This document shows positions 1 through 64,000 of a stretch of 64,000 nt of DNA, piece by piece. Location: the IMG/VR virus record IMGVR_UViG_2881155292_000002; one strand, 5' to 3'. The notes below the pieces were generated by a model. That model was not told the DNA's origin. It saw only the letters and a program-made list of their open reading frames with translations, and ran no database searches. This DNA comes from a virus. Made by a program: the position numbers and the translations under genes. Each line of letters starts with the position of its first letter. Position 1 is the first letter of the stretch.

Positions 1-20
1 AGAATCCCTATCGGGCGCCA

Positions 21-239
21 GTGCTCACCAGCAATCCGGTGATCCAGGAGCTCGACCGCATCGTCCGCGCCTCCAATCGCGAGCAGCGGGAGATCATGGG
101 CAAAGCCGGCGTCACCAACCCTGCCTATGCCAGCTGGAAGCGTGGTGATTTCGAACCAACCCTGAGCAGCCTGCAAGCCATAGCCGGAGCGCTTGGCTAC
201 CAGGTCGCTCTCATCCCAAAGGAATCAGCCGATGCCTAA
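21..239 (+). CDS. XRE/Cro-C1-type helix-turn-helix protein
   Basis: 72 aa. The pattern 'REIMGKAGVTNPAYASWKRGDFEPTLSSLQAIAGALG' matches the HTH_3 signature (WxxG..P...L..IA.ALG). Confidence 0.8.
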   Translation: MLTSNPVIQELDRIVRASNREQREIMGKAGVTNPAYASWKRGDFEPTLSSLQAIAGALGYQVALIPKESADA

Positions 240-423
240 GTTCAAGGTCACCAAATGCGTCGACGCCTTCCAGCACTTTTCCATCGTGGTGGAAGCGGAA
301 AATGCAGAGGCCGCTGTCGAGCTCGCCAAGGAAGACGATGACATCCTCGACTGGGTCGACGATGGCGTCACCACCTATGACGACGTCGACTGGGAAAATA
401 TCGAGCCGGAGCTGGTCCCATGA
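232..423 (+). CDS. hypothetical acidic protein (63 aa)
   Basis: ATG at 232 overlaps the previous stop; phage-typical codon usage; MPKFKVTKCVDAF... Confidence 0.7.
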   Translation: MPKFKVTKCVDAFQHFSIVVEAENAEAAVELAKEDDDILDWVDDGVTTYDDVDWENIEPELVP

Positions 424-575
424 GCAAGCCCCGCTACTACCACACGACCGTCGGCCAGGACCATATTCCCGATCGCTGGAAGTGGCTCGACGTGGCCATC
501 CCCTACCTGCTGATCGCCGTCGCTTGCGGCATCGACATCATGGTTCTGCTTTCGCTTGGCTGGCGGCCGACATGA
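420..575 (+). CDS. small membrane protein (51 aa)
   Basis: Translated by hand; not in the ORF track. MSKPRYYHTTVGQDHIPDRWKWLDVAIPYLLIAVACGIDIMVLLSLGWRPT; ATGA overlaps at both ends; one hydrophobic segment. Confidence 0.6.
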   Translation: MSKPRYYHTTVGQDHIPDRWKWLDVAIPYLLIAVACGIDIMVLLSLGWRPT

Positions 576-751
576 GATCTGGCCCGAACCGCTATCGCCG
601 GGAAATAGACCCGTTCGCTTACACTCAGTTCGGCGACAGGTTCGCCATGGCCGACATCGAGGGTCGCCGCAAACCCGAACACTCACACGATCATCTCCCC
701 TGGTCCTGGGATCCAGAGCCATGGAGCGACGACGAAAAGGAGACACGCTGA
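572..751 (+). CDS. hypothetical protein (59 aa)
   Basis: ATGA overlap with the upstream gene and TGATG overlap with the downstream gene. Confidence 0.5.
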   Translation: MRSGPNRYRREIDPFAYTQFGDRFAMADIEGRRKPEHSHDHLPWSWDPEPWSDDEKETR

Positions 752-927
752 TGGTCATCGAAAACTTCCTCGAAGAGATCCGGCAGACCAGGTCCCTCAT
801 GAAGGTCAGCCTTCAGGAGGCCAAGCGGATCGTCGTCAAACGCCACATCCTGAAATCGATCGAGGAAGCCCGGAATTTCTATGAGCTCCGAGCCCTGGTT
901 CGAACTATCGCTGAGAAGGTGCTCTAA
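751..927 (+). CDS. hypothetical protein (58 aa)
   Basis: GGAGA RBS; TGATG coupling; MVIENFLEEIRQ... Confidence 0.6.
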   Translation: MVIENFLEEIRQTRSLMKVSLQEAKRIVVKRHILKSIEEARNFYELRALVRTIAEKVL

Positions 928-1130
928 TGAAGCTCCGATACGTAATTGAGGTCGACACCCAACGCATACCACATCAGCTGGACGACGACAAAAATTTGGT
1001 CGTTAGCGCTAAGCACGGCCAGATACTGCTCAATGTTCTGAAGAACGCCAACGTGTCCTGGGATGCCTGGAAAGAGCTGAACCAGACCTGCTCAATCGAC
1101 ATTGTATCAATCGAAGTGAAAGGAATCTGA
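927..1130 (+). CDS. hypothetical protein (67 aa)
   Basis: TAATG coupling in a tightly packed operon. Confidence 0.6.
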   Translation: MKLRYVIEVDTQRIPHQLDDDKNLVVSAKHGQILLNVLKNANVSWDAWKELNQTCSIDIVSIEVKGI

Positions 1131-1135
1131 TCACG

Positions 1136-2005
1136 ATGAGCTACCACGATCGTAAGGCCAACGCCCAGGCACTAGCTGCCGAGGTGCTCTCCAATCACGT
1201 CATGAAGGATGGCCTGGTGCGGTCGTTCCGCTTCCATACCCATCATGTCGCCAAGAGCTACGACAAGGGCCGCAAGGGAGATTATCCCTTTGCGATTCAT
1301 CAGCCGGCGGAGGGCGCCAAGTTCAGCCCGACCGGCACCTACGCCTTCACTCTCACCTGGACACCCGGCCAGCTTGTTCTAACCGGCGATTGTGACGAGC
1401 TCACGCTCACCCACTATAACGCCATGCCGACGTTCGAAGAGGCTATTCGGTGGATCACTGAATGCAGTGAGGACTTCGACTATCTCCTGGGCAAATCTAG
1501 TGCCCAGCGGGGCTATGACCAGGAAGAGACCTTCCACTGGTTCAAGCAGATGATCAACGAGGAGCTCTTCAATACTCTCCTCGGTCCGCAGAACTGGGCT
1601 GACCGCAAACTAGCGCGCAACTTTAAACGCGGCCAGATCCACGAACAGCGGGAGTGGCGCCGGAGTAAGGTCGACTGGGAGAGCCAAGAGGACTGGCTCG
1701 AGGATCGACCGAGCCATGTCTTCAATTCACCCGATGACGACGCTTGGCATTGGTGGAGAAAGATTTCCGAACACGCTTCTGTTTACAAGGAGCAGTTCGA
1801 CATCACCAAAGCCGAGGATCGAAAGGAACTCCTCCGAGAGATCGCAGGCAATTTCGAAGACGAGCATAGTGCTGCAGATTTTCTGTGGGGCGAGCTTGGA
1901 TGCGACGATCCCAACATCTGTCGCAACTACAACTGGCGTGCTTTCTTCCAGATCGCATGTATCCAGCACGGGTGCCGCTTGATCCTCGATTCAGGTGCTA
2001 TTTGA
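1136..2005 (+). CDS. hypothetical phage protein (289 aa)
   Basis: Long ORF in the operon with an AAGGA RBS; no function recognised. Confidence 0.75.
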   Translation: MSYHDRKANAQALAAEVLSNHVMKDGLVRSFRFHTHHVAKSYDKGRKGDYPFAIHQPAEGAKFSPTGTYAFTLTWTPGQLVLTGDCDELTLTHYNAMPTFEEAIRWITECSEDFDYLLGKSSAQRGYDQEETFHWFKQMINEELFNTLLGPQNWADRKLARNFKRGQIHEQREWRRSKVDWESQEDWLEDRPSHVFNSPDDDAWHWWRKISEHASVYKEQFDITKAEDRKELLREIAGNFEDEHSAADFLWGELGCDDPNICRNYNWRAFFQIACIQHGCRLILDSGAI

Positions 2006-2410
2006 TCTCCTCGGGCGTGAGAGCCCTGACCACCCACTTAACGGCAACGCATGTTGGCGCGATTTCGCACCTGAATCGCGGCGTGGGTGGTCAGGGAAAC
2101 TCTAATTCTATGGTTTATGTGGATATTCACGGTCCATTAACTTTCAGTAACATTTCAGTGATTGATAATCCATGACTATTAAGATTTATGGTTTCCCCGA
2201 CGGAAGGTAACCGTCTCCCATCTCCCCGAAGGAAACCCCCAGCAGTGACCCGCACGCCTTACGACCCCATGCCCGCTAAAACAGCAACTACTAAGAAAAG
2301 AAAACGCTTCAAGCAATGTCCAGACTGCCCCTGGTCAATCGACATTGCCAAACGACTTCACCGCAAAAAAGTGTGCTCCCGCCACCATGAAATCCTGAAG
2401 GACCTTTTCA

Positions 2411-3343
2411 ATGACCACGATCTCAGCCCAAACCATCTTGCGGAGCCGCCACTCGCAGCGACCTGACAAAGTTCTCTCGACGCTCCTTCTGCGCTACCCG
2501 CGCTGGATCCACGCTGAGCTGATGACCCACCGTCAGCTCAGCCGCAACGCCGCCTCCTCCCGGGCGATTCCTGTTGCCAAGTTGATCGCTGATGTTGAGA
2601 GCGATCCGGCTGTGCCCATGCACTGGGGAGCGAACCAGAAGGGAATGCAGGCCAATGCGGAGACCGATACCAAGGTCTCCAATTGGGCCTTTGCCGGCAT
2701 GGGACCGAAGCTCGCCAATGACAGAGCCTGGCTCCAGGCCAAGAATACAGCAGTTGCCGCGGCGAAGTCCTTTGCCAAGGCCGGCTATCACAAGCAGATC
2801 GTGAATCGGCTCCTGGAGCCTTTCGCCCACATTACCGTGCTTGCCTCGGCAACCGAGTGGTCGAACTTCATCGCGCTGCGGGACCATTCTGCAGCCGAAC
2901 CGCATATCCAGATCCTGGCTCGTGAGATCAAGCGAGAGCTCGATCGGACGGACAACATCAACCATTTGCTGCCTGGCATGTGGCATCTGCCTTTCCGCAC
3001 CGAAGAGTGGGGGAACCAGCGGCTGAACGGCGACGAGTACGAGATCGCTCTTAAGCGCGAGATCGCCCGCTCAGTCGCCTGCTGTGCCTCGACCTCCTAC
3101 AAGACGGTCGATGGCTTCGACATGACCTATGACAGGGCCATCGATCTGCATGACAAGCTGGTCGGCTCCACGCCGCTACATGCTTCGCCAGCCGAACACG
3201 TCGCTCAGGCTGACCGGTGGGATCCAGGCAGCTGGGGCAAGGAGGCAATCAAGGATGAGCTCGGCTGGGAAAACCCTGAGCAGCATAAAAATTTCGTTGG
3301 ATTTAGGCAGTATAGGGCCATGCTTCCAAATGAGTGTCTGTAA
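2411..3343 (+). CDS. thyX: flavin-dependent thymidylate synthase (ThyX/Thy1-like, N4-type)
   Basis: ThyX-like motif 'ELMTHRQLSRNAASSRAIP'; C-terminal 'HASPAEHVA' and 'NFVGFRQYR' recalled as typical of N4-like Thy1 proteins. Confidence 0.85.
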   Translation: MTTISAQTILRSRHSQRPDKVLSTLLLRYPRWIHAELMTHRQLSRNAASSRAIPVAKLIADVESDPAVPMHWGANQKGMQANAETDTKVSNWAFAGMGPKLANDRAWLQAKNTAVAAAKSFAKAGYHKQIVNRLLEPFAHITVLASATEWSNFIALRDHSAAEPHIQILAREIKRELDRTDNINHLLPGMWHLPFRTEEWGNQRLNGDEYEIALKREIARSVACCASTSYKTVDGFDMTYDRAIDLHDKLVGSTPLHASPAEHVAQADRWDPGSWGKEAIKDELGWENPEQHKNFVGFRQYRAMLPNECL

Positions 3344-3863
3344 GAACGGTCACGACGGTCCTCGTCGCAACAATGGGAATTGCATTGAGTGCGAAAAGGT
3401 CCGTTATAAAACCAGCGAGAAGAAGCGTACCTATCAAAAGGAAAACAGCCGTCAAAGGCGAGAGCGAGTTCGAAATGATCCACTTCTCAATGACGCGCAA
3501 CGGAAATACATGAAAGATTACCGGGAGGCGAATAAGGAACGCCTCGCGGTTTCGCAGTCCGAATATCAAAAACGTCCGGATGTGGCAGCACGATTTCGCT
3601 TAAAGCGAAAAGGCATTGACCCCACTGAACTCTCCCAGATCGTCTTGGAGGCGCAGACGTGTCAAATCTGTAATGGACCGCCGGATGGGAGATGGGAAAC
3701 CTTGCATGTCGACCACTGCCACGAGACCGGGGGTTTCAGAGGCATGATCTGTCATTCGTGCAATTCTGGGTTGGCTCGTTTCAAGGACAACCCAGACATC
3801 ATGCGGGCCGCAGCGGCCTATATCGAGCAATACAGGAAACAGCTCCCAAATGAGTGCCTTTGA
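3330..3863 (+). CDS. endonuclease VII-family (HNH-like) free-standing homing endonuclease
   Basis: 'CQIC...LHVDHCHETGGFRGMICHSCNSGLARFKDNPDIM' is the recombination endonuclease VII signature. ATG at 3330 overlaps the thyX end; lower GC than the flanks. Confidence 0.85.
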   Translation: MSVCKNGHDGPRRNNGNCIECEKVRYKTSEKKRTYQKENSRQRRERVRNDPLLNDAQRKYMKDYREANKERLAVSQSEYQKRPDVAARFRLKRKGIDPTELSQIVLEAQTCQICNGPPDGRWETLHVDHCHETGGFRGMICHSCNSGLARFKDNPDIMRAAAAYIEQYRKQLPNECL

Positions 3864-3935
3864 AAATCCCTAATTCTACAAAACAAAATCCGGAGAAAAT
3901 GATTCGCGAGCGGTGTCAATATAAATTGCTCGCGT

Positions 3936-3951
3936 CCACATTAAAATGTGG
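3936..3951. promoter_or_regulatory. palindromic operator candidate CCACA-N6-TGTGG (copy 1)
   Basis: ccacattaaaatgtgg; the same architecture recurs at 10201 and 56469, all intergenic. Confidence 0.55.
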
Positions 3952-4142
3952 ATTTTTCGTGATTAAGGGATTGTAAACGACCCGGAAATGGGTTTTCATC
4001 ATCGCAGTTCTGGTGACACAGTCAGAGCGAGGAGCTGGTAAGTCCTTGAGACTTCTGGCATTTTGCGGCGTCTAGCTTTCTTGACCCACTGCGAGACGGC
4101 ACATTCTTGTCACACGGACTAAACCTTCTGGAGGGTTTTGGG

Positions 4143-4195
4143 TCCCTCGTTCGCCTGGTCCGATCAACCGTGGCGAACGGGGGATTTGTTTTCTT
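4143..4195 (+). terminator. 13-bp hairpin with T-rich tail
   Basis: tccctcgttcgcc / ggcgaacggggga followed by tttgttttctt. Confidence 0.55.
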
Positions 4196-4272
4196 GGGTG
4201 TTGATAATCTCGACATAATCAAGATAATGTGCGAGACATATTTAACAAAACCGAGAGAATGAGAAACTGAAA

Positions 4273-4587
4273 ATGGCCGCCAGATATAAAAGAAAAGCAG
4301 ACGATACGGAGATCGTGAGGCTCAACAACATCGGCCTGTCGCTCACCAGCATCGGAGAACGGCTCGGCGTGCATCACACGACGGTCAAATACCGCCTGGA
4401 CGCGCTTGGCATTCCCCCGGCAGACACCCGCCGGGCATTCATGGAGGACATCTTCAGTGCCCTGCCTGTCTCACAGCAGGAATGGTTGATGAACCAGTTG
4501 GGACCTGGACACACGGTCAAGGACTTCGTCAGGTCACTGTTGATCAAAGAATTCATGGGTCGGGCGGCGCCGATCACTGAATCCTGA
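4273..4587 (+). CDS. helix-turn-helix DNA-binding protein (N4-like, upstream of helicase)
   Basis: 'GLSLTSIGERLGVHHTTVKYRL' is a classic HTH; position matches N4-like synteny. Confidence 0.8.
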   Translation: MAARYKRKADDTEIVRLNNIGLSLTSIGERLGVHHTTVKYRLDALGIPPADTRRAFMEDIFSALPVSQQEWLMNQLGPGHTVKDFVRSLLIKEFMGRAAPITES

Positions 4588-4737
4588 TTATTAAGGGATT
4601 ATCTACCGATTTACGAGATTCTAGCTTGACAAAATAATTGAAAACCACAAGGGTCTCGAAGCGAACCGAATAGCATGATTCGACCGGACAAGGGGTACTA
4701 AAGTCTCTGGTCGAATAAACCCGAATAGGAGTTAACA

Positions 4738-5352
4738 ATGAGTGAGCAAGCTACGGGTGAGGCGCCAACTGCCCTCACCCCACGTTTGGTCTTCGACAAA
4801 GCTCTCGTGGAGGAGTCCGTTCCGGCCTTCCTCCGCAAGGAACGTGGCGAGCCGCGGGAACCAGGGGATCCGGAGAAGCCCATCGTCGTTCAAGAGCCTG
4901 AAGTCGCCGCCGCGGTGACCGAACCCGTCAATCACCAGTCTGAAGATCGGCTGGAAGATCTGGTTGAGGCGCCGGCAGAAATCACCGAAGAGGTGTCGGC
5001 TCCCGAAGCCGATGCCGAAGCCAGGGAAGAGGATCCCATCGAGGGCCAGAACCTGGACGAACTGTCGGTCGAAGATCTGCAGCGTCAGCAGGAGGAGATC
5101 AACCGCAAGATCCAGGAGAAGCGCCAGGCTGAGAAGCAGAGCGTCATTGCCCAGATCGTCGAGGTGGTCAACACCTACAAGATCCCGGTCGACGAACTCG
5201 TCGAAGCCCTGGGCGGCCTGAAGGTCAAGCGCAAGGGCGTCAAGGCCAAGCCGAAGTACCAGGATCCGGTCTCCGGAGCCATCTGGTCCGGCCGCGGCAA
5301 GGAGCCTGCCTGGATCAAGGGCAAGAACCGAGCTCCCTTCGAGATCAAGTAA
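4738..5352 (+). CDS. hns: H-NS family nucleoid-associated protein with acidic N-terminal extension
   Basis: C-terminal 'KPKYQDPVSGAIWSGRGKEPAWI' matches the H-NS DNA-binding motif (TWSGRGRxPxW), preceded by a coiled-coil oligomerisation segment. Confidence 0.85.
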   Translation: MSEQATGEAPTALTPRLVFDKALVEESVPAFLRKERGEPREPGDPEKPIVVQEPEVAAAVTEPVNHQSEDRLEDLVEAPAEITEEVSAPEADAEAREEDPIEGQNLDELSVEDLQRQQEEINRKIQEKRQAEKQSVIAQIVEVVNTYKIPVDELVEALGGLKVKRKGVKAKPKYQDPVSGAIWSGRGKEPAWIKGKNRAPFEIK

Positions 5353-5528
5353 TCCGCCTGACGAGGCGGCTAGGGTGCATCATCCGGTCTGAGGTCGCTC
5401 TTCGGACGCAGTCCAGCCTGTGAGGCCTGGTCACCCGCTACTATCACCCGCCGGGTCAGCAACGCTTTCGGATAGGCGCCAAGTGACCCGGCATTTCTTT
5501 GCCTGGCTCCAACCCACGAGCATATTTT

Positions 5529-6851
5529 ATGAATATCCAGATCCAGCCCAGCACCGCCTACAATCTCAATGACGGCCAGAAGGCCGCGGCAGATGCTTTC
5601 CTCGAGTTCCTGTTCAGCGACGACAAGGAGTTCATCATCTCGGGTCCGGCCGGCGTCGGCAAGACCTACCTGATGAACTACATCATCGACAACACGATGC
5701 CGCGCTACCTCGAGATGTGCAAGCTGCTCGGCATCAAGCCGGAATACACCGAAGTCGTGATGACGGCGACCACCAACAAGGCGGCCGAGGTGCTCGGCAA
5801 GGCCACCGGTCGGCCGACCCAGACGACGGCATCGTTCTTCAACCTGACCGTCAAGAACGACTTCAAGACCGGCGAGACATTCCTGCAGCAGACCTCCAAG
5901 TGGAAGGTCCACCAGAAGCTGATCATCTTCATCGACGAATCCTCGATGATCGACACAGGTCTCTGGCGCATGCTCCACGACGGAACCATGGACTGCAAGC
6001 TGGTCTATGTCGGCGATCGCCACCAGCTGGCTCCGGTGAACGAGGACCTGTCCCCGATCTACAAGCGCGACTCTCCCATGGTCGAGCTGTTGCAGCCGGT
6101 CCGCAACGTCAACCAGCCGGCGCTGATGGCTATCTGCCAGCAGCTGCGCGACACCGTCGCCACCGGAACCTTCAAGCCGATCAAGCCGGTGCCTGGTGTC
6201 ATCGACCTGTTCGATGGCCCGCAGATGCAGGCCGAGATCGACCGGACCTTCATGAAGCAGAACTCGACGGCCCGAATCCTGGCCTACACCAACAAGCGGG
6301 TGATCGAGTACAACGACCACATCCGCAGCATGCGCAACCTGCCGGCGTCGTTCCAGCCAGGCGAAGTCCTGGTCACCAACTCGGTGCTCCACCATCGTCA
6401 CGGCAACATCGCGATCGAGATGGAAGTCGAGGTGCTCAACAACCACGGCGCCAACCGTGTCATGATCGACGAGGAACACGATGTCAGCCTCGACATCGAA
6501 GTCCTGGATCTGCGCGATCAGTTCGGTGACGTCTACCAGCATGTCGCCCTGCCGACCAACCGCAAGCATTTCGACGATCTCGTCAAATACTATGGTCGGG
6601 TGAAGAACTGGACGAGAATGTTCTATCTCAAGAACAATTTTGCCGACCTCCGGCCTCGTGATGCGGCCACTGTCCACAAGTCTCAAGGGTCCACCTACGA
6701 GACAGTCTTCGTGGATCTTGGTAATATCAGCACATGCAATATTCCGAGCCAGACGGCCCGGATGCTCTATGTTGCGTTTTCACGGGCTCGGAGCAGGGTT
6801 GTCCTTTATGGAGACCTTGCAGCCAAGTATGGAGGTCTCGACCTCTCGTAA
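5529..6851 (+). CDS. SF1B RecD/Dda-like DNA helicase (N4 gp37-like)
   Basis: Walker A 'GPAGVGKT', 'IFIDESSM', 'VGDRHQLAPV', 'TVHKSQGSTY', 'YVAFSRAR'. Confidence 0.95.
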   Translation: MNIQIQPSTAYNLNDGQKAAADAFLEFLFSDDKEFIISGPAGVGKTYLMNYIIDNTMPRYLEMCKLLGIKPEYTEVVMTATTNKAAEVLGKATGRPTQTTASFFNLTVKNDFKTGETFLQQTSKWKVHQKLIIFIDESSMIDTGLWRMLHDGTMDCKLVYVGDRHQLAPVNEDLSPIYKRDSPMVELLQPVRNVNQPALMAICQQLRDTVATGTFKPIKPVPGVIDLFDGPQMQAEIDRTFMKQNSTARILAYTNKRVIEYNDHIRSMRNLPASFQPGEVLVTNSVLHHRHGNIAIEMEVEVLNNHGANRVMIDEEHDVSLDIEVLDLRDQFGDVYQHVALPTNRKHFDDLVKYYGRVKNWTRMFYLKNNFADLRPRDAATVHKSQGSTYETVFVDLGNISTCNIPSQTARMLYVAFSRARSRVVLYGDLAAKYGGLDLS

Positions 6852-6866
6852 GGAAAGGATCGAACC

Positions 6867-7382
6867 ATGGCCATAGGACAGCATGGCGACCACCGTCTGT
6901 TCACCAACGTGATGACCCTCCTGAAGCTGTTGTTCGAGAGGGAAGAGGCCCAGCTCGCCAAGCGTGAGCTGGGCATGGTTTCCAGGAACACCGCTCTCGG
7001 CGGATCGACAGACGGCTTCCGCCATATGGGCGAGATCTATTCCGAGCTCACCGGCGCCAGCCGTCAGCGGGGCAAATACGGCCTGCTGCATCCGAGCCTG
7101 GTCGGCGAGATGGATGCCATCCTGGCCGAGCGCAAGACCGTCAACTACGACAAGGACCGCATCCGCCAGGCCTTCACTCTGGTGTTGCGGGACTGCCGGA
7201 CATGGCAGGACATGCGTGATGCACTGCCCAATTGCGTCAAGGATCTGATCCCCGAGTGCCGCCACCTGGCTCGAACCAGGGAGGAAGCATTCACCTTGGC
7301 AGATAATCCCAGATCATATACACAGTATATGCAGTTGCGCGAAAAGATCGAATTTTACGTCGCGGCCAGACTGCTTTACTGA
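6867..7382 (+). CDS. conserved N4-like hypothetical protein (gp38-like)
   Basis: Lies between helicase and DNA polymerase as in N4; AAGGA RBS. Confidence 0.75.
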   Translation: MAIGQHGDHRLFTNVMTLLKLLFEREEAQLAKRELGMVSRNTALGGSTDGFRHMGEIYSELTGASRQRGKYGLLHPSLVGEMDAILAERKTVNYDKDRIRQAFTLVLRDCRTWQDMRDALPNCVKDLIPECRHLARTREEAFTLADNPRSYTQYMQLREKIEFYVAARLLY

Positions 7383-7399
7383 GAAAATCCAGGAAGAAA

Positions 7400-10150
7400 A
7401 TGCGGTATTTGACCCTCGGCTCCGAGGAACGGAGCTCCTATCGAATTTGCATTCTCGTCAACGATATCCGAAAGGATGAGATCCTCAAGCACTACATCAA
7501 GCCCTATGGCCTCAGCGAGGCCGAGATCATCGTCATCGATCTGCACCAGGCTCCGGGCAAGAAGAAGACGCCGGCGGCCGAGATGAAGGCCTACATCCAG
7601 GAGGAGCTGGCTCCGACTCTTGCCGACCTCAACGTCAAGTACCTGCTCGTCGCCGATGGTGAGTATTTCAAGACTTTCACCAAGGCCAAGACGGTCGACA
7701 AGGCGATCGGCTATGTGCTCGACACCGAGTTCGGCGACTGGAAGGTCGCCTACGTGCCCAACTACCGCACGGTCTTCTACGATCCGGTCAAGGTGACCCA
7801 GAAGATCGAGCTCGGCATCAATGCGCTGAAGAGCTGGCGGACCGGCACCTACCGGGATCCAGGCGTCGACATCATCAAGTTCGCCGAATATCCCCAGACC
7901 ATCGAAGAGATCAGCGACTGGCTAGATCGTCTCCTGGAGATGGACAAGGATCTGGCGATTGACATCGAGGGCTTCTCGCTGAAGCACTACGATTGCGGTA
8001 TCGGCACGATCTCGTTCGCCTGGTCGAAGACCGAAGGCATCGCCTTCCCGGTCGACTACGAACCCATCCCCGGCGCCACGGAAGCGCCATTCGGCCGCAA
8101 CGTCAGGAATGAACTGGTCCGAGCACTGCTCCGGGAGTTCTTCCGCAAATATCTGCGCAAGGCGGTTTATCACAACATCGCCTTCGACGTTTACGTCCTG
8201 ATCTACCAGCTGTTCATGGATGACCTGCTCGACAACGAGGGGCTCCTGCGCGGCCTGGAGATCATGCTCCGCAACTGGGACGACACCAAGCTCATCTCCT
8301 ACCTGGCTACCAACAGCTGCGCCGGCAACCGGCTCAGCCTCAAGGACCAGGCCCAGGAGTACGCTGGCGACTATGCCCAGGAGGAGATCAAGGACATCAC
8401 CAAAATACCCCTGCCGCAGCTCCTCCAGTACAACCTGGTCGACGCTCTCGGCACCTGGTTCGTTCATGAGAAGAACCACCCGAAGATGGTCGCTGACCAG
8501 CAAATTGACATCTACGAAACCATCTTCAAACCAGCCATCGTGGACATCGTCCAGATGCAGCTCACCGGAATGCCGATGGACATCGAGCAGGTGAAGCTGG
8601 TCAATCAGGCGCTGGAAGGCATCCGTGGTGATGCCTCAGATCGGATGCTTCAGCTGCCAATCATCCGAAAGTTCGAGTACATGCGCCTCGAAGCCTACAC
8701 GAATCTCAAGAATTCCGAGTGGGTTAAGAAGCGCATGACCATTGCAGAAATGGCTCAGCTCGCCCAGGAGAGCGAAAACGTCCGCAAGGAGGTGACGTTC
8801 AATCCGAATTCGGGCAATCAGCTGCAGCAGCTTCTCTACGAGGTTATCGGTCTTCCTGTCATTGATTATACCGATAACAAGCAGCCCGCCACCGGTGGCA
8901 AAACCCTCAAGAAACTCGTAAATCACACCTCGGATCCAGAGGTGAAGAATTTGCTCGAAGCGCTCATGGACTTCATGGCGGTCGAGACGATCCTCACCAA
9001 CTTCATGCCACACTTTCTCAATGCGCGGCTGGGTCCGGATGGTTGGCATTGGCTCTTTGGATTCTTCAATCTTGGCGGAACCGTCTCAGGACGGTTGTCG
9101 TCGAGCAAGGTGAATCTCCAGAACCTGCCGGCCAACGTCGACATGGCTTTGTCGGAAGCCTTGCTGGCGAAATTCCCGATCCTGGCACCGTTCGTAAAAG
9201 ACGGAAAGCTTAGTCTTGGGAAGTTCATCAAGAGCTGCTTTGTGGCACCTCCAGGCTGGTTCTTCTGTGGCATCGACTTCGCCTCACTAGAGGACCGGAT
9301 CTCGGCACTCACCACGAAGGACCCGAACAAGCTTAAGGTTTACACCGATGGCTACGACGGCCATTCAATGAGAGCTTATGCTTATTTCGGCGATCAGATG
9401 CCCGACATCGTGGATACGGTGGAGAGCATCAACACGATGGCTGATAAGGACCACGAGAACAGCAAGAAATATGGACCTCTTCGACAGGAATCGAAGACAC
9501 CTACGTTCCTGCTGACCTATGGCGGCACCTACATCGGCATCATGCAGCAGCTCGGCTGGGACGAGGCAAAGGCCAAATCGGTCGAGTCCAGCTACCATGA
9601 ACTCTACAAGGTCTCCGACGACTGGGTGAAAGCCAAGATCGTCCAGGCTTGCAAAGATGGATATGTCACCGCGGCCTTCGGGCTTAGGGTCAGGACGCCA
9701 ATGCTTCACCAGGTCGTGCTGGGCACTTCCAAGACGCCTTTCCAGGCTGAAGCGGAGGGCAGGACGGCCGGCAATGCATTGGGACAGTCCTGGTGCCTGC
9801 TCAATTCCCGAGCAGGCTCCGAGACCATGAGTCAGGTCAGGAAGAGCGAGTTCAAACACTCGATCAAGCCCTGCGCCCAGATCCACGATGCCCAATACTA
9901 TCTGGCCCGGGACAACGTCGACGTCATCGAACGCCTCAACAAGTGGGTGGTGAAAGCCTGTCAGTGGCAGAACCATCCCGACATCTGGCACGACGAGGTG
10001 AAGCTTGGTGGCGAGTTCGGTATTTTCTACCCGAACTGGAGCCATGAGGCAGTTATCCCCAACGATGCTACATCGTCGGAAATCTACGCCGCCTTCGAAA
10101 AGCACATCCACAAGCTGAACGGAAAACCAGCTCAAAAGCTTGCTGCATAA
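7400..10150 (+). CDS. family A DNA polymerase (N4 gp39-like)
   Basis: Exonuclease 'DIEG', 'GRLSSSKVNLQNLP', motif A 'DFASLE', motif B 'RQESKTPTFLLTYGG', motif C 'QIHDA'. Confidence 0.95.
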   Translation: MRYLTLGSEERSSYRICILVNDIRKDEILKHYIKPYGLSEAEIIVIDLHQAPGKKKTPAAEMKAYIQEELAPTLADLNVKYLLVADGEYFKTFTKAKTVDKAIGYVLDTEFGDWKVAYVPNYRTVFYDPVKVTQKIELGINALKSWRTGTYRDPGVDIIKFAEYPQTIEEISDWLDRLLEMDKDLAIDIEGFSLKHYDCGIGTISFAWSKTEGIAFPVDYEPIPGATEAPFGRNVRNELVRALLREFFRKYLRKAVYHNIAFDVYVLIYQLFMDDLLDNEGLLRGLEIMLRNWDDTKLISYLATNSCAGNRLSLKDQAQEYAGDYAQEEIKDITKIPLPQLLQYNLVDALGTWFVHEKNHPKMVADQQIDIYETIFKPAIVDIVQMQLTGMPMDIEQVKLVNQALEGIRGDASDRMLQLPIIRKFEYMRLEAYTNLKNSEWVKKRMTIAEMAQLAQESENVRKEVTFNPNSGNQLQQLLYEVIGLPVIDYTDNKQPATGGKTLKKLVNHTSDPEVKNLLEALMDFMAVETILTNFMPHFLNARLGPDGWHWLFGFFNLGGTVSGRLSSSKVNLQNLPANVDMALSEALLAKFPILAPFVKDGKLSLGKFIKSCFVAPPGWFFCGIDFASLEDRISALTTKDPNKLKVYTDGYDGHSMRAYAYFGDQMPDIVDTVESINTMADKDHENSKKYGPLRQESKTPTFLLTYGGTYIGIMQQLGWDEAKAKSVESSYHELYKVSDDWVKAKIVQACKDGYVTAAFGLRVRTPMLHQVVLGTSKTPFQAEAEGRTAGNALGQSWCLLNSRAGSETMSQVRKSEFKHSIKPCAQIHDAQYYLARDNVDVIERLNKWVVKACQWQNHPDIWHDEVKLGGEFGIFYPNWSHEAVIPNDATSSEIYAAFEKHIHKLNGKPAQKLAA

Positions 10151-10157
10151 GGATCAG

Positions 10158-10190
10158 GGGCCGGGAGGGAAACTTCCCGGCCTCATTATC
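10158..10190 (+). terminator. intrinsic terminator-like hairpin after DNA polymerase
   Basis: ggccgggagg-gaaa-cttcccggcc, with a weak T tail. Confidence 0.55.
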
Positions 10191-10200
10191 TTTGAATATC

Positions 10201-10216
10201 CCACAATAAAATGTGG
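10201..10216. promoter_or_regulatory. palindromic operator candidate CCACA-N6-TGTGG (copy 2)
   Basis: ccacaataaaatgtgg, flanked by C and G, extending the palindrome to 18 bp. Confidence 0.55.
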
Positions 10217-10389
10217 GCCAAAATCGAGATAACCGCCTTTCATAAAAACCGCGAAGGTTTATGAGTCGTGCCAACAACGACTCTCTGATCGGGATCTCGG
10301 AACCCCAACCGACACATCGTAGTGGATTTGCTCTGGCTTTTATTATCAAGCCGGATTAGGTTCATTATGTTTCAAAATATCTGGAGATA

Positions 10390-10713
10390 ATGCCTATCAT
10401 GTCCGACAAGATTCATTTCTGGCTCGTGGCCGCCCAGGTTGTGGTGGTCAATCCCAAGACCGGAGACCAGCGGGTCAGCCTCAACGCGTTGCTGACCACC
10501 AAGGAGAACTACATCGCCCGGCTCGACCTGGCCAATGCCCAGAAGGCCGTGCTCGGCCGCTTCAGCCAGACCGCCGAGCTGGGCAAGGATGACCAGGTCG
10601 CCGACGTCTTCACGGTGAGCATCAGCCATCTCGGCCACATGACGCCGGACGAGTTCCATGCCGGCTTCAACGATGCTCCCGCAGCTCCTGCCGCGGCGAA
10701 CCAGGTCAACTGA
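10390..10713 (+). CDS. conserved N4-like hypothetical protein
   Basis: GGAGA RBS; follows DNA polymerase as in N4-like phages. Confidence 0.75.
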   Translation: MPIMSDKIHFWLVAAQVVVVNPKTGDQRVSLNALLTTKENYIARLDLANAQKAVLGRFSQTAELGKDDQVADVFTVSISHLGHMTPDEFHAGFNDAPAAPAAANQVN

Positions 10714-10714
10714 C

Positions 10715-11140
10715 ATGAACGCCCCGGTCAAGAACCAGGAGTTCAAGGCGGACGGCGGCAAGCTCTTGCCGTCGCTCCTGCTGGAGGGCGTGCCAAGAGC
10801 CCTCATGCTGATCATCGCCGTCCTGTCCTACGGCGCCCAGAAATACGAGGCACACAGCTGGAAGCGTGTCGAGGCATATCGCTACAAGGACGCCAAGCTC
10901 CGGCACATGTTCGACGAGCTCGCCGGCCTCGGTATCACCGACCCGGAGAGCGGTCTGTTGCACCTGGCCCACGAAGCCTGCAACATCCTGTTCCTGCTGG
11001 AAATGAAACTCATGAATCTGCCGGCCGACGAGTTCCAGCAGCTTCTGCGCTTCAATGCGCCTCCGATGGATCACAAGGTCGCCGCGGCAAAAGCCGAAGC
11101 TGAAGCCCAGCTGATGGACCTCTCGAAAATCCTGACCTGA
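10715..11140 (+). CDS. dATP/dGTP diphosphohydrolase-domain protein (DUF5664-like)
   Basis: 'KADGGKL...VLSYGAQKYEAHSW...RH...DPESGLLHLAHEACNILFL' matches the family pattern. Confidence 0.8.
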   Translation: MNAPVKNQEFKADGGKLLPSLLLEGVPRALMLIIAVLSYGAQKYEAHSWKRVEAYRYKDAKLRHMFDELAGLGITDPESGLLHLAHEACNILFLLEMKLMNLPADEFQQLLRFNAPPMDHKVAAAKAEAEAQLMDLSKILT

Positions 11141-11167
11141 TTTTCAAATTATTATTGCAATAATGCG

Positions 11168-11195
11168 CCAAGGGGATATTCTTCAATCCCCTTGG
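11168..11195. promoter_or_regulatory. 10-bp inverted repeat upstream of the nuclease-primase operon
   Basis: ccaaggggat-attcttca-atccccttgg. Confidence 0.4.
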
Positions 11196-11240
11196 TGAGA
11201 TGCGCCCAAAATCCACCAGATAATCCCCTTCGAGGAAAAC

Positions 11241-12224
11241 ATGCGCCTGACAAATGTACACGGCCTTAGCTTGCCGTTGGCGGTTTGGCTGCTCCACGAT
11301 GAGTACGACTACATCGACGAGCCCAATTACATCTCGGCCACCAGCCTGCTGAAAAGCACCCGCCAGCTGGTCCTGTCGCGCCGGGTGAACCATGAAGAGA
11401 GGGAGGTCGACATCTCGGCTTTCCTGGCTTCCAGCATGGGAACCGCCATCCACGATTCGATCGAGAAGGCGTGGACCAAGTCCGGCCGCTGGGCGATGAA
11501 GAAGCTGGGCTACCCGGACCACATCGCCGAGAACATCTGCGTCAACCCGTCCGAGGAACAGCTGCTCGCCAACACGGCGCTGATCCCGGTGTGGATGGAA
11601 CAGCGGGCCTTCCGCGATATCACGGTCAACGGCGTCACCTACAAGATCGGTGGCAAGTTCGACCTGGTTCTCCAGGGACGCCTGTTCGACGCCAAGTCGA
11701 CTTCGGTGTTCGCCTATCTCCTGGGTCGCAAGGACCAGGACTACGCGCTCCAGGGCGGCATCTATCGCTGGCTCAATCCTGAGCTCATCACCGACGAGCA
11801 CATCTTCATCCAGTTCATCTTCACGGACTGGCAGAAGGCCCGAGCCCGTGGTGATGCGGATTATCCGCAGACCAAGGCGATCGAGTATCCGGTGCTCATG
11901 CCCTCCCTGGAGGAGACCGAGCGGTTCATCCGGAACAAGCTCACCGAGATCCAGAAATACGCCAACTCGCCGGACGAGGAGATCCCCTACTGCACCGACA
12001 AGGAGCTGTGGCGCGGAGAGACCGTCTACAAATATTACTCGGACCCGAGCAAGACCAGCGGCCGATCCACCAAGAACTTCGACGACAAGTCCGAAGCCCA
12101 TGCCTTCATGGCATCCAAGGGCGGCAAGGGCATCGTTGTCGCAGTCGCCGGTGAGGTCAAGGCTTGCGAATGGTGCCCGGCGTTCAATGCCTGCAAGCAA
12201 AAGGATCAATACTTTGTCTCTTGA
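11241..12224 (+). CDS. PD-(D/E)xK nuclease (N4 gp42-like, RecB/Cas4-like fold)
   Basis: 'SATSLLKSTRQ', 'GTAIHDSIE', 'GGKFDLVLQGRLFDAKST', C-terminal C-x2-C...C. Confidence 0.8.
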   Translation: MRLTNVHGLSLPLAVWLLHDEYDYIDEPNYISATSLLKSTRQLVLSRRVNHEEREVDISAFLASSMGTAIHDSIEKAWTKSGRWAMKKLGYPDHIAENICVNPSEEQLLANTALIPVWMEQRAFRDITVNGVTYKIGGKFDLVLQGRLFDAKSTSVFAYLLGRKDQDYALQGGIYRWLNPELITDEHIFIQFIFTDWQKARARGDADYPQTKAIEYPVLMPSLEETERFIRNKLTEIQKYANSPDEEIPYCTDKELWRGETVYKYYSDPSKTSGRSTKNFDDKSEAHAFMASKGGKGIVVAVAGEVKACEWCPAFNACKQKDQYFVS

Positions 12225-14373
12225 CCTCTCAACCGTCGATCACCATCCGGCCCTGGAGGAGATCGTCGATATCCTTTGCTCGAAGACCCAGAACACCGAC
12301 CGCGGCTTCTTCCGGACCGAGGTCGCCTACTTCATGGGCAAGATGGCATCGACCATGCGGGCCACGATCCAGACCAAGGACCGTGGCGAGATGCCGGTGA
12401 ACATCTATGCGCTCGCCCTGGCCACTTCCGGCTACGGCAAGGGCCACTCGGTCGGCATCATGGAGGAGGAATTCCTCAAGGGCTTCAAGACCCGCTTCAT
12501 GGAAGATACCTTCCCGGTGGTCGCCGACCAGAACCTGTGGGTGATCGCCAACAGTCGGGCTGCCCGCAACGGCACCGACCAGCAGGAGGAATACGACAAG
12601 GCTGCGAAGGAATTCCGCCAGGCCGGCGCCTATCCCTTCACCTTCGACTCCGGCACCCCGCCGGCGGTCAAGCAGCTGCGCCAGAAGCTCCTGATGGCCA
12701 CCTGTGGCTCAGTCAACCTGCAGATCGATGAGATCGGCTCGAACCTGCTGCAGAACGCCGAGCTGCTGATCCTGTTCCTGGAGCTCTACGACCAGGGCCT
12801 GGTCAAGCAGAAGCTGACCAAGAACACGGCCGAGAACCAGCGGGCCGAGGACATGGAAGGCAAGACGCCGACCAACATGCTGCTCTTCGGAACGCCGTCG
12901 AAGCTGTTCGATGGATCCAAGACCGAGGAGGAGTTCTATTCCTTTCTCGAGACCGGCTATGCCCGTCGCTGCCTGTTCGGCTACGGCGTGCAGAACAGCC
13001 GTGCCCACCAGAACCAGACGGCGGAAGAGGTCTTCAAGTCGCTCACCCAGACGGGTGTCGATGCCGCCGTCACCAAATGGGCTCGCCACTTCTACACGCT
13101 GGCCGACCCGGCGGTGTTCGGCTGGAAGATGGAAGTCCCCGACTCGGTCTCGATCGCGGCTCTCGCCTATCGCATCGAATGCGAAAAGCAGGCCGAGAAG
13201 ATGGCCGATCATGAGGAGATCAAGAAGGCCGAGCTGTCGCACCGCTACATGAAGGCGCTCAAGCTCGCCGGCGCCTATGCCTTCGTCGATGGATCCACCG
13301 AGATCCTGATGGAGCATCTGTCATCGGCGATCAAGCTGGTCGAGGAGTCCGGGGCTGCGTTCCAGACCATCCTCAACCGCGAGAAGACCTACGTGAAGCT
13401 GGCCAAGTACATCGCCGGCATCGGCACGGAAGTCACCCATGCCGATCTCCACGAGGCCCTGCCGTTCTACAAGTCGAGCCAGGCGGCGAGGAACGAGATG
13501 ATGACCTTGGCGACAGCCTGGGGCTACAAGAAGCACATCATCATCAAGAAGTCGTTCGCCGACGGCATCGAGCTCTTCAAGGGCGAGACGCTGAAGGAGA
13601 CTGACCTCGACAAGATCGTCGTCTCCTACTCGAACCACTGGGCCTACAACTACCTGCCCGAGGAGGTGCCGTTCGACAAGCTGCACATCCTCACCCAGAC
13701 GGCCGACTTCCACTGGGCGAACCACCACTTCAAGGGCGGTCACCGCTCGGAGGAGAACGTGCTGGCTGGCTTCAACATGATCGCCATCGACGTCGACGGC
13801 GGGGCTTCGCTCCATCAGGCTCACGAGCTGATGAAGGAGTTCAAGTTCCTCACCTACACGACCAAGCGTCATTGCGACGAGGAGAACCGCTTCCGGCTGA
13901 TGATGCCGATCAACTACCGCCTCGAGCTCGACCACGACGAATACAAGGAGTTCATGAACAACATCATGGACTGGCTACCGTTTGCGACCGACGAGTCGGC
14001 CAACCAGCGAGCCAAGAAGTGGGAAAGCTTCGCCGGCGGGCAACATCACTACAACCTGGAGGGCGAGATCCTCGACGTGCTGAACTTCATCCCGAAGACC
14101 AGCCGGAACGAGCTCTACAAGAAGTCGAGCCAGGACCTTGGTTCCCTCGACAACCTGGAACGCTGGTTCGCCTCCAGGATCGCCACCGGCAACCGCAACA
14201 ACCAGATGATCAAGTACGCCCTGTGCCTGGTCGATGCTGGTTGGGATCTGCCAGCGGTGCAGGCCCAGGTGCATGCGTTCAACAAGAAACTGTCGGACAG
14301 CATGACCGAGCAGGAGATCGATTCTACAATTTTGGTCACCGTGGCGAAACGCTTTCAACAGCAAAACGCATGA
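12214..14373 (+). CDS. DNA primase (N4 gp43-like)
   Basis: TTG start at 12214 after AAGGA; 'SGYGKGHS', 'QIDEIGSNL', 'IDVDGG', 'YTTKRH', C-terminal 'GNRNNQM' PriCT-like region. Confidence 0.9.
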   Translation: MSLDLSTVDHHPALEEIVDILCSKTQNTDRGFFRTEVAYFMGKMASTMRATIQTKDRGEMPVNIYALALATSGYGKGHSVGIMEEEFLKGFKTRFMEDTFPVVADQNLWVIANSRAARNGTDQQEEYDKAAKEFRQAGAYPFTFDSGTPPAVKQLRQKLLMATCGSVNLQIDEIGSNLLQNAELLILFLELYDQGLVKQKLTKNTAENQRAEDMEGKTPTNMLLFGTPSKLFDGSKTEEEFYSFLETGYARRCLFGYGVQNSRAHQNQTAEEVFKSLTQTGVDAAVTKWARHFYTLADPAVFGWKMEVPDSVSIAALAYRIECEKQAEKMADHEEIKKAELSHRYMKALKLAGAYAFVDGSTEILMEHLSSAIKLVEESGAAFQTILNREKTYVKLAKYIAGIGTEVTHADLHEALPFYKSSQAARNEMMTLATAWGYKKHIIIKKSFADGIELFKGETLKETDLDKIVVSYSNHWAYNYLPEEVPFDKLHILTQTADFHWANHHFKGGHRSEENVLAGFNMIAIDVDGGASLHQAHELMKEFKFLTYTTKRHCDEENRFRLMMPINYRLELDHDEYKEFMNNIMDWLPFATDESANQRAKKWESFAGGQHHYNLEGEILDVLNFIPKTSRNELYKKSSQDLGSLDNLERWFASRIATGNRNNQMIKYALCLVDAGWDLPAVQAQVHAFNKKLSDSMTEQEIDSTILVTVAKRFQQQNA

Positions 14374-14912
14374 CGATGATCGAGATCTTCAACGGCCGAT
14401 ACTCTGTTGACGAAGACGGTAACGTCTATTCTCTGCGAAATAATGCGGGGAATAGACGGGCTGCTCCTAAATTGATGAAGCTGCGTCTGTCCAAAGAAGG
14501 TTACCTAACAGTGACCTTAACCACCGATACCGGGCGCCTATTCTGCCAGGTTCATCGATTGGTTGCTCAGGCTTTTATCCCCAATCCGATGAACAAGCCG
14601 GAGGTAAACCACAGGGACGGGATCAAGATTCACAACCGTAAGACCAATCTCGAGTGGGCTACGGAGAGTGAGAATGCACAGCACGCATTCCAACTCGGCC
14701 TTCGCGTCGGCAATCCGACCTGGGCAGGGAAAATCAATGCGGATTGTCCCAACAGCAAACCAGTCAACCAACTGGGTTTGGACGGGCAGTTGATCCAGAC
14801 CTTTCCTTCGATGGCTGAAGCTCGCCGGCACGGGTTCTCGCAAGGGAACATCAGCATGGTGATCTCAGGACAACGAGATCATCACAAAGGGTTCAAATGG
14901 GCCTTTGCTTGA
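14370..14912 (+). CDS. HNH homing endonuclease (NUMOD4-HNH-NUMOD1, I-HmuI-like)
   Basis: 'YSVDEDGNVYS', 'VHRLVAQAFIPNPMNKPEVNHRDGIKIHNRKTNLEW', 'KPVNQ...FPSMAEARR...GFKW'; ATGA overlap with primase; lower GC. Confidence 0.9.
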   Translation: MTMIEIFNGRYSVDEDGNVYSLRNNAGNRRAAPKLMKLRLSKEGYLTVTLTTDTGRLFCQVHRLVAQAFIPNPMNKPEVNHRDGIKIHNRKTNLEWATESENAQHAFQLGLRVGNPTWAGKINADCPNSKPVNQLGLDGQLIQTFPSMAEARRHGFSQGNISMVISGQRDHHKGFKWAFA

Positions 14913-14942
14913 AGAAGGCTTGAGCAATCGAGCCTTCTTTTC
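14912..14942 (+). terminator. intrinsic terminator
   Basis: gaaggcttga-gcaa-tcgagccttc-tttt. Confidence 0.75.
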
Positions 14943-14986
14943 TGGCTCGATTATCTCCAATAATCCGCAACTAAATCGAGGTTAAT

Positions 14987-15718
14987 ATGGCAGAAACAAA
15001 CGACCAGCTGGTGCTGGTGTCGGGCTTCTCCGGCACCGGCAAGAGCGCCAGTCTGCGCAACATCAAGGATCAGGAACAGTGGATGTACCTGAACACCGAG
15101 GCCGGCAAGCGATTGCCGTTCCGGAACCAGTTCAAGAACTTCCGCATCTCCGATCCCTATCAGGTGCTGGAAGGCTTCGATCACGCGATCGCTAACCCGG
15201 ACAAGTTCAAGGGTGTCATCGTCGACTCAGTGACGTTCCTCATGGACATGTACGAGTCGGTCTACGTGCTCGGCGCCAACGACACCCAGAAGGCCTGGGG
15301 CAACTTCGCCCAGTTCTTCAAGGAGCTGATGCAGCAGAAGGTGGTGCAGTTCGGCAAGCCGACGATCGTCACCGCCCACCTGCTCGATAAGCTCGACTCC
15401 ACCAAGTACGAGCTGAAGACCGAGGTGCCGATCAAGGGTGCGCTGAAGAACAACGGCGTCGAAGCCTACTTCTCGACCGTGGTGTCGACCAAGAAGGTGT
15501 CGCTGCTGGAGCTGGAGAAATACGGCTCCGACCTGCTCACCATCACTGACGAAGACCGGGAGCTGGGCTTCAAGCACGTCTTCCAGACCCGGATCACCAA
15601 GGAAACGACCGGGGAACGCATCCGGTCGCCGATGGGGATGTTCACCAAGGAGCAGACCTTCATCGACAACGACTGCCAGCTCCTCCTGGATCATCTGGCA
15701 AAGTTCTACGCCAACTGA
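14987..15718 (+). CDS. Sak4-like AAA ATPase (N4 gp44-like)
   Basis: Walker A 'GFSGTGKS', 'IVDSVTFL'; sits next to SSB. Confidence 0.85.
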   Translation: MAETNDQLVLVSGFSGTGKSASLRNIKDQEQWMYLNTEAGKRLPFRNQFKNFRISDPYQVLEGFDHAIANPDKFKGVIVDSVTFLMDMYESVYVLGANDTQKAWGNFAQFFKELMQQKVVQFGKPTIVTAHLLDKLDSTKYELKTEVPIKGALKNNGVEAYFSTVVSTKKVSLLELEKYGSDLLTITDEDRELGFKHVFQTRITKETTGERIRSPMGMFTKEQTFIDNDCQLLLDHLAKFYAN

Positions 15719-15768
15719 TCCAGAAACCGCAAAACCAACCTGAACTAAACCACTGAAAGGACTACCAA

Positions 15769-16515
15769 ATGTCGAATCTCTTCGGCGGACTGACCACCGA
15801 CGGTCTCGAGGAAACCCAGGACCGTCTCGGCGGGTTCCGGATCCACGATTCCGGCCCGTACACCGGCACCATCAAGGCGGCTTACGCCGGCGCGGCTGCC
15901 AGTTCCAAAGCCCAGTCGATCACCGTGATCCTCGCCACCGACGATGCCGGCGAGTATCGCGAGACATTCTGGATCACCAACAAGAACGGTGAGAACTTCT
16001 TCACCAAGGACGGCAAGAAGCAGCCGCTGCCGGGCTTCACCCATGTCGACGACATGTGCCTGGTCACGACCAACAAGCCCCTCGCCGCCCAGGCGACCGA
16101 GGAGAAGGTCATGAACATCTATGACCCGGACCAGAAGAAGGAAGTGCCGAAGGGCGTCCAGATGCTGGTCGAGCTGCTCGGCAAGAAGGTCACCTTCGGC
16201 ATCCTCAAGGAGCTGAAGAACAAGCAGGCCAAGAACTCGGCCGGCGTCTACGAGGATACGGCCGACAGCCGTGAGGAGAATGTCACCGACAAGATCTTCC
16301 ACTACCCGTCGAACCTGACCGTCGTCGAGGCCCGCAAGCAGATCCAGACCCCGACCTTCTACGGCGCCTGGGTCGAGAAGAACAAGGGCCAGACCCGCGA
16401 TCGTCGCTCGATCAAGGACGGCGTCGGCGGCCAGGCCGGTCGTTCCGGCAAGCCGGGAATGCCTCCCAAGGCCAACGACAGCGCGGCCAAGACCACCTCG
16501 CTGTTCGGCGCGTAA
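15769..16515 (+). CDS. single-stranded DNA-binding protein (N4 gp45-like)
   Basis: 'YRETFWITNK', 'QPLPGF', 'NVTDKIFH', C-terminal 'SLFG'; N4 synteny. Confidence 0.85.
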   Translation: MSNLFGGLTTDGLEETQDRLGGFRIHDSGPYTGTIKAAYAGAAASSKAQSITVILATDDAGEYRETFWITNKNGENFFTKDGKKQPLPGFTHVDDMCLVTTNKPLAAQATEEKVMNIYDPDQKKEVPKGVQMLVELLGKKVTFGILKELKNKQAKNSAGVYEDTADSREENVTDKIFHYPSNLTVVEARKQIQTPTFYGAWVEKNKGQTRDRRSIKDGVGGQAGRSGKPGMPPKANDSAAKTTSLFGA

Positions 16516-16525
16516 GGGGCAGGCA

Positions 16526-17079
16526 ATGCTCATCCCCGTCCTCGGCATGGATCCGGCTCTCGTGAACTGGGGCCTTGCCGAGGCCAACCTCTGCTTGAAG
16601 ACTGGCGTGCTTTCGACCCCCACCTCACCCTGATCCATCCGGAGGAGTTGAAGGGCAAGCAGGTGCGCCAGAATTCAAACGACCTGCACCGGTCCGAGCA
16701 GCTCTCGGCTCCGGTGTTCGCCGCGGCACGCAAGGCGAAGGTCATCTTCGCCGAGGTGCCTGTTGGTTCGCAATCAGCCAGGGCGATGGCCAGCTACGGC
16801 ATCTGTGTCGGCATCCTGGGAGCTCTCCGGGCAGCAGGGCATCAGGTGATCGAGGTCACCGCCACGGAATCGAAACTGATTTTCACAGGGGACAAGAACG
16901 CCACCAAGCGAGATATGATCGACAGGGCGGTCGAGCTTTACCCTGATGCGAATTTTCCGGTGCATGCCGGCAAGATTCCAGATAAAGCTGAACACCTTGC
17001 TGATGGGATCGCTGCCATCCATTCGGGCGTGAGAACGCCTGTGTTCCAGAACTTACTCCGACTTTTCCAAGAGGTTTGA
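16526..17079 (+). CDS. RuvC-like Holliday junction resolvase (N4 gp46-like), frameshifted in this sequence
   Basis: The N-terminus 'MLIPVLGMDPALVNWG' (16526, stop at 16633) and the remainder ('FAEVPVGSQ', 'EHLADGIAA') are in different frames. One extra C in the C5 run at 16617-16621 joins them. Confidence 0.8.
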
Positions 17080-17082
17080 ACC

Positions 17083-17619
17083 ATGCAGATCAAAATGCGG
17101 GCCGTACTGAGCCAGGCTGAGCTCGAGGAGGCCGTGCGCCTGTTCGTGCGTCAGGAGCTCCCGTCGGCCACCGACCAGAACATCACCGTCACCTTCGAGG
17201 ATGACAAGGACGGCAACCTGACCGCGGCTGTCGACATCGACAGCGCTGATGGTGGCGAAGCTCCGAGCCAGAAGCCGAAGACCACCCGCAAGAAGGCTAT
17301 TCAGGGCGCCAAGGACGCCACTGTGGTTGCTGAGCAGGCTTCCGAGGAGAAGCCGGCCGAGACTACCGCCAATGTCCAGGAAGAATCGGAGAGCGCTGCT
17401 GACGCCTCCAAGGATCTGCCGTGGAAGGAAGATGCCGCCGGCACCGACCAGCCGATCGTCAAGGAAGACAAGCCGGTGACCCAGCCGAACGAGATCCCGG
17501 CCGAGACCACCAAGATCTTCCCGGATGCGGTTTCGTCGGCTGCACCGTCGGCACCGAAGCCCGACACGGCTGCCGCTGCCAAGTCGCTCTTCGCCAACCT
17601 GACGAAGCCGACCCAGTAA
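17083..17619 (+). CDS. hypothetical protein with acidic/Ala-rich low-complexity C-half
   Basis: GAGG RBS; ends 'AAKSLFANL', similar in style to the SSB tail. Confidence 0.75.
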   Translation: MQIKMRAVLSQAELEEAVRLFVRQELPSATDQNITVTFEDDKDGNLTAAVDIDSADGGEAPSQKPKTTRKKAIQGAKDATVVAEQASEEKPAETTANVQEESESAADASKDLPWKEDAAGTDQPIVKEDKPVTQPNEIPAETTKIFPDAVSSAAPSAPKPDTAAAAKSLFANLTKPTQ

Positions 17620-17622
17620 GCC

Positions 17623-17790
17623 ATGGCGGTCATCAAGGCGCTGCTCATTGCAGCGCTGGTCACCTTGGGATTATTCATCATAATCGTGTGGATAATCCCA
17701 TTAATGACTTTCCTGTTAATCTTCGCTGGTATAGCGGTTATCGCCTACGGGATTCTCAGGGAAGACAAAGCGATCAGCAGGCCCCCCTAG
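17623..17790 (+). CDS. small membrane protein (55 aa, 2 TM)
   Basis: Translated by hand: MAVIKALLIAALVTLGLFIIIVWIIPLMTFLLIFAGIAVIAYGILREDKAISRPP. Confidence 0.65.
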   Translation: MAVIKALLIAALVTLGLFIIIVWIIPLMTFLLIFAGIAVIAYGILREDKAISRPP

Positions 17791-17802
17791 AGGGGGCCTT
17801 TT
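17779..17802 (+). terminator. intrinsic terminator
   Basis: aggccccc-ctaga-gggggcct-ttt. Confidence 0.7.
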
Positions 17803-17817
17803 CATTCGGGGAAACCA

Positions 17818-18102
17818 ATGAACCTGTATCACTGGGCGGCCGCCAGCTGCCTCAAGGAGTATTCGGCCGGCGACATCATCGTCATGGCCGAGACGATCGA
17901 GGATGCTCGACAGAAGGCCTACAGACACGCCGATATCTGGATCAGAGATCAGCGGGCCTGGTGGTTCAACTTTGACGGCTCAATCGACCGCGAGATGTGG
18001 CAGGACAGCTATGACGGCTTTTATCGCCTGCTCAAGGAAGATCTGGCCCAGGAACCAGACTTGATAACCCCTGGTGTCGTCTTCATTCGGGGGTCCGAGT
18101 GA
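17818..18102 (+). CDS. hypothetical protein
   Basis: ORF coupled to the next gene (GTGA overlap). Confidence 0.65.
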   Translation: MNLYHWAAASCLKEYSAGDIIVMAETIEDARQKAYRHADIWIRDQRAWWFNFDGSIDREMWQDSYDGFYRLLKEDLAQEPDLITPGVVFIRGSE

Positions 18103-18350
18103 GCGGAAACAGCTGCCGGCTCGGCGCCATGAAGGATGCCAAGATCGGTGTCGCAGCCATCTGCCAAGAGAAGGCCTACGTCGTCTTCAACAATGGCGTC
18201 CAGTTGCCGATCACCCGCTGGCTCAATGCCGACAAGCAAACCTGTCACATCGGCGAGGAGCCTCGCCATTACGAATTCGGAGATGAAGAACACGGCTATG
18301 GCACAGGCAGTTACGACGCCTATGACATGCCGTCCTGGGAGCACCACTGA
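18099..18350 (+). CDS. hypothetical protein
   Basis: Coupled ORF; possible distant paralogue of 55097..55369. Confidence 0.6.
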   Translation: MSGNSCRLGAMKDAKIGVAAICQEKAYVVFNNGVQLPITRWLNADKQTCHIGEEPRHYEFGDEEHGYGTGSYDAYDMPSWEHH

Positions 18351-18655
18351 TGCAAGTTCCACTGCCTTGGTCGCCGGCTGACCGCTATATCGTCCTATCG
18401 CCCAGCCAGAGGATCGCCCGGGATATTCTCTGGGTCGACCATCAGATCAATCCCAGGCTACCGATCCTGAGATTCTTCGGTCGGGTCGATTCGCTCCGCG
18501 GCTATCGCAACATGCCGGTCCTGACCCTGGATCCTCATCTCGAGTTCCGCCAGAGAGACCGTGACGAGCTCAACATCCTGTTCGCCTATAGCAACATCCG
18601 GAGCTGGAAGTCCGAAGACTTCCAGCATCTCAAGGATCTCAGTGGATCAAATTGA
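18350..18655 (+). CDS. hypothetical protein
   Basis: TGATG coupling; overlaps the vRNAP end convergently. Confidence 0.55.
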   Translation: MQVPLPWSPADRYIVLSPSQRIARDILWVDHQINPRLPILRFFGRVDSLRGYRNMPVLTLDPHLEFRQRDRDELNILFAYSNIRSWKSEDFQHLKDLSGSN

Positions 18656-21600
18656 TCCAGGGGTTGAGCCGGAAGGCATGCAATCCCATGCTCGGGCCGA
18701 TCGAGTAGCCCAGCTTGCCGTCATTGAACAGCGCCAGCGCATTGTCGGCCACCGGTGAACCGATGTCCCCGATCAGCGGGAAGTTGGGCACGGCGGTCAT
18801 CAGCAGCGAACGCAACGGGTTGTGGCGCAACATGTAGGCAGCTTCCTTCATGATGCGGAGCTTGTAGTTGTAGAACCACAAGAGACCCATGCTCTCGAGA
18901 TACTGACGGCCGCGGCCGGCGAGCTTGTTGTAGTTGACGAACGCCTCGTTGACCTGGGCGATCGCCTCATGCTTGCCGACCTTCTTGCGGCCGCTCAGGT
19001 GGTCATAGAGGATCGCCTTGCCGACGAAGTCGCCATACTGCACCGCACGAGCCAGGCCCTGGAACAGCGCCGTGTCGCGCGTGACCAGCGCATAGCGGGC
19101 CGGGGTCTTGAGACCATCGGGCAGCGAGTTGACCTTGCGCTCGACATAGCTCTGCCATTTGCCGTCGGCGATCGCCAGATCCTCGGCCGTGACCTGGCCA
19201 TTCGAGATGGCCGAGAACTCGCCTGCCTCGATCAGCGGCCAGATCGACATGCGCTTGTAGCTGTCCTGCAGCGAGCGGATCTCGGTCTCGAGCTTGCGGA
19301 TGGCAACCAGGTCATTCTTGCCCTTGGCCGCCCTGAGCTCTGCCTCGGCCGAGATCTCGCGGCCGCGGCGCTTGATGTAGGCATTGATCTCGGCGGTCTT
19401 GGCCGGAACACCCTTCAGCACCTCACGAAGCGGGACACCGCGGTTGAGCAGCTGGAACATGTTCGAGACCATGTTGGCCGCCGGCACGATCACCGACTTG
19501 ACCACGATCAGGGTCTTGGCATTGGCCACCACCGACTGGATGTTCTTTTCCGAACCAACCAGGATCGAATAGGCGTTGTTGCCAAGGATGCCGGCAGCGA
19601 GCTTCTCGAACTCGGTGGCGACAGTCGGCTTCCACCGGGTCTTGCCGGTGAACAGATCTCCGACCGAAGCCTGGCGGGCGCCGAAGGTATCGAGCAGCAT
19701 ATCACGACGGACCCAGAACTGGTCCGGCCCGAACACCTGCTTGATGTAGTCGCGGCTCTGCTTCGGGATCAGGCGTTCAGCCTCGATCAGGATGCGATCG
19801 TCGGTCCTTGGATCGAGTCTGGCGATGTTGACGAACTCGTTCCTGCGGCCTTCACGCTGGCCTTTCTGCCAGAGCTGATGCAGCGTGTCGACGAGCTCCT
19901 CATTGACCTGCTTTGCCAACAGCTCCTCGACCTGGCGACCACGCCAGACACCGATCATCTGCGCCAGATCCGTCGAACGGTTGAGGCTGATCAGCTTGCT
20001 GGGATCGGCCGCACGCTCGAAAGCCACGATCCGGCCGGCATTGTCGTAGACCGGCAGGAGATTTTCCCTGGTAGCCGTCTGGTTCGCCAGCTGGCGTTCG
20101 ACCAGGCGCACCATCTGAGCGTCGTCGATGCGACCGGCCATGACCTCGCCGACCGTATAGCCGGTCTCGGGATCGACGCCCGAAGCTGTCTGATGGACGG
20201 TCTGCAGCACACCCTGACTGAACGGAGCCCGACCGGAGACCGGTGCGAAATAATAAGACCGGTTGCCGAGCACACGATCGGCAGAGGAACCAGTGTAGGC
20301 TGACAGGCGCTTGTAGCCGCGGCCTACCAGGTGAGCATGCTCGCTGTCGGAAGCGATGAGCAAGGATCCGCCGCTCTGGTTCTCCGAAGGGATATGTCCC
20401 TTGTAGTGATTGAACAACGCTGCCGTGGTTGAGCGTGCCTTGGCGAGCTCATCCGTGCGCTGGCCGACCAGGTAGTTGTTGACGAACTCGACACCATCCT
20501 TCTGGTTCCGGATCAGATCAGCGACCATGTCCCTGGATTGCTGGTCCGTCTGCTCGATGGCATAAAGCGTGACCAGGCGGTCGAGGTCATCGACCATCGA
20601 CTGAGCCGGCGTCAGGTTCCTGACACCCGCAACCGAGAAGGCAGCAATCGCATGAGCATTCCGAAGGAGCTGTGGGCCGTGTTCCCCGGTCACCATGAAG
20701 TGAGCGAGCTGCTTTGCTTTCACCAGGAACCGTTGATCGTAAGTCTGTTCAAGGGCCTGAATTTCGGCATTCCGGCGGGCTTCACTGCTTACGAGCTCAA
20801 GGCCACCCACGATCCCGTGGCGCCCATGGAGTGCCGCGAGATCCGTCTTTCCAAGCACCTTATAGAGTGCGGTCCACTGGGCAGCTGACACCGGCCGGGT
20901 GAAGGCACTGGCCAGCTTCTCCGGGAGCAGGTCACGGAACTGCTGACGGGTCTGCTGCACCTCGGCCCGGACCTTCGAGATCATGTCGAAGACCGGCGCA
21001 TTCTCACGGGTGCGGCCGACGACATCGGCAACCAGTTCCTTGATCGGGTTCAGACCCTCCCGGCGGTTGAGCCAGGAGACGACACCGAGAGCTGCCTCTT
21101 CGGCCCGAGCCTCGTTGATCATGGTGGCCGCGGCATTGACCAGGCGGGCGCCGGCGCGAACGACAGGGCTGCTGCTGGTCTGCACGACCTGGCGGCTCTT
21201 CAGCACGGCCTTCTCGCTCAGGTTCTGCGCCGCATCGGCGACGTAGTTGTTGAGCTTGTCGAGACCGTTCTCGGTGGTGCGCTCGATGAAGGTCCGCTGG
21301 TCGCCGACGTTCTCGATCATCGCCATCATCAGGCTGTCGAGAGCATCGCGGACATTGGTGTCGTTACGCTTCTCGCCCGACAGAACCAGGGAGAGCCGAT
21401 CCATGCCGGCGTTGCCCAGGTTGTCGATCGCCGCGTCCAGCGTCTTGGCATTGTCCTTGATCGTCTCCGGCTTCTTCATGCCGGCGAGGATCTTGCGGAA
21501 CCTGTCACTGGTCATGGCGAGCGAGATGAACGAGCTCATCAGCGAGGACCGGCCATGCTTGTCGGTCTCGTTGATGTAGAGGCCGTTCAGCGCATCGAAC

Positions 21601-24600
21601 ATCTGCTGCGCATGGTAGGCGTCAGCCTGGTCGTTCGGATCGTTGTTCTCGCGGAAGTCCGTGACCTTCAGCGACTTGATGACGTCGGCGTAGATATCCT
21701 CCATCCGCGAAAGCGAATTCGGGTTCAGCTGCACCTCGGTCGCCAGGGTCGCCTGGATCATGGTGAAGGTGGTCCACGCCTGCATGTTCCCGAGATCCGG
21801 GAAGTAGGCAGCAAACGACGTGGCGATGTCGGCGGCCGACTGCTTGGCATCATCGAGCTCACGAGCACGAACCAGGCGCTGGTGATGACCGGTCAGATCC
21901 TGGCCGCCCTCGTTCATCCAGGCAACCACCTTCTGGCTCAGCCGCTGGCGGATGGCCTTCAGCCGATCGCTGGTGCCGAAGTAGCGGGACTGGTACAGCG
22001 CCGTCGTGGCGAAGTCCTGCTTGAGCAGCTCCACCTGGCTCGGCGTAGCCATCAGGATCCTGGTGTTGAAGCGCAGGTTCGACAGGATCGAGTCACCAAC
22101 GCGAGGACCTTTGTTCTCGCCACCCCAGATCAGCGCCTTGAGCGCACGAAGCGCATCGCCGACGATCCGGAACAGCGGGTTCTTGACCTTGGTCTTCTGA
22201 GCCAGCGTGGCCAGGTTCTCATTGCCCAGCACCCAGGCCATGAACTCGTTCAGCGCCTGAGCGTCACGACCTGCACGCTGATGCTGCAGGATCGCATTCT
22301 CGGCCGCACGGCGGGCGCCATAGCCGGCTGCATTTTCGTTGCCATAGTCGAGAGCGAGCCACTCATCCATCAGACCCTCGATGCGGGTGATCGCATCACG
22401 CTCTTCCTTGGAGAGCAGCGTCGGGTCGGCATAGAAAGCGTTCACCTTGTCGAAGGTGGCGGCGTGGATCAGCTCGTGGACGATGGTCTCGGCCGACTGG
22501 TTCGGGATGAGGATTATCTTGGAAATCGGATCGTATTTTCCAAAGAAATCCTGATCGCTCGGGGTAGCCCGATCAGCGTTGTAAACACCTTCCCAGGCGC
22601 GCAGCTGGGCACTGTTGCCCAGCACCAGACGATGTTCGGACTTCTCCAACAGCTTCACGGCCTGGCGCATCATCTCGCGCTGGACCGGGGTCAGCTTGTT
22701 GTAGAGCGACTTGAACAGGCCGGTCAGATCCGAGCCAGTGAGCACACGGGCACCGGTCTCATCTGCAGCACCGACTTCTGCGGCCGCGGTCAGAATGGTC
22801 TCATCCCCCTGCTCGATGGCGGTCTTGCCGGCTTCCTTCAGCCGGGACTCGGCGAGCAACTCTTGGTAGCGGGCATTCATCGCTTCCGCAATGGTCGCAA
22901 GATCGGCTTCCGGATCCAGCTCGACCGAACCTTCGTTGACGAACGGGCTCTCGGAGCTGGCCATCTGGTCGACCGAAAGCGGGAACTCGGCATACACTTG
23001 CCGGCGGATATCGGTCTGCTCGGCCACCTGGTTCAGCTGAGCCAGGACCTGCTGCATGTATTCCTTCGCCTCGTCCGGCGTGAGCAACTCTTCCGGCTTA
23101 AGTTCGAACTTGCCGGCCTTGGCTTGCGAAATCTCCTTCAGAGCTTGGTTCTGCGGATCGTTCAACGCACCGCCGGGGAACAGAGCTTCCACCGGGCTGT
23201 TGCGCAGGAACTCGGCAAAGCTGTCAGCGACCGAACGCACCGGATTGGTGTTACTCGTCCAGGTCTTGAACACAGCCTCGTTGACGCCGCGGGAATAATC
23301 CTCGATGGCGTCGGCCGGCATGTTGAGACCGTCGAAGACGTGCAGCACACGGTTCGCTGCCTCCTGGTTCTGAGCCAGGAAGTTGAGCATCATCTGACCA
23401 TCGCCCGAGCCAACGGTGAGCGTGGGGATCGAGCTGACGCCTGCCAAGGTCGGGCCATAGACATAGGCCGGTGAAGACAAATCGCCCGTCAGCGAGCGAG
23501 CAAAGCTCTCCGGCATCGGGATCTCATATTCCTTGCCGTCGATCGTGATCTTGGAATGGATTACTTTCTCGCTACCGTCCGGCTGGATTTCAGTCCGGGT
23601 CAGAAGATCCGACTTTTCACCACCCGACAGGAAATAACCTTGGGTCTTGGTATCGATTATCGGAGAATATACCTGCAGATTTTTCAGAATATCATCCAGA
23701 TCTTTCTGCGACAGGAATTCCCCCTTGTTGTAGTCGTACTTCGCCGGGTCGCCCTTCATCAGGGCGATGCGGGCAGCAATCTCCTGGATGAACATGCCCT
23801 TGAGGATGATCGACTGCAGCTGGGTAGCCTGCTGGATCGCACCGGTGGTCGTGTCGACGTGCTGGGTCACCTTCTCCTGGATCGCATCCCGCATCGGGTC
23901 GACCAGGAACATCTTGATGTTGTTACGCAGAGCCTTCAGCTGCTTGCGATCGAGCACGAAATCATGCGGATTGACGACGAGCTCAGCCGACTTGCCGGAA
24001 ACGAAATAGCCTTTCTTCGGATCCTTACGGACCTGCCTGGAGACCAACTCCTGCAGGTCATCGAGGATGACGGGCAGATCGTTGGCCTGCTTGCCGGGGA
24101 TCGCTTCGGACAGCTTCTCATAGACGGCGCCGATCAGCTCATCAGCGATCTTGCCGGCAATGCCGTTGGCTCCGGAACCATAGATGGTGATGGTCAGCGG
24201 GTTCTTGGTGAGACCGCGCTTGATGGTGAGCGAGTCACCGTCGACCGTCACGTTGGCATCGAGCGCTCCCAGGAGTCGCTTGAATTGCTGGAACAGCGCA
24301 TACGCTTCCGGCGCATCGGCAGCCAGGGTCTCGTTGAGATCGGCCATATTCCGTTCGGTCTTGGTCGAGCTGTCCTCATAGAGGTCAATCTTGTGGAAGA
24401 CGCCATCCTCGGACTCGCTATTCAGCGTCTTGCCGAGACGGCCGAAGAACACACCACCCTTGGAGATCTGCTTCAGCCATTGCGGCGTGATCGAGCCAGT
24501 GGCCCACAGCATCAACGCATTGATCGGACCGTTGGTCTTGCCGTCAGCTTCTAGATAGTTGGCCGTTTCGAATGCCGACAAATCCTGGCCCTGATCCCCG

Positions 24601-27600
24601 GCGTTCTCGTAACGAGCCAGGGTGAGTAGGGAATGGATTCCATGCGGCTTGAGCTTTGCCGCCTGCAGCAGCTCGAGCGTGCTGGCCGGAATAGGACCCT
24701 TCTTGTCGAGCCAGATCTTGAGCTCTTGAACCAGGGGACGAAGTTCACCGCCCTCGGTCATGGCCGTCTTGATGACAGCCTTGACGACGTCAGCCCGGAT
24801 TGCCTTCTCAGGCTTGACCCCGGTCTGGTCAGCAATACCCTGGCCGATCGTCATCAGGAACTTGCCGAAATCCGATTCAGAAGGATCCCGTAGATCCAGC
24901 TTGGTTCCGGTCGGCATGAAGACCTCACGGGCGAGCTTGTCGGCCTGCGGGTTGGAAAGACCAGCCATTTGCAGGCGGCCCAGCTTGTTGACGTGGTGCT
25001 TGTAGTAGGTCGGCGCATTCTCGCCGTGCCGTTTCACCGCGGCCATCTGCTTGGCGACGTTGTTGAACGAGTTCACCAGCTGGCGCTGCAGACCCTTGAC
25101 CGATTCCCAGTGGGCCTTGTTGAGGCCCATCTCGGTATGCTTGCGGTCGAGATCGCCCTTCTTGTAGGGGCGCTCGCTGAGCAGCGAGACGAAGGCTTCC
25201 TCGCCCAGGGCCTGGACGAAGTCAAACACATCATGGTTCGGGAAGTAGGGGGTCTTCTGGACATTGGCCAGCGCCTGCTTCTGCTGGTCCGTGGTCTTGA
25301 CCGTCGGATTGCGCAGCTGGGTGCCGTCGACTTCCGTCACCGGTTCGCCGATCGAGTAGCTTTCGATCTCCTTGGTCTTGAAGGCCAGGTCGGCAAGCAG
25401 CTCGTGGGCGCCATCCAGGCTCTTGATCAGCGCCTTGACGTCACTGGTTCGGACATCGAACCAGACGCGGCCGAACTCCTTGTTGGAGACGGCCGGGAAT
25501 TTTTCCATTCCCAACTTGATCAGGCCAGCAGCCTCGAGCCCGTGCAAGAGTTCGGCCGCAACACCTTCCGGGATACCGCGGGTGAAATCTTCTTTGACTT
25601 CACGATTGGCTTCGACGCCCCAGAATTTGCGGACATGCTCAGCCAGGGTACGCTTCGCAATGTCGACAGAGGTGCCGCGGTTGAAAGCGGTCACCATGTC
25701 ATCGCTGACATCCTGTTCATCGATGCCCATAAAGCGGGCGACATCGCCCCTCTGAAGCTCTACCGATCGGTCAGCCAGGTTGAGCGCCCAGTCAAGAGCA
25801 GCGATAACTGCCGTCTGCATCAACTGGGGGTCATAATCCTCCATGTTCTTTTCGAGCAGGTTGAGGACCCGGGTCTCTTTCCAGCGCGTGACTTCAGTGC
25901 CAGCCTCCATTTTGGCCTTCAGGCCGTCTTCCGCCATCTTGGCATCGAGGCGGTCGTACATGTGGCTGAGCGCCTTATTGCCCAGAACCAGGAGACGCTG
26001 GAAACCCTTGAGATCATCGGCCGTGATCTTGCTCACGTCGAGACCTTCCGCGAAACCGGACACAGCACGAAGGCTGCCCAGCATACGGTAGAATGCCCGG
26101 AGCGGTGCTTCAGTCAGGTCGAGCATCCGGGAGTTGATCGTCTTCGGCAGCCGGAACGCTTCATGGAACCGGTTGCGGCCTTTCGGCTGAACCAGGTTGG
26201 GGAATGCCTCGGCCATCGTCAGAGCCGGGCCGGTGTCTTCCGTGGCTTCGACAAGATCCAGGACCCGGCGATCGGCAATCTGTTGTGCCGTCGGGGCTTC
26301 GGCCGGAAAAGCGTCAGCGCTTTCTTCGGGTTGGGTCTGCTGAGGAACCGTCTCGGCAACGGGTTCCGCGTCCACCTCGACAGGAGCCTCTACAGGCTCA
26401 ACCTTCACAGTTTCTGCGACCGGCTCCTCGACAACAGGAGCAGGCTCGCTCACTTCCTGAGTTGACGACTTCTCAGTCTCACCGGTAGATTCCGTCTTGC
26501 TGACCTCTTCCGCAGGGGTTTCTTGGCGGACATCCCTGGCGGGCTGAGCAGGCGGAAGGGGAAGCTCCACCTTCGCATTGTTGGTCTCTGACGTGGTAGC
26601 CGGAGATTTGACAGGTGCAGGTGTCGAGCTTCCCCTGTTTTCATCCAAATTCAGAGCCGGGATCTCGAGCTCGGGGATGCCGAACTCCGGATATTGCTTG
26701 GCGATGTCGTTGGCCAGCTGGCTCGTTGCCAGTGCCTCGGCATGGACCTTGCGGGCGAAACGCTCGGAGCCGGCATTGCCGACACGCACACCAACCTTGT
26801 GGTAGCCATCGGCCGGCAGGAACTTGTCATCTGGACCCAGTGCCGAATAGGCCACGTTCTGCCCGTCGCCATTGGCGATCGAGGTGTTGAGCGCCACGAC
26901 CTTGTTGCGCATCGAGCGAGCGAACAGCGCCAGCCGCTGAGCCTTGCGGCGAGCAGTCTGGACATCACCCTGGGCGATGGCCTGGTTGATGCCGGCGACA
27001 TGATCCCGGAGCGAGGTCTGGTGACCCTTGACGCCGCCATCGGTCTCGATCTGGCGGCCGACGAAGTTCATCCGCTCGTCATGCGCCTCGGTGAGCTTGA
27101 GCTCGTCCTGGAGATCCTGCGCCTGGTTCTCGACCGGGCCAGCCTCGGGAAGCCGGTTGCGAGCCTCATAGAGCCGTGCCGAGTTGAGCAGCGAGGTTGC
27201 GCTGCGGATCACGCGCTTCTGCTCCGGGGTGAGCTGGATGGTGCCCTCATCCGCCTGGAACAGGACCTGCTCGGCGACATTCGGGTTGACCGCCTGCGGA
27301 GCGACCTGAGCCACGTTGACCAGGTTGGAGACGATCTGGTGGCCCTGCTCGGAATTCATGTCGACCTGGGAGAGATCCTGGTCGGGCATCTGCATCTTTT
27401 CGCTGGCCCACTCGATGGCCTGCTTGACCTGCGGAACCTGAGCGATCTCCTGCAGGATACCGGCGTAGCTCTGGAAGCGCTGGAAGTCCTCGCTGTCATG
27501 CGAGACCTTGTCCATGAACTCGGGGAAATCCTCGAGGAACAGCTTCTTGTTGTCCTGGACGGCCTTCAGCACGAAGGCACCGGCAGCGGTGCGATCTTCC

Positions 27601-29156
27601 GGAGCAGCGGTCTCGTCGTTGGCAACCTGAGCCAGGGAGCTGACAGCCCCGAAGAGATCGGGCGACTGCGCCACGTTCTGAGCCAGATGGGAAGGAAGCC
27701 CGTCGAAAGACTCGGGCTTGATCTGGGAAGCCTGCTGGACCTGGTTGATCCACTTCTGGCTCTGCTCGTCGGTGGCGCCATTCTCCTGGGCAACCGTGCG
27801 CAACGACTCGGCGACTGCTGGAGCTTCCTGAGCTGCGGCCGCAACTGCCGGTGCCATGTTCTCGGGCGAGACCGTCGACTCGGCCTGGCGATCGGCGAGG
27901 ATCTTTTCCCCGCGCTGCTTGGCCGTGTCGGCAACGTATTTCAGGCCGACGCCTGCCGTCTTGGCCGCCTGCTTCAGACCGCCGAGAGCAAGACTCGGAG
28001 CCTGGGCGACAGCAGCCGAACCAAGGCCGCCGACAGCGCCCAGCACTGCCTGGTTGCCGACATCCTCGGTGATGCCCTGGTTCGGATCGGCCTGCAGCTT
28101 GACGCCAAGGTTCTGGGCGACCTGGCCGGTAACCGACTGGGCAGCTTCCTCGACTGGTTCCTTGATCAGGTTCTGCGCGACTTCAGCGATCGGCCGGAAC
28201 TTCAGCGGGGCTGCTTCGAAAGCGCCGACTTCGGTGACCTTGCCGATGGCAGCACCGGCAATGCCCTGGATCGCCGCGGCAGTCATGCCGGCGTTGTGAG
28301 CGATGTGTTCCCTGGCCGTCTGCGGATCCACACCATTGGCGATCGCCGCCTGGTAGTCAGGCGACGTCTGCATGAGATCCTCATGCGAGCGGCCCATGAT
28401 GTCGGTGACGGTCTGGGAGTAGGCACCGCCACCTTCCATGAGACCGATTGCTGCCGGGGCAGCAACTCGAGCCGCCATGCCTGCTGCGGTCAAGCCCTTG
28501 ATGAGCGGGCCGCCGGCGCCGAGAGAACCAGTGCCCTGAGCCACGGTGCTCTTAAGCAGCGTCGGGTTGTCAGCAATCCGCTCGACCGAATTGAGGGCAT
28601 CACGGCCGATACGCTTCAGGCCGGCGACCATGGATCCATCGGTCTTGACGTCCTGCTCGAACTGCGCCGCCGTGTCCTGCTGATCCAGAGAGCTGCGGAC
28701 ACCCTCGATATATTCGTTGCGCTTGGTCTGCTGCGACATGTCCCGGCGGGTGTAGCCGATGAAGTCGTTGAGCAGCTGGTTGGCGCCGACACCCAGTTTC
28801 GGGTTGACGATGCCGGCGCCGAGCACGCCGATCGAACCGACGGCCGAATTGAAGCCGGTGGCGACGTCGACGATGTTGTCGCTGATCCCGCGCCCGGTGG
28901 CGCCCTTCATGAAGTTCTGCAGTTCAGCGTTGCCCTGATCCAGCTGGTTCAGCTGGGACTGCACGGCCTGCGGATACTTCTGGCCGAACTCGAATGGCGT
29001 CAGGTTCTGGCGATCCTGGAGGATCTGATTGTCGGTCGCGACAGCGTTGCCCCGGTTGATGGCTTCGTTGAGCATGTCCTGTGCCACGCCGCCTTCGGTC
29101 GTGGCCTTCCCGATCTGAGCCAGATCCTGGACGAACTTGCTGTTTACGTCGGCCAT
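18639..29156 (-). CDS. virion-encapsidated RNA polymerase (N4 gp50-like, 3505 aa)
   Basis: T7-like motifs 'LEADGKTNGP' (A), 'RGLTKNPLTITIYGSG' (B), 'VFDG' (C); size; no cysteine found on read-through, an N4 vRNAP hallmark. Confidence 0.97.
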   Translation of the reverse strand: MADVNSKFVQDLAQIGKATTEGGVAQDMLNEAINRGNAVATDNQILQDRQNLTPFEFGQKYPQAVQSQLNQLDQGNAELQNFMKGATGRGISDNIVDVATGFNSAVGSIGVLGAGIVNPKLGVGANQLLNDFIGYTRRDMSQQTKRNEYIEGVRSSLDQQDTAAQFEQDVKTDGSMVAGLKRIGRDALNSVERIADNPTLLKSTVAQGTGSLGAGGPLIKGLTAAGMAARVAAPAAIGLMEGGGAYSQTVTDIMGRSHEDLMQTSPDYQAAIANGVDPQTAREHIAHNAGMTAAAIQGIAGAAIGKVTEVGAFEAAPLKFRPIAEVAQNLIKEPVEEAAQSVTGQVAQNLGVKLQADPNQGITEDVGNQAVLGAVGGLGSAAVAQAPSLALGGLKQAAKTAGVGLKYVADTAKQRGEKILADRQAESTVSPENMAPAVAAAAQEAPAVAESLRTVAQENGATDEQSQKWINQVQQASQIKPESFDGLPSHLAQNVAQSPDLFGAVSSLAQVANDETAAPEDRTAAGAFVLKAVQDNKKLFLEDFPEFMDKVSHDSEDFQRFQSYAGILQEIAQVPQVKQAIEWASEKMQMPDQDLSQVDMNSEQGHQIVSNLVNVAQVAPQAVNPNVAEQVLFQADEGTIQLTPEQKRVIRSATSLLNSARLYEARNRLPEAGPVENQAQDLQDELKLTEAHDERMNFVGRQIETDGGVKGHQTSLRDHVAGINQAIAQGDVQTARRKAQRLALFARSMRNKVVALNTSIANGDGQNVAYSALGPDDKFLPADGYHKVGVRVGNAGSERFARKVHAEALATSQLANDIAKQYPEFGIPELEIPALNLDENRGSSTPAPVKSPATTSETNNAKVELPLPPAQPARDVRQETPAEEVSKTESTGETEKSSTQEVSEPAPVVEEPVAETVKVEPVEAPVEVDAEPVAETVPQQTQPEESADAFPAEAPTAQQIADRRVLDLVEATEDTGPALTMAEAFPNLVQPKGRNRFHEAFRLPKTINSRMLDLTEAPLRAFYRMLGSLRAVSGFAEGLDVSKITADDLKGFQRLLVLGNKALSHMYDRLDAKMAEDGLKAKMEAGTEVTRWKETRVLNLLEKNMEDYDPQLMQTAVIAALDWALNLADRSVELQRGDVARFMGIDEQDVSDDMVTAFNRGTSVDIAKRTLAEHVRKFWGVEANREVKEDFTRGIPEGVAAELLHGLEAAGLIKLGMEKFPAVSNKEFGRVWFDVRTSDVKALIKSLDGAHELLADLAFKTKEIESYSIGEPVTEVDGTQLRNPTVKTTDQQKQALANVQKTPYFPNHDVFDFVQALGEEAFVSLLSERPYKKGDLDRKHTEMGLNKAHWESVKGLQRQLVNSFNNVAKQMAAVKRHGENAPTYYKHHVNKLGRLQMAGLSNPQADKLAREVFMPTGTKLDLRDPSESDFGKFLMTIGQGIADQTGVKPEKAIRADVVKAVIKTAMTEGGELRPLVQELKIWLDKKGPIPASTLELLQAAKLKPHGIHSLLTLARYENAGDQGQDLSAFETANYLEADGKTNGPINALMLWATGSITPQWLKQISKGGVFFGRLGKTLNSESEDGVFHKIDLYEDSSTKTERNMADLNETLAADAPEAYALFQQFKRLLGALDANVTVDGDSLTIKRGLTKNPLTITIYGSGANGIAGKIADELIGAVYEKLSEAIPGKQANDLPVILDDLQELVSRQVRKDPKKGYFVSGKSAELVVNPHDFVLDRKQLKALRNNIKMFLVDPMRDAIQEKVTQHVDTTTGAIQQATQLQSIILKGMFIQEIAARIALMKGDPAKYDYNKGEFLSQKDLDDILKNLQVYSPIIDTKTQGYFLSGGEKSDLLTRTEIQPDGSEKVIHSKITIDGKEYEIPMPESFARSLTGDLSSPAYVYGPTLAGVSSIPTLTVGSGDGQMMLNFLAQNQEAANRVLHVFDGLNMPADAIEDYSRGVNEAVFKTWTSNTNPVRSVADSFAEFLRNSPVEALFPGGALNDPQNQALKEISQAKAGKFELKPEELLTPDEAKEYMQQVLAQLNQVAEQTDIRRQVYAEFPLSVDQMASSESPFVNEGSVELDPEADLATIAEAMNARYQELLAESRLKEAGKTAIEQGDETILTAAAEVGAADETGARVLTGSDLTGLFKSLYNKLTPVQREMMRQAVKLLEKSEHRLVLGNSAQLRAWEGVYNADRATPSDQDFFGKYDPISKIILIPNQSAETIVHELIHAATFDKVNAFYADPTLLSKEERDAITRIEGLMDEWLALDYGNENAAGYGARRAAENAILQHQRAGRDAQALNEFMAWVLGNENLATLAQKTKVKNPLFRIVGDALRALKALIWGGENKGPRVGDSILSNLRFNTRILMATPSQVELLKQDFATTALYQSRYFGTSDRLKAIRQRLSQKVVAWMNEGGQDLTGHHQRLVRARELDDAKQSAADIATSFAAYFPDLGNMQAWTTFTMIQATLATEVQLNPNSLSRMEDIYADVIKSLKVTDFRENNDPNDQADAYHAQQMFDALNGLYINETDKHGRSSLMSSFISLAMTSDRFRKILAGMKKPETIKDNAKTLDAAIDNLGNAGMDRLSLVLSGEKRNDTNVRDALDSLMMAMIENVGDQRTFIERTTENGLDKLNNYVADAAQNLSEKAVLKSRQVVQTSSSPVVRAGARLVNAAATMINEARAEEAALGVVSWLNRREGLNPIKELVADVVGRTRENAPVFDMISKVRAEVQQTRQQFRDLLPEKLASAFTRPVSAAQWTALYKVLGKTDLAALHGRHGIVGGLELVSSEARRNAEIQALEQTYDQRFLVKAKQLAHFMVTGEHGPQLLRNAHAIAAFSVAGVRNLTPAQSMVDDLDRLVTLYAIEQTDQQSRDMVADLIRNQKDGVEFVNNYLVGQRTDELAKARSTTAALFNHYKGHIPSENQSGGSLLIASDSEHAHLVGRGYKRLSAYTGSSADRVLGNRSYYFAPVSGRAPFSQGVLQTVHQTASGVDPETGYTVGEVMAGRIDDAQMVRLVERQLANQTATRENLLPVYDNAGRIVAFERAADPSKLISLNRSTDLAQMIGVWRGRQVEELLAKQVNEELVDTLHQLWQKGQREGRRNEFVNIARLDPRTDDRILIEAERLIPKQSRDYIKQVFGPDQFWVRRDMLLDTFGARQASVGDLFTGKTRWKPTVATEFEKLAAGILGNNAYSILVGSEKNIQSVVANAKTLIVVKSVIVPAANMVSNMFQLLNRGVPLREVLKGVPAKTAEINAYIKRRGREISAEAELRAAKGKNDLVAIRKLETEIRSLQDSYKRMSIWPLIEAGEFSAISNGQVTAEDLAIADGKWQSYVERKVNSLPDGLKTPARYALVTRDTALFQGLARAVQYGDFVGKAILYDHLSGRKKVGKHEAIAQVNEAFVNYNKLAGRGRQYLESMGLLWFYNYKLRIMKEAAYMLRHNPLRSLLMTAVPNFPLIGDIGSPVADNALALFNDGKLGYSIGPSMGLHAFRLNPWINLIH

Positions 29157-29182
29157 GGGGTCCTCGGATTATCTTGAAAATG

Positions 29183-29213
29183 AAAAAGGGAGCGGATGAA
29201 AATCCACTCCCTT
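29183..29213 (-). terminator. intrinsic terminator (possibly bidirectional) between gp51-like and vRNAP
   Basis: aaagggag-c-ggat-gaaa-atcc-a-ctcccttt with A/T tracts on both sides. Confidence 0.65.
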
Positions 29214-29248
29214 TATATGCACCTATTTTCAGGTGATTTTCAATCACA

Positions 29249-31756
29249 TTATTGCGGTCGCGGCTGCTCTCCTTGACCGCTGAAGATCGTGGTCGGGGAA
29301 CCAGGCTCCTGACCAAGCTGCTGGAGCACGGCATTGAGCTTCTCGACGATCTGGAGAGCCTGCGCCAGAGCCGCCCTGTTCTGGGGCGTATCCTGGCCGC
29401 GCTGGATCGCATTGAGGATGTTGGCGGCTTCTGCCTGGCTCGAGAGGAGCTGGGCATGGATCGCCGTGATCTGCTGCTGCGAGACGGTGCCGAGACGCTG
29501 GTTGGCGATGGCCGAAGAGCCACGAGCCAGCTTGATCGAGCCGTCAACGTTGAAGCCGATCTTGTTGAGATCCTTCTGGACACCTTCCATATCGATACGT
29601 CGAGCCGACGAACCACCATTCTCCGAGCCGCCGAAACGATCACCGCTGAACCAGCTGTCCGGGATCAGGCTGCCGAGGATCGGCACCTTGTCGATCGTCG
29701 CCTGGAGATCCCTCGACACCGGGTTCTGGGCGATCAGCGCACCAGCTGCCGCCGGCCGGAGCTTGTTACCCGACTGCTGCATGGTCTGGTTGAGAGCCTC
29801 GAGGACCGCCTGTTCGTTCATGCCCTCCAGAGCACCGCCCTGGCCGGTCAGGCGTTTCATCACCTGGTTCACCGACTCGGTCGAGTTCTGCGCCTGCTGG
29901 ATCTGGGCGATGAGCGGGGCATCGGCATTGAAAGCCTGGTCGACCGTCTGCTGATCGAGCAGCTTCTGGGCCGCTGCAGCCGGGGTATCGGTCGATCCGG
30001 CATCTTGGTTCGCAGCAACCGGCCGAGCCGCCTGAGCCAGTTGGGCTGCAGCCGTGGCATCGGTAGCCGCACCGGCCGGGGAAACCAGAGAGCCGATCAG
30101 ATTGCCGGCATCCGTCACGGCCTGCGCCGAGGGAGCTGCTTCCGGAGCAGCCGGCTGACTGACACCATTGGCCGCATCCAAGGCCAGTTGTTGCGCCGGC
30201 GTGAGCGGCTGACCACCAGTCGGCACGGGACGATCCGGAGCCTGGCTCTGGAATGCATCGAGCGGCGACGGCGCCTGATACTGATCGAGCGTGGTGCCAA
30301 CCGGCAGCGTGATCTGCGGACGGGGAGCCGGAGCAGCCTGAGCCGCCGAGGCAGGAAGCGGAGCCACATCGGCCGTCGACTGGCCATTGGTGATGTTGCC
30401 GAGCTGGCCACGATCGCCATTCTGGTAGGCCGTGATCGCCGCGGCGAGCTTGTCATCCGACACATTGCGGAAGCCGTCCCACTGACCGCGCAGAGCCGCC
30501 ATCTTGCCGGCCATCGAGCGAGGACCAGACAGCGCCTTGTCGGCGATGTGCTGGAACATGGCATCCTGGACTTCCGGCGTGAACACCGTGTTGTCCGGCA
30601 GGCCCATCTCCTTGGCCGTATCAGCAAGGGTGGAGCCAACGATCTGGTAGCGACCCATGGGCGTTGCCAGGTAGCCGAGCTGCGCCTTCTGGTGCCTGCC
30701 ATAGGCGCCGTCGGACGAGGCGAACTGCTTCAGGGAGCCGATGGTCTGCTGTGAGACATCGACGCCGGCGAACGCACCGCCACCCTTTTGGGCATGGCCG
30801 TAGAGCGTCGAATAGTTGCCGCCGCCTTCCTTGGCATCGACCAGCTGGCTGAGCGGGTTCTGGATCCCTCCACCGGCAGGAGCACGCGGACCAGGCTGGG
30901 GAACAGCCTGCGGGACATCGCTCTGGACACCGAGGCTGCGAAGCAGCAGCGTGCCCTGGTCAGCCGTGGCGAAGACCTTCTGATCGGCGGACTGGTTGAT
31001 GACCTCGATCGCCTGCGCTTTGATGCGCGGATCCTGGATCGTGTCGTCGTTCTGGATCGCCCGGATGGCCACGTCGGGCGTGGCATTGCCGTTGATCTGC
31101 TTGAAGGCGAGCTGACGAGCCTGGTCGGTGATGCCCTGGTTCTCCCAGAACTTCTGGTTCTCCAGCACATCCTTCTTGTAGCCGAAGCCGGCCGTGCCGG
31201 TCGAACGGGCTGCATCGAGCAGACCAGGCAGTGCGTCGGCCTTGTAGCCGGCATTGAGCAGCGTCTGGGAGTTGTCCGACAGCATGGTCCGTGCCTGCTC
31301 GACCTTGGCCGGATCACCCGAACCAGCGAGGGTCTGGACCGTGGCCAGCAACTTGGCCGCTTCCGGCTGGGCGGCAAGCCGAGCCTGGGCCAGTGCATCA
31401 TCTCGCTGTGCCGTGGTGTTCTGGAACGAAGCACGATCGTTGACCAGCTGCTGGTTCTGGTTCGCCAGAAGCGAAGCATCCCGGGCCATGCCGTATTTCA
31501 GGGCATCGGCGGACACACCGGTCGTATCGATGGCGCCGGACTGGAGGGCCGCCTCTAGATCGCCGGGCTTGGTGAAACGCGAGAGAGCCGACAGGTAGGT
31601 GCTCGAAGCTGCATCCTGCTTGCTCTGCTTCAGGCCGGACAAGGCATCGCTCAGACCGCCAAAGCCCGACTGCAACAGCTGTGCAGCCAGGCGCTGGGAT
31701 TCAGCGACACCGGAGAAATTCGGGGCGGAAACTTCCCGCCAGGTCAAGGGAGCCAT
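29249..31756 (-). CDS. internal virion/ejection protein (N4 gp51-like) with lysozyme-like domain
   Basis: N-terminal 'MAPLTWREVSAPNFS'; 'KEGGGNYSTLYG...TPMGRYQIVGSTL...FTPEVQD' resembles lambda-type (GH104-like) muramidase. Confidence 0.8.
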   Translation of the reverse strand: MAPLTWREVSAPNFSGVAESQRLAAQLLQSGFGGLSDALSGLKQSKQDAASSTYLSALSRFTKPGDLEAALQSGAIDTTGVSADALKYGMARDASLLANQNQQLVNDRASFQNTTAQRDDALAQARLAAQPEAAKLLATVQTLAGSGDPAKVEQARTMLSDNSQTLLNAGYKADALPGLLDAARSTGTAGFGYKKDVLENQKFWENQGITDQARQLAFKQINGNATPDVAIRAIQNDDTIQDPRIKAQAIEVINQSADQKVFATADQGTLLLRSLGVQSDVPQAVPQPGPRAPAGGGIQNPLSQLVDAKEGGGNYSTLYGHAQKGGGAFAGVDVSQQTIGSLKQFASSDGAYGRHQKAQLGYLATPMGRYQIVGSTLADTAKEMGLPDNTVFTPEVQDAMFQHIADKALSGPRSMAGKMAALRGQWDGFRNVSDDKLAAAITAYQNGDRGQLGNITNGQSTADVAPLPASAAQAAPAPRPQITLPVGTTLDQYQAPSPLDAFQSQAPDRPVPTGGQPLTPAQQLALDAANGVSQPAAPEAAPSAQAVTDAGNLIGSLVSPAGAATDATAAAQLAQAARPVAANQDAGSTDTPAAAAQKLLDQQTVDQAFNADAPLIAQIQQAQNSTESVNQVMKRLTGQGGALEGMNEQAVLEALNQTMQQSGNKLRPAAAGALIAQNPVSRDLQATIDKVPILGSLIPDSWFSGDRFGGSENGGSSARRIDMEGVQKDLNKIGFNVDGSIKLARGSSAIANQRLGTVSQQQITAIHAQLLSSQAEAANILNAIQRGQDTPQNRAALAQALQIVEKLNAVLQQLGQEPGSPTTIFSGQGEQPRPQ

Positions 31757-31768
31757 GGACGAAACCTC

Positions 31769-32290
31769 TTAGGCGGGAAGCTTGTGGGACTGGTAGTAGG
31801 CGTCTGCCGTCGCCTGCGAGTCGCCCTGAGTGAAGGCTCGGGAATTCGAGCGATCCTCCAGCGTGGTGTTGTAGGACTGGATCTGGTTCGCCAGGTTCTT
31901 CTGGGCGAACTCCTTCTGGAAGTTGAACTGCGCCTTGGCCAGCTTGTTGGCTTCCCAGGCCTGCCACAGGGAACCAATGGTCTGCAGGCCACCGAGGGCG
32001 AGCTTGCCCCAGTCGAGGCCACTGACGCCGCCGAGACCGCTGAACATACCCTTGGAAGCACCGGGAGCTGCCGGGAATGCGCCCGCCGGACCGTTGCCAT
32101 AGCCGAGGATGCTCGACAGATCCGAGGACTCACCGACACCGGAGATTCCACTGACCGGGGCCGAAGCGGCACTCTGGAAGTAGGAACCAACGGGATTGGA
32201 AGCACCGCCCGTCAGATAAGGGGTGGCGACAGCACCGGTGCCGCCCATACCGCTACCGTACTGGTAGATGCTATCGAGATATCCAGCCAT
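31769..32290 (-). CDS. ejection protein (N4 gp52-like)
   Basis: Gly/Ser-rich N-half; 'KLAKAQFNFQKEFAQKNLANQIQSYNTTLEDR'; synteny. Confidence 0.75.
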   Translation of the reverse strand: MAGYLDSIYQYGSGMGGTGAVATPYLTGGASNPVGSYFQSAASAPVSGISGVGESSDLSSILGYGNGPAGAFPAAPGASKGMFSGLGGVSGLDWGKLALGGLQTIGSLWQAWEANKLAKAQFNFQKEFAQKNLANQIQSYNTTLEDRSNSRAFTQGDSQATADAYYQSHKLPA

Positions 32291-32304
32291 TTTCTCACCT
32301 ATTA

Positions 32305-34749
32305 TTAAGTAAATGCATCCGGGAGTTTTAATGAATATGTCGGGAACTCGTACAGGAGATCCCTGGACATGTCCGCAATATCGCTTCCGGTCATCAAGGT
32401 CCGGGTGAGGAAGGTGTCGGAGCTCTCGGCGATCAAACTGTTCGCGGAACTCACGAACATGTTCGGGTCGATGATCGCCCCACCATACCCGAATTCTTTA
32501 AAATATGCTTGCTGAATTTTATCAGCGTCCTGTTTTGATTTTTTAGCATAATCCAGGGCCTCCTGCTGGAGGTCGAGGACGTTCTGGTTCCACATGTTGA
32601 CGACGCCATGAGCGACCGAGTCGGTCAGCTTCATGAGGTTGTCGACGCGCAGGAAGTCGCCCCAGTTGATCGCCAGGGAACCAGACGAGAAGGAGCCGGC
32701 CACCTGCCCTGCCAGAATCATGACGACGGCGCCGAGGATGGCTCCGATGATGCCCAGGTTCTTGGTCACCATCTCGAGCAGCGTTGCTAGAACCAGAGCA
32801 GCAAGGGCATTGACCACAGCACCGGCGATCGCCGCGGTAAGGCCGGTCAGTCCGAGCGATGCGCCGACGGCGAAGTTGGTGCCCAGCAAGCCGAGACCGG
32901 CGCCACCGGTGAAGACAACCGAGACGACGGCGATGACTACGACCAGGAGGATCTTGAAGATGCCGGACTCGTACCACTTGGTCTTGTAGACCTCATAGCA
33001 GTTGAAAACCGCGAAACAGCATGCGGTGGCCATCTGGGAGGAAGACGCCAGAGGAGTCTGCCGCCAGGTCTCGTAATGGAGCGGGATGATGAAACCCGAT
33101 TCATCTGGATCGGCCAGAGCTTTCTTGGTGTCGATCTCGACGAAGTGCGTCTGGTAGACGTAATTCTTGAAGACTGCCCCGACGACTTCCAAGTAGGTGT
33201 AGCTGCCGGCCGTCCGCTGCCAGTAGATCTTCATGTGATGGATCGACTCGGCCAAATATGAAGCGGTGCGCGGGCCATCACGACCATTGATGACGGCGGT
33301 TCGGTAGATGTCATCCGTGCCGGTGTGCTCGAGCCAGATCTCCCCTGATTTCGCATCTGGTTTTGCCAGCCCGACGCCGCTGAAATCCTTGACATATTTC
33401 CAGTTGATGCGAATGTCGTATTTGGAATTTATTGCGCCGGCGCCTGCAATGCGAATAACGGAATTCGGCATTGCCGGGGCAACAGGACGAGGCGGCTCCG
33501 GGCCAATGGGGTTTGACTGCCAGAACTGCCAATTGATCATCGCCGAGTCGTAAGCGTCGATCTGATCCAGGTAGTTGGCGTATACCGCTGCCGGGTCGCC
33601 GGTCTGGGACTGCTGCAAGATCTCGAAGAATGTATAGATGTAGCGCCGACACTCCCTTTCCAGGACGTTCAACGACACACCGAAGGTCACATAGGCGTTG
33701 TCGATGTCACCGAGATTCTCATTGTCGGCGAGTTGCTCGATCAGCTTGTCGAGCTTGCCGCCGGTGGCCTTCTTGAACGCTTTCTTGATCTGCGGGTAGA
33801 CGTCCGGCAGATAGGTGTTCGAGATGAATGTCGTGTTCAGTCGGAAAGGGATGAACGGGAAAAACTGGCCATAGCTTGTGCCAGACGTCACCAGTTCATC
33901 GAGCTCCGCGCTGCCGCCACCTATCTCGTAGATGTAGAGCTGAGTAGTGGAGAAACTCCGATAGATCGTCTGTTGGCTATCGATCCGATAGGATCGGGTG
34001 GTTCCCGTGCCGTCGTCGAACTGATGCATGGTTTCGGTCAGGGTGCCGACGCCGTCAGCCGAGTCGAGCGCGCTGACTTTTTCATAGATCGCCTCGATCG
34101 CCGTGCCTGGATCGGCATCGGCGTTCAGCAGCGTCCAGTCCGTTGTGTCGGGAAAGCTCTCGCCCACAGCCAGCGTGACCACATCACCGGTGATAGTCGG
34201 GCCGACATCGTCCTCAAGCACCTCGGTGAAATAGGCGTAGAGATACTGCCCGTTTGGCTCATAGTCAGGAACTGACACGATCACCGAAGAATCGTCCGGA
34301 AAGACAATCGTCATCTCCGCCGTATCGGGGTCATAGTCCACGGTCCAGGCCGTGTCGTAGTCATCCGGCTGGTTCACCAGGAGCCAGCGTTCAGCCCAGT
34401 ATTTGATATTGGCGTCGTCGACAAAGGCGCTCTCCGCCCACACGGCGAGACCCGGCGTGGTCGGGATGTAAGGAATGACGAGGACAGGATCAATGGTGCC
34501 GCGGATCTCCAGCGCACCAGTAGGCATGCCAACCTGGTCATAATTCTCGGGCGTGTTCGCCCAACGATAGAAGTTGCGCAGCTGAATCGCCGGCCCATGC
34601 ATCAGGCCGGCATTGATCGTGTCGCCCATCGTCTCCTTGGTTCCGGAGAGGACGTTGCGAACCACCAGGCTCTGCATGTAGTCCGGCCGGTCAACCTCGT
34701 CACCGGCCAGATTGTAAACCACGGAATCGACCGCGACGATCGTACCCAT
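32305..34749 (-). CDS. structural protein (N4 gp53-like)
   Basis: 'VDSVVYNLAGD', 'FFPFIPFR', hydrophobic Gly/Ala-rich C-terminal helices; synteny. Confidence 0.8.
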   Translation of the reverse strand: MGTIVAVDSVVYNLAGDEVDRPDYMQSLVVRNVLSGTKETMGDTINAGLMHGPAIQLRNFYRWANTPENYDQVGMPTGALEIRGTIDPVLVIPYIPTTPGLAVWAESAFVDDANIKYWAERWLLVNQPDDYDTAWTVDYDPDTAEMTIVFPDDSSVIVSVPDYEPNGQYLYAYFTEVLEDDVGPTITGDVVTLAVGESFPDTTDWTLLNADADPGTAIEAIYEKVSALDSADGVGTLTETMHQFDDGTGTTRSYRIDSQQTIYRSFSTTQLYIYEIGGGSAELDELVTSGTSYGQFFPFIPFRLNTTFISNTYLPDVYPQIKKAFKKATGGKLDKLIEQLADNENLGDIDNAYVTFGVSLNVLERECRRYIYTFFEILQQSQTGDPAAVYANYLDQIDAYDSAMINWQFWQSNPIGPEPPRPVAPAMPNSVIRIAGAGAINSKYDIRINWKYVKDFSGVGLAKPDAKSGEIWLEHTGTDDIYRTAVINGRDGPRTASYLAESIHHMKIYWQRTAGSYTYLEVVGAVFKNYVYQTHFVEIDTKKALADPDESGFIIPLHYETWRQTPLASSSQMATACCFAVFNCYEVYKTKWYESGIFKILLVVVIAVVSVVFTGGAGLGLLGTNFAVGASLGLTGLTAAIAGAVVNALAALVLATLLEMVTKNLGIIGAILGAVVMILAGQVAGSFSSGSLAINWGDFLRVDNLMKLTDSVAHGVVNMWNQNVLDLQQEALDYAKKSKQDADKIQQAYFKEFGYGGAIIDPNMFVSSANSLIAESSDTFLTRTLMTGSDIADMSRDLLYEFPTYSLKLPDAFT

Positions 34750-34766
34750 CGTTAGGCTTCCTCAGA

Positions 34767-35645
34767 TCAGGGGTTGAGGCTGAGGTTGGTCCTCAACTTG
34801 CTGAACACCGCATCGAGCGAGGCATTGGTGAACATGGTCGGAGCCAGCAAGCCCTCGTCGATCGTCTTCTGGGTGATCCAGGAGTCGGACAGGAACTTGG
34901 CGAACTTGGTCTCGGCATCCCGTTGATAGGACGTGATCTGCTGGGTGTAGAGATCCTTCTGCTTGCCCACGGCGCCGGCGACGGGAAGCGTGTCGGTGCG
35001 GGTGTCGAGCGTCTGGGCACGCTGCACCTCGACCTGCTCGCCAAGCAAGCTGGCCTGCTTCGGCAGGATGTTCGCATTGGTGAAGTCCAGGCCCTCGCCC
35101 TGCTTGAGCAGGTTGCCATAGGTCGCATCCTCGGTGGAGATCTTGATCTTGGTCAGACCGTAATTGGCTTCGGCCGTCGCTGCCTCGAACTGGGTCCGGA
35201 CCAGCTCAACACGAGCCGTCTCGAGCTCCACACGGGCCTTGACGATTTCGACCTCGGCCTGGCGTGCCTGGGCCTGAACCAGGAGAGCCTGCCAGTAAGC
35301 CTGGTCCTTGGTCAGCAGGAACTGGGTGGCATTCTGCAGGGCGGCTCCGACGATGCCGATATAGGCCTTCGTGTATTCGGCGCCGGAGATGCGACTGGCC
35401 TGGTATTCCACCTTGAGATGGTTGACCAGGCTGACCATCAGCTTGTCGAAAACGCCTGAACCACCGACTTGGCCGGTGGTCAGGTCATCGACGGTGATCT
35501 GCGGGATCGCGCCATAGAGCGGCCCGGTCCCGTCCGGCAGATCGAACAGCGGATCTTCCAGATTGATCACAGGAAAGGAGAAATCCTTGCCAGTCGTCAG
35601 CGTCGTCAGCAGGCTATTGGCGAGGACGTCAGCACCAGATGACAT
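34767..35645 (-). CDS. structural protein (N4 gp54-like)
   Basis: 'GSGVFDKLM', 'ISGAEYTKAYI', 'GKQKDLYTQQITSYQRD', 'DSWITQKT'. Confidence 0.8.
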   Translation of the reverse strand: MSSGADVLANSLLTTLTTGKDFSFPVINLEDPLFDLPDGTGPLYGAIPQITVDDLTTGQVGGSGVFDKLMVSLVNHLKVEYQASRISGAEYTKAYIGIVGAALQNATQFLLTKDQAYWQALLVQAQARQAEVEIVKARVELETARVELVRTQFEAATAEANYGLTKIKISTEDATYGNLLKQGEGLDFTNANILPKQASLLGEQVEVQRAQTLDTRTDTLPVAGAVGKQKDLYTQQITSYQRDAETKFAKFLSDSWITQKTIDEGLLAPTMFTNASLDAVFSKLRTNLSLNP

Positions 35646-35685
35646 GGAGATCTCCTATTCCTGATTATCAGATAATATTATCTGA

Positions 35686-36384
35686 TTATTCGACGCCGCC
35701 GGCCGCAGCCTGCGAAGCTGCGAGACGGGCCAACTCGACCTCGGTGAGCGGAGGCAGGACCTCGAGAGCGAACTCACGAACCCAGTTGGACTCGACGATC
35801 TCGCGGCCGCGGTTGTCCTTGCGCACCTTGATGTTCAGGAACTTGCGGTCTTCGAGCTGCAGGAAGATGCAGTACGGGATGTGGTAGCCGTTGTCGGTCA
35901 CCTCGCCGTAGGGGATGTATTTCCGGACGGCGCCGAGGACCTCGTTGGCAAAGGTGAAGATCTCGCCCGGGAGATCCTTCTTCTTGGGATCCAGGTTGGT
36001 GATGCGGACACGGATCAAACGCATGTATTCGTCACGCATCTGCTGGCGGTGGGACTTGATCTTCGGACCGGTAGCCGCGGAGACAGCCGGTTCGGCCGGT
36101 GCCTCTTCCTGGCTCTCGGCTTCGCCGTCGAGCTTGGCCTGGATCTTGGCCTTCAGAGCGTCGAGGCCGATGTTGTTCGAGAATTGGATGCCCATCACCC
36201 GGGCACGCTGCTTGAGCATGTCGAGCTGGCTCACCTGGGGAGCAGCCGGCTCGTCGTCTTCGACTTCGGGAGCAGCCACGGGAGCAGGCGTTGCCGGAGC
36301 AACCGGGGCAGGAGCAGCGGCATTGGCAGTCGTGGTGCCCTTGATGCCGGCGAAAAGATTGTCGGAGGATTTGACTTCGGTCAT
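35686..36384 (-). CDS. conserved N4-like protein (gp55-like)
   Basis: 'LKQRARVMGIQFSNNIGLDALKAKI', 'NLDPKKKDLPGEIFT', 'LPPLT..EL..LA'. Confidence 0.8.
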   Translation of the reverse strand: MTEVKSSDNLFAGIKGTTTANAAAPAPVAPATPAPVAAPEVEDDEPAAPQVSQLDMLKQRARVMGIQFSNNIGLDALKAKIQAKLDGEAESQEEAPAEPAVSAATGPKIKSHRQQMRDEYMRLIRVRITNLDPKKKDLPGEIFTFANEVLGAVRKYIPYGEVTDNGYHIPYCIFLQLEDRKFLNIKVRKDNRGREIVESNWVREFALEVLPPLTEVELARLAASQAAAGGVE

Positions 36385-36427
36385 TGGATTTTCCTTGAAA
36401 ATACTTGATTGATTTACTTAGAAAATA

Positions 36428-36453
36428 GGGGAGGGAAGCAGACTTCCCTCCCC
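36428..36453 (-). terminator. intrinsic terminator after major capsid gene
   Basis: ggggagggaag-caga-cttccctcccc; on the minus strand it is followed by tattttc. Confidence 0.75.
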
Positions 36454-36481
36454 CGTTGGTTCACTCAGGCGGTGCCGCCGA

Positions 36482-37693
36482 TTAGATCGGAGCCACGCAC
36501 TTGATGAGGCCGATGCGCTCCGAACGCTTGACCAGGATACCGTAGTACCACTTGATCGAGCTGAAGCCGGTCTCGCCATACGGGTCGTTGCGGTCGGCAG
36601 TTTCCTTGCCGGGCATCTTGGTCAGGACCGAGAACTTCACGGTCTTGCCGTCCGTCTGGAAGCCGATCGTCGAGAACGAGTCGTCGCCGACGACGAGCAT
36701 CGGGTAGACGTCGTAGTGATCGGTGCCGCCGACATTCGACTCACGGTAGCCGAGGTTGGCCGTGACAGCGGCGCCGGCGCCTGCCCAGCGCAGCATCTCC
36801 GGAACCTGGACGATGCGGAAAGCATCGACGGTGCCGATTTCGCCGTTCAGGATCGTGCCGGCATCGCCGTAGTGCTGGACCGCGATGAAGGCCTTCTCGT
36901 TGAACTGGTCCTTCATGCCCTTGACGACGGGAACCAGTTCCGAGCCGATGAACATGACGCGAGCCGACGGCAGGGTCTTGGTGTCGACCAGGCGGGAGCC
37001 GGTGATCACCTTGGTCTGCTTCGGCGTGCGGTTGTCCGTCAGGATCTGGTCCAGACGCATCAGGTTGGCATAGCTCACGACCGAAGGCGTTGCACCCTCG
37101 CCCGTAACCGTGGCCGGGGAGACCGCGTCACCGGCATAGAGGATGACACCGGCAGCAGCCAGCAGATCCTTCTGGAGCACGGCTTCGGTCAGCTGCACGG
37201 CACCGTTCATGAGCTCGCGGCTCAGGTGGTCCATCACGCCGTCGTCCGAGTCGAAGTCGATCGACTCCGCGGTGAACTCGGTGAAGAAGCCGAACTTGGA
37301 GATCGAGCCTTCACGGCTCAGACGGGTGAAGCCGACGCGGTTGACGCGGCCGCCGTTCTCGGTGAGGACGGGCAGCTTCGACGTGATGGTGCCGATGTCC
37401 TTGGACGAGCCATAGAGGTTGCCGTTGGCGATCGTGGCGCCCGAGGCATCGATGCCCTGGTCGTTGATGTTGCGATCGTCGAGCAGCGGGACGTACTCAT
37501 AGACCTTGATGGTCTTGCCGTAGTGCTTCGGCATGTTGACGGTCGAAGCGAGCGGCATGAAATACTGCTCTTTGCGTGCTTCGATCAGGGCCTTCTTCAG
37601 CCAGAAGAAGGTCTGCATCTGGTTGGAACCAGCGCCGTCGATGCCGGAGGCGGTGCCGCCGGCGACCTGGGTGGGGGCGTTGTAATTCAGCAT
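36482..37693 (-). CDS. major capsid protein (N4 gp56-like)
   Basis: '[30 protein letters not shown]', '[16 protein letters not shown]'; 403 aa. Confidence 0.95.
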
Positions 37694-37739
37694 TTCAGAA
37701 AATCCACTTTGAAAATCCCGGCCGCCCGAAAAACCTCAA

Positions 37740-39017
37740 TCAGAGGCGACCGTTGAACTGTTTCAGGAAATCGTCATCCGCCATTTCGAGCGGGTTGACG
37801 GCGGTGGCTGCCTTGCGCGGAGTCGTCTTGGTTGCGGACGCCGCGGCGGCCTTGTCACCGTTCTGCACCTGGGGCTTCGGGGCTGCGGTCCGGGTGGCGA
37901 TCACTTGGGGCTGCTGTGTAACCACAGGCTGGGTCTGGATCGGCGCCTTGAAGCCATTGTTGGCTTGCAAGTGGTCCCCGGCGAGCTTGTAAGCTTTGAG
38001 GAACGGTGTCGAATTCGGAATGTGACCAAGTAGCTTCTGGCGGTCGATCTCGGCGACGATCTGGTCATAGATGCCAGTGTCACGCTGAGATTGGATAACC
38101 CCGAGCAGCTGCGGCTCTTGCCAGAGAGCGGATTTGCTCTCCTGGTCCCACGTCTGGTTGATCGCCTGCAGCGTTGCCTGGCCGCCTTCGTGAGCTTGGA
38201 TCTCAGTCAAGGCTTCCTGAAACGCCACTTCCTGATCACTGACAGAGTGGTTTTTCGGAACGTAAGATACATTATCGGCGATATTCAAATCAAGGGGGTC
38301 AATACCCGCATCCTTGATTAATTTCTTAATCGCATCCGGATTTTTGTTATTAATGTCGATCAGGTACGACAGCTTGCCCTCATCGAGCAGGTCGGCCTTC
38401 TCGAGCATCCGGAGCGTCTTCAGGGCCGGTTGCAGGTCCTGGATCTTGCGGCCATAGCCGGCGCCCATCTGCATCAGGCGAATGGCTTCCTCGGGCGTCT
38501 TCAGCTCGATCGTGCGGCCGTTCGCCTTGAACGGGGTCATGATTTGCTTGAAGAACGCCTCGTAGTCGACGGGCTTGGCCGGCTCTTCCTTCTTCTCCGG
38601 ATCCTTGGCTTTGTCGGCGGCTTTGTCGGCGTCGGTCTTTACCGCGTCAGCTTTCGGATCTTTCCCTGCGGCCTTGGACGGATCGTCTCCGGCACCAGTA
38701 TCTGCAGCGGAACCAGAAGCAGAATCCCCAGGCTTGGGTGCAGATTCGTCGTCATCCTTCGCCTTGGTCTTGTCGTCGCCCGGCTGCTCTTCGGTCTCGC
38801 CATCTGCAGCATTGCCGTCGACCTCTTCATTTTCCTGGGTTTCCGCGGCAGCGGCCGCTTCGGTATCGACAGCCTCGGAAACGTCGGAACCAGGGGTTGC
38901 CCCCTGGTCCACGACTTCCTCGGCCTTGGGTTCAGCTGCCGGCGCAACGGGCATCGGAGCGTTCAGGAAGTCCTCGTCGGACATCCCGAGATAATCCTTG
39001 ACGGCCTCGGTGGTCAT
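37740..39017 (-). CDS. N4 gp57-like protein (annotated tape measure in N4; acidic, scaffold-like)
   Basis: 'MSDEDFLN', 'PFKANGRTIEL', 'LMQMGAGY', ends 'NPLEMADDDFLKQF'. Confidence 0.8.
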   Translation of the reverse strand: MTTEAVKDYLGMSDEDFLNAPMPVAPAAEPKAEEVVDQGATPGSDVSEAVDTEAAAAAETQENEEVDGNAADGETEEQPGDDKTKAKDDDESAPKPGDSASGSAADTGAGDDPSKAAGKDPKADAVKTDADKAADKAKDPEKKEEPAKPVDYEAFFKQIMTPFKANGRTIELKTPEEAIRLMQMGAGYGRKIQDLQPALKTLRMLEKADLLDEGKLSYLIDINNKNPDAIKKLIKDAGIDPLDLNIADNVSYVPKNHSVSDQEVAFQEALTEIQAHEGGQATLQAINQTWDQESKSALWQEPQLLGVIQSQRDTGIYDQIVAEIDRQKLLGHIPNSTPFLKAYKLAGDHLQANNGFKAPIQTQPVVTQQPQVIATRTAAPKPQVQNGDKAAAASATKTTPRKAATAVNPLEMADDDFLKQFNGRL

Positions 39018-39022
39018 CTGGA

Positions 39023-39358
39023 TCAGCCCTCGTGATCTTCAGCGCGCAGCTCGGCGAGGGCTTCGTTCATCTCGACGACGTCCTGCTCGGCCCGGTTGCC
39101 CATCAGGATGATGGCATTGACCCAGCGCTTGAAATGGCCAGCTGCCTGGGCAGCGGCGAGAGCGTCGGCACGATCGTCCTTGCTCAGGCTCGGATCGGTC
39201 GACAGGTGGCAGTAGCGGGCGCACTCTTCCTTGAGGAAACCCTCGGTGATCAGCGCCCGGAAGTCGGCGTTGTCAGTGAGGCGGACCATACGGTCCCGCT
39301 GTTCTTGGACGGCCTTGGCGACAGCAATCTGCTGCTCGAGGGCTTGGATATCCGACAT
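39023..39358 (-). CDS. N4 gp58-like protein
   Basis: Helical 111 aa; 'FRALITEGF'; sits between portal and gp57. Confidence 0.75.
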   Translation of the reverse strand: MSDIQALEQQIAVAKAVQEQRDRMVRLTDNADFRALITEGFLKEECARYCHLSTDPSLSKDDRADALAAAQAAGHFKRWVNAIILMGNRAEQDVVEMNEALAELRAEDHEG

Positions 39359-39417
39359 AATCGATTCCTATTTTGTGGGAGTTGGATTTAACGATTATCT
39401 TTTTATCGGAAAAAATA

Positions 39418-39445
39418 ATGCGGGGTCAAGGCCCCGCATTTTAAA
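39418..39445 (-). terminator. intrinsic terminator after portal (possibly bidirectional)
   Basis: atgcgggg-tcaagg-ccccgcat with A/T tracts on both sides. Confidence 0.65.
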
Positions 39446-39479
39446 AATATCAATTTCAGTCGGTTATCTGGCGATTATC

Positions 39480-41765
39480 TTAGATAATCGGTGCCCCTGC
39501 CAGGTTCGAACCAGAGCCAAGGGGATCACTCTTGCTCTTGCTGACGGCGTTCCAGCCGACAGCTGCTTCGATGTCGGGATCGGACTCACCGCCATTGGCC
39601 TGCTTCTTCGGCTTGACCAGCGCCTTGGTGATCTCCAGATCCTGGTTGCCCTCGGCCTGTCCACGCTGCTTTTCCATCTCCCGGGCGTGCGTGGTGCCGG
39701 TCTCCTGCTCGACGGTGTTGAGAGCGCCCTGCTCTGCCTTGACCATCTCGGACCGGGCCTTGGCCTGGTTGAGCTCGATGTCGGACTGCAGCTTCTCGAT
39801 CTCCTTCTGCTCCTTGGCGATCTGCAGCTGCATGAGCTGCTGCTGCATTGGATCAGGCTTCGGCTCGAACTTCTCGATCTGGTGCTGCAGCTCAGGCATG
39901 CGCTTCAGCCGGGCGATCTCGACCAGGATCATCTTGGTGACGTTGAAGTCCATATTGTTGCCCATGGTCTGGAGCATGAACGCCAGGTCCTGGGCCTTGT
40001 TGTTGTCGATCTCGGCGGTGGAGATGTCGACCTTGAGGTCGAAGTCGCCGGCCAGGTCCTCACGCTTAATGGTGAGGAAATCCTTCTCGTCGTCGAGCGG
40101 CGGACCGCCATTGTGGCCGATGCCAACCGGAGGACGGTTGGTCACCCGGATCACTTCCTTGTCCGACAGGAAGATGGCGTTCATCGCGATGATCTTGCGG
40201 CCGATCTGGGTCAGGCCGGAAGCCAGGCGCCGGAGGATCGCCATCTCGCGCTTGGCCGCGGCATCGAGAATTCCCCGGATGCCGGCGGCGACGTCGCCAT
40301 AGGCATTGCCGGAAAGACCGCCCGAGAACGCCTTGACGCCGGTCAGCGCTTCGGCTTCCTGGTTCTGCATCTGCAGCATGGCCAGGGCCGACTGCGGGAT
40401 CTCGGGATACTTGTGCTCGATGATGCCCTGGGTCGGATTGATGGTCGGGTTGAACTCGTAATCCTGGCCATTCTCGTAGCGCCGGCGGTTCAGCACATCG
40501 AGCATACCCTTGGCGAAACCCTGCTGGCCGTTGGCCGAGCGAGCCATGAGGTCGATCATGCCACGGGAGACGGCGCCCAGGATCTTCTGGTTGTCCTCCA
40601 GCAGCTCGGCATCCGACTCGCCCATCACCTGGCGCTTGATCGGCATGTAAGGCGCCACGACGAAGGGATGCTTCCCATCCGGGAAGGGATTCTCTTCCAT
40701 GCGGATCAGCGTGTTGCCGATCCAGGTGGCGACGATCTGCACCATCTCGCCGGTGCCGTGGACATCGTAGGGACCCCAATATTCGTAGGCCACGATGCGC
40801 TTGCGCATTGCGTCGGTGAAGTTGAAGTTGGTGTCGCTCGACAGCGGAGTGTGGTTGGGCTCTGAGGCCACCGAAGCAGCGGCCGATTCCCAGTTGACGA
40901 ACTCCAGATTCTTGTAGCGGCCCGGCTCTTTCTTCAGCTCGGCCTTCGAGGTTTCGAACGAGATGACGACGAAGCCGGCTTTCTCCAGATCATCGCCGCA
41001 GGACGGATCGTAGTAGAAGTTCTCCGGGTTGATGATGCCCAGCGTCGGCCGGTTCTCGATGACCTTCTGGACCTTGACCTTCTGAGTCCCGGTCTTGACG
41101 GCGACAGTGACCTGGCCAGTCTCCTCGTAATAGTCGAGGGCGGCCTTGAGCTCTTCAGGCGCCTGCTGGTTGAAGGTGTTCGGATCTTCCTGCTTGAACG
41201 CCAGGCCCTGCTGGAAGAGGTCGATATCCTGCTGGTTCTGGGGAGCCAGGTGATCGTAGACCGGGGCATCCTCCTCGACCTCGATCGTCTTGCGGCACCA
41301 GCCGACACGCACGATCGCCGTACCCTCGTCGACATTGGCCCGGACGTAGTTGTCGATGAAGCTGACCCGGTTGAGCTTGGTGCGGAACTGCCAGTTGAGC
41401 AGCAGCTCGTTCTGGCGGGCAGCCGGACCGTCTTCGAAGGTCACCGGGCTGACGTCGAACAGCTTCTCCGACGAGTTGAACGGCTCGGTCAGCGCCGAGT
41501 AGCGCCACTCTGCCTGCCGGCGGATCAGCTTCGGCTGGACCTGGGAACGGCCCTTGATCTTAGGCGGCTTGGACGAACCAGAGACCTCATTGAGCTCCCG
41601 CCACTTCTTGACCTTCAGGACGAACGTGTCGTGTGCCGGCCGGGATGCCTCGAGGTCGCCCTGCAGGATTCTGACGTTGGGCTCATTCGGCCAAGTGGTC
41701 AGCTTGGGAGCCTCGGACCCATTGAACTGCATGGTGTTGGGATCTTCGGCCTCGGCCATTTTCAT
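39480..41765 (-). CDS. portal protein (N4 gp59-like)
   Basis: 'GRSQVQPKLIRRQAEWRYSALTEPF', 'AYEYWG', 'RGMIDLMARSANGQQG', 'AAAKRE'. Confidence 0.95.
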   Translation of the reverse strand: MKMAEAEDPNTMQFNGSEAPKLTTWPNEPNVRILQGDLEASRPAHDTFVLKVKKWRELNEVSGSSKPPKIKGRSQVQPKLIRRQAEWRYSALTEPFNSSEKLFDVSPVTFEDGPAARQNELLLNWQFRTKLNRVSFIDNYVRANVDEGTAIVRVGWCRKTIEVEEDAPVYDHLAPQNQQDIDLFQQGLAFKQEDPNTFNQQAPEELKAALDYYEETGQVTVAVKTGTQKVKVQKVIENRPTLGIINPENFYYDPSCGDDLEKAGFVVISFETSKAELKKEPGRYKNLEFVNWESAAASVASEPNHTPLSSDTNFNFTDAMRKRIVAYEYWGPYDVHGTGEMVQIVATWIGNTLIRMEENPFPDGKHPFVVAPYMPIKRQVMGESDAELLEDNQKILGAVSRGMIDLMARSANGQQGFAKGMLDVLNRRRYENGQDYEFNPTINPTQGIIEHKYPEIPQSALAMLQMQNQEAEALTGVKAFSGGLSGNAYGDVAAGIRGILDAAAKREMAILRRLASGLTQIGRKIIAMNAIFLSDKEVIRVTNRPPVGIGHNGGPPLDDEKDFLTIKREDLAGDFDLKVDISTAEIDNNKAQDLAFMLQTMGNNMDFNVTKMILVEIARLKRMPELQHQIEKFEPKPDPMQQQLMQLQIAKEQKEIEKLQSDIELNQAKARSEMVKAEQGALNTVEQETGTTHAREMEKQRGQAEGNQDLEITKALVKPKKQANGGESDPDIEAAVGWNAVSKSKSDPLGSGSNLAGAPII

Positions 41766-41853
41766 CGGTCCATCAAAATGATTTAGTTAAAAATCGGTTG
41801 GGAGTTTGCCCTAATATCAATGGGGCATTTTCAATGAAAAGTCACGTCGATTT

Positions 41854-43098
41854 TCAGAACCACTCGGTAAACCGGGCTTTGAGGCCGTTGGTCGGGTGGT
41901 AGATGAAACACTCGACGCCCTGGCGGTTCACGTAGGCGTTGCGATCGTGCCACCCGTCCGGCGCCGAAGGAGAGCGCACATACTCGATGTTGAGGTAGTG
42001 GCCCTCGGTCATCGGCGTGCCGCTGATATGCGCGGTCATGCCGTTGTGGTCCTTCTCGCGCAGGAACTCGATCTCGCCACGGGTCTTGCGGATCTTGTGG
42101 TGGACGTGATGCAGGAGCCAGTAGAGGTTGAGGCACTCGGAGATGTGCTCGCGGGCTTCCTTGACCATGACGCCGTAGAGCTTCTCCTCCTTGGCTCCAT
42201 CGCCATGGGTGAGGCCGAACAGGTTGCGCTCGAAGCGGTAGTATTTCCGGTGCGCCTCCGAGATGTTGTATTCGGTGGCGTGGACCCTGGGGTTCCTGGT
42301 GAGACGGCCGGCGACAGCCTGGGTCAGAGCCCAGCCCATCAGCCAGTCATGGTTCGACATGCAATGCACCAGGTCGACGTCGGCCAGTTTGGCGCATTCC
42401 CCGATCGCGGTGTCCAGAGCGGCGCCGGCGTCCTTGAAGCCCTGGAAGATGGTGCCGTCGGAATCCTGGTAGGTGCCGCTCGTGGTGCTGGTCCGCGGAC
42501 CGTCGACGTGCAGGATGTCGTTGCCCATGACGAACAGGACACGGCAGATGCCGAACGGCTTGGCCAGCTTCAGCAGCGCCTTGGTGCCTTCGATGACACG
42601 ATGCATGGCGACTTCGCGGTTGTAGACATGACCGGTCTCACTCTTGACGCACAGCTTCAGGAAATGGACATCGGCCAGGTCGACGACGAGCAGGTGTTCG
42701 CCGGCGGGATCAACGCGCTTCGGCAGGGAACCAGGAAGACGAACAGGAGCCTCGGCGACAGCTTCCCGGACCATGTCGAAGACCGAGACGTCCTGGCCGG
42801 TGTTCGGGTTCTTGACGAACAGCGAGTAGCCGTTGCCGTTCTCGTCCTTGGTGATCTTCCAGAAGTGGGAGAGGTTCCGTGGATCCTCGATCCCTCCGGC
42901 CTGTGCCGCTTCCAGGATCTCGGGATGGTGAAAGTGCTCGAGGCCCTGGTTGAGGATGCGGCCGACCGCGTCTTTGCCGACCCCGACTATACGACCGATC
43001 TCGGTCAAATGGGGAGATCCATCATGCTTGAGGACGGTCTGACCCAGCTCCCGGATCCGGGCCTGGATTTCGGGAGGAGTGATGTTGTGCGGCGCCAT
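41854..43098 (-). CDS. calcineurin-like metallophosphoesterase with N-terminal HTH-like segment
   Basis: Motifs 'ADVHF', 'MGNDILH', 'SNHD', 'THGD', 'HHVHH'. Internal ATG at 43098; read in frame with an upstream membrane ORF in this sequence. Confidence 0.8.
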   Translation of the reverse strand: MAPHNITPPEIQARIRELGQTVLKHDGSPHLTEIGRIVGVGKDAVGRILNQGLEHFHHPEILEAAQAGGIEDPRNLSHFWKITKDENGNGYSLFVKNPNTGQDVSVFDMVREAVAEAPVRLPGSLPKRVDPAGEHLLVVDLADVHFLKLCVKSETGHVYNREVAMHRVIEGTKALLKLAKPFGICRVLFVMGNDILHVDGPRTSTTSGTYQDSDGTIFQGFKDAGAALDTAIGECAKLADVDLVHCMSNHDWLMGWALTQAVAGRLTRNPRVHATEYNISEAHRKYYRFERNLFGLTHGDGAKEEKLYGVMVKEAREHISECLNLYWLLHHVHHKIRKTRGEIEFLREKDHNGMTAHISGTPMTEGHYLNIEYVRSPSAPDGWHDRNAYVNRQGVECFIYHPTNGLKARFTEWF

Positions 43099-43099
43099 G

Positions 43100-43338
43100 T
43101 CAGTGGCCCTGATCGCTGCCCAGATGAGCCCGAGCAAACCCACCGTTACGATGCCGACGGCAGTCATCAGGCTCTGGCGCTGGATGGTCTCGGCACTGGT
43201 TCGGGTCTTGCGGACGAACCGCATATCGGCCTGGGCTTCGAGCGGGTCCTCGATATCGAGACCCAAAGTCAGAAACGTCTTCTTGACGGCTTCCTGAGCG
43301 GCACGCTCAGCGATCTCTTGAATCTCAGAGTCAGTCAT
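43100..43338 (-). CDS. small membrane protein (holin/antiholin candidate), in-frame fused to the phosphoesterase in this sequence
   Basis: 'MTDSEIQEIAERAAQEAVKKTFLTLGLD...LMTAVGIVTVGLLGLIWAAI', one C-terminal TM. One extra G in AGGG would give ...IRGH* followed by C-ATG. Confidence 0.55.
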
Positions 43339-43438
43339 ATTCCAATTTCCTAAAGTATTATTTCTATTATCTTTGGTGATTATTAACATAATGGCTGCGG
43401 AAATTGGAAAGCGCCATTATACGATTATTAATGAGTAT

Positions 43439-43780
43439 TTATTTCAATTGCAAGGTCGGCGGTGCGGCATTCTGATTCACCGCCAGGAGTTCCGCGTATT
43501 TCTCGTAATACTCGGCGCAGACGATAAGCTTGGCGTTGGTCTTCGACTGCTGCCGGCGCTCCCGGCGGAGCAGGATCCGGGTGTCGTCGACCGTGTTCAG
43601 CTTGGCGTGCTCGACCAATTCCTTGCACCATGTCGGCCAGGGAGCCAGGTGAACCCCAGCCTGGGTCTTGCCGATCGTGGCGCCTGCCTTCTCGAGGCGG
43701 GCCTTAGTCGTTCCGCATGCCGTCAATGTCAGCGTCATTGAGAGTGCAACCGCGACCAGCATCCTTGAGAGCTTGGGCAT
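43439..43780 (-). CDS. o-spanin (Rz1-like lipoprotein)
   Basis: Signal peptide with lipobox 'LTLTAC'; overlaps the i-spanin end. Confidence 0.8.
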   Translation of the reverse strand: MPKLSRMLVAVALSMTLTLTACGTTKARLEKAGATIGKTQAGVHLAPWPTWCKELVEHAKLNTVDDTRILLRRERRQQSKTNAKLIVCAEYYEKYAELLAVNQNAAPPTLQLK

Positions 43781-44102
43781 AGGCGATGTCTTTCTTTTCG
43801 TTGATGTCGTCGTCTTTGAGCTGCTTGGATTGCAGCTCGGCAATTCGAGCCAGGAGCCAGAAGTTGGCATCATCCCCGGCCTGGCGCTGGCGTTTGAGCT
43901 CGGCAATCGTGGCATTGGCCGCGGCGAGCTCGGTGACGTGCGTGTAGCTGTCCACTGCCTTGTCGACGGCGTGACGGATCGACGAAACCTTGTCGACTTT
44001 CCACCACAGGAACAAAGCCAGAACCAGGAACAGGGGAACCGGGATCGAGATCTTAAGGACCGGCCAGATCCAGCGGGTCCAGATGAGGAGAGCGAGTTCC
44101 AT
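43704..44102 (-). CDS. i-spanin (Rz-like)
   Basis: N-terminal TM 'ISIPVPLFLVLALFLWW', helical periplasmic part, C-terminal Cys; follows the endolysin. Confidence 0.75.
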   Translation of the reverse strand: MELALLIWTRWIWPVLKISIPVPLFLVLALFLWWKVDKVSSIRHAVDKAVDSYTHVTELAAANATIAELKRQRQAGDDANFWLLARIAELQSKQLKDDDINEKKDIAYAQALKDAGRGCTLNDADIDGMRND

Positions 44103-44761
44103 CAGAGACCGCTCACACAAAGCTCGGCTTCACCGATGCGCTGGGCGTCACCCATCTCACGGCGCTTGACCAGGCCAGGGACAACATGACGATCATCGCC
44201 AATGCCGGCCTTGTTCCAGGCGGTCTGGGCTTCACAGGCTTGACGCCATTTGCCGGCCGGGATGTAGATCACCATGGCGGTCGAGCCAAGCTGACCTCGG
44301 CGAGGGTTCACAGATCCGACGCCAAAGTTGTAGGCGCCGGAGATCATCGACGCCTGGACGCTGACCGGGGCGTGGATGAAGCCTTTGCCCTTGTCGACCA
44401 GGGGCAGGTAATAGTCGTGAATGACACGCTTGATCAGCATCGCCTTGCACTGCTCCTTGGTGAAGCTCATGCCGGCGGTGACGGGCTTGCCGTTGATCCG
44501 CGTCTCGCCATAGCAGATGTCCCAGATCTTGGCGTAGCGATCCCAGTGCGACTTCAGCACCAGGCCCTCCCACGGAACGATCAGCTTCTCGACGGCGAGC
44601 TCGACAGCAGGGGGAGTGATCCCCTTGTCGACCTGCTCATGAATGATCTTCGGGGTGACCTGGGAAGAAAGCGTCAGCAAGCCACTGGCGGACAGTGCGA
44701 GCATGACCGCGGCGATGGCGGCCTTTGCGCGGCCGCTTGCCCTTATCTTGTTGATTGGCAT
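44102..44761 (-). CDS. endolysin, GH24 phage lysozyme, possible SAR type
   Basis: 'WEGLVLKSHWDRYAKIWDICYGET' catalytic region, 'AYNFGVG', 'GLVKRR'; weakly hydrophobic Ala/Gly-rich N-terminal helix. Confidence 0.88.
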   Translation of the reverse strand: MPINKIRASGRAKAAIAAVMLALSASGLLTLSSQVTPKIIHEQVDKGITPPAVELAVEKLIVPWEGLVLKSHWDRYAKIWDICYGETRINGKPVTAGMSFTKEQCKAMLIKRVIHDYYLPLVDKGKGFIHAPVSVQASMISGAYNFGVGSVNPRRGQLGSTAMVIYIPAGKWRQACEAQTAWNKAGIGDDRHVVPGLVKRREMGDAQRIGEAELCVSGL

Positions 44762-44987
44762 TGGTAATCTCCAAATTCATTTGCGGTTGGGGAACGACCC
44801 GAGCCCAAACAGCGCCGACTAAAATGATGATGGTGGCCCACCTGAAAATGGCGGGCGGGATCCCGTAGGAATCCGGGTCGAAATAAGGGAGCAGCTGCTC
44901 CAGGACTTGAAACAGAAAACCCAGGTAGATCAGCCTGGCACTCCAGGCCCGAAACAGGATCGTGTGCCACCGGTCGACGAGCTTCAT
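44637..44987 (-). CDS. holin candidate
   Basis: 'MKLVDRWHTILFRAWSARLIYLG...IIILVGAVWARVVPQP', 2 TM, directly upstream of the endolysin; the long overlap with the endolysin makes the true end uncertain. Confidence 0.65.
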   Translation of the reverse strand: MKLVDRWHTILFRAWSARLIYLGFLFQVLEQLLPYFDPDSYGIPPAIFRWATIIILVGAVWARVVPQPQMNLEITNANQQDKGKRPRKGRHRRGHARTVRQWLADAFFPGHPEDHS

Positions 44988-45172
44988 GACTGGTTCCTCT
45001 TGAACCAGCGGGAGAGCTCGATCGCACAGTGGTTCGGCTCGATCAGGCGGGACATGAGCCGGCAGAAGCGACATTGCGTGCCATGTTGCTCAGCCATCCG
45101 GGCACAGAGCGTCTGATCTCCTCGTCCACCGAGGAGACGGTTCAGAAAGCTCGATGCCCGGTAGAAGCTCAT
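44984..45172 (-). CDS. small Cys-containing hypothetical protein
   Basis: 'LNRLLGGRGDQTLCAR...C..CRL...HC'; coupled between tailspike and holin. Confidence 0.6.
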   Translation of the reverse strand: MSFYRASSFLNRLLGGRGDQTLCARMAEQHGTQCRFCRLMSRLIEPNHCAIELSRWFKRNQS

Positions 45173-45176
45173 GGGA

Positions 45177-46919
45177 TTACGGCACCATGGTCAGCACGCC
45201 GCCGTTGTTCCAAACGGCGCCCGAGACCAGCCCGGCGCTGCTCGTCGGAACGGCAAGCTTGAGATTGAGACGGGCACCGTCCCCATTCGGCAGGGTGGCC
45301 ACATAGTTCGGATCCATGATGAATCGCTGAACCACCGTGGTCAGATGGTTCGAGAACATGAGGGTTGCGCCGTTGCAGTAGTTGCCGCCTGCCCGACCAA
45401 CGTCGACACCGGTCCCTGCAGCGATCGTGCCTGCGAATGCCAGGCCGGCGGTCATGCCGTCGAAGTTGTTGCCGATGACGTTGAGGCACTTCACGCCACC
45501 GGTGCCGCCGCCAATATTGAGGCCGTAGGCATTGCCGCCAGCAACGGAGCCGCCCATGCGATTGCCGATGAAGTTGAAGACGTTGCCCCGGTAGGCGCGG
45601 ATCGTGTTGTACTGACCATGCAGCGCGTCGTAGAAAGTGCAACCCAGGATGTTGACGTCCCGGAAATCCTGGTTCTGGCTCGTTTCCCAGAACTGCAGGT
45701 AGCCGGCGGGATAAGCCGCCTGGACGTTGCAGGACTGGAACGTGAGGCCTTCGCCCGAACCAAAGACAGGGGGCTTGATGCCGGTGGGCTTCATGTGGAC
45801 TTCGTCCCACTTGTGGACGTTGCAGAAACCCACGCCACTGACGTCCTGCAGGCCCCAATGCACGCCACCACCCGTCGACTGACCGCGGCGGAACGAGCCC
45901 TGGGTGCAGCCGTAGAGATTGACGGCAACGCCGAGCTGGGAAACCGTGTTGATGAGGAAGTCTTCGAAGGAGGTGAGAGCCGACCCGGTCGTGATGAGAC
46001 CGACGTCGAGAAGCGTGCCGTCGAACGTCGTCGAGCTCTGGATTAGGTACATGCGCGACAGGTTGAAGGCCATCGTATCGCGCGCATCGATCGCCCGGTT
46101 ACCGGCGCCAATGGCACCAGCGGTACAACGAAGCTGCGAGCGCTGACCTGCTCCTGCACCATTGCCGCCGATGCCCTCGAAGCGCACGTTGCGGCGGGCG
46201 TTCAGATCGATCGAAGTGAAGTCGGCCGTTCCCTTCCAGGCGATGGTGCCGCCCTCGGTGGGCAGTCCGTCGATGAGGGCCTGGAGAGCAACCGTCTGAT
46301 CCTCGCCCATGTTGCCGGTGAGGCCGTTCTGGTTGCCGTCGACATACAACAGGTCTGAGAATGACACTGCCCCCAGCAGGGCACGCACCTGAGCAAACGT
46401 CTTGTTCTCACGGGCCGTGGCATCGGCATTGTCGACCAGCATGGTGTTGGCCACCAGAGGCGGCAGAAGAGCATCGGCCGGGACATCGGTGGCAGCGACA
46501 CCCGTGCCGTTCAGCTCGACGTACTCGTCGCCGGAGGCATTGCCGGTGTCGAAATAGATGCTGCCCGTCCGGGCGCCGAGAGCGGTCGGCGTAAAGGCCA
46601 ACTGCACGGTCGCCGTCTCGCCCGGGAGAAGCTTGGCCGGCAGGCTCGACTTCAGGATGAAGTCGCCCTTCAGCTCATGGCCGTAGATGTTGACCTCGCC
46701 GTAGCCGCTGTTGGTCAGCACCGCGACCAGGCCGGACGACTCGCCATTGGTGACGGTGTCGTTGAAGGTCAGGGTCGACACCGAGATTTGCATTTCCTCC
46801 TTGCGTTTGCCATAAGGCATATCGCGGATTCGACGGCTGGACTGATCCTCGTCCTGGTCGATGAAATCCTGGAGGGGAATATAGCCCGCCATCTTCGGGT
46901 CAGTCGGGTCAACGGTCAT
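45177..46919 (-). CDS. tailspike/depolymerase: N-terminal Ig-like (ASH/choice-of-anchor D-like) domain plus parallel beta-helix
   Basis: 'LTNSG..EVNI...L.PGETATVQLAFTPTALGARTGSI...ELNGTG'; 'GEDQTVALQALID...GGTI' beta-helix start; Asn/Gly-rich repeats. Confidence 0.75.
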   Translation of the reverse strand: MTVDPTDPKMAGYIPLQDFIDQDEDQSSRRIRDMPYGKRKEEMQISVSTLTFNDTVTNGESSGLVAVLTNSGYGEVNIYGHELKGDFILKSSLPAKLLPGETATVQLAFTPTALGARTGSIYFDTGNASGDEYVELNGTGVAATDVPADALLPPLVANTMLVDNADATARENKTFAQVRALLGAVSFSDLLYVDGNQNGLTGNMGEDQTVALQALIDGLPTEGGTIAWKGTADFTSIDLNARRNVRFEGIGGNGAGAGQRSQLRCTAGAIGAGNRAIDARDTMAFNLSRMYLIQSSTTFDGTLLDVGLITTGSALTSFEDFLINTVSQLGVAVNLYGCTQGSFRRGQSTGGGVHWGLQDVSGVGFCNVHKWDEVHMKPTGIKPPVFGSGEGLTFQSCNVQAAYPAGYLQFWETSQNQDFRDVNILGCTFYDALHGQYNTIRAYRGNVFNFIGNRMGGSVAGGNAYGLNIGGGTGGVKCLNVIGNNFDGMTAGLAFAGTIAAGTGVDVGRAGGNYCNGATLMFSNHLTTVVQRFIMDPNYVATLPNGDGARLNLKLAVPTSSAGLVSGAVWNNGGVLTMVP

Positions 46920-47007
46920 GATTGTTTTCCTGAAAATGTAGGTTGAAAATAATCGGGCGATTTATCTGAAAATACCCGATCGATTATCGAAACACAAGGA
47001 GAGGATA

Positions 47008-47205
47008 ATGCCATCGGACGAGAGAGCCACCGTGCTTTTCCTGCAGAATCTCACCGAGCAGGGATTTGAGGCCGAGATGGCGTATCCATCCTGGGCGGAC
47101 GGTCAGCCGATCGTGAAACTCTCGGCCGACACCAAAATCACCGCCGCGGTCAAAGACGCATGGGACGAAGCAGTGGAGGAGGCTGATCGCCTCCCCCGTC
47201 GTTAG
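47008..47205 (+). CDS. small hypothetical protein, oppositely oriented within the tail cluster
   Basis: Strong RBS 'AAGGAGAGG'; 65 aa; phage-like codon usage. Confidence 0.6.
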   Translation: MPSDERATVLFLQNLTEQGFEAEMAYPSWADGQPIVKLSADTKITAAVKDAWDEAVEEADRLPRR

Positions 47206-49220
47206 AGATATTGTCCCTGAGTTGCCGTAGTGCCAGCCACGTCGCCGGGGAACACATTGGCGCCGCCGCCACCCGTATTGATGATCGAGCTCGAATTGAC
47301 GATGTAGCGCGTGCCTGTGGCAGCACCGGTCCAGGTAATGGGAGACGAGATCTGACCTGCCATTGTTGCATTGGCAAAGCTGGTGAAGGCCGGAGTACCG
47401 CTGACCGTCATCGCCAGACCACTCGCGAAGATGACCATGCCACCGTTCTGGGCTCCAACGTGAGTCGCGCCTCCGCCTGAGATGGTGGCATTGCCCTGGA
47501 CCCAGATACGGCTCTGGTAGGCGGCGTTGAGCTGGGTGAAGCCAGCCGCCACCGGGCCATACTCCATCACCCCCACATAGAGATAGGAATCGTTGCCGTC
47601 GGCGTAGATGCCGTGACCGCTGGTGGTTGTCTGGACCTTGAAACCTTCAATCTTCCAGGCATCGCCCTGGTTCCGTGCGAGCACGGCGATGAACTGGCCG
47701 GTCGTGGAGATCACACAGTTCGCCGGCGTGGCGACATTGCCGCGCAGGACACAGGCGCTGCTCTTGGCGCCTTCCACACGGGGGAAGGCGATCGCCCCGG
47801 TGTAGGTGCCATCCGCAACCTGGACAGTGATGTTGAAACCATTGGCATCCAGCCCTGCGACGACATCGAGCGCCTTCTGGATCGTCAGGAAGGCGCCGCC
47901 GCTCGTGTTGGCCAGGCCGTTGTTGGCGTCATTGCCATCGGTGCGGACATAATAGGTTCGGGCGGCCGTGAGCACTTCACGCCGAGTCAGAGCAAGGAGC
48001 GTGCTCACGCTGGTCGAAAGATCGCTGACCTGCTTCTGCAGCTTGCCAAAAGCGGACAGCACGGTATCAGCAGCAGTGATCGCCGTGCCGGTTGCCAGGG
48101 ACAGGCCGGTCAGGACACCCCCGAGAACCGTCGAGGCGAAGTCGGAGATCGTCGCCGCCAGCTGGGTGCCGGTGTGATTGGCCCGGTTTTTCAGGTTGGC
48201 GTCGGTGTCGTTGGCCGTGGCGCCACTCGCAATGCCGGCCAGCTTGGTGATCTGCGCTGCCGTCATGAACTTGTAGGCGGTCGCCGTATCGTCGATGTCG
48301 GCCGCGGTGAGCACAATCACACCGGTCCGACCAGCAACCGACTGCACCAGGTCAGTCTCGATCTTGAACCAGTTGCCGGCGAACGTCGTGGCCGAGGCAT
48401 TGTCGACCGTGGCCAGGATCAGATCGTTGAGCTCGAACACGACACCGTTGACAGTGCCCGGGACCGAGACCTTGTACTGCCAACCGGCACGAGCTGCGCC
48501 GCCGGCCGGGAACGAACCGGTCGACGCATCCCACACACCCTTGAATGCCAGGGGCGTGCCGAGAGCGGTGATCGCCGCGACCACGGCATTGTAGGACGCC
48601 AGGGCAGAGGCGGCACTGGTAGCCGATTCATCGGCCGACGTATCAGCCGCAGCAGCCGATGCAGCTGCAGCCGCTACCTGGGCAGGGACGTCCAGGATCT
48701 CGGTCTCGAGACCCGCGACAGTCGTCACGTCCGCAGAGACACCAGCGACCGTGGTCACATCGCCGGAGATGCCGGCAACCGTCGTCACGTTGGGAGCGAT
48801 GCCCGCTACGGTCGTGACATTGGCGGCGATACCGGCCACCGTCTGGATCTCGGTCAGATTGTCCAAGAGAGTGGCCAGGTTTGCCTGGATGTCCAGCAGC
48901 TCGGGAAGACTGCCGTGCAGCTCCAGGAGTTGCGTGAGATCGCCATGGATCGCCAGCAGCTGAGTGATGTTGTCGGCCAGGATGTTGAGGTCGCCGATGC
49001 TCGCGTCGATCGTGTCGATCTTGTCGATGATCAGGACCAATGCGTCGACCGCATCGATGGAACCAACGAGACGATACACCTCAGCCATGTGGGCCGAGAC
49101 GTGCTTGACGTATTCGATGTATTCGGCGACCTGGCGGACGTGCTTGTAGGCCGAGCCGATCATCTTGTCGACGAGCTGGGCCTCATTGCCGCAGGCGCTG
49201 GTGGTGGGGGAGATGCCCAT
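47202..49220 (-). CDS. tail fibre/tailspike (N4 gp66-like N-terminus, beta-helix C-terminus)
   Basis: True start at 49220 (TAATG coupling); 'VDKMIGSAY'; TTVAG repeats; 'RTYYVRTDGNDANNG...AFLTIQKA...QVADGTY' pectate-lyase-like start. Confidence 0.85.
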   Translation of the reverse strand: MGISPTTSACGNEAQLVDKMIGSAYKHVRQVAEYIEYVKHVSAHMAEVYRLVGSIDAVDALVLIIDKIDTIDASIGDLNILADNITQLLAIHGDLTQLLELHGSLPELLDIQANLATLLDNLTEIQTVAGIAANVTTVAGIAPNVTTVAGISGDVTTVAGVSADVTTVAGLETEILDVPAQVAAAAASAAAADTSADESATSAASALASYNAVVAAITALGTPLAFKGVWDASTGSFPAGGAARAGWQYKVSVPGTVNGVVFELNDLILATVDNASATTFAGNWFKIETDLVQSVAGRTGVIVLTAADIDDTATAYKFMTAAQITKLAGIASGATANDTDANLKNRANHTGTQLAATISDFASTVLGGVLTGLSLATGTAITAADTVLSAFGKLQKQVSDLSTSVSTLLALTRREVLTAARTYYVRTDGNDANNGLANTSGGAFLTIQKALDVVAGLDANGFNITVQVADGTYTGAIAFPRVEGAKSSACVLRGNVATPANCVISTTGQFIAVLARNQGDAWKIEGFKVQTTTSGHGIYADGNDSYLYVGVMEYGPVAAGFTQLNAAYQSRIWVQGNATISGGGATHVGAQNGGMVIFASGLAMTVSGTPAFTSFANATMAGQISSPITWTGAATGTRYIVNSSSIINTGGGGANVFPGDVAGTTATQGQYL
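48716..48843 (-). repeat. four to five tandem 30-nt/10-aa repeats (xxVTTVAG[I/V]x) in the tail fibre
   Basis: TVAGIAANVTTVAGIAPNVTTVAGISGDVTTVAGVSADVTTVAG. Confidence 0.85.
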
Positions 49221-49935
49221 TAGACGAAGCCTCGCTGTTCGAGCTTGCTGTGCGATGTGGAGAAGGTCTGGTTCACCAGATCGCGCTGCTCGACTTCGAG
49301 ACAGGCCGCTTCGTAGGCGCCGAGATACTCCTGACTTTTTACAATATTTTCCTGCCCGTTCATATGGCAAAACACTTTATAGGCGACAAATAGTCGGAGC
49401 GGATTTTCAAGGTAAATCGGGATTTCGATTTCCTGATCCAGAAGAGGATTGGGACCATCGATCCGATCATCGAGCTTCCGATGGCTGGCCTGGTAGGTCA
49501 CCGTGAGCTCGGCGCCACCGACGGGACTGGGAACCTGGAGGATGTTCGGATAGGGCGTGAACAGCGAGTTGCAGTTCTCGGCGTCGTTGAGGACGAGCTT
49601 GCAGCCGGCGTCGTTGTAGACCCCAGGATTTTGATCAGATCGCCGGTGAACGGCTCGTCCGGCAGGTCCTTGATGTAGGGCCAGTCGACGTCGGAACCCG
49701 AGGTCTCGGCGTATTTCGGGATCAGGTGGTAGTTGGTGATCTGGTTCACCAGCTCGATCAACAGATCCTTCTCGCTCAGCAGGAAGCGGGAGTAGATCGC
49801 GAGCAGCGCATCGTTGGTGTATTGCACCAGCTGCGGCCGCTTTTCCAGGATGATCTGGCCGGAACCAGACTCCGAGATCGCCAGGTTGGAGAGCTCCCCA
49901 AACGAGAGCTGCCGGAACAGGTCAACGATTTTCAT
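49220..49935 (-). CDS. N4 gp67-like tail/neck protein, frameshifted in this sequence
   Basis: N-half 'LSFGELSNL...IKILG'. One extra G at 49621-49624 continues into 'VYNDAGCKLVLNDAENCNSLFTPYPNILQVP...TYQASH...KLEQRGFV'. Confidence 0.8.
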
Positions 49936-49937
49936 TA

Positions 49938-51587
49938 TTAATCGCCTTTAAAAATCAGATAATCAAACGACATAAGAGGAAAGCGCGCTGGGCTCTTCGA
50001 CGATCTCGTCGTCGTTCCAAGTCGGTCCGCCATTGTGCCCTCCCCGAGGACAGGCGCCTGTTCGCTTGGCTTCCACGCGTTCATGTACATTAGCATAGAA
50101 ATCGTATCGAGGCAGTCGTCTTTTCCCTTGAGACCATTTTTGGTGGCCATCCGGATTTGTTGATAAAAATGCCCCATGATTTTCGAGGATTTCAACTCGG
50201 TCGGGAAATACATCTTCCCGGACTTGAACAGCGGCACGACCAGGTTGAAGCGGGCGAGCTTGTTGATCAGCGGCCGGATGCCGGGGTCGCCGGACTTTTC
50301 CGATGAGGCGAAGTTGAACCAGATGTTCCTGGTCAGCATCTCGGCCTGCAGCCACTTGATGAACGCCTTCTGCTGGCCGGACACTTCGATGCCCACCGAC
50401 TGCGGCCGGTACATCTGAACCAGCTGGAAGAGCTTGTTGATCGACACGTCCATGGTCGTGCGCTCGCAGAAGCCGTCGACCCAGAACCAATCGCCATTGG
50501 CGTTGTAGGCCCAGACCGAGATCACCGAGAAGTCGGCCGTCTGCTTGTCGGAGGTGGCGAAGTCGGTGGTGATGTAGAAGTTGAACTGGCTCTGGCGCTC
50601 GAGCAGCTGGATGCGGGAGAACTCCCGGATCTCCTTGTCCTGGACCAGGCGTTCCTCGTCGGACGAGATGCGGAGCATGAGCTCCTGCATGAAGCCCTCG
50701 ACCTTGCCATTCAGCACCGCATCTTCGTATTGCTTGACGATGAAGTCGTAGGTGAAGCGATCCTCCCAGGCGCCGCGGAATTCCTCGCGCGTGCAGGGGA
50801 AGCGCTCGCACACCGGCCAGACGTTGACGTCCCAGGCACCCGACTCGACAGCCTCGATGAGGATGTCTTCGTTGTTGAACGGCGTGCCGTTGAAGACGAT
50901 CTTGCGACGGACCGGGTCGAGCGCGTAGTTGATACCCTTGTGGACCGTGTCCTTGATCGCCTGCATCGAGGCCTTGGACTTGGCGTCATCGTCGGAGACC
51001 AGGTCATCGAGCACCGCCAGCTTCGGGCGCTTGCCGAAGATCTTGGTGCCGCGGATACCGGTCTTGGCACCAAACATCTTGATGCCGAAGCGTTTACCTT
51101 CCTTGTTGGTGAACTCGATATAGTTGTCGGTGAAGTGCGCCTCGGGCAGCCACTCCTTCAGGAAGTCACTGTTATCATAGCGGAATTCGAGGTTCTTACG
51201 CGCCGACTTGACACCGTTGTCCATCGAGTCGGAGACGTAGATCATGCTGTCCAGCTCGCCGAATCCCGGCAGGTACTGGAAGATGGCGAGGAACGGAGCC
51301 AGGTATTCGAAGAACAGCGTGGTCTTGGCGGCGCCACGGAAACACAGGTTGGCGACGTTGCCGGTCGAGCTGGCCAGCTTGTCGAGCATCTTGAGATGCA
51401 CCGGCGGCGTCTTGTGGCTCTCACCCTCGGCGCCATTCACCAGCTTGATGAAGTTCATGAACACCAGGCTGAAGTCCGCCGGCACGTAGGATCCGTCGTT
51501 GAGCCAGGTGTAATCGACCTCGTCCAGCCACTCGTCGAGCGACTTCTTGATGACCTCGCGGCCCGAGAGCTCCAGCCGATTAGACAT
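49938..51587 (-). CDS. terminase large subunit (N4 gp68-like); C-terminal tail frameshifted
   Basis: 'HKTPPVHLKMLD', 'CFRGAAKTT', 'VLDDL', 'FNGTPFN', 'TTDFATS', 'KDDCLDTISML'. The likely true end 'SALSSYVV*' (stop near 49963) is in the -1 frame. Confidence 0.93.
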   Translation of the reverse strand: MSNRLELSGREVIKKSLDEWLDEVDYTWLNDGSYVPADFSLVFMNFIKLVNGAEGESHKTPPVHLKMLDKLASSTGNVANLCFRGAAKTTLFFEYLAPFLAIFQYLPGFGELDSMIYVSDSMDNGVKSARKNLEFRYDNSDFLKEWLPEAHFTDNYIEFTNKEGKRFGIKMFGAKTGIRGTKIFGKRPKLAVLDDLVSDDDAKSKASMQAIKDTVHKGINYALDPVRRKIVFNGTPFNNEDILIEAVESGAWDVNVWPVCERFPCTREEFRGAWEDRFTYDFIVKQYEDAVLNGKVEGFMQELMLRISSDEERLVQDKEIREFSRIQLLERQSQFNFYITTDFATSDKQTADFSVISVWAYNANGDWFWVDGFCERTTMDVSINKLFQLVQMYRPQSVGIEVSGQQKAFIKWLQAEMLTRNIWFNFASSEKSGDPGIRPLINKLARFNLVVPLFKSGKMYFPTELKSSKIMGHFYQQIRMATKNGLKGKDDCLDTISMLMYMNAWKPSEQAPVLGEGTMADRLGTTTRSSKSPARFPLMSFDYLIFKGD

Positions 51588-52389
51588 CGGTGGCCTCGTC
51601 CTTGTTGATCAGGCGGGAGGCGGCGACGTCGATCGTCTTCATCTGGCCGCTCTCGATCAACTCGCGTTGCTGCTGGGCCAGCCTGCCCAGCATGTCGCGC
51701 ATCTCCCTCATGCCGGAGTTGTCGTCGATGGTGATCTTCAGATCGCCGCCCTTGACTTCCGGCTTCTTGAGGTGGGTGAGCAGACCGATCGCTGCCTCGG
51801 CCTGGACCTTCTCCGAGTTGGCATTGACCATCAGGTTGGCCAGGTGGTTGATCGCTTTCTGGTGGATGTCCTGGTTCAGCACCCAGGTCGGAACCAGGGA
51901 CTGCTCGAGAACCAGGTTGACCAGCTTGCCCCGGGCGAAGGCCGACACGTAGGCCGAGATGTCCTTCTTCGAGGCACCCTTGGCGATCAGGGCCGCGTAA
52001 CGCTGCGGGAAGGTGCGGGCATAAGCGTCTTCGTTGCTGTGCCCCATCAGCTTGAACGACACGTAGGCGACGGCGCTGAGGTAATCCTCAGTCTTGAACT
52101 TGCCGTCCTTGAGCACGGCCGTGTAGCTGATGAAGTTCTCGCGGATGTTCTCGGCCACGATCGGGTCGGTCGAGATCTGGTTCAGCGTGTTGACCAGGTT
52201 CGGGGTGACCGACGCGCGAAGGTGCGAGGGCAGAGCCCGCTTGAGATCATCCTCGGTCAGCGAACCAGAAGCGGGAACCGGAGCGGATGCGGCGACTGCA
52301 GGTTGTGCCGGCTGTGGAACACTCGGGGGCGTTACCGCGGCAGCCGGTTGCGGCGCCAGCGGCGGATTATCAAAAAGGGACTTCGTCAT
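51580..52389 (-). CDS. N4 gp69-like protein (terminase small subunit candidate)
   Basis: 'ENIRENFISYTAVLKDGKFK', 'YARTFPQRY', 'SEKVQAEAA..LLTHLKKPE'. Confidence 0.8.
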   Translation of the reverse strand: MTKSLFDNPPLAPQPAAAVTPPSVPQPAQPAVAASAPVPASGSLTEDDLKRALPSHLRASVTPNLVNTLNQISTDPIVAENIRENFISYTAVLKDGKFKTEDYLSAVAYVSFKLMGHSNEDAYARTFPQRYAALIAKGASKKDISAYVSAFARGKLVNLVLEQSLVPTWVLNQDIHQKAINHLANLMVNANSEKVQAEAAIGLLTHLKKPEVKGGDLKITIDDNSGMREMRDMLGRLAQQQRELIESGQMKTIDVAASRLINKDEATDV

Positions 52390-52580
52390 ATTATTTCCTT
52401 GCACGCAATTATTTTTATGGTAATCATAACACCATATTCGGTGTCCGAGTTTTTAAAAATCAATTTTTGATTATCTTTTGAAATCCCTCCGGCGTTTTGT
52501 GGGTTTCCGCCGTTGAGGGTTTGAGGGCCGAGAGCAGCTGTCCCCTCCTTGCGGTGCGCTCTCGGCCCTCGTCCGTTTCA

Positions 52581-52808
52581 TCACTCCGCATCCTCGGACA
52601 TATCGATGATCGTATCGCAGGCGGTACAGACCACGTCGAAGCCTGGGAACGTCGCGTCCTCGGCCGAGTTCGTGATCAGCGTGAACGCCTTGTTGTTGCA
52701 GACCGAGCATTCCATGATGGTGTCGTCGGGCAACTTCTCGACGATCACCTCGGCAGACGCCTCGATGCGCTCGATCTTCTTGGACCGGAAGTCGACGATC
52801 TCAGCCAT
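52581..52808 (-). CDS. small zinc-ribbon protein
   Basis: CSVC...CTAC motifs; 75 aa. Confidence 0.6.
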   Translation of the reverse strand: MAEIVDFRSKKIERIEASAEVIVEKLPDDTIMECSVCNNKAFTLITNSAEDATFPGFDVVCTACDTIIDMSEDAE

Positions 52809-52890
52809 CAACCCTGGCCCTTTCGAGCCAGGATCTTGCGGACGTGCTGCTGCATCTGCCGCAGCTCTTCCTTGTTGATGACGACGGCGG

Positions 52891-53211
52891 TCACCGGGCA
52901 CCGACCTTGCGCTTGCCGGTCTCGGTCTTGAGCATCCGGGCCATCATCCAGACGGAACCAGCTGAGGTGGAGGCGACGTAGATCACGCCGGCGACGGCGA
53001 TCTGCCACCAGGTTCCCTTGGTCGCGGCGTCCCAGATCATCCCCCAGATGAACAGCTGGTTGACGTACCAGATGCCATTGGAAGCGATCGACCATTTCCA
53101 GTGATGCATGACGTCACCCGAGTTTCTCGATCGGGAGACCGCGGTGAAGACGGCGTTCTGAACCAGGCAGAGCGCAGCGAAGACGAGCATTGTGAGGAGG
53201 AAGCTCATCAC
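52891..53211 (-). CDS. membrane protein
   Basis: Three hydrophobic segments; 'VQNAVFTAVSRSRNSG'. Confidence 0.7.
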   Translation of the reverse strand: MMSFLLTMLVFAALCLVQNAVFTAVSRSRNSGDVMHHWKWSIASNGIWYVNQLFIWGMIWDAATKGTWWQIAVAGVIYVASTSAGSVWMMARMLKTETGKRKVGAR

Positions 53212-54392
53212 CAGTCCACCTTCATCTCTTCAGCCGCCGGCTTGCCGATCAGCGCCACGGCTTCGGCACGCGCCACCCGCTTGGCCAGGGCGTGCTTGTA
53301 GCCCTCCATGTTGTTGACCTGGACGTAGAGGTCCTTGCGGTCGGCGGCCGGCAGACGGTGGAAGTCTTCGGTGCGGAGGAAGGCTTCGAGCTTCTCGTAG
53401 CGTTCGGTGAGTTGGGAGAGTTCCAGCTTGGTACGGTCGAGCCAGGTGCCCCAGACCATCTTAGCATCCTCGGGCTTGCTCGCCTCCTCGGCCGGCTTGA
53501 AGGGGCAGAGATCCTTGTCGGCCAGTCGCTCGTTAAGCCGGTCGCGGAGAGCGACGTGAGCGCGGTAGATGGCATGCCAGTCTGCGTCGGTGTCGTGCTC
53601 GATGCCAACTTCCTTGGCATCCTCGGTGACGTAGGCAACCAGGAATGGCTCGGCATCCTCTTCTTCATCGAGAATGACGATGAGTGGTTTGGTGCCGCTG
53701 GTCTGGCTCGCCGTCCCGGACCCTTCCGCGCTTGCGGCTGCCGGCTGCGCCTCGGCCGCGCGCACGGGCCGGTAGGCTCGCTCGAACACGTCCTTGGGGG
53801 ACCAGGAGACGTAACCCTTGAAGATGTCGGTGTTGGGCTTGTCGCGGGGGTCGGCGTATTCGACCAGGTAGCCAATATCGTCACCATCCTCGTCGGCCGG
53901 TAGCTGCCAACCACGAAGAAAGTTGTATTCGAGCCGGCTCATCACCTTGGCGTTGATCACCTTGGTTCCGATATAGGTGTGCATGTTGGGGCCGGGCGCA
54001 ATGGCGCCTTCCAACAGCTTCTGGTCGCGGGCGATGCGGCTCTTCAGCTCGTAGCCCATCAGCGCCCACATCTTGTTGACGGCATCGGTGCGCGCCAGGC
54101 GCTGGCCGATCTCGGCATTGAAGTTGGCCGGGTCGGCGCACGCGCTCTGTCCCAGGACGGTGAAACCGTTCCACAGGCGCAACACACAGATGGTCAGGAG
54201 AGCCAGGTCAGCTGGCGTTCCCTTGATAGCGTTCTGTCCAGAGGTACTTGCGTAATCCTGGTTGGACTGCTGGTCGCCCTGCGATGCGGTGAAGTAGTGC
54301 TCGGAGATGATGGCCGCGTTGACGGCCTCGAGAGTCACGCGCTCGCCAGCGCTCTTCTCGATCAGCTCCTGTTCAGTGACGGGCTTGTTCAT
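53208..54392 (-). CDS. three-domain fusion: Gp49-family + 'YIGTK...SWSPKDVFE' domain + crAss001_48-like helical domain
   Basis: 'LTICVLRLWNGFTVLGQSACADPANFNAEIG...MGYEL'; 'YIGTKVINAKVMSRLEYN..RGW.LPADE...GYLVEY...GYVSWSPKDVFERAY'; 'LDRTKLELSQLTERYEKLEAFL...LYVQ...M..Y...LAKR'. Confidence 0.75.
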   Translation of the reverse strand: MNKPVTEQELIEKSAGERVTLEAVNAAIISEHYFTASQGDQQSNQDYASTSGQNAIKGTPADLALLTICVLRLWNGFTVLGQSACADPANFNAEIGQRLARTDAVNKMWALMGYELKSRIARDQKLLEGAIAPGPNMHTYIGTKVINAKVMSRLEYNFLRGWQLPADEDGDDIGYLVEYADPRDKPNTDIFKGYVSWSPKDVFERAYRPVRAAEAQPAAASAEGSGTASQTSGTKPLIVILDEEEDAEPFLVAYVTEDAKEVGIEHDTDADWHAIYRAHVALRDRLNERLADKDLCPFKPAEEASKPEDAKMVWGTWLDRTKLELSQLTERYEKLEAFLRTEDFHRLPAADRKDLYVQVNNMEGYKHALAKRVARAEAVALIGKPAAEEMKVDW

Positions 54393-54679
54393 TTTGAAAT
54401 AATCCCTTGTTGAAAATGGATGATAATCAGCGACGGCGATCGGCGCTGTACTGGGTCATGAGCTCGTCGTGCTCTTTGCTTTTTTGGGATCTTGACCAGG
54501 GTCCGCCAGCCGGGAGCGATCTCATGGGTCCAACCCCTGGCGTCGACGATCAGATGCCCGTTGGCGCCGTAGTCCGGATAGGGGACATTCTTCTCAGACA
54601 CCGCGTCATGCACCTCGTACTTGGCGCCGTCGGGGTAGGTGTACTGGCGCCGGTGTTCGTTCTCGATCTGCTTGGTCAT
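54389..54679 (-). CDS. hypothetical protein
   Basis: AAGGGA RBS; first gene of the leftward late block. Confidence 0.55.
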   Translation of the reverse strand: MTKQIENEHRRQYTYPDGAKYEVHDAVSEKNVPYPDYGANGHLIVDARGWTHEIAPGWRTLVKIPKKQRARRAHDPVQRRSPSLIIIHFQQGIISK

Positions 54680-54771
54680 ATTATTTCCCTTGCATTATCC
54701 GTTGTGGTTTATAAGATAATCGACGTAGGTTTTAGACCACTATTAGTTTCATAATGCAAGAGGGATTTTTT

Positions 54772-54996
54772 ATGAACGTAATTCGGGATTATCTCCCATG
54801 GCTGATGTCAGCCATAACCATCTACATGACGGTCCTCGCCGGGAATAAGTCGCGGCGGGCTTGGCTGATCGGCCTGGGGAGCCAGGGGCTCTGGCTGACT
54901 TGGATCATTTCGTCCGGGGCTTGGGGCCTGCTGCCGGGGTGCTTTGCCCTGACGATCGTCTACGCCCGCAACCATCTCAAGTGGAGGAAGTCCTGA
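54772..54996 (+). CDS. small 3-TM membrane protein (PnuC/SemiSWEET half-unit-like)
   Basis: 'YLPWLMSAITIYMTVLAGNKSRRAWLIGLGSQGLWLTWII...WG...VYARNHLKW'. Confidence 0.6.
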   Translation: MNVIRDYLPWLMSAITIYMTVLAGNKSRRAWLIGLGSQGLWLTWIISSGAWGLLPGCFALTIVYARNHLKWRKS

Positions 54997-55097
54997 TGGA
55001 ACAGGTCCTCACCGAACTGCTTCGCCAGTGGCTGCCTTTGGGTGGCGCCTCGGTGGCTTTCATCGCCACCTACTTCCTGCTCAGGCACTTCGCCTGA
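54996..55097 (+). CDS. small membrane peptide (33 aa)
   Basis: GGAGG RBS; TGATG coupling. Confidence 0.55.
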   Translation: MEQVLTELLRQWLPLGGASVAFIATYFLLRHFA

Positions 55098-55369
55098 TGA
55101 GCCAGGAAGCAAAGACCCTCGCCCCGACGCTGAGCGACGATGAGATCGAGGACATCCTGGAAGGCCAGGAACCAATGGAGCCGATGACCGTCTGCATCGA
55201 CTCACCCTACGGCAACCTGGTCCTGCCGATCGCCATGATGATGGACAAGTTCGGCAATCCTACCGAGATCGAGTACGACACGAAGACCCTGCTCTGTGGA
55301 TCCGCGGAGCTCGGCTGGTACGAGATCGACGTCGAGGCCGGCTCCTGGGTGAAGCCCACTCTCCATTAA
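55097..55369 (+). CDS. hypothetical acidic protein
   Basis: TGATG coupling; MSQEAKTLAPTLS... Confidence 0.65.
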   Translation: MSQEAKTLAPTLSDDEIEDILEGQEPMEPMTVCIDSPYGNLVLPIAMMMDKFGNPTEIEYDTKTLLCGSAELGWYEIDVEAGSWVKPTLH

Positions 55370-55900
55370 ATCATAATGATAGACAGCGATTAATTCGATT
55401 TCAGAGGGGGCTTGCCAAGTGCGACCCCCTTTCTCTATGCTTATGTCATCCTGATTTGCGGAACCCCCGCCTACCCCTGTCGAATTCCTCTCCTCTCTTT
55501 CCCTAAGAAAGAAAATAAAGAGAAGGAAAAGACGGACGGGCGAAGCTATAGGTGAATCCTGTAAGGATTCCCCCACCCAGCTATAAGAAACCCACCCAAA
55601 CATTATAACCATAATCAATACCACAGTGATTAGAAAATCATTATGGGAAAATCCCGCGCTATATTTTTGGGGGATTTAATAGGTAATCATTAAGCCCATT
55701 ATCTGGTTCATTATATAAATAATATTATATAATTAATCGCAGTACGGATTTTGTGATAATTACGTCCAGCATTATGGGAAAAATATTATAATTATTTTCG
55801 CAGTACGGGAAATCCCATAGTTACGTTCTGACGTAGTATTCACACCGGGGTACTCCCCATCATCTTCAAGTACCCCCCGGGTGTGCATCCCATCACACCC
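55370..55900. other. AT-rich non-coding region, probable genome-end junction / collapsed terminal repeat
   Basis: Lies between the last late-side genes and the first early promoter and gp1-like gene, where N4-like linear genomes end; contains short direct and inverted repeats. Confidence 0.7.
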
Positions 55901-55912
55901 TCACACCACCCC

Positions 55913-55932
55913 GGTGCTTCGCTCCTTCTGGT
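55913..55932 (+). promoter_or_regulatory. N4-type vRNAP hairpin promoter (one stem mismatch)
   Basis: ggtgc-ttc-gctcc-ttct-GG: template GC-GAA-GC triloop, loop centre at -11, +1 G at 55930. Confidence 0.55.
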
Positions 55933-55951
55933 TCATCTGGCTCATCGGATG

Positions 55952-55971
55952 CGGGCTTCGCCCGTTCTGGA
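55952..55971 (+). promoter_or_regulatory. N4-type vRNAP hairpin promoter
   Basis: cgggc-ttc-gcccg-ttct-GGA: 5-bp stem, template GAA triloop, +1 G at 55969, upstream of the gp1-like gene. Confidence 0.85.
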
Positions 55972-56006
55972 TCATTCATCATCCTCAACCATTGGAGCTT
56001 ATCATC

Positions 56007-56333
56007 ATGGCTACTGTTCTCAGCGCTTCTAACGCTACTGCAACGTCTATCCTCAGCACGGTGCAGACGCTGGCTATCACTGCACAGCGTACCATCAACA
56101 CGGCAGCTGCCGGGCTTGACATGCTGGACACATACGTCGAGGACGCAAGGACTCGTCAGGTCGACGCATCGAAGATCGCTCGTCATCACTATCGCAAGAA
56201 CCTTTTGCTCGAGGCATCCATCGAGCAGGCCCGCAAGGAGCAGCAGCTCACAAGGGAGATCGGCAACGATCAGGTGCTCAGCAAACTGTTCTCTGACAAT
56301 CACGCAGAACTGGAGGCGCTCTTCGCCTCCTAA
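56007..56333 (+). CDS. N4 gp1-like early protein
   Basis: 108 aa, first gene after the hairpin promoters; Thr/Ala-rich N-terminus then a helical segment, as recalled for N4 gp1. Confidence 0.7.
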   Translation: MATVLSASNATATSILSTVQTLAITAQRTINTAAAGLDMLDTYVEDARTRQVDASKIARHHYRKNLLLEASIEQARKEQQLTREIGNDQVLSKLFSDNHAELEALFAS

Positions 56334-56346
56334 TACCACTCTGTGG

Positions 56347-56378
56347 TCTAGGCTTCGGCCTAGATCACCGGTATTTTC
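56347..56378 (+). terminator. UUCG-loop hairpin after the gp1-like gene
   Basis: tctaggc-ttcg-gcctaga, with a delayed T tract. Confidence 0.55.
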
Positions 56379-56468
56379 TCGATAGTATATTCTAATTATC
56401 GAGTTAATGCGCAGCATTAACCACGAGGGCATGACGAGCGAAGCGAGTCATAACCGAGTGAGTTAATC

Positions 56469-56484
56469 CCACACGATAATGTGG
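56469..56484. promoter_or_regulatory. palindromic operator candidate CCACA-N6-TGTGG (copy 3)
   Basis: ccacacgataatgtgg, flanked by C and G. Confidence 0.55.
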
Positions 56485-56699
56485 GGACAAATCCCCTGAA
56501 TCAGATCATGTTCAACCCAACACAGCTGAGCTGCGTTGAGTTCAAGGCACACGACGTAGGGCCATTCGCTTCCCGCAAGGGCACACTGGCTTAGCTCTAC
56601 CGGATCTGCATGCCTTGGGCTCTGCCCAGCTCAGCCGTAGGCCACGACCGAGATGCGTAGCATCGAGAGAGTGAGCTCCCAAACCTTGGAGACTGCACA

Positions 56700-56906
56700 A
56701 TGGACCGCTCGTCCAATCGCACTCGCATGCCTGCTGTCGAATATACGATCACTCACTTCTCGAGTGATCCGCTCGCACAGCTCAATCATCAGGCTCACGG
56801 ATCACATTCGTGGGTCGACGATGAGTTCGACCACTTCGCTGATGAGGACACGTTCCTCCATCACGATCGGCTCGCTCCCATCTGGGAGATGACCAATGCC
56901 CGCTAA
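56700..56906 (+). CDS. hypothetical early protein
   Basis: GGAG RBS; coupled to the next ORF. Confidence 0.5.
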   Translation: MDRSSNRTRMPAVEYTITHFSSDPLAQLNHQAHGSHSWVDDEFDHFADEDTFLHHDRLAPIWEMTNAR

Positions 56907-57129
56907 GAAGCCCTTGGACTTCGAGCTCGATACCGACTTCAAAGCCTTGAAGCAGGTCGAGGTCGAGCATGATCGCATGCTCACCATCAAGCCCGTCTAT
57001 AAGCTGATCGATCTCATTCTAATGATGTCGATCTGCGCTGGCATGGGCTTCGGTGCCATGGCGCTCTACGATCGCGCACTCGATCGTGGTCCGGTCATCT
57101 GCTCGGTCACCGCAGGGACCTGTCCCTGA
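56896..57129 (+). CDS. small membrane protein
   Basis: GGAGA RBS; one TM 'LIDLILMMSICAGMGFGAMALY'. Confidence 0.6.
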   Translation: MPAKKPLDFELDTDFKALKQVEVEHDRMLTIKPVYKLIDLILMMSICAGMGFGAMALYDRALDRGPVICSVTAGTCP

Positions 57130-57275
57130 TGAACCAGATCCTCGCAGACGGGGCATCGCTCTATGAGCTCTTGTGGCTGATACCGATCATCGCGGCATTC
57201 GCGGTGATCAACGTGCTCTGGATCCTGTTCATCGATCGTATCTTCGACCGGGTCGAGGACAACGTCGATGAGTGA
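57129..57275 (+). CDS. small membrane protein (48 aa)
   Basis: Translated by hand: MNQILADGASLYELLWLIPIIAAFAVINVLWILFIDRIFDRVEDNVDE; TGATG coupling. Confidence 0.55.
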   Translation: MNQILADGASLYELLWLIPIIAAFAVINVLWILFIDRIFDRVEDNVDE

Positions 57276-57429
57276 GATCCTCATCGAGCCAGAATGGGAC
57301 AAGACCATCGCCGAGATCTCAACGTGGCTTCGTGCCACCAAGCAGATCGCGTTCACACCGCGGTCTGGCAAGCCATTCATCGTCCATCCAAAGCGCATCT
57401 CGATGAGGCGCTGAACCAAGGAGACCATC

Positions 57430-57570
57430 ATGTCAGTTCGCAAGGCTGACCTCGTTCGCGAGAACATCGTCAAGCAAATGGACGATGCTCGCAGCTGTGG
57501 TGATGAGGAAGAATTCGAGCGTCTTCGCAAAGAACTGGAATACCTCGACACTCATCGCAGCGAATATTGA
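57430..57570 (+). CDS. small hypothetical protein (46 aa)
   Basis: AAGGAGA RBS; MSVRKADLVRENIVKQMDDARSCGDEEEFERLRKELEYLDTHRSEY. Confidence 0.55.
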   Translation: MSVRKADLVRENIVKQMDDARSCGDEEEFERLRKELEYLDTHRSEY

Positions 57571-57585
57571 TCGCTTTCTCTGGTT

Positions 57586-57605
57586 GGCGCTTCGCGCCTT
57601 CCGGA
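57586..57605 (+). promoter_or_regulatory. N4-type vRNAP hairpin promoter
   Basis: ggcgc-ttc-gcgcc-ttcc-GGA; +1 G at 57603; directly upstream of the gp2-like gene. Confidence 0.85.
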
Positions 57606-57644
57606 CTGTTCAACCTCAAACCAAAACACATGGAGCTACCACTC

Positions 57645-58058
57645 ATGTCCATCCTCGATTTCACTGCACCGAAGACCCAGCAGACCAGCCGCACGCCGTT
57701 CGCCGGTCTCACCAGCGTCGGTCATGCCAACTATGGCGAACGTCCCAAGGCCAAGGTCTGGCTGAACGTCGGCTACGAGAAGAACGGCAAGTTCATCAAC
57801 CTGCCGATCGGCCTGCCCATCGACACCATGGAAGCGGGCGAAGTCCGCGGCCAGAACGAAGACTGGGTCAAGCAGCGCACAGCCCAGAACGAGCTGCTCA
57901 AGGCTCTGCAGGCCATGGGCGCCGCCTTCGCGCCGGGTCAGGAAGAGACCATCAACCTGACCATCAAGCTGCGCCGTGTGAACGAGCAGCTCGAGGTCGC
58001 CAAGGACCAGAACGAATACTCGTTCGATCCGGCCTCGCTGCTGGTCGCCGCCGAGTAA
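57645..58058 (+). CDS. N4 gp2-like ssDNA-binding activator of middle transcription
   Basis: 'RPKAKVWLNVGY...FINLPIGLPIDT...AQNELL...PGQE..INL.IKLRRV' closely parallels the recalled N4 gp2 sequence. Confidence 0.9.
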   Translation: MSILDFTAPKTQQTSRTPFAGLTSVGHANYGERPKAKVWLNVGYEKNGKFINLPIGLPIDTMEAGEVRGQNEDWVKQRTAQNELLKALQAMGAAFAPGQEETINLTIKLRRVNEQLEVAKDQNEYSFDPASLLVAAE

Positions 58059-58067
58059 ACCTCAACC

Positions 58068-58104
58068 GGGAACCAAGGATAAAACCTTGGTTCCCATTTC
58101 ATTT
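58068..58104 (+). terminator. intrinsic terminator
   Basis: gggaaccaagg-ataaaa-ccttggttccc-atttcatttt. Confidence 0.75.
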
Positions 58105-58143
58105 TTCACCGACGGTATCACCGTCTAATCCGGGATCATCACC

Positions 58144-58608
58144 ATGAAAATGCTCAGCTTTTTCTTCGCTGCTTTCGCTCTCATCGCCTCGTCGATCATC
58201 CCGGCCAATGCGGCAACCGCGCTCTGGGAAAAGCAGGGCGCCTGGGAAATCTATGGCGACACCAGCACCGACTCGTGCGGAGCCATGGTCCAATACGACA
58301 ATGGCCTCACGCTCAGCGTGCTGTTCCTCGACAACACGGCCGCGATCGCCATCGTCTGCACATCGGTGACCAAGGGCCAGTCCTATTCGGTCAAGGTCGG
58401 CGTCTCAACCGGCGAACATGGGACTCTCGAGGCTGTTGCGTCCAGCAACGACACCGTGATGTTCCTCAACATCAACCAGAACACCGTCAAGGCACTCGTC
58501 AAGGCGCAAGTGATCTACATCGAGGGTCTCGGCGGCTTCGATCTCACCGGATCCAAGGCTGCCATGGCTTCGGCCTGGCAGTGCTACGAGACGCTCAACA
58601 GCTTCTGA
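58144..58608 (+). CDS. secreted/periplasmic protein with Sec signal peptide
   Basis: 'MKMLSFFFAAFALIASSIIPANA|A'; mature part 'GAWEIYG...C.A...GLGGFDLTGSKAAM...QC' resembles alphaproteobacterial periplasmic beta proteins. Confidence 0.75.
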   Translation: MKMLSFFFAAFALIASSIIPANAATALWEKQGAWEIYGDTSTDSCGAMVQYDNGLTLSVLFLDNTAAIAIVCTSVTKGQSYSVKVGVSTGEHGTLEAVASSNDTVMFLNINQNTVKALVKAQVIYIEGLGGFDLTGSKAAMASAWQCYETLNSF

Positions 58609-59008
58609 AGATTACCGATCGGGATTGATCTCCCATCGGCCAAACCTCAGCTCCTAACCATCGCCTGTGATGCACAGGTCGCGAGCCAGCATAGGAGTAA
58701 CGCATGTGTATGTGACCCTTCGGGGACTCTCGTACCGTTCGCTCTGGCCATATGTGCCAGTCATAGCGCCCTCATCAACCACCGCTCATCCGAGCACATC
58801 TGGCGCATCGGACTTGAACTAATCTCTCAATTGGCCAATCAGCAACCGACGATAACATCAAGGCTGCGGGGCCATAATACCCATCGCTGAATGCGCGCCC
58901 AGACACCGGCGTTAACTGTGACCGTGAGCCAAACACGCAAAATGGGGTCGAGCAGAGGACTGAAGCAAAGCCGGTTGGTCTCCGTTATCGGACCTCATAC
59001 GTACAACT

Positions 59009-59046
59009 GAGGGGCGCTCTTCCTGACCGGGAGCGTCCCTCCTTTT
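59009..59046 (+). terminator. intrinsic terminator
   Basis: gagggg-cgctc...gagcg-tccctc-ctttt. Confidence 0.6.
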
Positions 59047-59082
59047 AATTCATAATCGATAGACAGACAGGAGCCTGAGCTA

Positions 59083-59508
59083 ATGAAGGAAATCCTTGAA
59101 TTCTCTGGCGAATATCGCTGGCTGTCCAACTTCTTCATGGTCCATGTGACCATCGGGCAGTTGACGTTCGCCAGCACTGAGCACGCCTACCAGGCTGCCA
59201 AGTCGCTCGACCCAGTGGACTGGAAAGATGTTATCGAATGCGTCTCGCCAGGCGCTGCAAAGCGCATGGGCAGGAACGTCACGCTCCGGCCAGACTGGGA
59301 AGACATCAAACTCGATGTCATGCGCGAGATCACCGCGGCCAAGTACGACCAGCATCCTCATTTGCACGCCAAGCTCATGGCCACCAAGGGCATGAATTTG
59401 GTTGAGGGCAACCACTGGGGTGACACCTTCTGGGGCGTCTGCCGCGGTAAGGGCGAGAACCATCTCGGCCGCATTATTATGGAATATCGAGACAGACATT
59501 TTCCTTAA
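59083..59508 (+). CDS. NADAR family protein (YbiA-like N-glycosidase)
   Basis: 'WLSNFF...FASTEHAYQAAK', 'W..IKLDVM...AK..QH..L...L', 'LVEGNHWGDTFWG', 'NHLGRIIMEYR'. Confidence 0.92.
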   Translation: MKEILEFSGEYRWLSNFFMVHVTIGQLTFASTEHAYQAAKSLDPVDWKDVIECVSPGAAKRMGRNVTLRPDWEDIKLDVMREITAAKYDQHPHLHAKLMATKGMNLVEGNHWGDTFWGVCRGKGENHLGRIIMEYRDRHFP

Positions 59509-59632
59509 AAATAATCAGGAAAAATGCCTGTGGATAACCCCGGAAAGTAGGAATCGATTTGACTTCGGTTCCTATTATCTAAATACCAATTCAACATTTT
59601 CGAAAAAATCGGCTGTAAGGAGCCTAAACCCT

Positions 59633-59845
59633 ATGTCGTGGAAACCAGAGGTGTTCGTCGAAGGCAAATGGTCTCGCAATGGCCTGGTCTTCGCTACCAA
59701 GGAAGAGGCCGAGGCCAACGCCAAGGACCTGATGTGGCGCTGGACGATGGTCCAGGATTCGCGTGCCGCGGAGAGTACCGATCCGGTCAACTACACCTAC
59801 ATCGGCGGCGAGCTGAAAGCCGTCCAGCAGGAAGCCAGCACATGA
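59633..59845 (+). CDS. hypothetical protein
   Basis: AAGGAG RBS; MSWKPEVFVEGKWSRNGLVFAT... Confidence 0.7.
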   Translation: MSWKPEVFVEGKWSRNGLVFATKEEAEANAKDLMWRWTMVQDSRAAESTDPVNYTYIGGELKAVQQEAST

Positions 59846-59970
59846 TCAGTTATCTCACCGGCGGCAATCTCTGCTACGGCCAGCCCGTCAACATCCTCGG
59901 GCTGGTCATGACCATCGTGGTGGCTCTTGTCATCAAGGACATAATCAAAAGTCTTTGGAGGAACCGATGA
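59842..59970 (+). CDS. small membrane peptide
   Basis: ATGA coupling; 'ILGLVMTIVVALVI'. Confidence 0.5.
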   Translation: MISYLTGGNLCYGQPVNILGLVMTIVVALVIKDIIKSLWRNR

Positions 59971-60143
59971 ACAAGCGCGAGATCAAGCAGCGCATTTACC
60001 TAACCGGCAGTCGCATGACGGGCTACCAGGTTTTCCACAATATACCTGGCCCGACAATCGATTGCTTCGTCGACAGTGCCAAGATCGGCAACGCCATCAT
60101 TCGCGCATTGCGTGAACTGGCCTACAAGGACAACCAGAAATGA
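59967..60143 (+). CDS. hypothetical protein
   Basis: GGAGG RBS; ATGA coupling. Confidence 0.6.
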   Translation: MNKREIKQRIYLTGSRMTGYQVFHNIPGPTIDCFVDSAKIGNAIIRALRELAYKDNQK

Positions 60144-60604
60144 GCGAGCCCATCACCATCGGCATCCACACGATGCAGATGAGCGACAACCGCGAGGAGT
60201 ATTTCGTTTTTGTCCGTCGAGGCGATCGTGAGATCACGCCTCACAGCTACCGCAGTCCGTATCGCAACCGGGCTGAATATGAGGTGGCCGAGTGGAAGCA
60301 CGTTCTACTCGGCTGGCCGAAGCCTGATCTGATGGATCCACAATATGCGGATCCGAAAGCACTTAATGAAGTGGACCCGGCTGACAAGCTCGTCGTCGTG
60401 CTCGAAGGCGGCCTAGTCTCACACATCGCAGGCACCGGCATCATGGTCGGACGCACTGTCCACGTCATCGATTACGACACCGATGGTGCAACCATCGGAG
60501 ACAGCGAGCTTTACGACATCGAGCAAAGTGACGGCAGCACTACCACTGCCTACTTCAACACCGAAACCGTGGGCGAGATGACAATCACGCTCCCAACCGA
60601 TTGA
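60140..60604 (+). CDS. hypothetical protein
   Basis: Coupled ORF of 154 aa. Confidence 0.65.
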   Translation: MSEPITIGIHTMQMSDNREEYFVFVRRGDREITPHSYRSPYRNRAEYEVAEWKHVLLGWPKPDLMDPQYADPKALNEVDPADKLVVVLEGGLVSHIAGTGIMVGRTVHVIDYDTDGATIGDSELYDIEQSDGSTTTAYFNTETVGEMTITLPTD

Positions 60605-60613
60605 GAGAACCAA

Positions 60614-61204
60614 ATGAGCTACCTCGCATATGCCGGCATCGGCTCGAGAGAGACCCCTGCCCAGACCATCAAGGTCATGCGCCATGTCGGAGCCTATCTC
60701 TGCTCGCAGGGATGGACACTGCGCTCTGGTGCAGCTCCTGGCGCCGATAGTGCCTTCGAGCTGGGCCACAACGACCAGGCATTCCAGGATGCTGCTCATC
60801 CCGAGAAGGAGATCTACCTGCCCTGGAAGGGCTTCAATGGCTCCGACTCGAACCTGCATCCCGAGCGGATCCCGTTCAGCGACCAGGAGATCAGCCTGGC
60901 CAAGAACACACATCCAGCCTGGCATCACTGCTCGCCGTCGGCAAGGCGCATGCACACCCGCAATGTGCGGCAGATCCTGGGCTGCGAGGCCGTTAATGGC
61001 CCGACAGTCACACCGGTCAAGTTCGTGATCTGCTGGACCGAGGGAGCCAAGATGAAGGGTGGCACAGCCCAGGCTCTGCGCATCGCACAGTCGTGCGAGA
61101 TCCCGATCATCAACCTCGGCTTCGCCAAGGACGCCGGCGAGCTGGAGAAAATGGTTCTGCAGATCGACGCTCTGCAGGCCCAGTTCAAGGAGCAATACGC
61201 ATGA
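60614..61204 (+). CDS. SLOG-family (DprA/Smf-like Rossmann) protein
   Basis: 'YAGIGSRETP', 'LRSGAAPGADSAFE', 'RNVRQILG', 'VICWT...GGTAQALRIA'. Confidence 0.85.
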   Translation: MSYLAYAGIGSRETPAQTIKVMRHVGAYLCSQGWTLRSGAAPGADSAFELGHNDQAFQDAAHPEKEIYLPWKGFNGSDSNLHPERIPFSDQEISLAKNTHPAWHHCSPSARRMHTRNVRQILGCEAVNGPTVTPVKFVICWTEGAKMKGGTAQALRIAQSCEIPIINLGFAKDAGELEKMVLQIDALQAQFKEQYA

Positions 61205-61383
61205 GCGACACGACCATTGCTCCACTCCAAAAGCATTACCAGGAGAGCCTGGACTATTGGCGCAAGGCGCTCAGGGAGCTGCATTTCGAAGAGGAACGGC
61301 TCCGTTTCCAGGCAGAAGTCTGCGCCGGCCGGATCCTTCGTCTCAAGCGACGGGCCTATGAATCGGGAGTCGAAATCAAATGA
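61201..61383 (+). CDS. small coiled-coil hypothetical protein
   Basis: AAGGAG RBS; ATGA coupling. Confidence 0.6.
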   Translation: MSDTTIAPLQKHYQESLDYWRKALRELHFEEERLRFQAEVCAGRILRLKRRAYESGVEIK

Positions 61384-61589
61384 CCCTTCGGGAGAAAGTA
61401 TTCGAGAACCTTCAACACGCCAAAGAAAATGGCGATTTCGAGCCCGGCGGTTTCCTCCATGGGGAGACCGTCGAGCAGCTGGCCGATGACATGGTGGCCT
61501 ATGCCGCGGACGTTGAGGACGAAGATCCGAAAGATCTGATTCCTCACATCCAGGCCTGGCTGGACCAAGAAGGGATTCAGATCAAATGA
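61380..61589 (+). CDS. hypothetical protein
   Basis: Coupled ORF. Confidence 0.65.
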   Translation: MTLREKVFENLQHAKENGDFEPGGFLHGETVEQLADDMVAYAADVEDEDPKDLIPHIQAWLDQEGIQIK

Positions 61590-61798
61590 CCAAGAAACAG
61601 GAGAAATTCCTCGCCGGCGTGTTCGGCACCCTGCTGCTCGCAGCTATCGCTGTAGCATTCGGCGGATTGACATTTTGGCTGTTCGATCACGTCGGGCCGC
61701 TAACATCAATCACCTGCTTGATCATTGCGATCGCTCTGTTCGCCGGCTTCATGAACGCCAGCACACCCGACAAGAAGGAGGAGAGCAATGAGCCATAA
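61586..61798 (+). CDS. 2-TM membrane protein
   Basis: Two hydrophobic segments; coupled. Confidence 0.65.
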   Translation: MTKKQEKFLAGVFGTLLLAAIAVAFGGLTFWLFDHVGPLTSITCLIIAIALFAGFMNASTPDKKEESNEP

Positions 61799-62009
61799 GC
61801 AACGGCCTTGCCCTTGTGGCTCGGGCCTCCAATCATCCTGGCAGCACGATGCCCGCGGCATTCCCATGTGCCGCACATGCGTGCGCTGCCACACCGCCAA
61901 GATGGACGGCTACCGGGCCGACGTCATCAACAACCCGAACTACGATGCGGATGAGCCGATCGACGACGATCCGCCATCCTTTCATCAAGAGTCGTTCGAC
62001 GATTATTAG
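61788..62009 (+). CDS. small Cys-rich (zinc-binding) protein
   Basis: 'RPCPCGSG...CRTCVRCH'; GGAGGAG RBS. Confidence 0.65.
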   Translation: MSHKQRPCPCGSGLQSSWQHDARGIPMCRTCVRCHTAKMDGYRADVINNPNYDADEPIDDDPPSFHQESFDDY

Positions 62010-62018
62010 GAGAGAGCC

Positions 62019-62165
62019 ATGTTTCACAGCATCTACCGGGGTTTCGTCATCTGGCGAAACACTGAACCCGGCTATGCGCTCCGGTGGACTGCCAAGCATG
62101 ACAACGGGGACAAATTCGCTGCGGATACCCTGGCCGGGCTTCGTCAACTCATCAGAGAGGCGTGA
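62019..62165 (+). CDS. small hypothetical protein (48 aa)
   Basis: AGGAG RBS; MFHSIYRGFVIWRNTEPGYALRW... Confidence 0.6.
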   Translation: MFHSIYRGFVIWRNTEPGYALRWTAKHDNGDKFAADTLAGLRQLIREA

Positions 62166-62491
62166 CAATGGACGAACTCATCAAGGCCGTGAAAAGCCTC
62201 ATCAGCGACATCGAGAGCATGCAGCTCGTCCCTGACGATCGAAATGCATCCGAATGGGTCTGGTTCGGTCCCTTCTCTGAATGGGAGACCGGCGATGGCA
62301 CGGTCGAAGTCGAGTGGCCGAACCTAACCATCTCACTTGAGACAGTGAAGAAGCTGCTCGAATCCAAGACCATCGACGGCCAGGTTGTCGACAAGCAGAA
62401 GGCTCTCGACAACGCCCTGCTCAAGGGCCAGGGCCGCGAGGTCGACCTGGCGCTCAACCAGCTGCACGTACCCGGAGCATTCAAGAAATGA
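62162..62491 (+). CDS. hypothetical protein
   Basis: Coupled ORF. Confidence 0.65.
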   Translation: MTMDELIKAVKSLISDIESMQLVPDDRNASEWVWFGPFSEWETGDGTVEVEWPNLTISLETVKKLLESKTIDGQVVDKQKALDNALLKGQGREVDLALNQLHVPGAFKK

Positions 62492-62688
62492 AAATCAGCG
62501 AACTCATCAACACCCTGCAGCAGATCCAGGTGACCTATGGCGACATCGCCATCACCGGCGGCGCCATGCTCGATGACGTCCCGCTCTCGCAGGTCAGCGT
62601 CACTGACGTCGAGGGCATGGAGGTCTGGCCGCACGACCCCAATGGCGTGGCCGGCAAGCACAAGATCGACGGGGTCTTCTTCCAATGA
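62488..62688 (+). CDS. hypothetical protein
   Basis: 'MKISELINTLQQIQVTYGD' is a common phage small-protein start. Confidence 0.65.
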   Translation: MKISELINTLQQIQVTYGDIAITGGAMLDDVPLSQVSVTDVEGMEVWPHDPNGVAGKHKIDGVFFQ

Positions 62689-63068
62689 GCCTGGTCTTTG
62701 TCTTTGGCTCCAACACATCCGGCCGGCACGGCAAAGGCGCTGCGCTGGCCGCCAGGCGCTACCACGGCGCTGTCTATGGCGTCGCCAAGGGCATGACGGG
62801 CAACAGCTACGCCCTGCCCACCTGCAACGATTACTTCCAGCCTCTATCGCTCGATCTCATCAAGGACGAGGTGGAAGACTTCCTGGGCTTCGCCGCTGTC
62901 AATCCGCAGCTGGGCTTCCAGGTAACCCGAATCGGCTGCGGCCTCGCCTATTACAAGGACGAGGACATTGCTCCGATGTTCCGCCAGGCGCCGCAATTCA
63001 ACGTCTTCTTCGACGAGAAATGGAGGCCGTTCCTCGGGAACGGGTATGACTATTGGGGGAGCTTCTAA
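62685..63068 (+). CDS. macrodomain-like phage protein (A1S_2505-like family)
   Basis: 'VFVFGSNTSGRHGKGAA', 'SYALPT', 'FQVTRIGCGLAYY...IAPMF'. Confidence 0.75.
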   Translation: MSLVFVFGSNTSGRHGKGAALAARRYHGAVYGVAKGMTGNSYALPTCNDYFQPLSLDLIKDEVEDFLGFAAVNPQLGFQVTRIGCGLAYYKDEDIAPMFRQAPQFNVFFDEKWRPFLGNGYDYWGSF

Positions 63069-63115
63069 GCCTGATTCTAAAGGTCCTGGGCATCGCCCTG
63101 GCCATCACCAGAGAA

Positions 63116-63144
63116 AGGTCGCTGAGAAATCAGCGGCCTTTTTT
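63116..63144 (+). terminator. intrinsic terminator
   Basis: aggtcgctga-gaaa-tcagcggcct-ttttt. Confidence 0.8.
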
Positions 63145-63181
63145 GCATCTCCCTTCTGCTACCACAACAAGGAGACCATTC

Positions 63182-64000
63182 ATGTTTCAACTGCTCAGAC
63201 AAGCCGAGATCGGCCCGGAACCAGAGGGCATGGACACCTCCCGAGCGCTCGAGTTCCAGATCGAGATCGAGAAGCTCTTCCACAAGAACCAGCTCTTCCC
63301 GCGGATCAAGGGCGAGTTCACCAACTGCAAGGAGTTCGACTTCGAGAAGCACATGCGGGCCAACAGCATCGAGCCGGAGTTCGGATTCGATCTCCTGGTT
63401 CAGATGGTCCTCAACAAGCGAGCGCCGTTACAGACCCTGGTGGGCGCCCTGCGCAAGCATTTCGACGGCGACTGCCAGAAGACCGCCGACGAGCTCGTCA
63501 AGGCTGTGTCGGCCGACCTGGTCGACTGGAGCCCTGTCGCTCGCCAGTTCGTCGTGCGCTACGGCATCTCGCCCGACATCCAGGAGGATCTCGATCGCTA
63601 CCAGTATCCGCTACCGATGGTGGTCAAGCCAAAGGAGCTGACCTGCAACCGCTCCAGCGGCTACTACACCGGCAAGGATTCGGTCATCCTGCGCCACAAC
63701 CACCATGAGCTCGACGTCTGTCTGGACCACCTCAATGCGGTCAACAAGACCAAGTTCAAGGTGAACCAGCAGGTGGCAACCACCGTCAAAAACCGCTGGC
63801 GCAACCTCGACAAGCCCAAGCCCGACGAGGAAGCCGGCGAATACCAGAAGCGGGTCAAGGCGTTCGAGAAGTTCAACAACTCGGCTTTTGATGTGATGCA
63901 CCATCTTGGTTTGGCTGCTGAAGGTGAATTTTATTTCACCCATAAAGTGGACAAACGGGGCCGCACATACTGTCAAGGCTACGTTTGCAACTATCAGGGC
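63182..64000 (+). CDS. RNA polymerase subunit 1 (N4 gp15-like), truncated by the window end
   Basis: Translated by hand: 'YQYPLPMVVKP', 'VILRHNHHELDVCLDHLN', 'FYFTHKVDKRGRTYCQGYVCNYQG'; AAGGAG RBS; open to the end of the window. Confidence 0.92.
   Translation, partial: MFQLLRQAEIGPEPEGMDTSRALEFQIEIEKLFHKNQLFPRIKGEFTNCKEFDFEKHMRANSIEPEFGFDLLVQMVLNKRAPLQTLVGALRKHFDGDCQKTADELVKAVSADLVDWSPVARQFVVRYGISPDIQEDLDRYQYPLPMVVKPKELTCNRSSGYYTGKDSVILRHNHHELDVCLDHLNAVNKTKFKVNQQVATTVKNRWRNLDKPKPDEEAGEYQKRVKAFEKFNNSAFDVMHHLGLAAEGEFYFTHKVDKRGRTYCQGYVCNYQG

Follow-up and report, generated by a model that had tools for sequence, protein, structure and literature searches.

A putative homing endonuclease cassette at the 3' end of thyX in an N4-like prophage

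Why should a phage endonuclease end in the last codons of the gene that precedes it? The question is raised by the thyX locus of an integrated N4-like prophage, which we analyzed within a stretch of 64,000 nucleotides (IMG/VR record IMGVR_UViG_2881155292_000002), referred to below as the window. Here, an endonuclease open reading frame (ORF) is flanked by two copies of the segment encoding the C-terminus of ThyX, copy 1 being the end of thyX itself and copy 2 the end of the endonuclease (Table 1). Re-reading of the sequence confirmed the ends and the coordinates of both ORFs and the distance of 520 nt between the starts of the two copies given in an initial annotation of this DNA, as well as its observations that the endonuclease ATG (3330) falls within copy 1, in a different reading frame, and that copy 2 keeps this ATG as the start of a 7-codon mini-ORF. 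The start codon is formed by the Asn-Glu codons of copy 1, out of the thyX frame, with an overlap of 14 nt between the two genes; as it is made from these codons, the endonuclease is probably translated by coupling to thyX. The ORF has no stop codon of its own and terminates at the old thyX stop, being out of phase with the upstream thyX and in phase with the downstream native tail. We consider it likely, with a probability of about 0.8, that a mobile homing endonuclease cassette, composed of a foreign thyX 3' end and a gene of the DHHRN/Endo VII type, is lodged in the 3' end of thyX.

Table 1. Features of the thyX locus, with positions numbered from the first nucleotide of the window
Feature	Position	Strand	Basis or comment
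thyX (flavin-dependent thymidylate synthase, 310 aa)	2411..3343	+	PF02511, homologues, tree
Tail copy 1, QYRAMLPNECL-stop	3308..3343	+	Last 36 nt of thyX; functional thyX end
Putative homing endonuclease gene, free-standing, 177 aa, Endo VII/DHHRN type	3330..3863	+	PF02945, phrog_2914, conserved residues
Endo VII catalytic (beta-beta-alpha-metal) domain, closing in helix ...AAAYIE(QYR)	3630..3827	+	Pfam match (aa 101-166); AlphaFold model
Tail copy 2, QYRKQLPNECL-stop; now closing the endonuclease ORF (11 codons and stop)	3828..3863	+	thyX ends of relatives
7-codon mini-ORF MSAFENP-stop, from the same ATG (3850) within copy 2	3850..3873	+	Sequence reading
Terminator-like hairpin and T-run directly after the endonuclease; stretch absent from L001, L086, and L087	3934..3953	+	
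Conserved intergenic element closing in a hairpin and T-run; resident phage backbone, outside the insert	4007..4192	+	
HTH-domain gene, next backbone gene, syntenic in endonuclease-free relatives	4273..4587	+	tblastn; weak Pfam HTH matches

The two copies form a repeat family (D1) of 40 nt with 70% identity. They differ at 11 bases, comprising five synonymous third positions, five bases in two replaced codons (GCC ATG versus AAA CAG), and one in the stop codon; the differences, previously described as mostly synonymous, are so when counted by codon but not when counted by base (5 of 11). They share only 11 identical bases in a row (CCAAATGAGTG), which is relevant to the recombination between the copies that had been envisaged as restoring thyX. 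A chance origin of the shared tail was ruled out by a six-frame scan of the window, in which the best match among approximately 128,000 12-mers, the two copies aside, reached at most 5 of 12 positions, compared with 10 of 12 for copy 2, and by a reverse-strand control over 142 thyX loci. An assembly artifact was likewise ruled out, since a second, independently assembled version of this DNA (L002, 2,424 bp) turned out to be identical to the window, base for base, throughout the overlap.

The product of thyX matched PF02511 with 29.5 bits (cut-off, 24.8) over residues 8 to 178 only, as a divergent phage-type ThyX, and more than 7,000 homologues, 54 to 71% identical and labeled FAD-dependent thymidylate synthase in the database, were found. 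The window thyX is an intact, full-length ORF with a functional-looking end that keeps all the invariant tail residues.

The predicted product of the downstream gene matched Endonuclease_7 (PF02945) with 63.4 bits against a cut-off of 23.6 and two PHROGs families labeled endonuclease VII (phrog_2914 and phrog_2633). In an alignment of 15 sequences (A3), C111, D128, H129, H131, R137, C141, C144, and N145 were invariant and C114 nearly so; judged from this alignment, the predicted catalytic D, H, H, R, and N residues and the zinc-binding cysteines are intact and conserved. The motif occupies the C-terminal part of the protein (aa 101 to 166 of 177), the N-terminal 100 residues consisting of a Cys-rich start and helices. 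Such a C-terminal position of the Endo VII motif characterizes the endonuclease clade, and an N-terminal one the resolvase clade (PMC6083498). In the AlphaFold model, strands (residues 126 to 129 and 136 to 140) are followed by helices (142 to 150 and 155 to 168), and the tail residues 169 to 177 form a coil, with a mean pLDDT of 55 over the last block (171 to 177). The homologues begin at an equivalent position, with M-x-x-C-K-N-G-H, and the more distant ones end a few residues past the A-x-x-Y-L helix. Identity to the Endo VII genes of cyanophages was about 29 to 37%, a similarity at the family level only. The protein is thus a putative homing endonuclease of the DHHRN (F-CphI-like) kind, with predicted homing activity.

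Which of the two copies is the resident one could be judged from endonuclease-free relatives. The endonuclease is missing from the syntenic N4-like relatives L086, L087, and L254, its presence being sporadic. At the sister locus L001, which has the same architecture as the window, copy 2 matched the thyX tails of L086 and L087 at 29 to 30 of 36 nt, and the DNA after it agreed at 23 to 25 of the 40 nt that follow; for copy 1, the respective values were 20 of 36 and 7 to 10 of 40. Copy 2 of L001 and the DNA after it are collinear with the thyX end and downstream DNA of the endonuclease-free relatives. In the window, copy 2 agreed with L253 and L254, both devoid of the endonuclease, at 28 of 36 nt, and copy 1 at 24 to 25 of 36; the amino acids of copy 2 are identical to the thyX ends of P0013, P0016, P0024, and P0059. 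These comparisons mark copy 2 as the resident tail of thyX, now displaced, and copy 1 together with the endonuclease as the insert. The case is strong for L001 and moderate for the window, for which it is based on three to four extra matching bases per 36, two co-varying residues, and a weak, gapped similarity of the downstream DNA. The endonuclease-free relatives thus preferred one of the copies, the four named above being nearer copy 2, and together with the collinearity of L001 they uphold the proposal of the initial annotation that the endonuclease invaded the thyX 3' end, supplied a replacement end, and was joined to the old tail, the fusion being in frame. The closest endonuclease-free thyX is only 66 to 71% identical in protein to that of the window. 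No close relatives of the prophage were found, matches in the phage collection being confined to replication genes at approximately 72 to 74% nucleotide identity, and a search of 300 other genomes sampled in the host's family found no thyX. No near-identical empty site was thus found from which to read the exact boundaries of the insertion in the window.

The end of thyX itself carries a further trace of the proposed event. This end is almost invariant (F298, Q300, Y301, R302, and L305 were invariant in 20 homologues, and the tails of 120 homologues were also compared), which would make it both a good homing target and a segment needing replacement upon insertion. Two of its positions showed perfect covariation in 117 homologues, combining either K or R with A (K/R...A) or G or A with K, H, R, or N (G/A...K/H/R/N). 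The body of the window thyX (aa 1 to 284) fell inside an HGNF...RK-type (GK) clade, with a support of 0.95 to 0.96, and its own end is of the HKNF...RA type (KA). Because a GK-clade body carries a co-varying KA-type end, the gene looks hybrid, the body probably belonging to the resident lineage and the 3' end being foreign. This reading was drawn from the tree and the covariation; the sliding-window identity along thyX, used in search of a breakpoint, was informative solely for the last 40 residues. Copy 1 would then have arrived with the endonuclease, its left boundary lying no further downstream than the HKNF codons around position 3284. Ends of the K/A type have arisen repeatedly in the tree, and that of the window may be a product of convergence in situ.

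The same arrangement recurs at thyX in different genome backgrounds. In at least seven further loci from metagenomes and viral contigs (L001, with an endonuclease 61% identical to that of the window, L006, L005, L007, L246, L248, and L251), a related endonuclease starts inside the thyX stop region, overlapping the thyX end by 4 to 29 nt, and is accompanied by a copy of the thyX tail belonging to the same locus, with which the copy shares lineage-specific traits (LEI/LEI, ...HHS/...YHSS, ...YFRG/...CFTG, and KGEYVN/KGEYVL). The locus, taken earlier for a single captured footprint, is thus one instance of an arrangement that is standard in a clade of endonucleases associated with thyX. In most loci the junction falls between A-x-x-Y-L-x and Q-Y/F-R-K, and in 8 of 9 endonuclease loci the tail copy is in frame and recognizable, with the bodies of the endonucleases being 38 to 61% identical. 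The L007 endonuclease has a stop codon of its own, past which the tail copy follows in another frame, agreeing with the thyX of that locus at 9 of 11 positions (counting 10 residues and the stop); L005 retains just four residues of the copy. The genes 3' of the cassette vary by locus (an HTH gene, DNA ligase, thioredoxin, or a ParA-like gene). Pairwise identities of the endonucleases and of the respective thyX products were discordant (52% versus 40% for L007 and L246, and 47% versus 68% for L246 and L251). Synteny of the N4-like type around thyX is common to the window, L001, and L006; the gene map of the 28-kb contig of P0016 shows the same gap of 772 bp after thyX as L001. Among approximately 150 loci retrieved by thyX and having a readable gene end, a single one, L137, carried the endonuclease, and it lies on the same contig as L005.

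The copied tail matches whichever gene was invaded. At L038, an endonuclease of the same kind follows a metallophosphoesterase gene, and its C-terminus (...QFRGGIIKV) copies the native ...FRGxI..V tail of that gene, which is also present in endonuclease-free homologues of the phosphoesterase. Regarding the concern that Endo VII homologues located away from thyX might also end in the thyX tail, none did so, the one behind another gene carrying the tail of that gene. Small ORFs following thyX in L110 and L125, with no match in Pfam or PHROGs, likewise end in the thyX tail; they may be decayed endonucleases or other cargo.

We propose that the endonuclease would cleave thyX alleles devoid of the endonuclease gene, within or close to the strongly conserved codons at their very end (...GFRQYRKMLPNECL), and that a cassette-bearing genome would serve as the template for repair of the break. 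With the left crossover within thyX, the recipient would acquire the donor's thyX end and the gene would remain functional. For the right junction, the Q-Y/F-R-K codons in the tail of the recipient itself would be used; this tail would thereby be moved downstream and would furnish the endonuclease ORF with its final 11 codons and its stop. From the sequence we infer where the enzyme would cut, that the recoded bases of copy 1 would make it immune, and that the element may still be mobile. A further, tentative idea, which we hold at somewhat less than even odds, is that the displaced tail is a working part of the element: since the two arms of homology (to the left the thyX body, to the right the old tail) lie inside the conserved coding sequence of thyX, any thyX would be open to homing whatever lies downstream, and each homing would refresh copy 2 with the tail of the recipient. 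If so, this would be an intron-like invasion of coding sequence for which splicing is not needed. It would also explain the pristine, lineage-matched tails on endonucleases that are only about 40% identical, and how the element could have reached a phosphoesterase gene, the end of which (CAA TTT AGA ...) is similar to the thyX target. As a point against the favored reading, tails recognizable on endonucleases only 38 to 61% identical would require repeated homing or selection, since those of a pure relic should have decayed.

Three other explanations of the locus were weighed. Vertical descent of a single old insertion in one N4-like lineage, with a local duplication of the thyX end whose copies diverged in place and an endonuclease that is an immobile passenger or domesticated, could account for the window, L001 (with the P0016 contig), and L006, which may share one inherited insertion, and for the junction common to most loci. 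We nevertheless consider it unlikely, since the same architecture occurs elsewhere with unrelated downstream genes, syntenic relatives within the same thyX clade have no endonuclease, and the endonuclease and thyX identities are discordant; divergence in place would also explain neither why copy 2 lines up with endonuclease-free alleles and resembles them more closely, nor why copy 1, the expressed one, has a foreign K/A signature. Still less probable, in our estimate, is that selection maintains the tail because it has a function in the endonuclease protein, for instance by mimicking the ThyX C-terminus so as to bind the same partner or to be co-regulated with ThyX, and that it is not a by-product of insertion. 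Its persistence in frame on diverged endonuclease bodies speaks for such a role, but a tail lying past the endonuclease's own stop (L007), trimmed to four residues (L005), copied from a phosphoesterase (L038), or carried by small ORFs without a nuclease match (L110 and L125) could hardly serve it, and neither the low-confidence coil of the model nor the distant homologues that stop soon after the A-x-x-Y-L helix suggest a functional C-terminal extension.

We give very little credence to the remaining possibility, namely that the gene encodes the phage's own Holliday junction resolvase, similar to T4 endonuclease VII and located after thyX by chance, with the shared tail due to coincidence or misassembly. 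Endonuclease_7 is indeed the sole domain match, and Endo VII has been suggested as the resolvase of some podoviruses (PMC6083498). However, the motif lies behind a Cys-rich, helical N-terminal region, the layout of the endonuclease clade, the gene is absent from syntenic relatives, and both coincidence and misassembly were excluded as described above.

The insertion of a homing cassette into a gene end, as favored here, follows an architecture already known from fungal mitochondria (PMC3630166). In the gene hybrids formed by mobile endonuclease ORFs (mORFs) in Allomyces macrogynus (atp6) and Glomus sp. (atp6, atp9, cox2, and nad3), the order is core gene, inserted C-terminus, mORF endonuclease, and native C-terminus (PMC3630166). 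The order of parts is the same in thyX, and here too the native copy corresponds to endonuclease-free relatives, the inserted copy is divergent, and the host gene is whole as a hybrid. The host, however, is a bacteriophage (prophage) gene instead of a fungal mitochondrial one, the nuclease is of the Endo VII/DHHRN type and not LAGLIDADG or GIY-YIG, and the duplicated segment comprises only 11 to 14 codons. Moreover, some, though not all, mORFs are in phase with the upstream host gene, whereas the endonuclease described here has its own ATG in another frame and takes its phase and stop from the native tail. With F-CphI (ORF177 of cyanophage S-PM2), a homing endonuclease of the DHHRN family (PMC6083498), it shares a C-terminal Endo VII motif with the D, H, H, R, and N residues and the nature of a free-standing phage gene adjoining its presumed target gene. 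F-CphI, in contrast, adjoins psbA and targets a group I intron insertion site, and no duplication of a gene end has been described for it. SegB, SegF, SegG, and MobE of T4-type phages are free-standing homing endonucleases engaged in intronless homing (PMC2988022, PMC2330249); they resemble the thyX endonuclease in lying between or beside conserved genes, in their sporadic occurrence, and in a presumed spread by double-strand break repair with co-conversion of flanking markers, but they are intergenic, bring no replacement end for the neighboring gene, and belong to other nuclease families (GIY-YIG and HNH). The mitochondrial type of invasion of an essential gene, with neither intron nor intein, would thus operate in phages too, with an Endo VII-type nuclease. 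For annotation, this means that such endonucleases bear 9 to 14 borrowed residues and that the adjoining thyX would be a recombinant whose 3' end has a history different from that of its body, which can mislead gene trees. The natural set of alleles with and without the cassette should make the target site of a barely studied homing endonuclease family readable.

A search for structured RNA around the endonuclease (a group I intron or another Rfam family) gave no match at an E value of ≤1, and the window contains no tRNA. The intergenic element at 4007 to 4192 has no Rfam match; in the window, L001, L086, and L087 it comprises blocks of conserved sequence and closes in a hairpin that shows compensatory changes, and its DNA directly follows thyX in the endonuclease-free relatives. 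The HTH gene that comes next was 63 to 69% identical by tblastn in L086 and L087, and it is followed by an H-NS-like gene and then by a helicase.

The 3' end of thyX in the window most probably (about 80%) carries a homing-endonuclease cassette, composed of a foreign thyX 3' end (copy 1) and an Endo VII/DHHRN endonuclease gene, with the end of the endonuclease ORF (copy 2) being the displaced resident tail. The presence of two thyX-like ends, reported in the initial annotation, was confirmed by their coordinates, a repeat finder, a six-frame 12-mer scan, and a second, independent assembly of this DNA from short reads (L002), base-identical to the window across the whole overlap. No direct repeat in the region is longer than the one that the two copies form (40 nt at 70% identity, with a spacing of 520 nt), and copy 2 matched the thyX end at 10 of 12 positions, while every other 12-mer in the six frames of the 64-kb window matched at 5 or fewer. 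The endonuclease ATG does lie inside copy 1 and is kept in copy 2 as a 7-codon mini-ORF, also as previously noted.

Features of the window and of other loci
Feature	Position	Strand	Remarks
thyX, 310 aa	2411-3343	+	Weak PF02511 match; many homologues annotated FAD-dependent thymidylate synthase
Copy 1, thyX end QYRAMLPNECL, stop	3308-3343	+	
Endonuclease_7 ORF, 177 aa	ATG 3330 to 3863		PF02945, 63.4 bits, aa 101-166
Copy 2, endonuclease end QYRKQLPNECL, stop	3828-3863		
7-codon mini-ORF	3850-3873		ATG kept within copy 2
Intergenic element	4007-4192	+	About 150-190 nt
H-NS-like gene	4738-5352	+	Acidic N-terminal extension
DNA polymerase	7400-10150		N4-like hallmark
Primase	near 11650-14373		N4-like hallmark
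Giant ORF, 3505 aa	18639-29156	-	N4-like hallmark
Small ORF after thyX, 78 aa	L110:3354-3590		Other viral contig
Small ORF after thyX, 86 aa	L125:3415-3675		Other viral contig
Endonuclease	L007:2417-2905		Shortened catalytic stretch
thyX run-on	L248:1990-2029		No stop of its own

ThyX proteins of this family vary little over their last 13 residues: of 120 homologues (54-71% identity), most end in GFRQYRKMLPNECL or a close variant, and a 20-sequence alignment shows no variation at F298, Q300, Y301, R302, and L305. Four homologues (P0013, P0016, P0024, and P0059) naturally end in exactly the copy 2 sequence, and both copies therefore resemble true thyX ends of different alleles. Across 15 relatives, the endonuclease residues diagnostic of the Endo VII/DHHRN family (D128, H129, H131, R137, and N145) are invariant, as are three of its four cysteines, with C114 being nearly so. 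The Endo VII motif is C-terminal; the protein opens with a Cys-rich segment (M-S-V-C-K-N-G-H...) and continues with a helical region before the motif, an arrangement assigned to the homing/restriction endonuclease clade and not the resolvase clade (Fang et al., PMC6083498). The fold in the AlphaFold model (mean pLDDT, 84) closes with helix 155-168 (...AAAYIEQYR), followed by a coil at 169-177, and the last block (171-177) has a mean pLDDT of 55. More distant homologues reach their stop only a few residues past the A-x-x-Y-L/I helix; taken with the coil, this indicates that the part past about residue 167 is a predicted appendage.

The endonuclease-free N4-like relatives match one copy better, and that copy is copy 2. 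Synteny extends over thyX, the HTH gene, the H-NS-like gene, and the helicase in L086, L087, and L254, which have no endonuclease. In an alignment of the sister locus L001 with L086 and L087, L001 copy 2 and its 3' flank are collinear with the thyX end and 3' flank of the two relatives, sharing 29 to 30 of 36 nt in the tail and 23 to 25 of the next 40, versus 20 of 36 and 7 to 10 of 40 for copy 1. The window gives a weaker signal in the same direction, suggesting that its copy 2 is likewise the old one: compared with L253 and L254, its nearest endonuclease-free genes, copy 2 agrees at 28 of 36 nt and copy 1 at 24 to 25, and of the six differences between the window copies that are silent or in the stop codon, five show the L254 base in copy 2. 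Behind thyX in L086 and L087 lies a conserved intergenic element, and in the window this element lies behind copy 2. The structural side of the initial interpretation, with copy 2 resident and copy 1 plus the endonuclease inserted, is supported.

The intergenic element, located between thyX (or the endonuclease) and the HTH gene, contains the blocks GTTCTGGTGA, GTCAGAGC, TGCGGCGT, and GACCCA and closes with a terminal hairpin and T-run showing compensatory changes; it is also present in L001, L086, and L087. It had no Rfam match and may be a phage small RNA or leader. In L254, L255, and the P0016 contig, the syntenic counterparts of the H-NS-like gene have a precomputed match to Pfam Histone_HNS, which marks it as a conserved backbone gene of this N4-like group.

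Across 117 homologues, covariation is perfect between two positions at the thyX end, the residue after a conserved His and that after Q-Y-R (window codons 3287-3289 and 3317-3319): the pattern is either H-G/A-N-F...R-K/H/R/N or H-K/R-N-F...R-A. It resembles a charge swap between C-terminal residues in contact with each other. The minority state arose several times in a tree of the thyX body (aa 1-284), which places the window gene within a clade of G...K-type genes (support, 0.95-0.96); copy 2 (R-K-Q) fits that clade. With such a body and an end of the K...A type, the window thyX looks like a hybrid whose 3' end was brought in with the endonuclease.

The cassette recurs at other thyX genes. 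The closest endonuclease homologue (P0122, 61% identical) has the equivalent position in L001, where thyX ends in GFRQYRKQLPNECL and the endonuclease in AAAYLEKYRKMLPGECQ, each before a stop, and where the endonuclease ATG uses the same Asn-Glu codons as in the window. A full HMMER search of 1.8 billion representatives yielded more Endo VII proteins with thyX-like tails at about 34-49% identity (P0132, P0133, P0137, P0138, P0139, P0141, P0164, P0232, and P0234). At every locus with enough flanking DNA, such endonucleases lie directly 3' of thyX, with an ORF overlap of 4 to 29 nt. Lineage-specific features are common to the local thyX tail and the copied tail (respectively, IQFRKTLEI and IQHRKLLEI in L006, QQYRKMIPEECVYG and IQNRKTVPGESMPG in L246, IQFRKTIPGEHHS... 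and IQARKLIPNEYHSS in L248, IQFRKTVDGEYFRG and GQFRKTVPGECFTG in L251, ...KNECQ and ...GDCQ in L005, and RKTLKGEYVN and RKQLKGEYVL in L007, the last copy being in another frame and not the endonuclease end). The downstream genes vary by locus (an HTH gene in N4-like phages, DNA ligase, thioredoxin, or a ParA-like gene), and therefore the endonuclease is associated with thyX itself rather than with one phage backbone. The cassette is rare, as an endonuclease was present in 1 of about 150 thyX-retrieved loci with a readable gene end (L137, which is on the contig of L005). When 142 distinct thyX loci, including those retrieved via the endonuclease, were scanned independently of ORFs, six forward-strand tail copies of at least 7/11 were found and none on the reverse strand. 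The thyX ORF of L248 extends 8 codons into the endonuclease start (...GEHHS, then DSAMQERS and a stop), which pins the left junction of the insert to a few bases.

A thyX-specific function of the tail copy in the endonuclease protein is argued against by several other loci. In L038, a related endonuclease (...LLQFRGGIIKV) follows a metallophosphoesterase gene ending ...NVQFRGQIINV; endonuclease-free phosphoesterase homologues end ...EFRGQVYDVSAL and ...VFRGKIVEV, so the L038 tail is native to the phosphoesterase. The copied tail is that of whichever gene the endonuclease invades. The L038 site (CAA TTT AGA) is similar to thyX tails such as CAA TTC AGA AAA, a likeness that hints at how the jump to the phosphoesterase happened. 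The L007 endonuclease has its own stop (after ...YVEHYK), followed by the tail copy in another frame, and in L110 and L125 small ORFs without a nuclease domain also follow thyX and end in its tail (...LRAMIEGEVK versus ...LRAMLEGE, and ...DLAGECQ versus ...TLPGECQ). These small ORFs, which matched nothing in Pfam or PHROG and lack a nuclease motif, may represent decayed cassettes or cargo of another kind that uses this entry point. The shortened catalytic stretch of the L007 endonuclease reads RGMLCCNHAIG, and P0134 has a similar end (...YVEHYR, stop); this type may represent a decaying or rearranged subclade or carry two nested tail remnants of successive invasions.

Vertical inheritance is conceivable inside the N4-like trio of the window, L001, and L006. 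Across loci, the pairwise identities of endonuclease and thyX are discordant (52% versus 40% for L007-L246, 47% versus 68% for L246-L251, and 43% versus 61% for L006-L005). Combined with the variety of downstream genes and with syntenic relatives whose site is empty, these values fit horizontal spread among thyX alleles better than a single inherited insertion. All the endonucleases keep a clean, lineage-matched tail although their bodies have diverged to about 40%, which suggests either renewal of copy 2 with every homing event or its retention as a right-hand homology arm.

Mobile endonuclease ORFs (mORFs) form gene hybrids in Allomyces atp6 and in Glomus atp6, atp9, cox2, and nad3 (PMC3630166; see also PMC6279837), in which the inserted copy is divergent and the native copy matches relatives (PMC3630166). 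The window has the same order of core gene, foreign C-terminus, endonuclease, and native C-terminus. Unlike in mORF hybrids, the host is a phage gene, the nuclease belongs to the DHHRN family, the duplicated segment is short, and the endonuclease starts independently in another frame, in phase with the native tail and not with the host gene. A literature search found no link between homing endonucleases and the thyX 3' end.

A complete 6.46-Mb chromosome harbors the N4-like phage genome (G000:C1, about 1,848,000-1,924,400) as an integrated low-GC island of about 76 kb (55-60% versus 63.7%), at the end of which a 392-aa tyrosine integrase (PF00589) directly adjoins tRNA-Arg(tct). A strictly lytic lifestyle was long assumed for N4-like phages. 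Since N4-like proviruses with an integrase have already been reported (PMC10654107), the window prophage is a clean example of a known phenomenon.

Follow-up and report, generated by a model that had tools for sequence, protein, structure and literature searches.

A modular Acb4-D2-X-Sequestin protein of a temperate N4-like phage with predicted sponge modules at both ends

Results

The locus and its neighbourhood

The window analysed here, a 64,000-nucleotide stretch of viral DNA, carries on its minus strand, at 53208..54392, a real open reading frame of 394 amino acids (P0001), whose start agrees with the start of its closest homologs (MNKPVTE...) and is preceded by a Shine-Dalgarno sequence, AAGGGA, 12 nt to the 5' side. 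The gene is carried by an integrated, temperate N4-like phage and overlaps both of its neighbours. The stop of the upstream ORF (54389..54679, minus strand; 96 aa, no family match) overlaps the start of the target gene (ATGA), and the stop of the target gene is overlapped by the start of the downstream ORF (52891..53211, minus strand), which encodes a hydrophobic protein of 106 aa that matches phrog_33664, a family of unknown function. Beyond these lie an N4 gp69-like gene (51580..52404, minus strand; phrog_2109), whose product is annotated as the terminase small subunit in relatives, and, next after it, TerL at 49938-51587. The target gene heads this late (packaging) block rather than lying in the early region, and its place upstream of terS is common to other Schitoviridae, including phages Arace01 and Philippe. 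For a counter-defence gene such late timing is unusual, though the relatives share the position. The vRNAP gene lies far off, at 18639-29156, and the gene is indeed removed from the N4 gp49 site beside vRNAP, as had been remarked from the sequence at the outset. The ORFs that abut vRNAP have no Pfam match, and none of the four modules described below is present elsewhere in the window.

A scan for sigma-70 promoters and terminators gave nothing convincing on the strand of the gene; a copy of GATAATC at 54422 is inverted relative to it. When the locus was compared by megablast with 50,697 phage records, no near-identical phage DNA came up, and a listing of sequence runs contained one plant-metagenome DNA run with the gene and no RNA run. 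The host chromosome encodes a ThsB-type TIR protein (a strong match), and the host genome gave no SMODS/CD-NTase match.

Four modules and two disordered linkers

An AlphaFold2 model of the 394-aa protein (pLDDT 84.6) resolves four folded units with disordered linkers between them, in the order Acb4, D2, linker, X, linker and Sequestin; the domain boundaries drawn in the initial annotation were right to within a few residues, as judged by Pfam, homologs and the model. Linker 1 (53655..53762, minus strand; aa 211-246) is rich in Ala, Ser, Gly and Glu and predicted to be disordered, with pLDDT <50 at aa 218-237, and linker 2 (53448..53492, minus strand; aa 301-315) is likewise predicted to be disordered, with pLDDT <50 at aa 295-310. 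NCBIfam returned zero matches for the protein, and PF11195 (Tad2/DUF2829) was absent from the whole protein at E <= 1 and from three scanned segments at E <= 10. The three-module form Acb4-D2-Sequestin is the commonest architecture, found in 80 of 120 larger homologs, Arace01 and Philippe among them. The core of the protein has a common form, and X alone is unusual in this copy. The modules appear to be independent units, because their order is shuffled in some relatives.

The end modules belong to two established sponge families

The N-terminal module (54036..54338, minus strand; aa 19-119, by Pfam and Foldseek) matches PF13876 with E = 1.3e-25 and 90.1 bits against a 27-bit cut-off, over profile positions 1-81 of 82, and the literature confirms that PF13876 is Acb4, a sponge family, as the initial annotation had stated for the Gp49 family. 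With the model as query, the top 13 Foldseek matches are all SPO1 Acb4 (9e4w), at probability 1.00 and with TM by target up to 0.74, and are the best matches among solved structures. The modelled module has strands E28-35, E66-73 and E78-84 and a long C-terminal helix (93-127), and it contains the dsRBD-like three-stranded core with flanking helices of the SPO1 Acb4 crystal; around aa 36-60 it carries a variable helical insert. SPO1 Acb4 (PDB 9E4W), the founder of PF13876, and the target share the fold, with a core RMSD of about 1 Å, and the family motif F..(13)..FN..IG, kept here as F77, F91-N92 and I95-G96; they differ in the inserted helix and the further modules of the target, and their sequence match is weak (E = 0.024).

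Four of the ten SPO1 Acb4 contact residues are identical here (F48, F62, N63 and I66, corresponding to F77, F91, N92 and I95), and six differ (K36, E49, V56, Y57, T70 and K81, replaced by L65, T78, C85, A86, L99 and A110). Because six of the ten contacts differ, the ligand preference of the module may differ as well, and it may bind cGAMP only weakly, like the functional homolog Ab09 gp59, where T and C take the places of SPO1 E49 and V56. T78, at the guanine-reading E49 position, is invariant in the target clade, N4 and Ab09. Published assays of eight Acb4 homologs found that 8/8 bound 3'3'-cGAMP and that those of phages with Gram-negative hosts also bound 3'3'-cAA, and the ligands of N4 Acb4 and Ab09 gp59 include 2',3'-cAA, the Panoptes decoy. 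The equation of Acb4/PF13876 with AcrIIA9 is wrong, AcrIIA9 carrying PcfK and AcrIIA7 carrying DUF2829. In phages Huey and 24-32N, PF13876 genes carry the deposited label 'anti-CRISPR protein'.

The C-terminal module (53271..53447, minus strand; aa 316-374, by Pfam and the helices in the model) matches PF21825 with E = 5.9e-13 and 48.9 bits against 24.8, over profile positions 2-60 of 61, and the isolated C-terminus scores 52.3 bits; both end modules match their families far above the cut-offs. In the AlphaFold2 model it forms a helical hairpin, with helices 317-339 and 349-389 at pLDDT 94-98. The initial annotation had called it a crAss001_48-like hairpin; the PF21825 match stands, and the identity can now be given as Sequestin, a demonstrated 3'cADPR sponge family of which 10/13 assayed members inhibited type I Thoeris. 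Residues R320, E324, Q358 and R372 are predicted 3'cADPR contacts and are invariant in an alignment of 14 relatives. Their spacing of 4 / 34 / 14 is that of R7, E11, Q45 and R59 in SequestinB, and they are assigned by this spacing and the Pfam alignment, not by direct alignment to SequestinA, in which the contacts are R8, E12, Q47 and R61 (the paper prints 'O47', read here as Q47; bioRxiv 10.1101/2025.07.12.664507). The module shares with SequestinA, SequestinB and T4 Y16O (PF21825; Tal et al., bioRxiv 10.1101/2025.07.12.664507) a hairpin of ~60 aa and the four contacts at matching spacing, but most members of the family stand alone, whereas that of the target is the C-terminal module of four.

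D2 is a conserved partner of sponge modules

The second module, which is unnamed and which we call D2 (53763..53984, minus strand; aa 137-210, ~73 aa), was delimited by homologs, hhalign and a D2-only model. The latter (pLDDT 92.5) predicts a small beta-beta-alpha-beta-beta-alpha barrel, the monomer having four main strands and two helices. Pfam gave no match to D2 even at E <= 10; its PHROG matches are phrog_872, phrog_9467 and phrog_32732, and homologs in the size class of 55-177 aa number 2605 at about 70% identity. A feature search of a protein atlas put D2 exclusively among viral clusters labelled 'hypothetical protein'. Cluster names were uninformative.

Alignment of D2 with the N-terminal domain of RyR Tad (gp68 of Pectobacterium phage vB_PatP_CB1, residues 1-91) by hhalign gives Prob 96.2 and E = 2.7e-9 over 66 columns, BLASTP against the same domain gives E = 3e-4, and a fold search of BFVD matched a RyR-domain protein of Yersinia phage TG1 (E = 1.8e-4). 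Judged by these comparisons, D2 and the crystallised RyR Tad N-terminal domain are one family. Both are N-terminal to a gcADPR sponge module, and gp68 residues 1-68 share the motifs GYLV.Y and Y.SWSP..F with D2, although identity is ~27% and the partner in gp68 is RyR-like, not Sequestin. In the crystal, the RyR Tad N-domain is a strand-swapped dimer that forms a five-stranded sheet, and gp68 residues 1-86, the only assayed relative of D2, had no anti-type-I-Thoeris activity alone. The gp68 N-domain is missing the canonical D2 patch R153/Y156/N157/R160/G161/W162, and its negative assay is therefore not fully transferable to D2.

D2 is found alone or fused to Acb4, Tad2, Sequestin or RyR Tad, and a D2-like fold is present in an Acb2/Tad1-hairpin cluster; its partners possibly also include Acb2/Tad1. 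The fusion to DUF2829/Tad2, which the initial annotation had called frequent, is indeed found in 79 of the 120 top-ranking short homologs, and a free-standing 73-aa D2 gene exists with no sponge gene nearby. Mean identity in 87 tripartite proteins is 60.6% for D2, 53.6% for Acb4 and 36.0% for Sequestin, and D2 holds 62% identity where both partners drop to about 35%, in pairs that are phylogenetically non-independent and were chosen by similarity to the query; by these figures, D2 is the most conserved of the three modules. About 24 of its positions are nearly invariant and largely polar or aromatic, and they include the aromatic- and basic-rich set K144, R153, Y156, N157, R160, W162, Y175, Y179, Y194, W197 and Y207.

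The D2 profile had zero matches among PDB sequences at E <= 10, in PDB copies that apparently lack the RyR Tad crystal, and Foldseek of the D2 model against solved structures reached E = 0.55 at best. The best VIA-align score, Z = 5.1 to DUF1653 (3be3), lies below the tool's stated noise level, as do the Tudor/SH3/CarD-RID-like barrels that come next (Z 3-4.7). Since all of these matches are below noise, we call the fold only a small SH3/Tudor-like barrel, possibly DUF1653-like. Foldseek rows that would relate D2 to SPO1 Tad2 are weak (E 1.6-3) and were treated as noise. The published Tad2 survey left out any protein carrying a 6E3C-like domain (6E3C being the OB fold of phage L Dec), and 6e3c is absent from the D2 fold-search lists. 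Published descriptions also set D2 apart from Lockin, a hexameric beta cog absent from INPHARED phages, from Acb5, which is an enzyme, from TadIV-1, which is restricted to Straboviridae, and from Tad3-8, which bind ThsB or ThsA.

X is a mobile module

The third module, X (53493..53654, minus strand; aa 247-300), is mobile and ~55 aa long. It corresponds to an extra segment that the initial annotation had placed at ~aa 235-300, and it proves to be a genuine conserved module, with homologs in 80 cluster representatives at E <= 1e-3, 47 of them at E <= 1e-10. The model shows a beta-hairpin plus helix at moderate confidence (pLDDT 62-75). In a trimmed alignment H266 and R289 are invariant, and W272, H279, R283, D284, C296 and P297 nearly so. 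Only one full-length relative shares X, a Mesorhizobium protein (P0002); at the D2-Sequestin junction, the place of its insertion here, other relatives have different inserts or none. Lar (PF14354) is found in 10/80 of the X-bearing representatives as a separate domain that follows X, and X itself gave no Lar match (aa 222-318 at E <= 10; aa 230-300 at E <= 0.001). Among the 80 representatives X never occurs together with sponge Pfams, and the suggestion that D2 and this segment are sponge modules is not supported so far.

Relation to known proteins

The closest functional parallel is Ab09 gp59, an Acb4-Sequestin fusion of the N4-like Pseudomonas phage vB_PaeP_C2-10_Ab09 (Migulavirinae), a tetramer that binds gcADPR tightly, cGAMP more weakly and 2',3'-cAA as well, and that inhibits CBASS only partially (bioRxiv 10.64898/2026.06.04.730250). 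Both sponge families of the target are present in it, in that order, its Acb4 core is 47% identical to that of the target (E = 3e-18), and both proteins have the Sequestin R/E/Q/R contact positions. However, in its 147 aa the modules are directly joined, whereas D2, X and two long linkers stand between them in the 394 aa of the target, and its gene lies in the primase-vRNAP hotspot rather than upstream of terS. Phage N4 has Acb4 and D2 in the same order as the target, but in two adjacent genes next to vRNAP, gp48 (Acb4 family) and gp49 (D2-Tad2), and there the third module is Tad2 (PF11195), not Sequestin. The proteins of Pseudomonas phage Arace01 (253 aa) and Stenotrophomonas phage Philippe (227 aa), annotated only as hypothetical, have the three core modules in the same order and are encoded directly upstream of terS; unlike the target, they lack X, and their form has short linkers, with a median D2-Sequestin gap of 10 aa against 104 aa here.

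Discussion

Overall, we read the gene product as a chain of separate modules ('beads-on-a-string') directed against bacterial immune signalling, with predicted sponges at its two ends. We give this reading a probability of roughly 0.78; it builds on the family assignments of the modules, on their folds, on the conservation of the Sequestin contacts and on architecture statistics. As to oligomeric states and ligands, we infer that the N-terminal Acb4 module would form a tetramer that sequesters CBASS cyclic dinucleotides, namely cGAMP or cUA isomers and, by analogy with homologs whose phages infect Gram-negative bacteria, c-di-AMP species. Antiparallel dimers are expected of the Sequestin module at the C-terminus, with interface pockets that would sequester 3'cADPR (1''-3' gcADPR), the signal of type I Thoeris. 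For D2, a dimer made by beta-strand swap, like that of its relative in the RyR Tad crystal, is most likely and would tie the assembly together; its very strong conservation and free-standing copies suggest that it also has a binding function of its own. X would be an accessory cassette inserted in the linker between D2 and Sequestin. With Acb4 and Sequestin in one chain, one protein would therefore blunt two signalling defences, and such blunting is experimental for the shorter fusion Ab09 gp59 (bioRxiv 10.64898/2026.06.04.730250). The multi-ligand sponge of the initial annotation survives to this extent, an anti-CBASS and an anti-Thoeris family being joined in one polypeptide, but it is not new, Acb4-Sequestin fusions having been published already (91 instances in Pfam; phage YH6). 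The sponge idea is well supported for the two end modules. A ThsB-type TIR protein in the host speaks for our reading; the lack of a SMODS/CD-NTase match in the host genome and the place of the gene at the head of the late block speak against it.

A different view of the N-terminal module is that in this clade it no longer serves for cGAMP-type CBASS signals and binds other nucleotides or none, leaving an essentially anti-Thoeris protein. The six altered contacts, which include the guanine-reading E49 and the phosphate contacts Y57, T70 and K81, point that way, as do the weak cGAMP binding and partial CBASS inhibition of Ab09 gp59 and the host genome in which no CD-NTase was found. We nonetheless consider such a loss unlikely: the eight homologs that all bound 3'3'-cGAMP are diverse, N4 Acb4 and Ab09 gp59 bind the Panoptes decoy, and the family core motif is conserved. 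Very much more improbable is a role outside counter-defence altogether. Co-orientation with terS/terL and overlaps with both neighbouring ORFs would suit an accessory protein of packaging or the virion, and the labels in Huey and 24-32N an anti-CRISPR; yet Pfam and PHROG give no structural-protein family match, the literature ties AcrIIA7 and AcrIIA9 to other domains than PF13876, and both end-module families have direct biochemical and genetic evidence of sponge activity.

The contribution of D2 and X is harder to call. D2 may be a ligand-free dimerisation or spacer module and X a neutral passenger, so that the protein amounts to an Acb4-Sequestin dual sponge; we would put this at somewhat less than an even chance. 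It is consistent with the strand-swapped RyR Tad N-domain, inactive alone, and with Ab09 gp59, which functions without D2, and for X with its presence in one relative only and a junction that accepts other inserts or none. At the same time, a passive part is not expected to be the most conserved one (~62% identity against 35% for its partners), to keep its nearly invariant polar and aromatic positions, or to persist as a stand-alone gene away from sponge genes. More speculatively, D2, and possibly X, could itself be an undescribed sponge or inhibitor of a third or fourth signal or component, making the protein a three- or four-target array. Sequestin was discovered by the same 'guilt by fusion' logic, and D2, the most constrained module, keeps the company of several sponge families, has a like fold in the Acb2/Tad1-hairpin cluster, stands alone in places, is rich in near-invariant aromatic and basic side chains, and retains the patch that the inactive gp68 domain lacks; X, for its part, accompanies the Lar anti-restriction domain in some representatives. 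This idea has to contend with the inactivity of gp68 residues 1-86 against type I Thoeris and their dimerisation role in the crystal, with the lack of a significant nucleotide-binding structural relative of D2 in the fold searches, and with an X that keeps apart from sponge Pfams and is modelled at moderate confidence only. We hold it as a tentative proposal, and are equally doubtful of its fullest form, in which D2 would be an autonomous counter-defence module, a new sponge or a binder of a host immune component, added combinatorially to Acb4, Tad2, Sequestin, RyR Tad and possibly Acb2/Tad1, with X as a Lar-linked accessory anti-defence cassette.

As dual sponges the end modules are ordinary and already published. 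Fusions of sponge modules show the way in which phages combine weapons against more than one signalling defence. One new sponge family, Sequestin, has come to light as a fusion partner, and D2 is now the commonest unexplained sponge partner, with thousands of copies, no Pfam entry and free-standing forms; the one published assay that touches it concerned a divergent copy and one defence system. Were D2 autonomous and X an accessory, the protein would represent a three- or four-target counter-defence array on a temperate N4-like phage. Once worked out, the role of D2 could bring to light a new immune signal or target, or else explain how sponges in general are assembled.

Architecture and genomic setting of P0001

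The target gene (53208-54392, minus strand) encodes P0001, a protein of 394 aa read from the same start as its closest homologs; that start has a ribosome-binding site 12 nt ahead of it (AAGGGA) and shares the sequence ATGA with the stop codon of a 96-aa upstream ORF. Pfam places PF13876 (Acb4) on aa 19-119 (E = 1.3e-25) and PF21825 (Sequestin) on aa 316-374 (E = 5.9e-13). Even at E <= 10, Pfam matches nothing in the intervening segment, which does match PHROGs without assigned function. In an AlphaFold2 model (136-sequence input, pLDDT 84.6) the chain folds into four units, at approximately aa 7-127, 138-209, 251-292 and 317-389, with disordered linkers spanning aa 218-237 and 295-310. The initial annotation proposed three domains and an extra segment, with these two Pfam families as the check, and every element is found where it was placed. 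We refer to the central modules as D2 (aa 137-210) and X (aa 247-300). Beyond this gene, Acb4, D2, X and Sequestin are found nowhere else in the window.

Among the best 120 larger homologs (216-690 aa), scanned with HMMs from alignments made in this analysis, 80 are Acb4-D2-Sequestin, 25 Acb4-D2 and 2 Acb4-Sequestin, and a few have the permuted orders D2-Sequestin-Acb4, D2-Acb4 or D2-Acb4-Sequestin. In this set the X insert is common to P0001 and its Mesorhizobium relative P0002 only. The three-module architecture is common, and P0001 is a rare four-module variant.

The window is embedded in a complete 6.46-Mb chromosome (G000:C1). The transition from host to phage genes lies about 3-4 kb to its left; to its right lie a phage RNAP gene and a tyrosine integrase (L016:7345-8520), which abuts tRNA-Arg(TCT) (L016:8611-8687) about 8.6 kb beyond the window. 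Because these features bound it, we put the prophage at about 76-77 kb (G000:C1, ~1,847,800-1,924,400; from ~14.1 kb in the left flank, L015, to 8,687 in the right flank, L016). The integrated element is N4-like (Schitoviridae-type), with a 3505-aa vRNAP and a gene order that is a circular permutation of that of N4. Integrated N4-like proviruses, though rare, are already on record (PMC10654107). The closest homologs of P0001 lie on Mesorhizobium contigs of 108-164 kb, which suggests similar prophages there.

Several other features of the element deserve mention. Six small ORFs (16648-18652, plus strand) abut vRNAP, the published position of an N4-like "anti-signalling hotspot", and none has a Pfam match or matches Acb4, D2, Sequestin or X. 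An HNH/NUMOD4/I-HmuI-like homing endonuclease ORF (13872-14909, plus strand) lies amid the replication genes. The heptamer GATAATC is strongly enriched in the window (24 copies against 4.5 +/- 2.2 expected; 0 of 100 shuffles reached 24), for example at 29167, 35663, 39393, 46982 and 52469 (minus) and at 2164, 4203, 11219 and 54715 (plus); the copy at 54422 is oriented opposite to the P0001 gene. The host itself encodes a strong ThsB-type TIR protein (PADLOC PDLC00418, E = 4.7e-64), with another TIR-domain ORF some 2 kb from it (locus L025; G000:C1:1415332-1415616, minus, and 1413044-1413283, plus). In the neighbouring ORFs scanned, PADLOC picked up no ThsA effector, and the host genome has no match to a SMODS CD-NTase.

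The end modules as probable sponges

By sequence, both end modules of P0001 belong to known sponge families. Membership of Acb4 in the Gp49 family, as stated in the initial annotation, is borne out by the literature: SPO1 Acb4 founds PF13876 and forms a tetramer whose interface pockets hold four 3'3'-cGAMP, 8 of 8 homologs tested bound cGAMP, and those of Gram-negative-host phages also bound 3'3'-cAA (Chang et al., bioRxiv 10.1101/2024.12.30.630793). The suggested Foldseek comparison agrees, with the Acb4 crystal 9e4w as the best solved-structure match of the P0001 model (top 13 matches, prob 1.00). Just 4 of the 10 SPO1 contact residues are identical in P0001 (F77, F91, N92, I95) and the position of E49 is taken by T78, a residue invariant across the P0001 clade, so the ligand preference of this module may differ from that of SPO1 Acb4.

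At the other end, a survey of Pfam families fused to Tad2 or Acb4 found PF21825 to be the most frequent (91 Acb4 fusions) and showed that this family, Sequestin, counters type I Thoeris as a sponge for 3'cADPR, with contacts R8, E12, Q47 (printed as "O47") and R61 (Tal et al., bioRxiv 10.1101/2025.07.12.664507). The equivalents in P0001 (R320, E324, Q358, R372) keep SequestinB spacing and do not vary among 14 relatives. The predicted dual-sponge role of P0001, through Acb4 and Sequestin, is well supported. The multi-ligand fusion proposed at the outset has this support at the end modules, from Pfam matches, the Sequestin contact residues and the 9e4w fold, but it is not new, having already been published. 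D2 and X are at most candidates for the undescribed sponge modules that the initial annotation also suggested.

The published case is Ab09 gp59, an Acb4-Sequestin fusion of an N4-like phage, which is a tetramer, binds gcADPR tightly, cGAMP more weakly and also 2',3'-cAA, and triggers Panoptes (2026 preprint, 10.64898/2026.06.04.730250). Its Acb4 core is 47% identical to that of P0001 (E = 3e-18). Phages Arace01 and Philippe, both deposited, encode Acb4-D2-Sequestin proteins annotated as hypothetical, from a gene that, like that of P0001, lies directly upstream of terS. N4, by contrast, splits its modules between gp48 (Acb4) and gp49 (D2-Tad2), adjoining vRNAP, where P0001 is one gene. In deposited loci of Escherichia phages 24-32N and Huey, PF13876 genes are labelled "anti-CRISPR protein" (L018:1246-1638; L019:1210-1710, 1945-2325); we found no literature backing for this label, AcrIIA7 being DUF2829 and AcrIIA9 PcfK.

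Module X and the junction it occupies

Module X (53493-53654, minus strand) is an unnamed mobile phage module. An exhaustive HMMER search gave representatives of 80 clusters (P0242-P0321; 47 at E <= 1e-10), from stand-alone proteins of 70-80 aa up to 544 aa. In its core of about 55 aa, H266 and R289 are invariant and W272, H279, R283, D284, C296 and P297 nearly so; a His/His/Cys metal site (H266, H279, C296) is only a guess. Of the 80, 10 have a Lar restriction-alleviation domain (PF14354) and none has a Pfam domain of a sponge family. Its genomic contexts, in the cases examined, are phage and prophage accessory regions.

The gap between D2 and Sequestin is 104 aa in P0001 against a median of 10 aa in relatives. 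In the relatives' alignment (A2, columns ~340-440) this junction behaves as a cassette slot, mostly of ~10 aa, holding unrelated inserts of 50-110 aa in individual relatives (P0003/P0006, P0004/P0005, P0009), with no Pfam match in the members scanned. Because the relatives hold other inserts or none, X has the appearance of a cassette inserted where the linker tolerates additions.

Module D2

A search limited to proteins of 55-177 aa returned 2605 D2 homologs (~70% identity). The best 120 comprise 79 D2-Tad2, 19 D2-Sequestin and 2 Acb4-D2 proteins and 20 without a Pfam domain (12 of them bare 73-aa proteins), in keeping with the earlier claim that D2 is often joined to DUF2829 (Tad2). Profile comparison assigns D2 to the family of the RyR Tad N-terminal domain (Pectobacterium phage CB1 gp68; hhalign Prob 96.2, E = 2.7e-9). 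Alone, that domain is inactive against type I Thoeris, and its crystal is a strand-swapped dimer. This negative carries over to D2 only partly, since the canonical D2 patch (R153/Y156/N157/R160/G161/W162) is missing from gp68. D2 probably dimerises and aids assembly.

The D2-only model (pLDDT 92.5) has no significant solved relative by Foldseek (best E = 0.55) or VIA (best Z = 5.1, DUF1653, then Tudor/SH3-like barrels). Among predicted structures its fold accompanies Tad2, Sequestin, Acb4+Sequestin, Sequestin+Tad2 and RyR (Yersinia phage TG1), and, at TM 0.62, one cluster combines it with the Acb2/Tad1 hairpin. In related marine phage contigs from metagenomes (L005, L010 and their relatives), stand-alone 73-aa D2 genes are flanked by class II ribonucleotide reductase and glutaredoxin genes, with start codons coupled to those of their neighbours and no sponge gene in the vicinity. 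Across 87 tripartite proteins, whose pairs are phylogenetically non-independent, mean pairwise identity is highest for D2 (60.6%; Acb4 53.6%, Sequestin 36.0%), and where Acb4 is <40% identical D2 stands at 62% and Sequestin at 35%. Conservation and autonomy together point to a separate function for D2.
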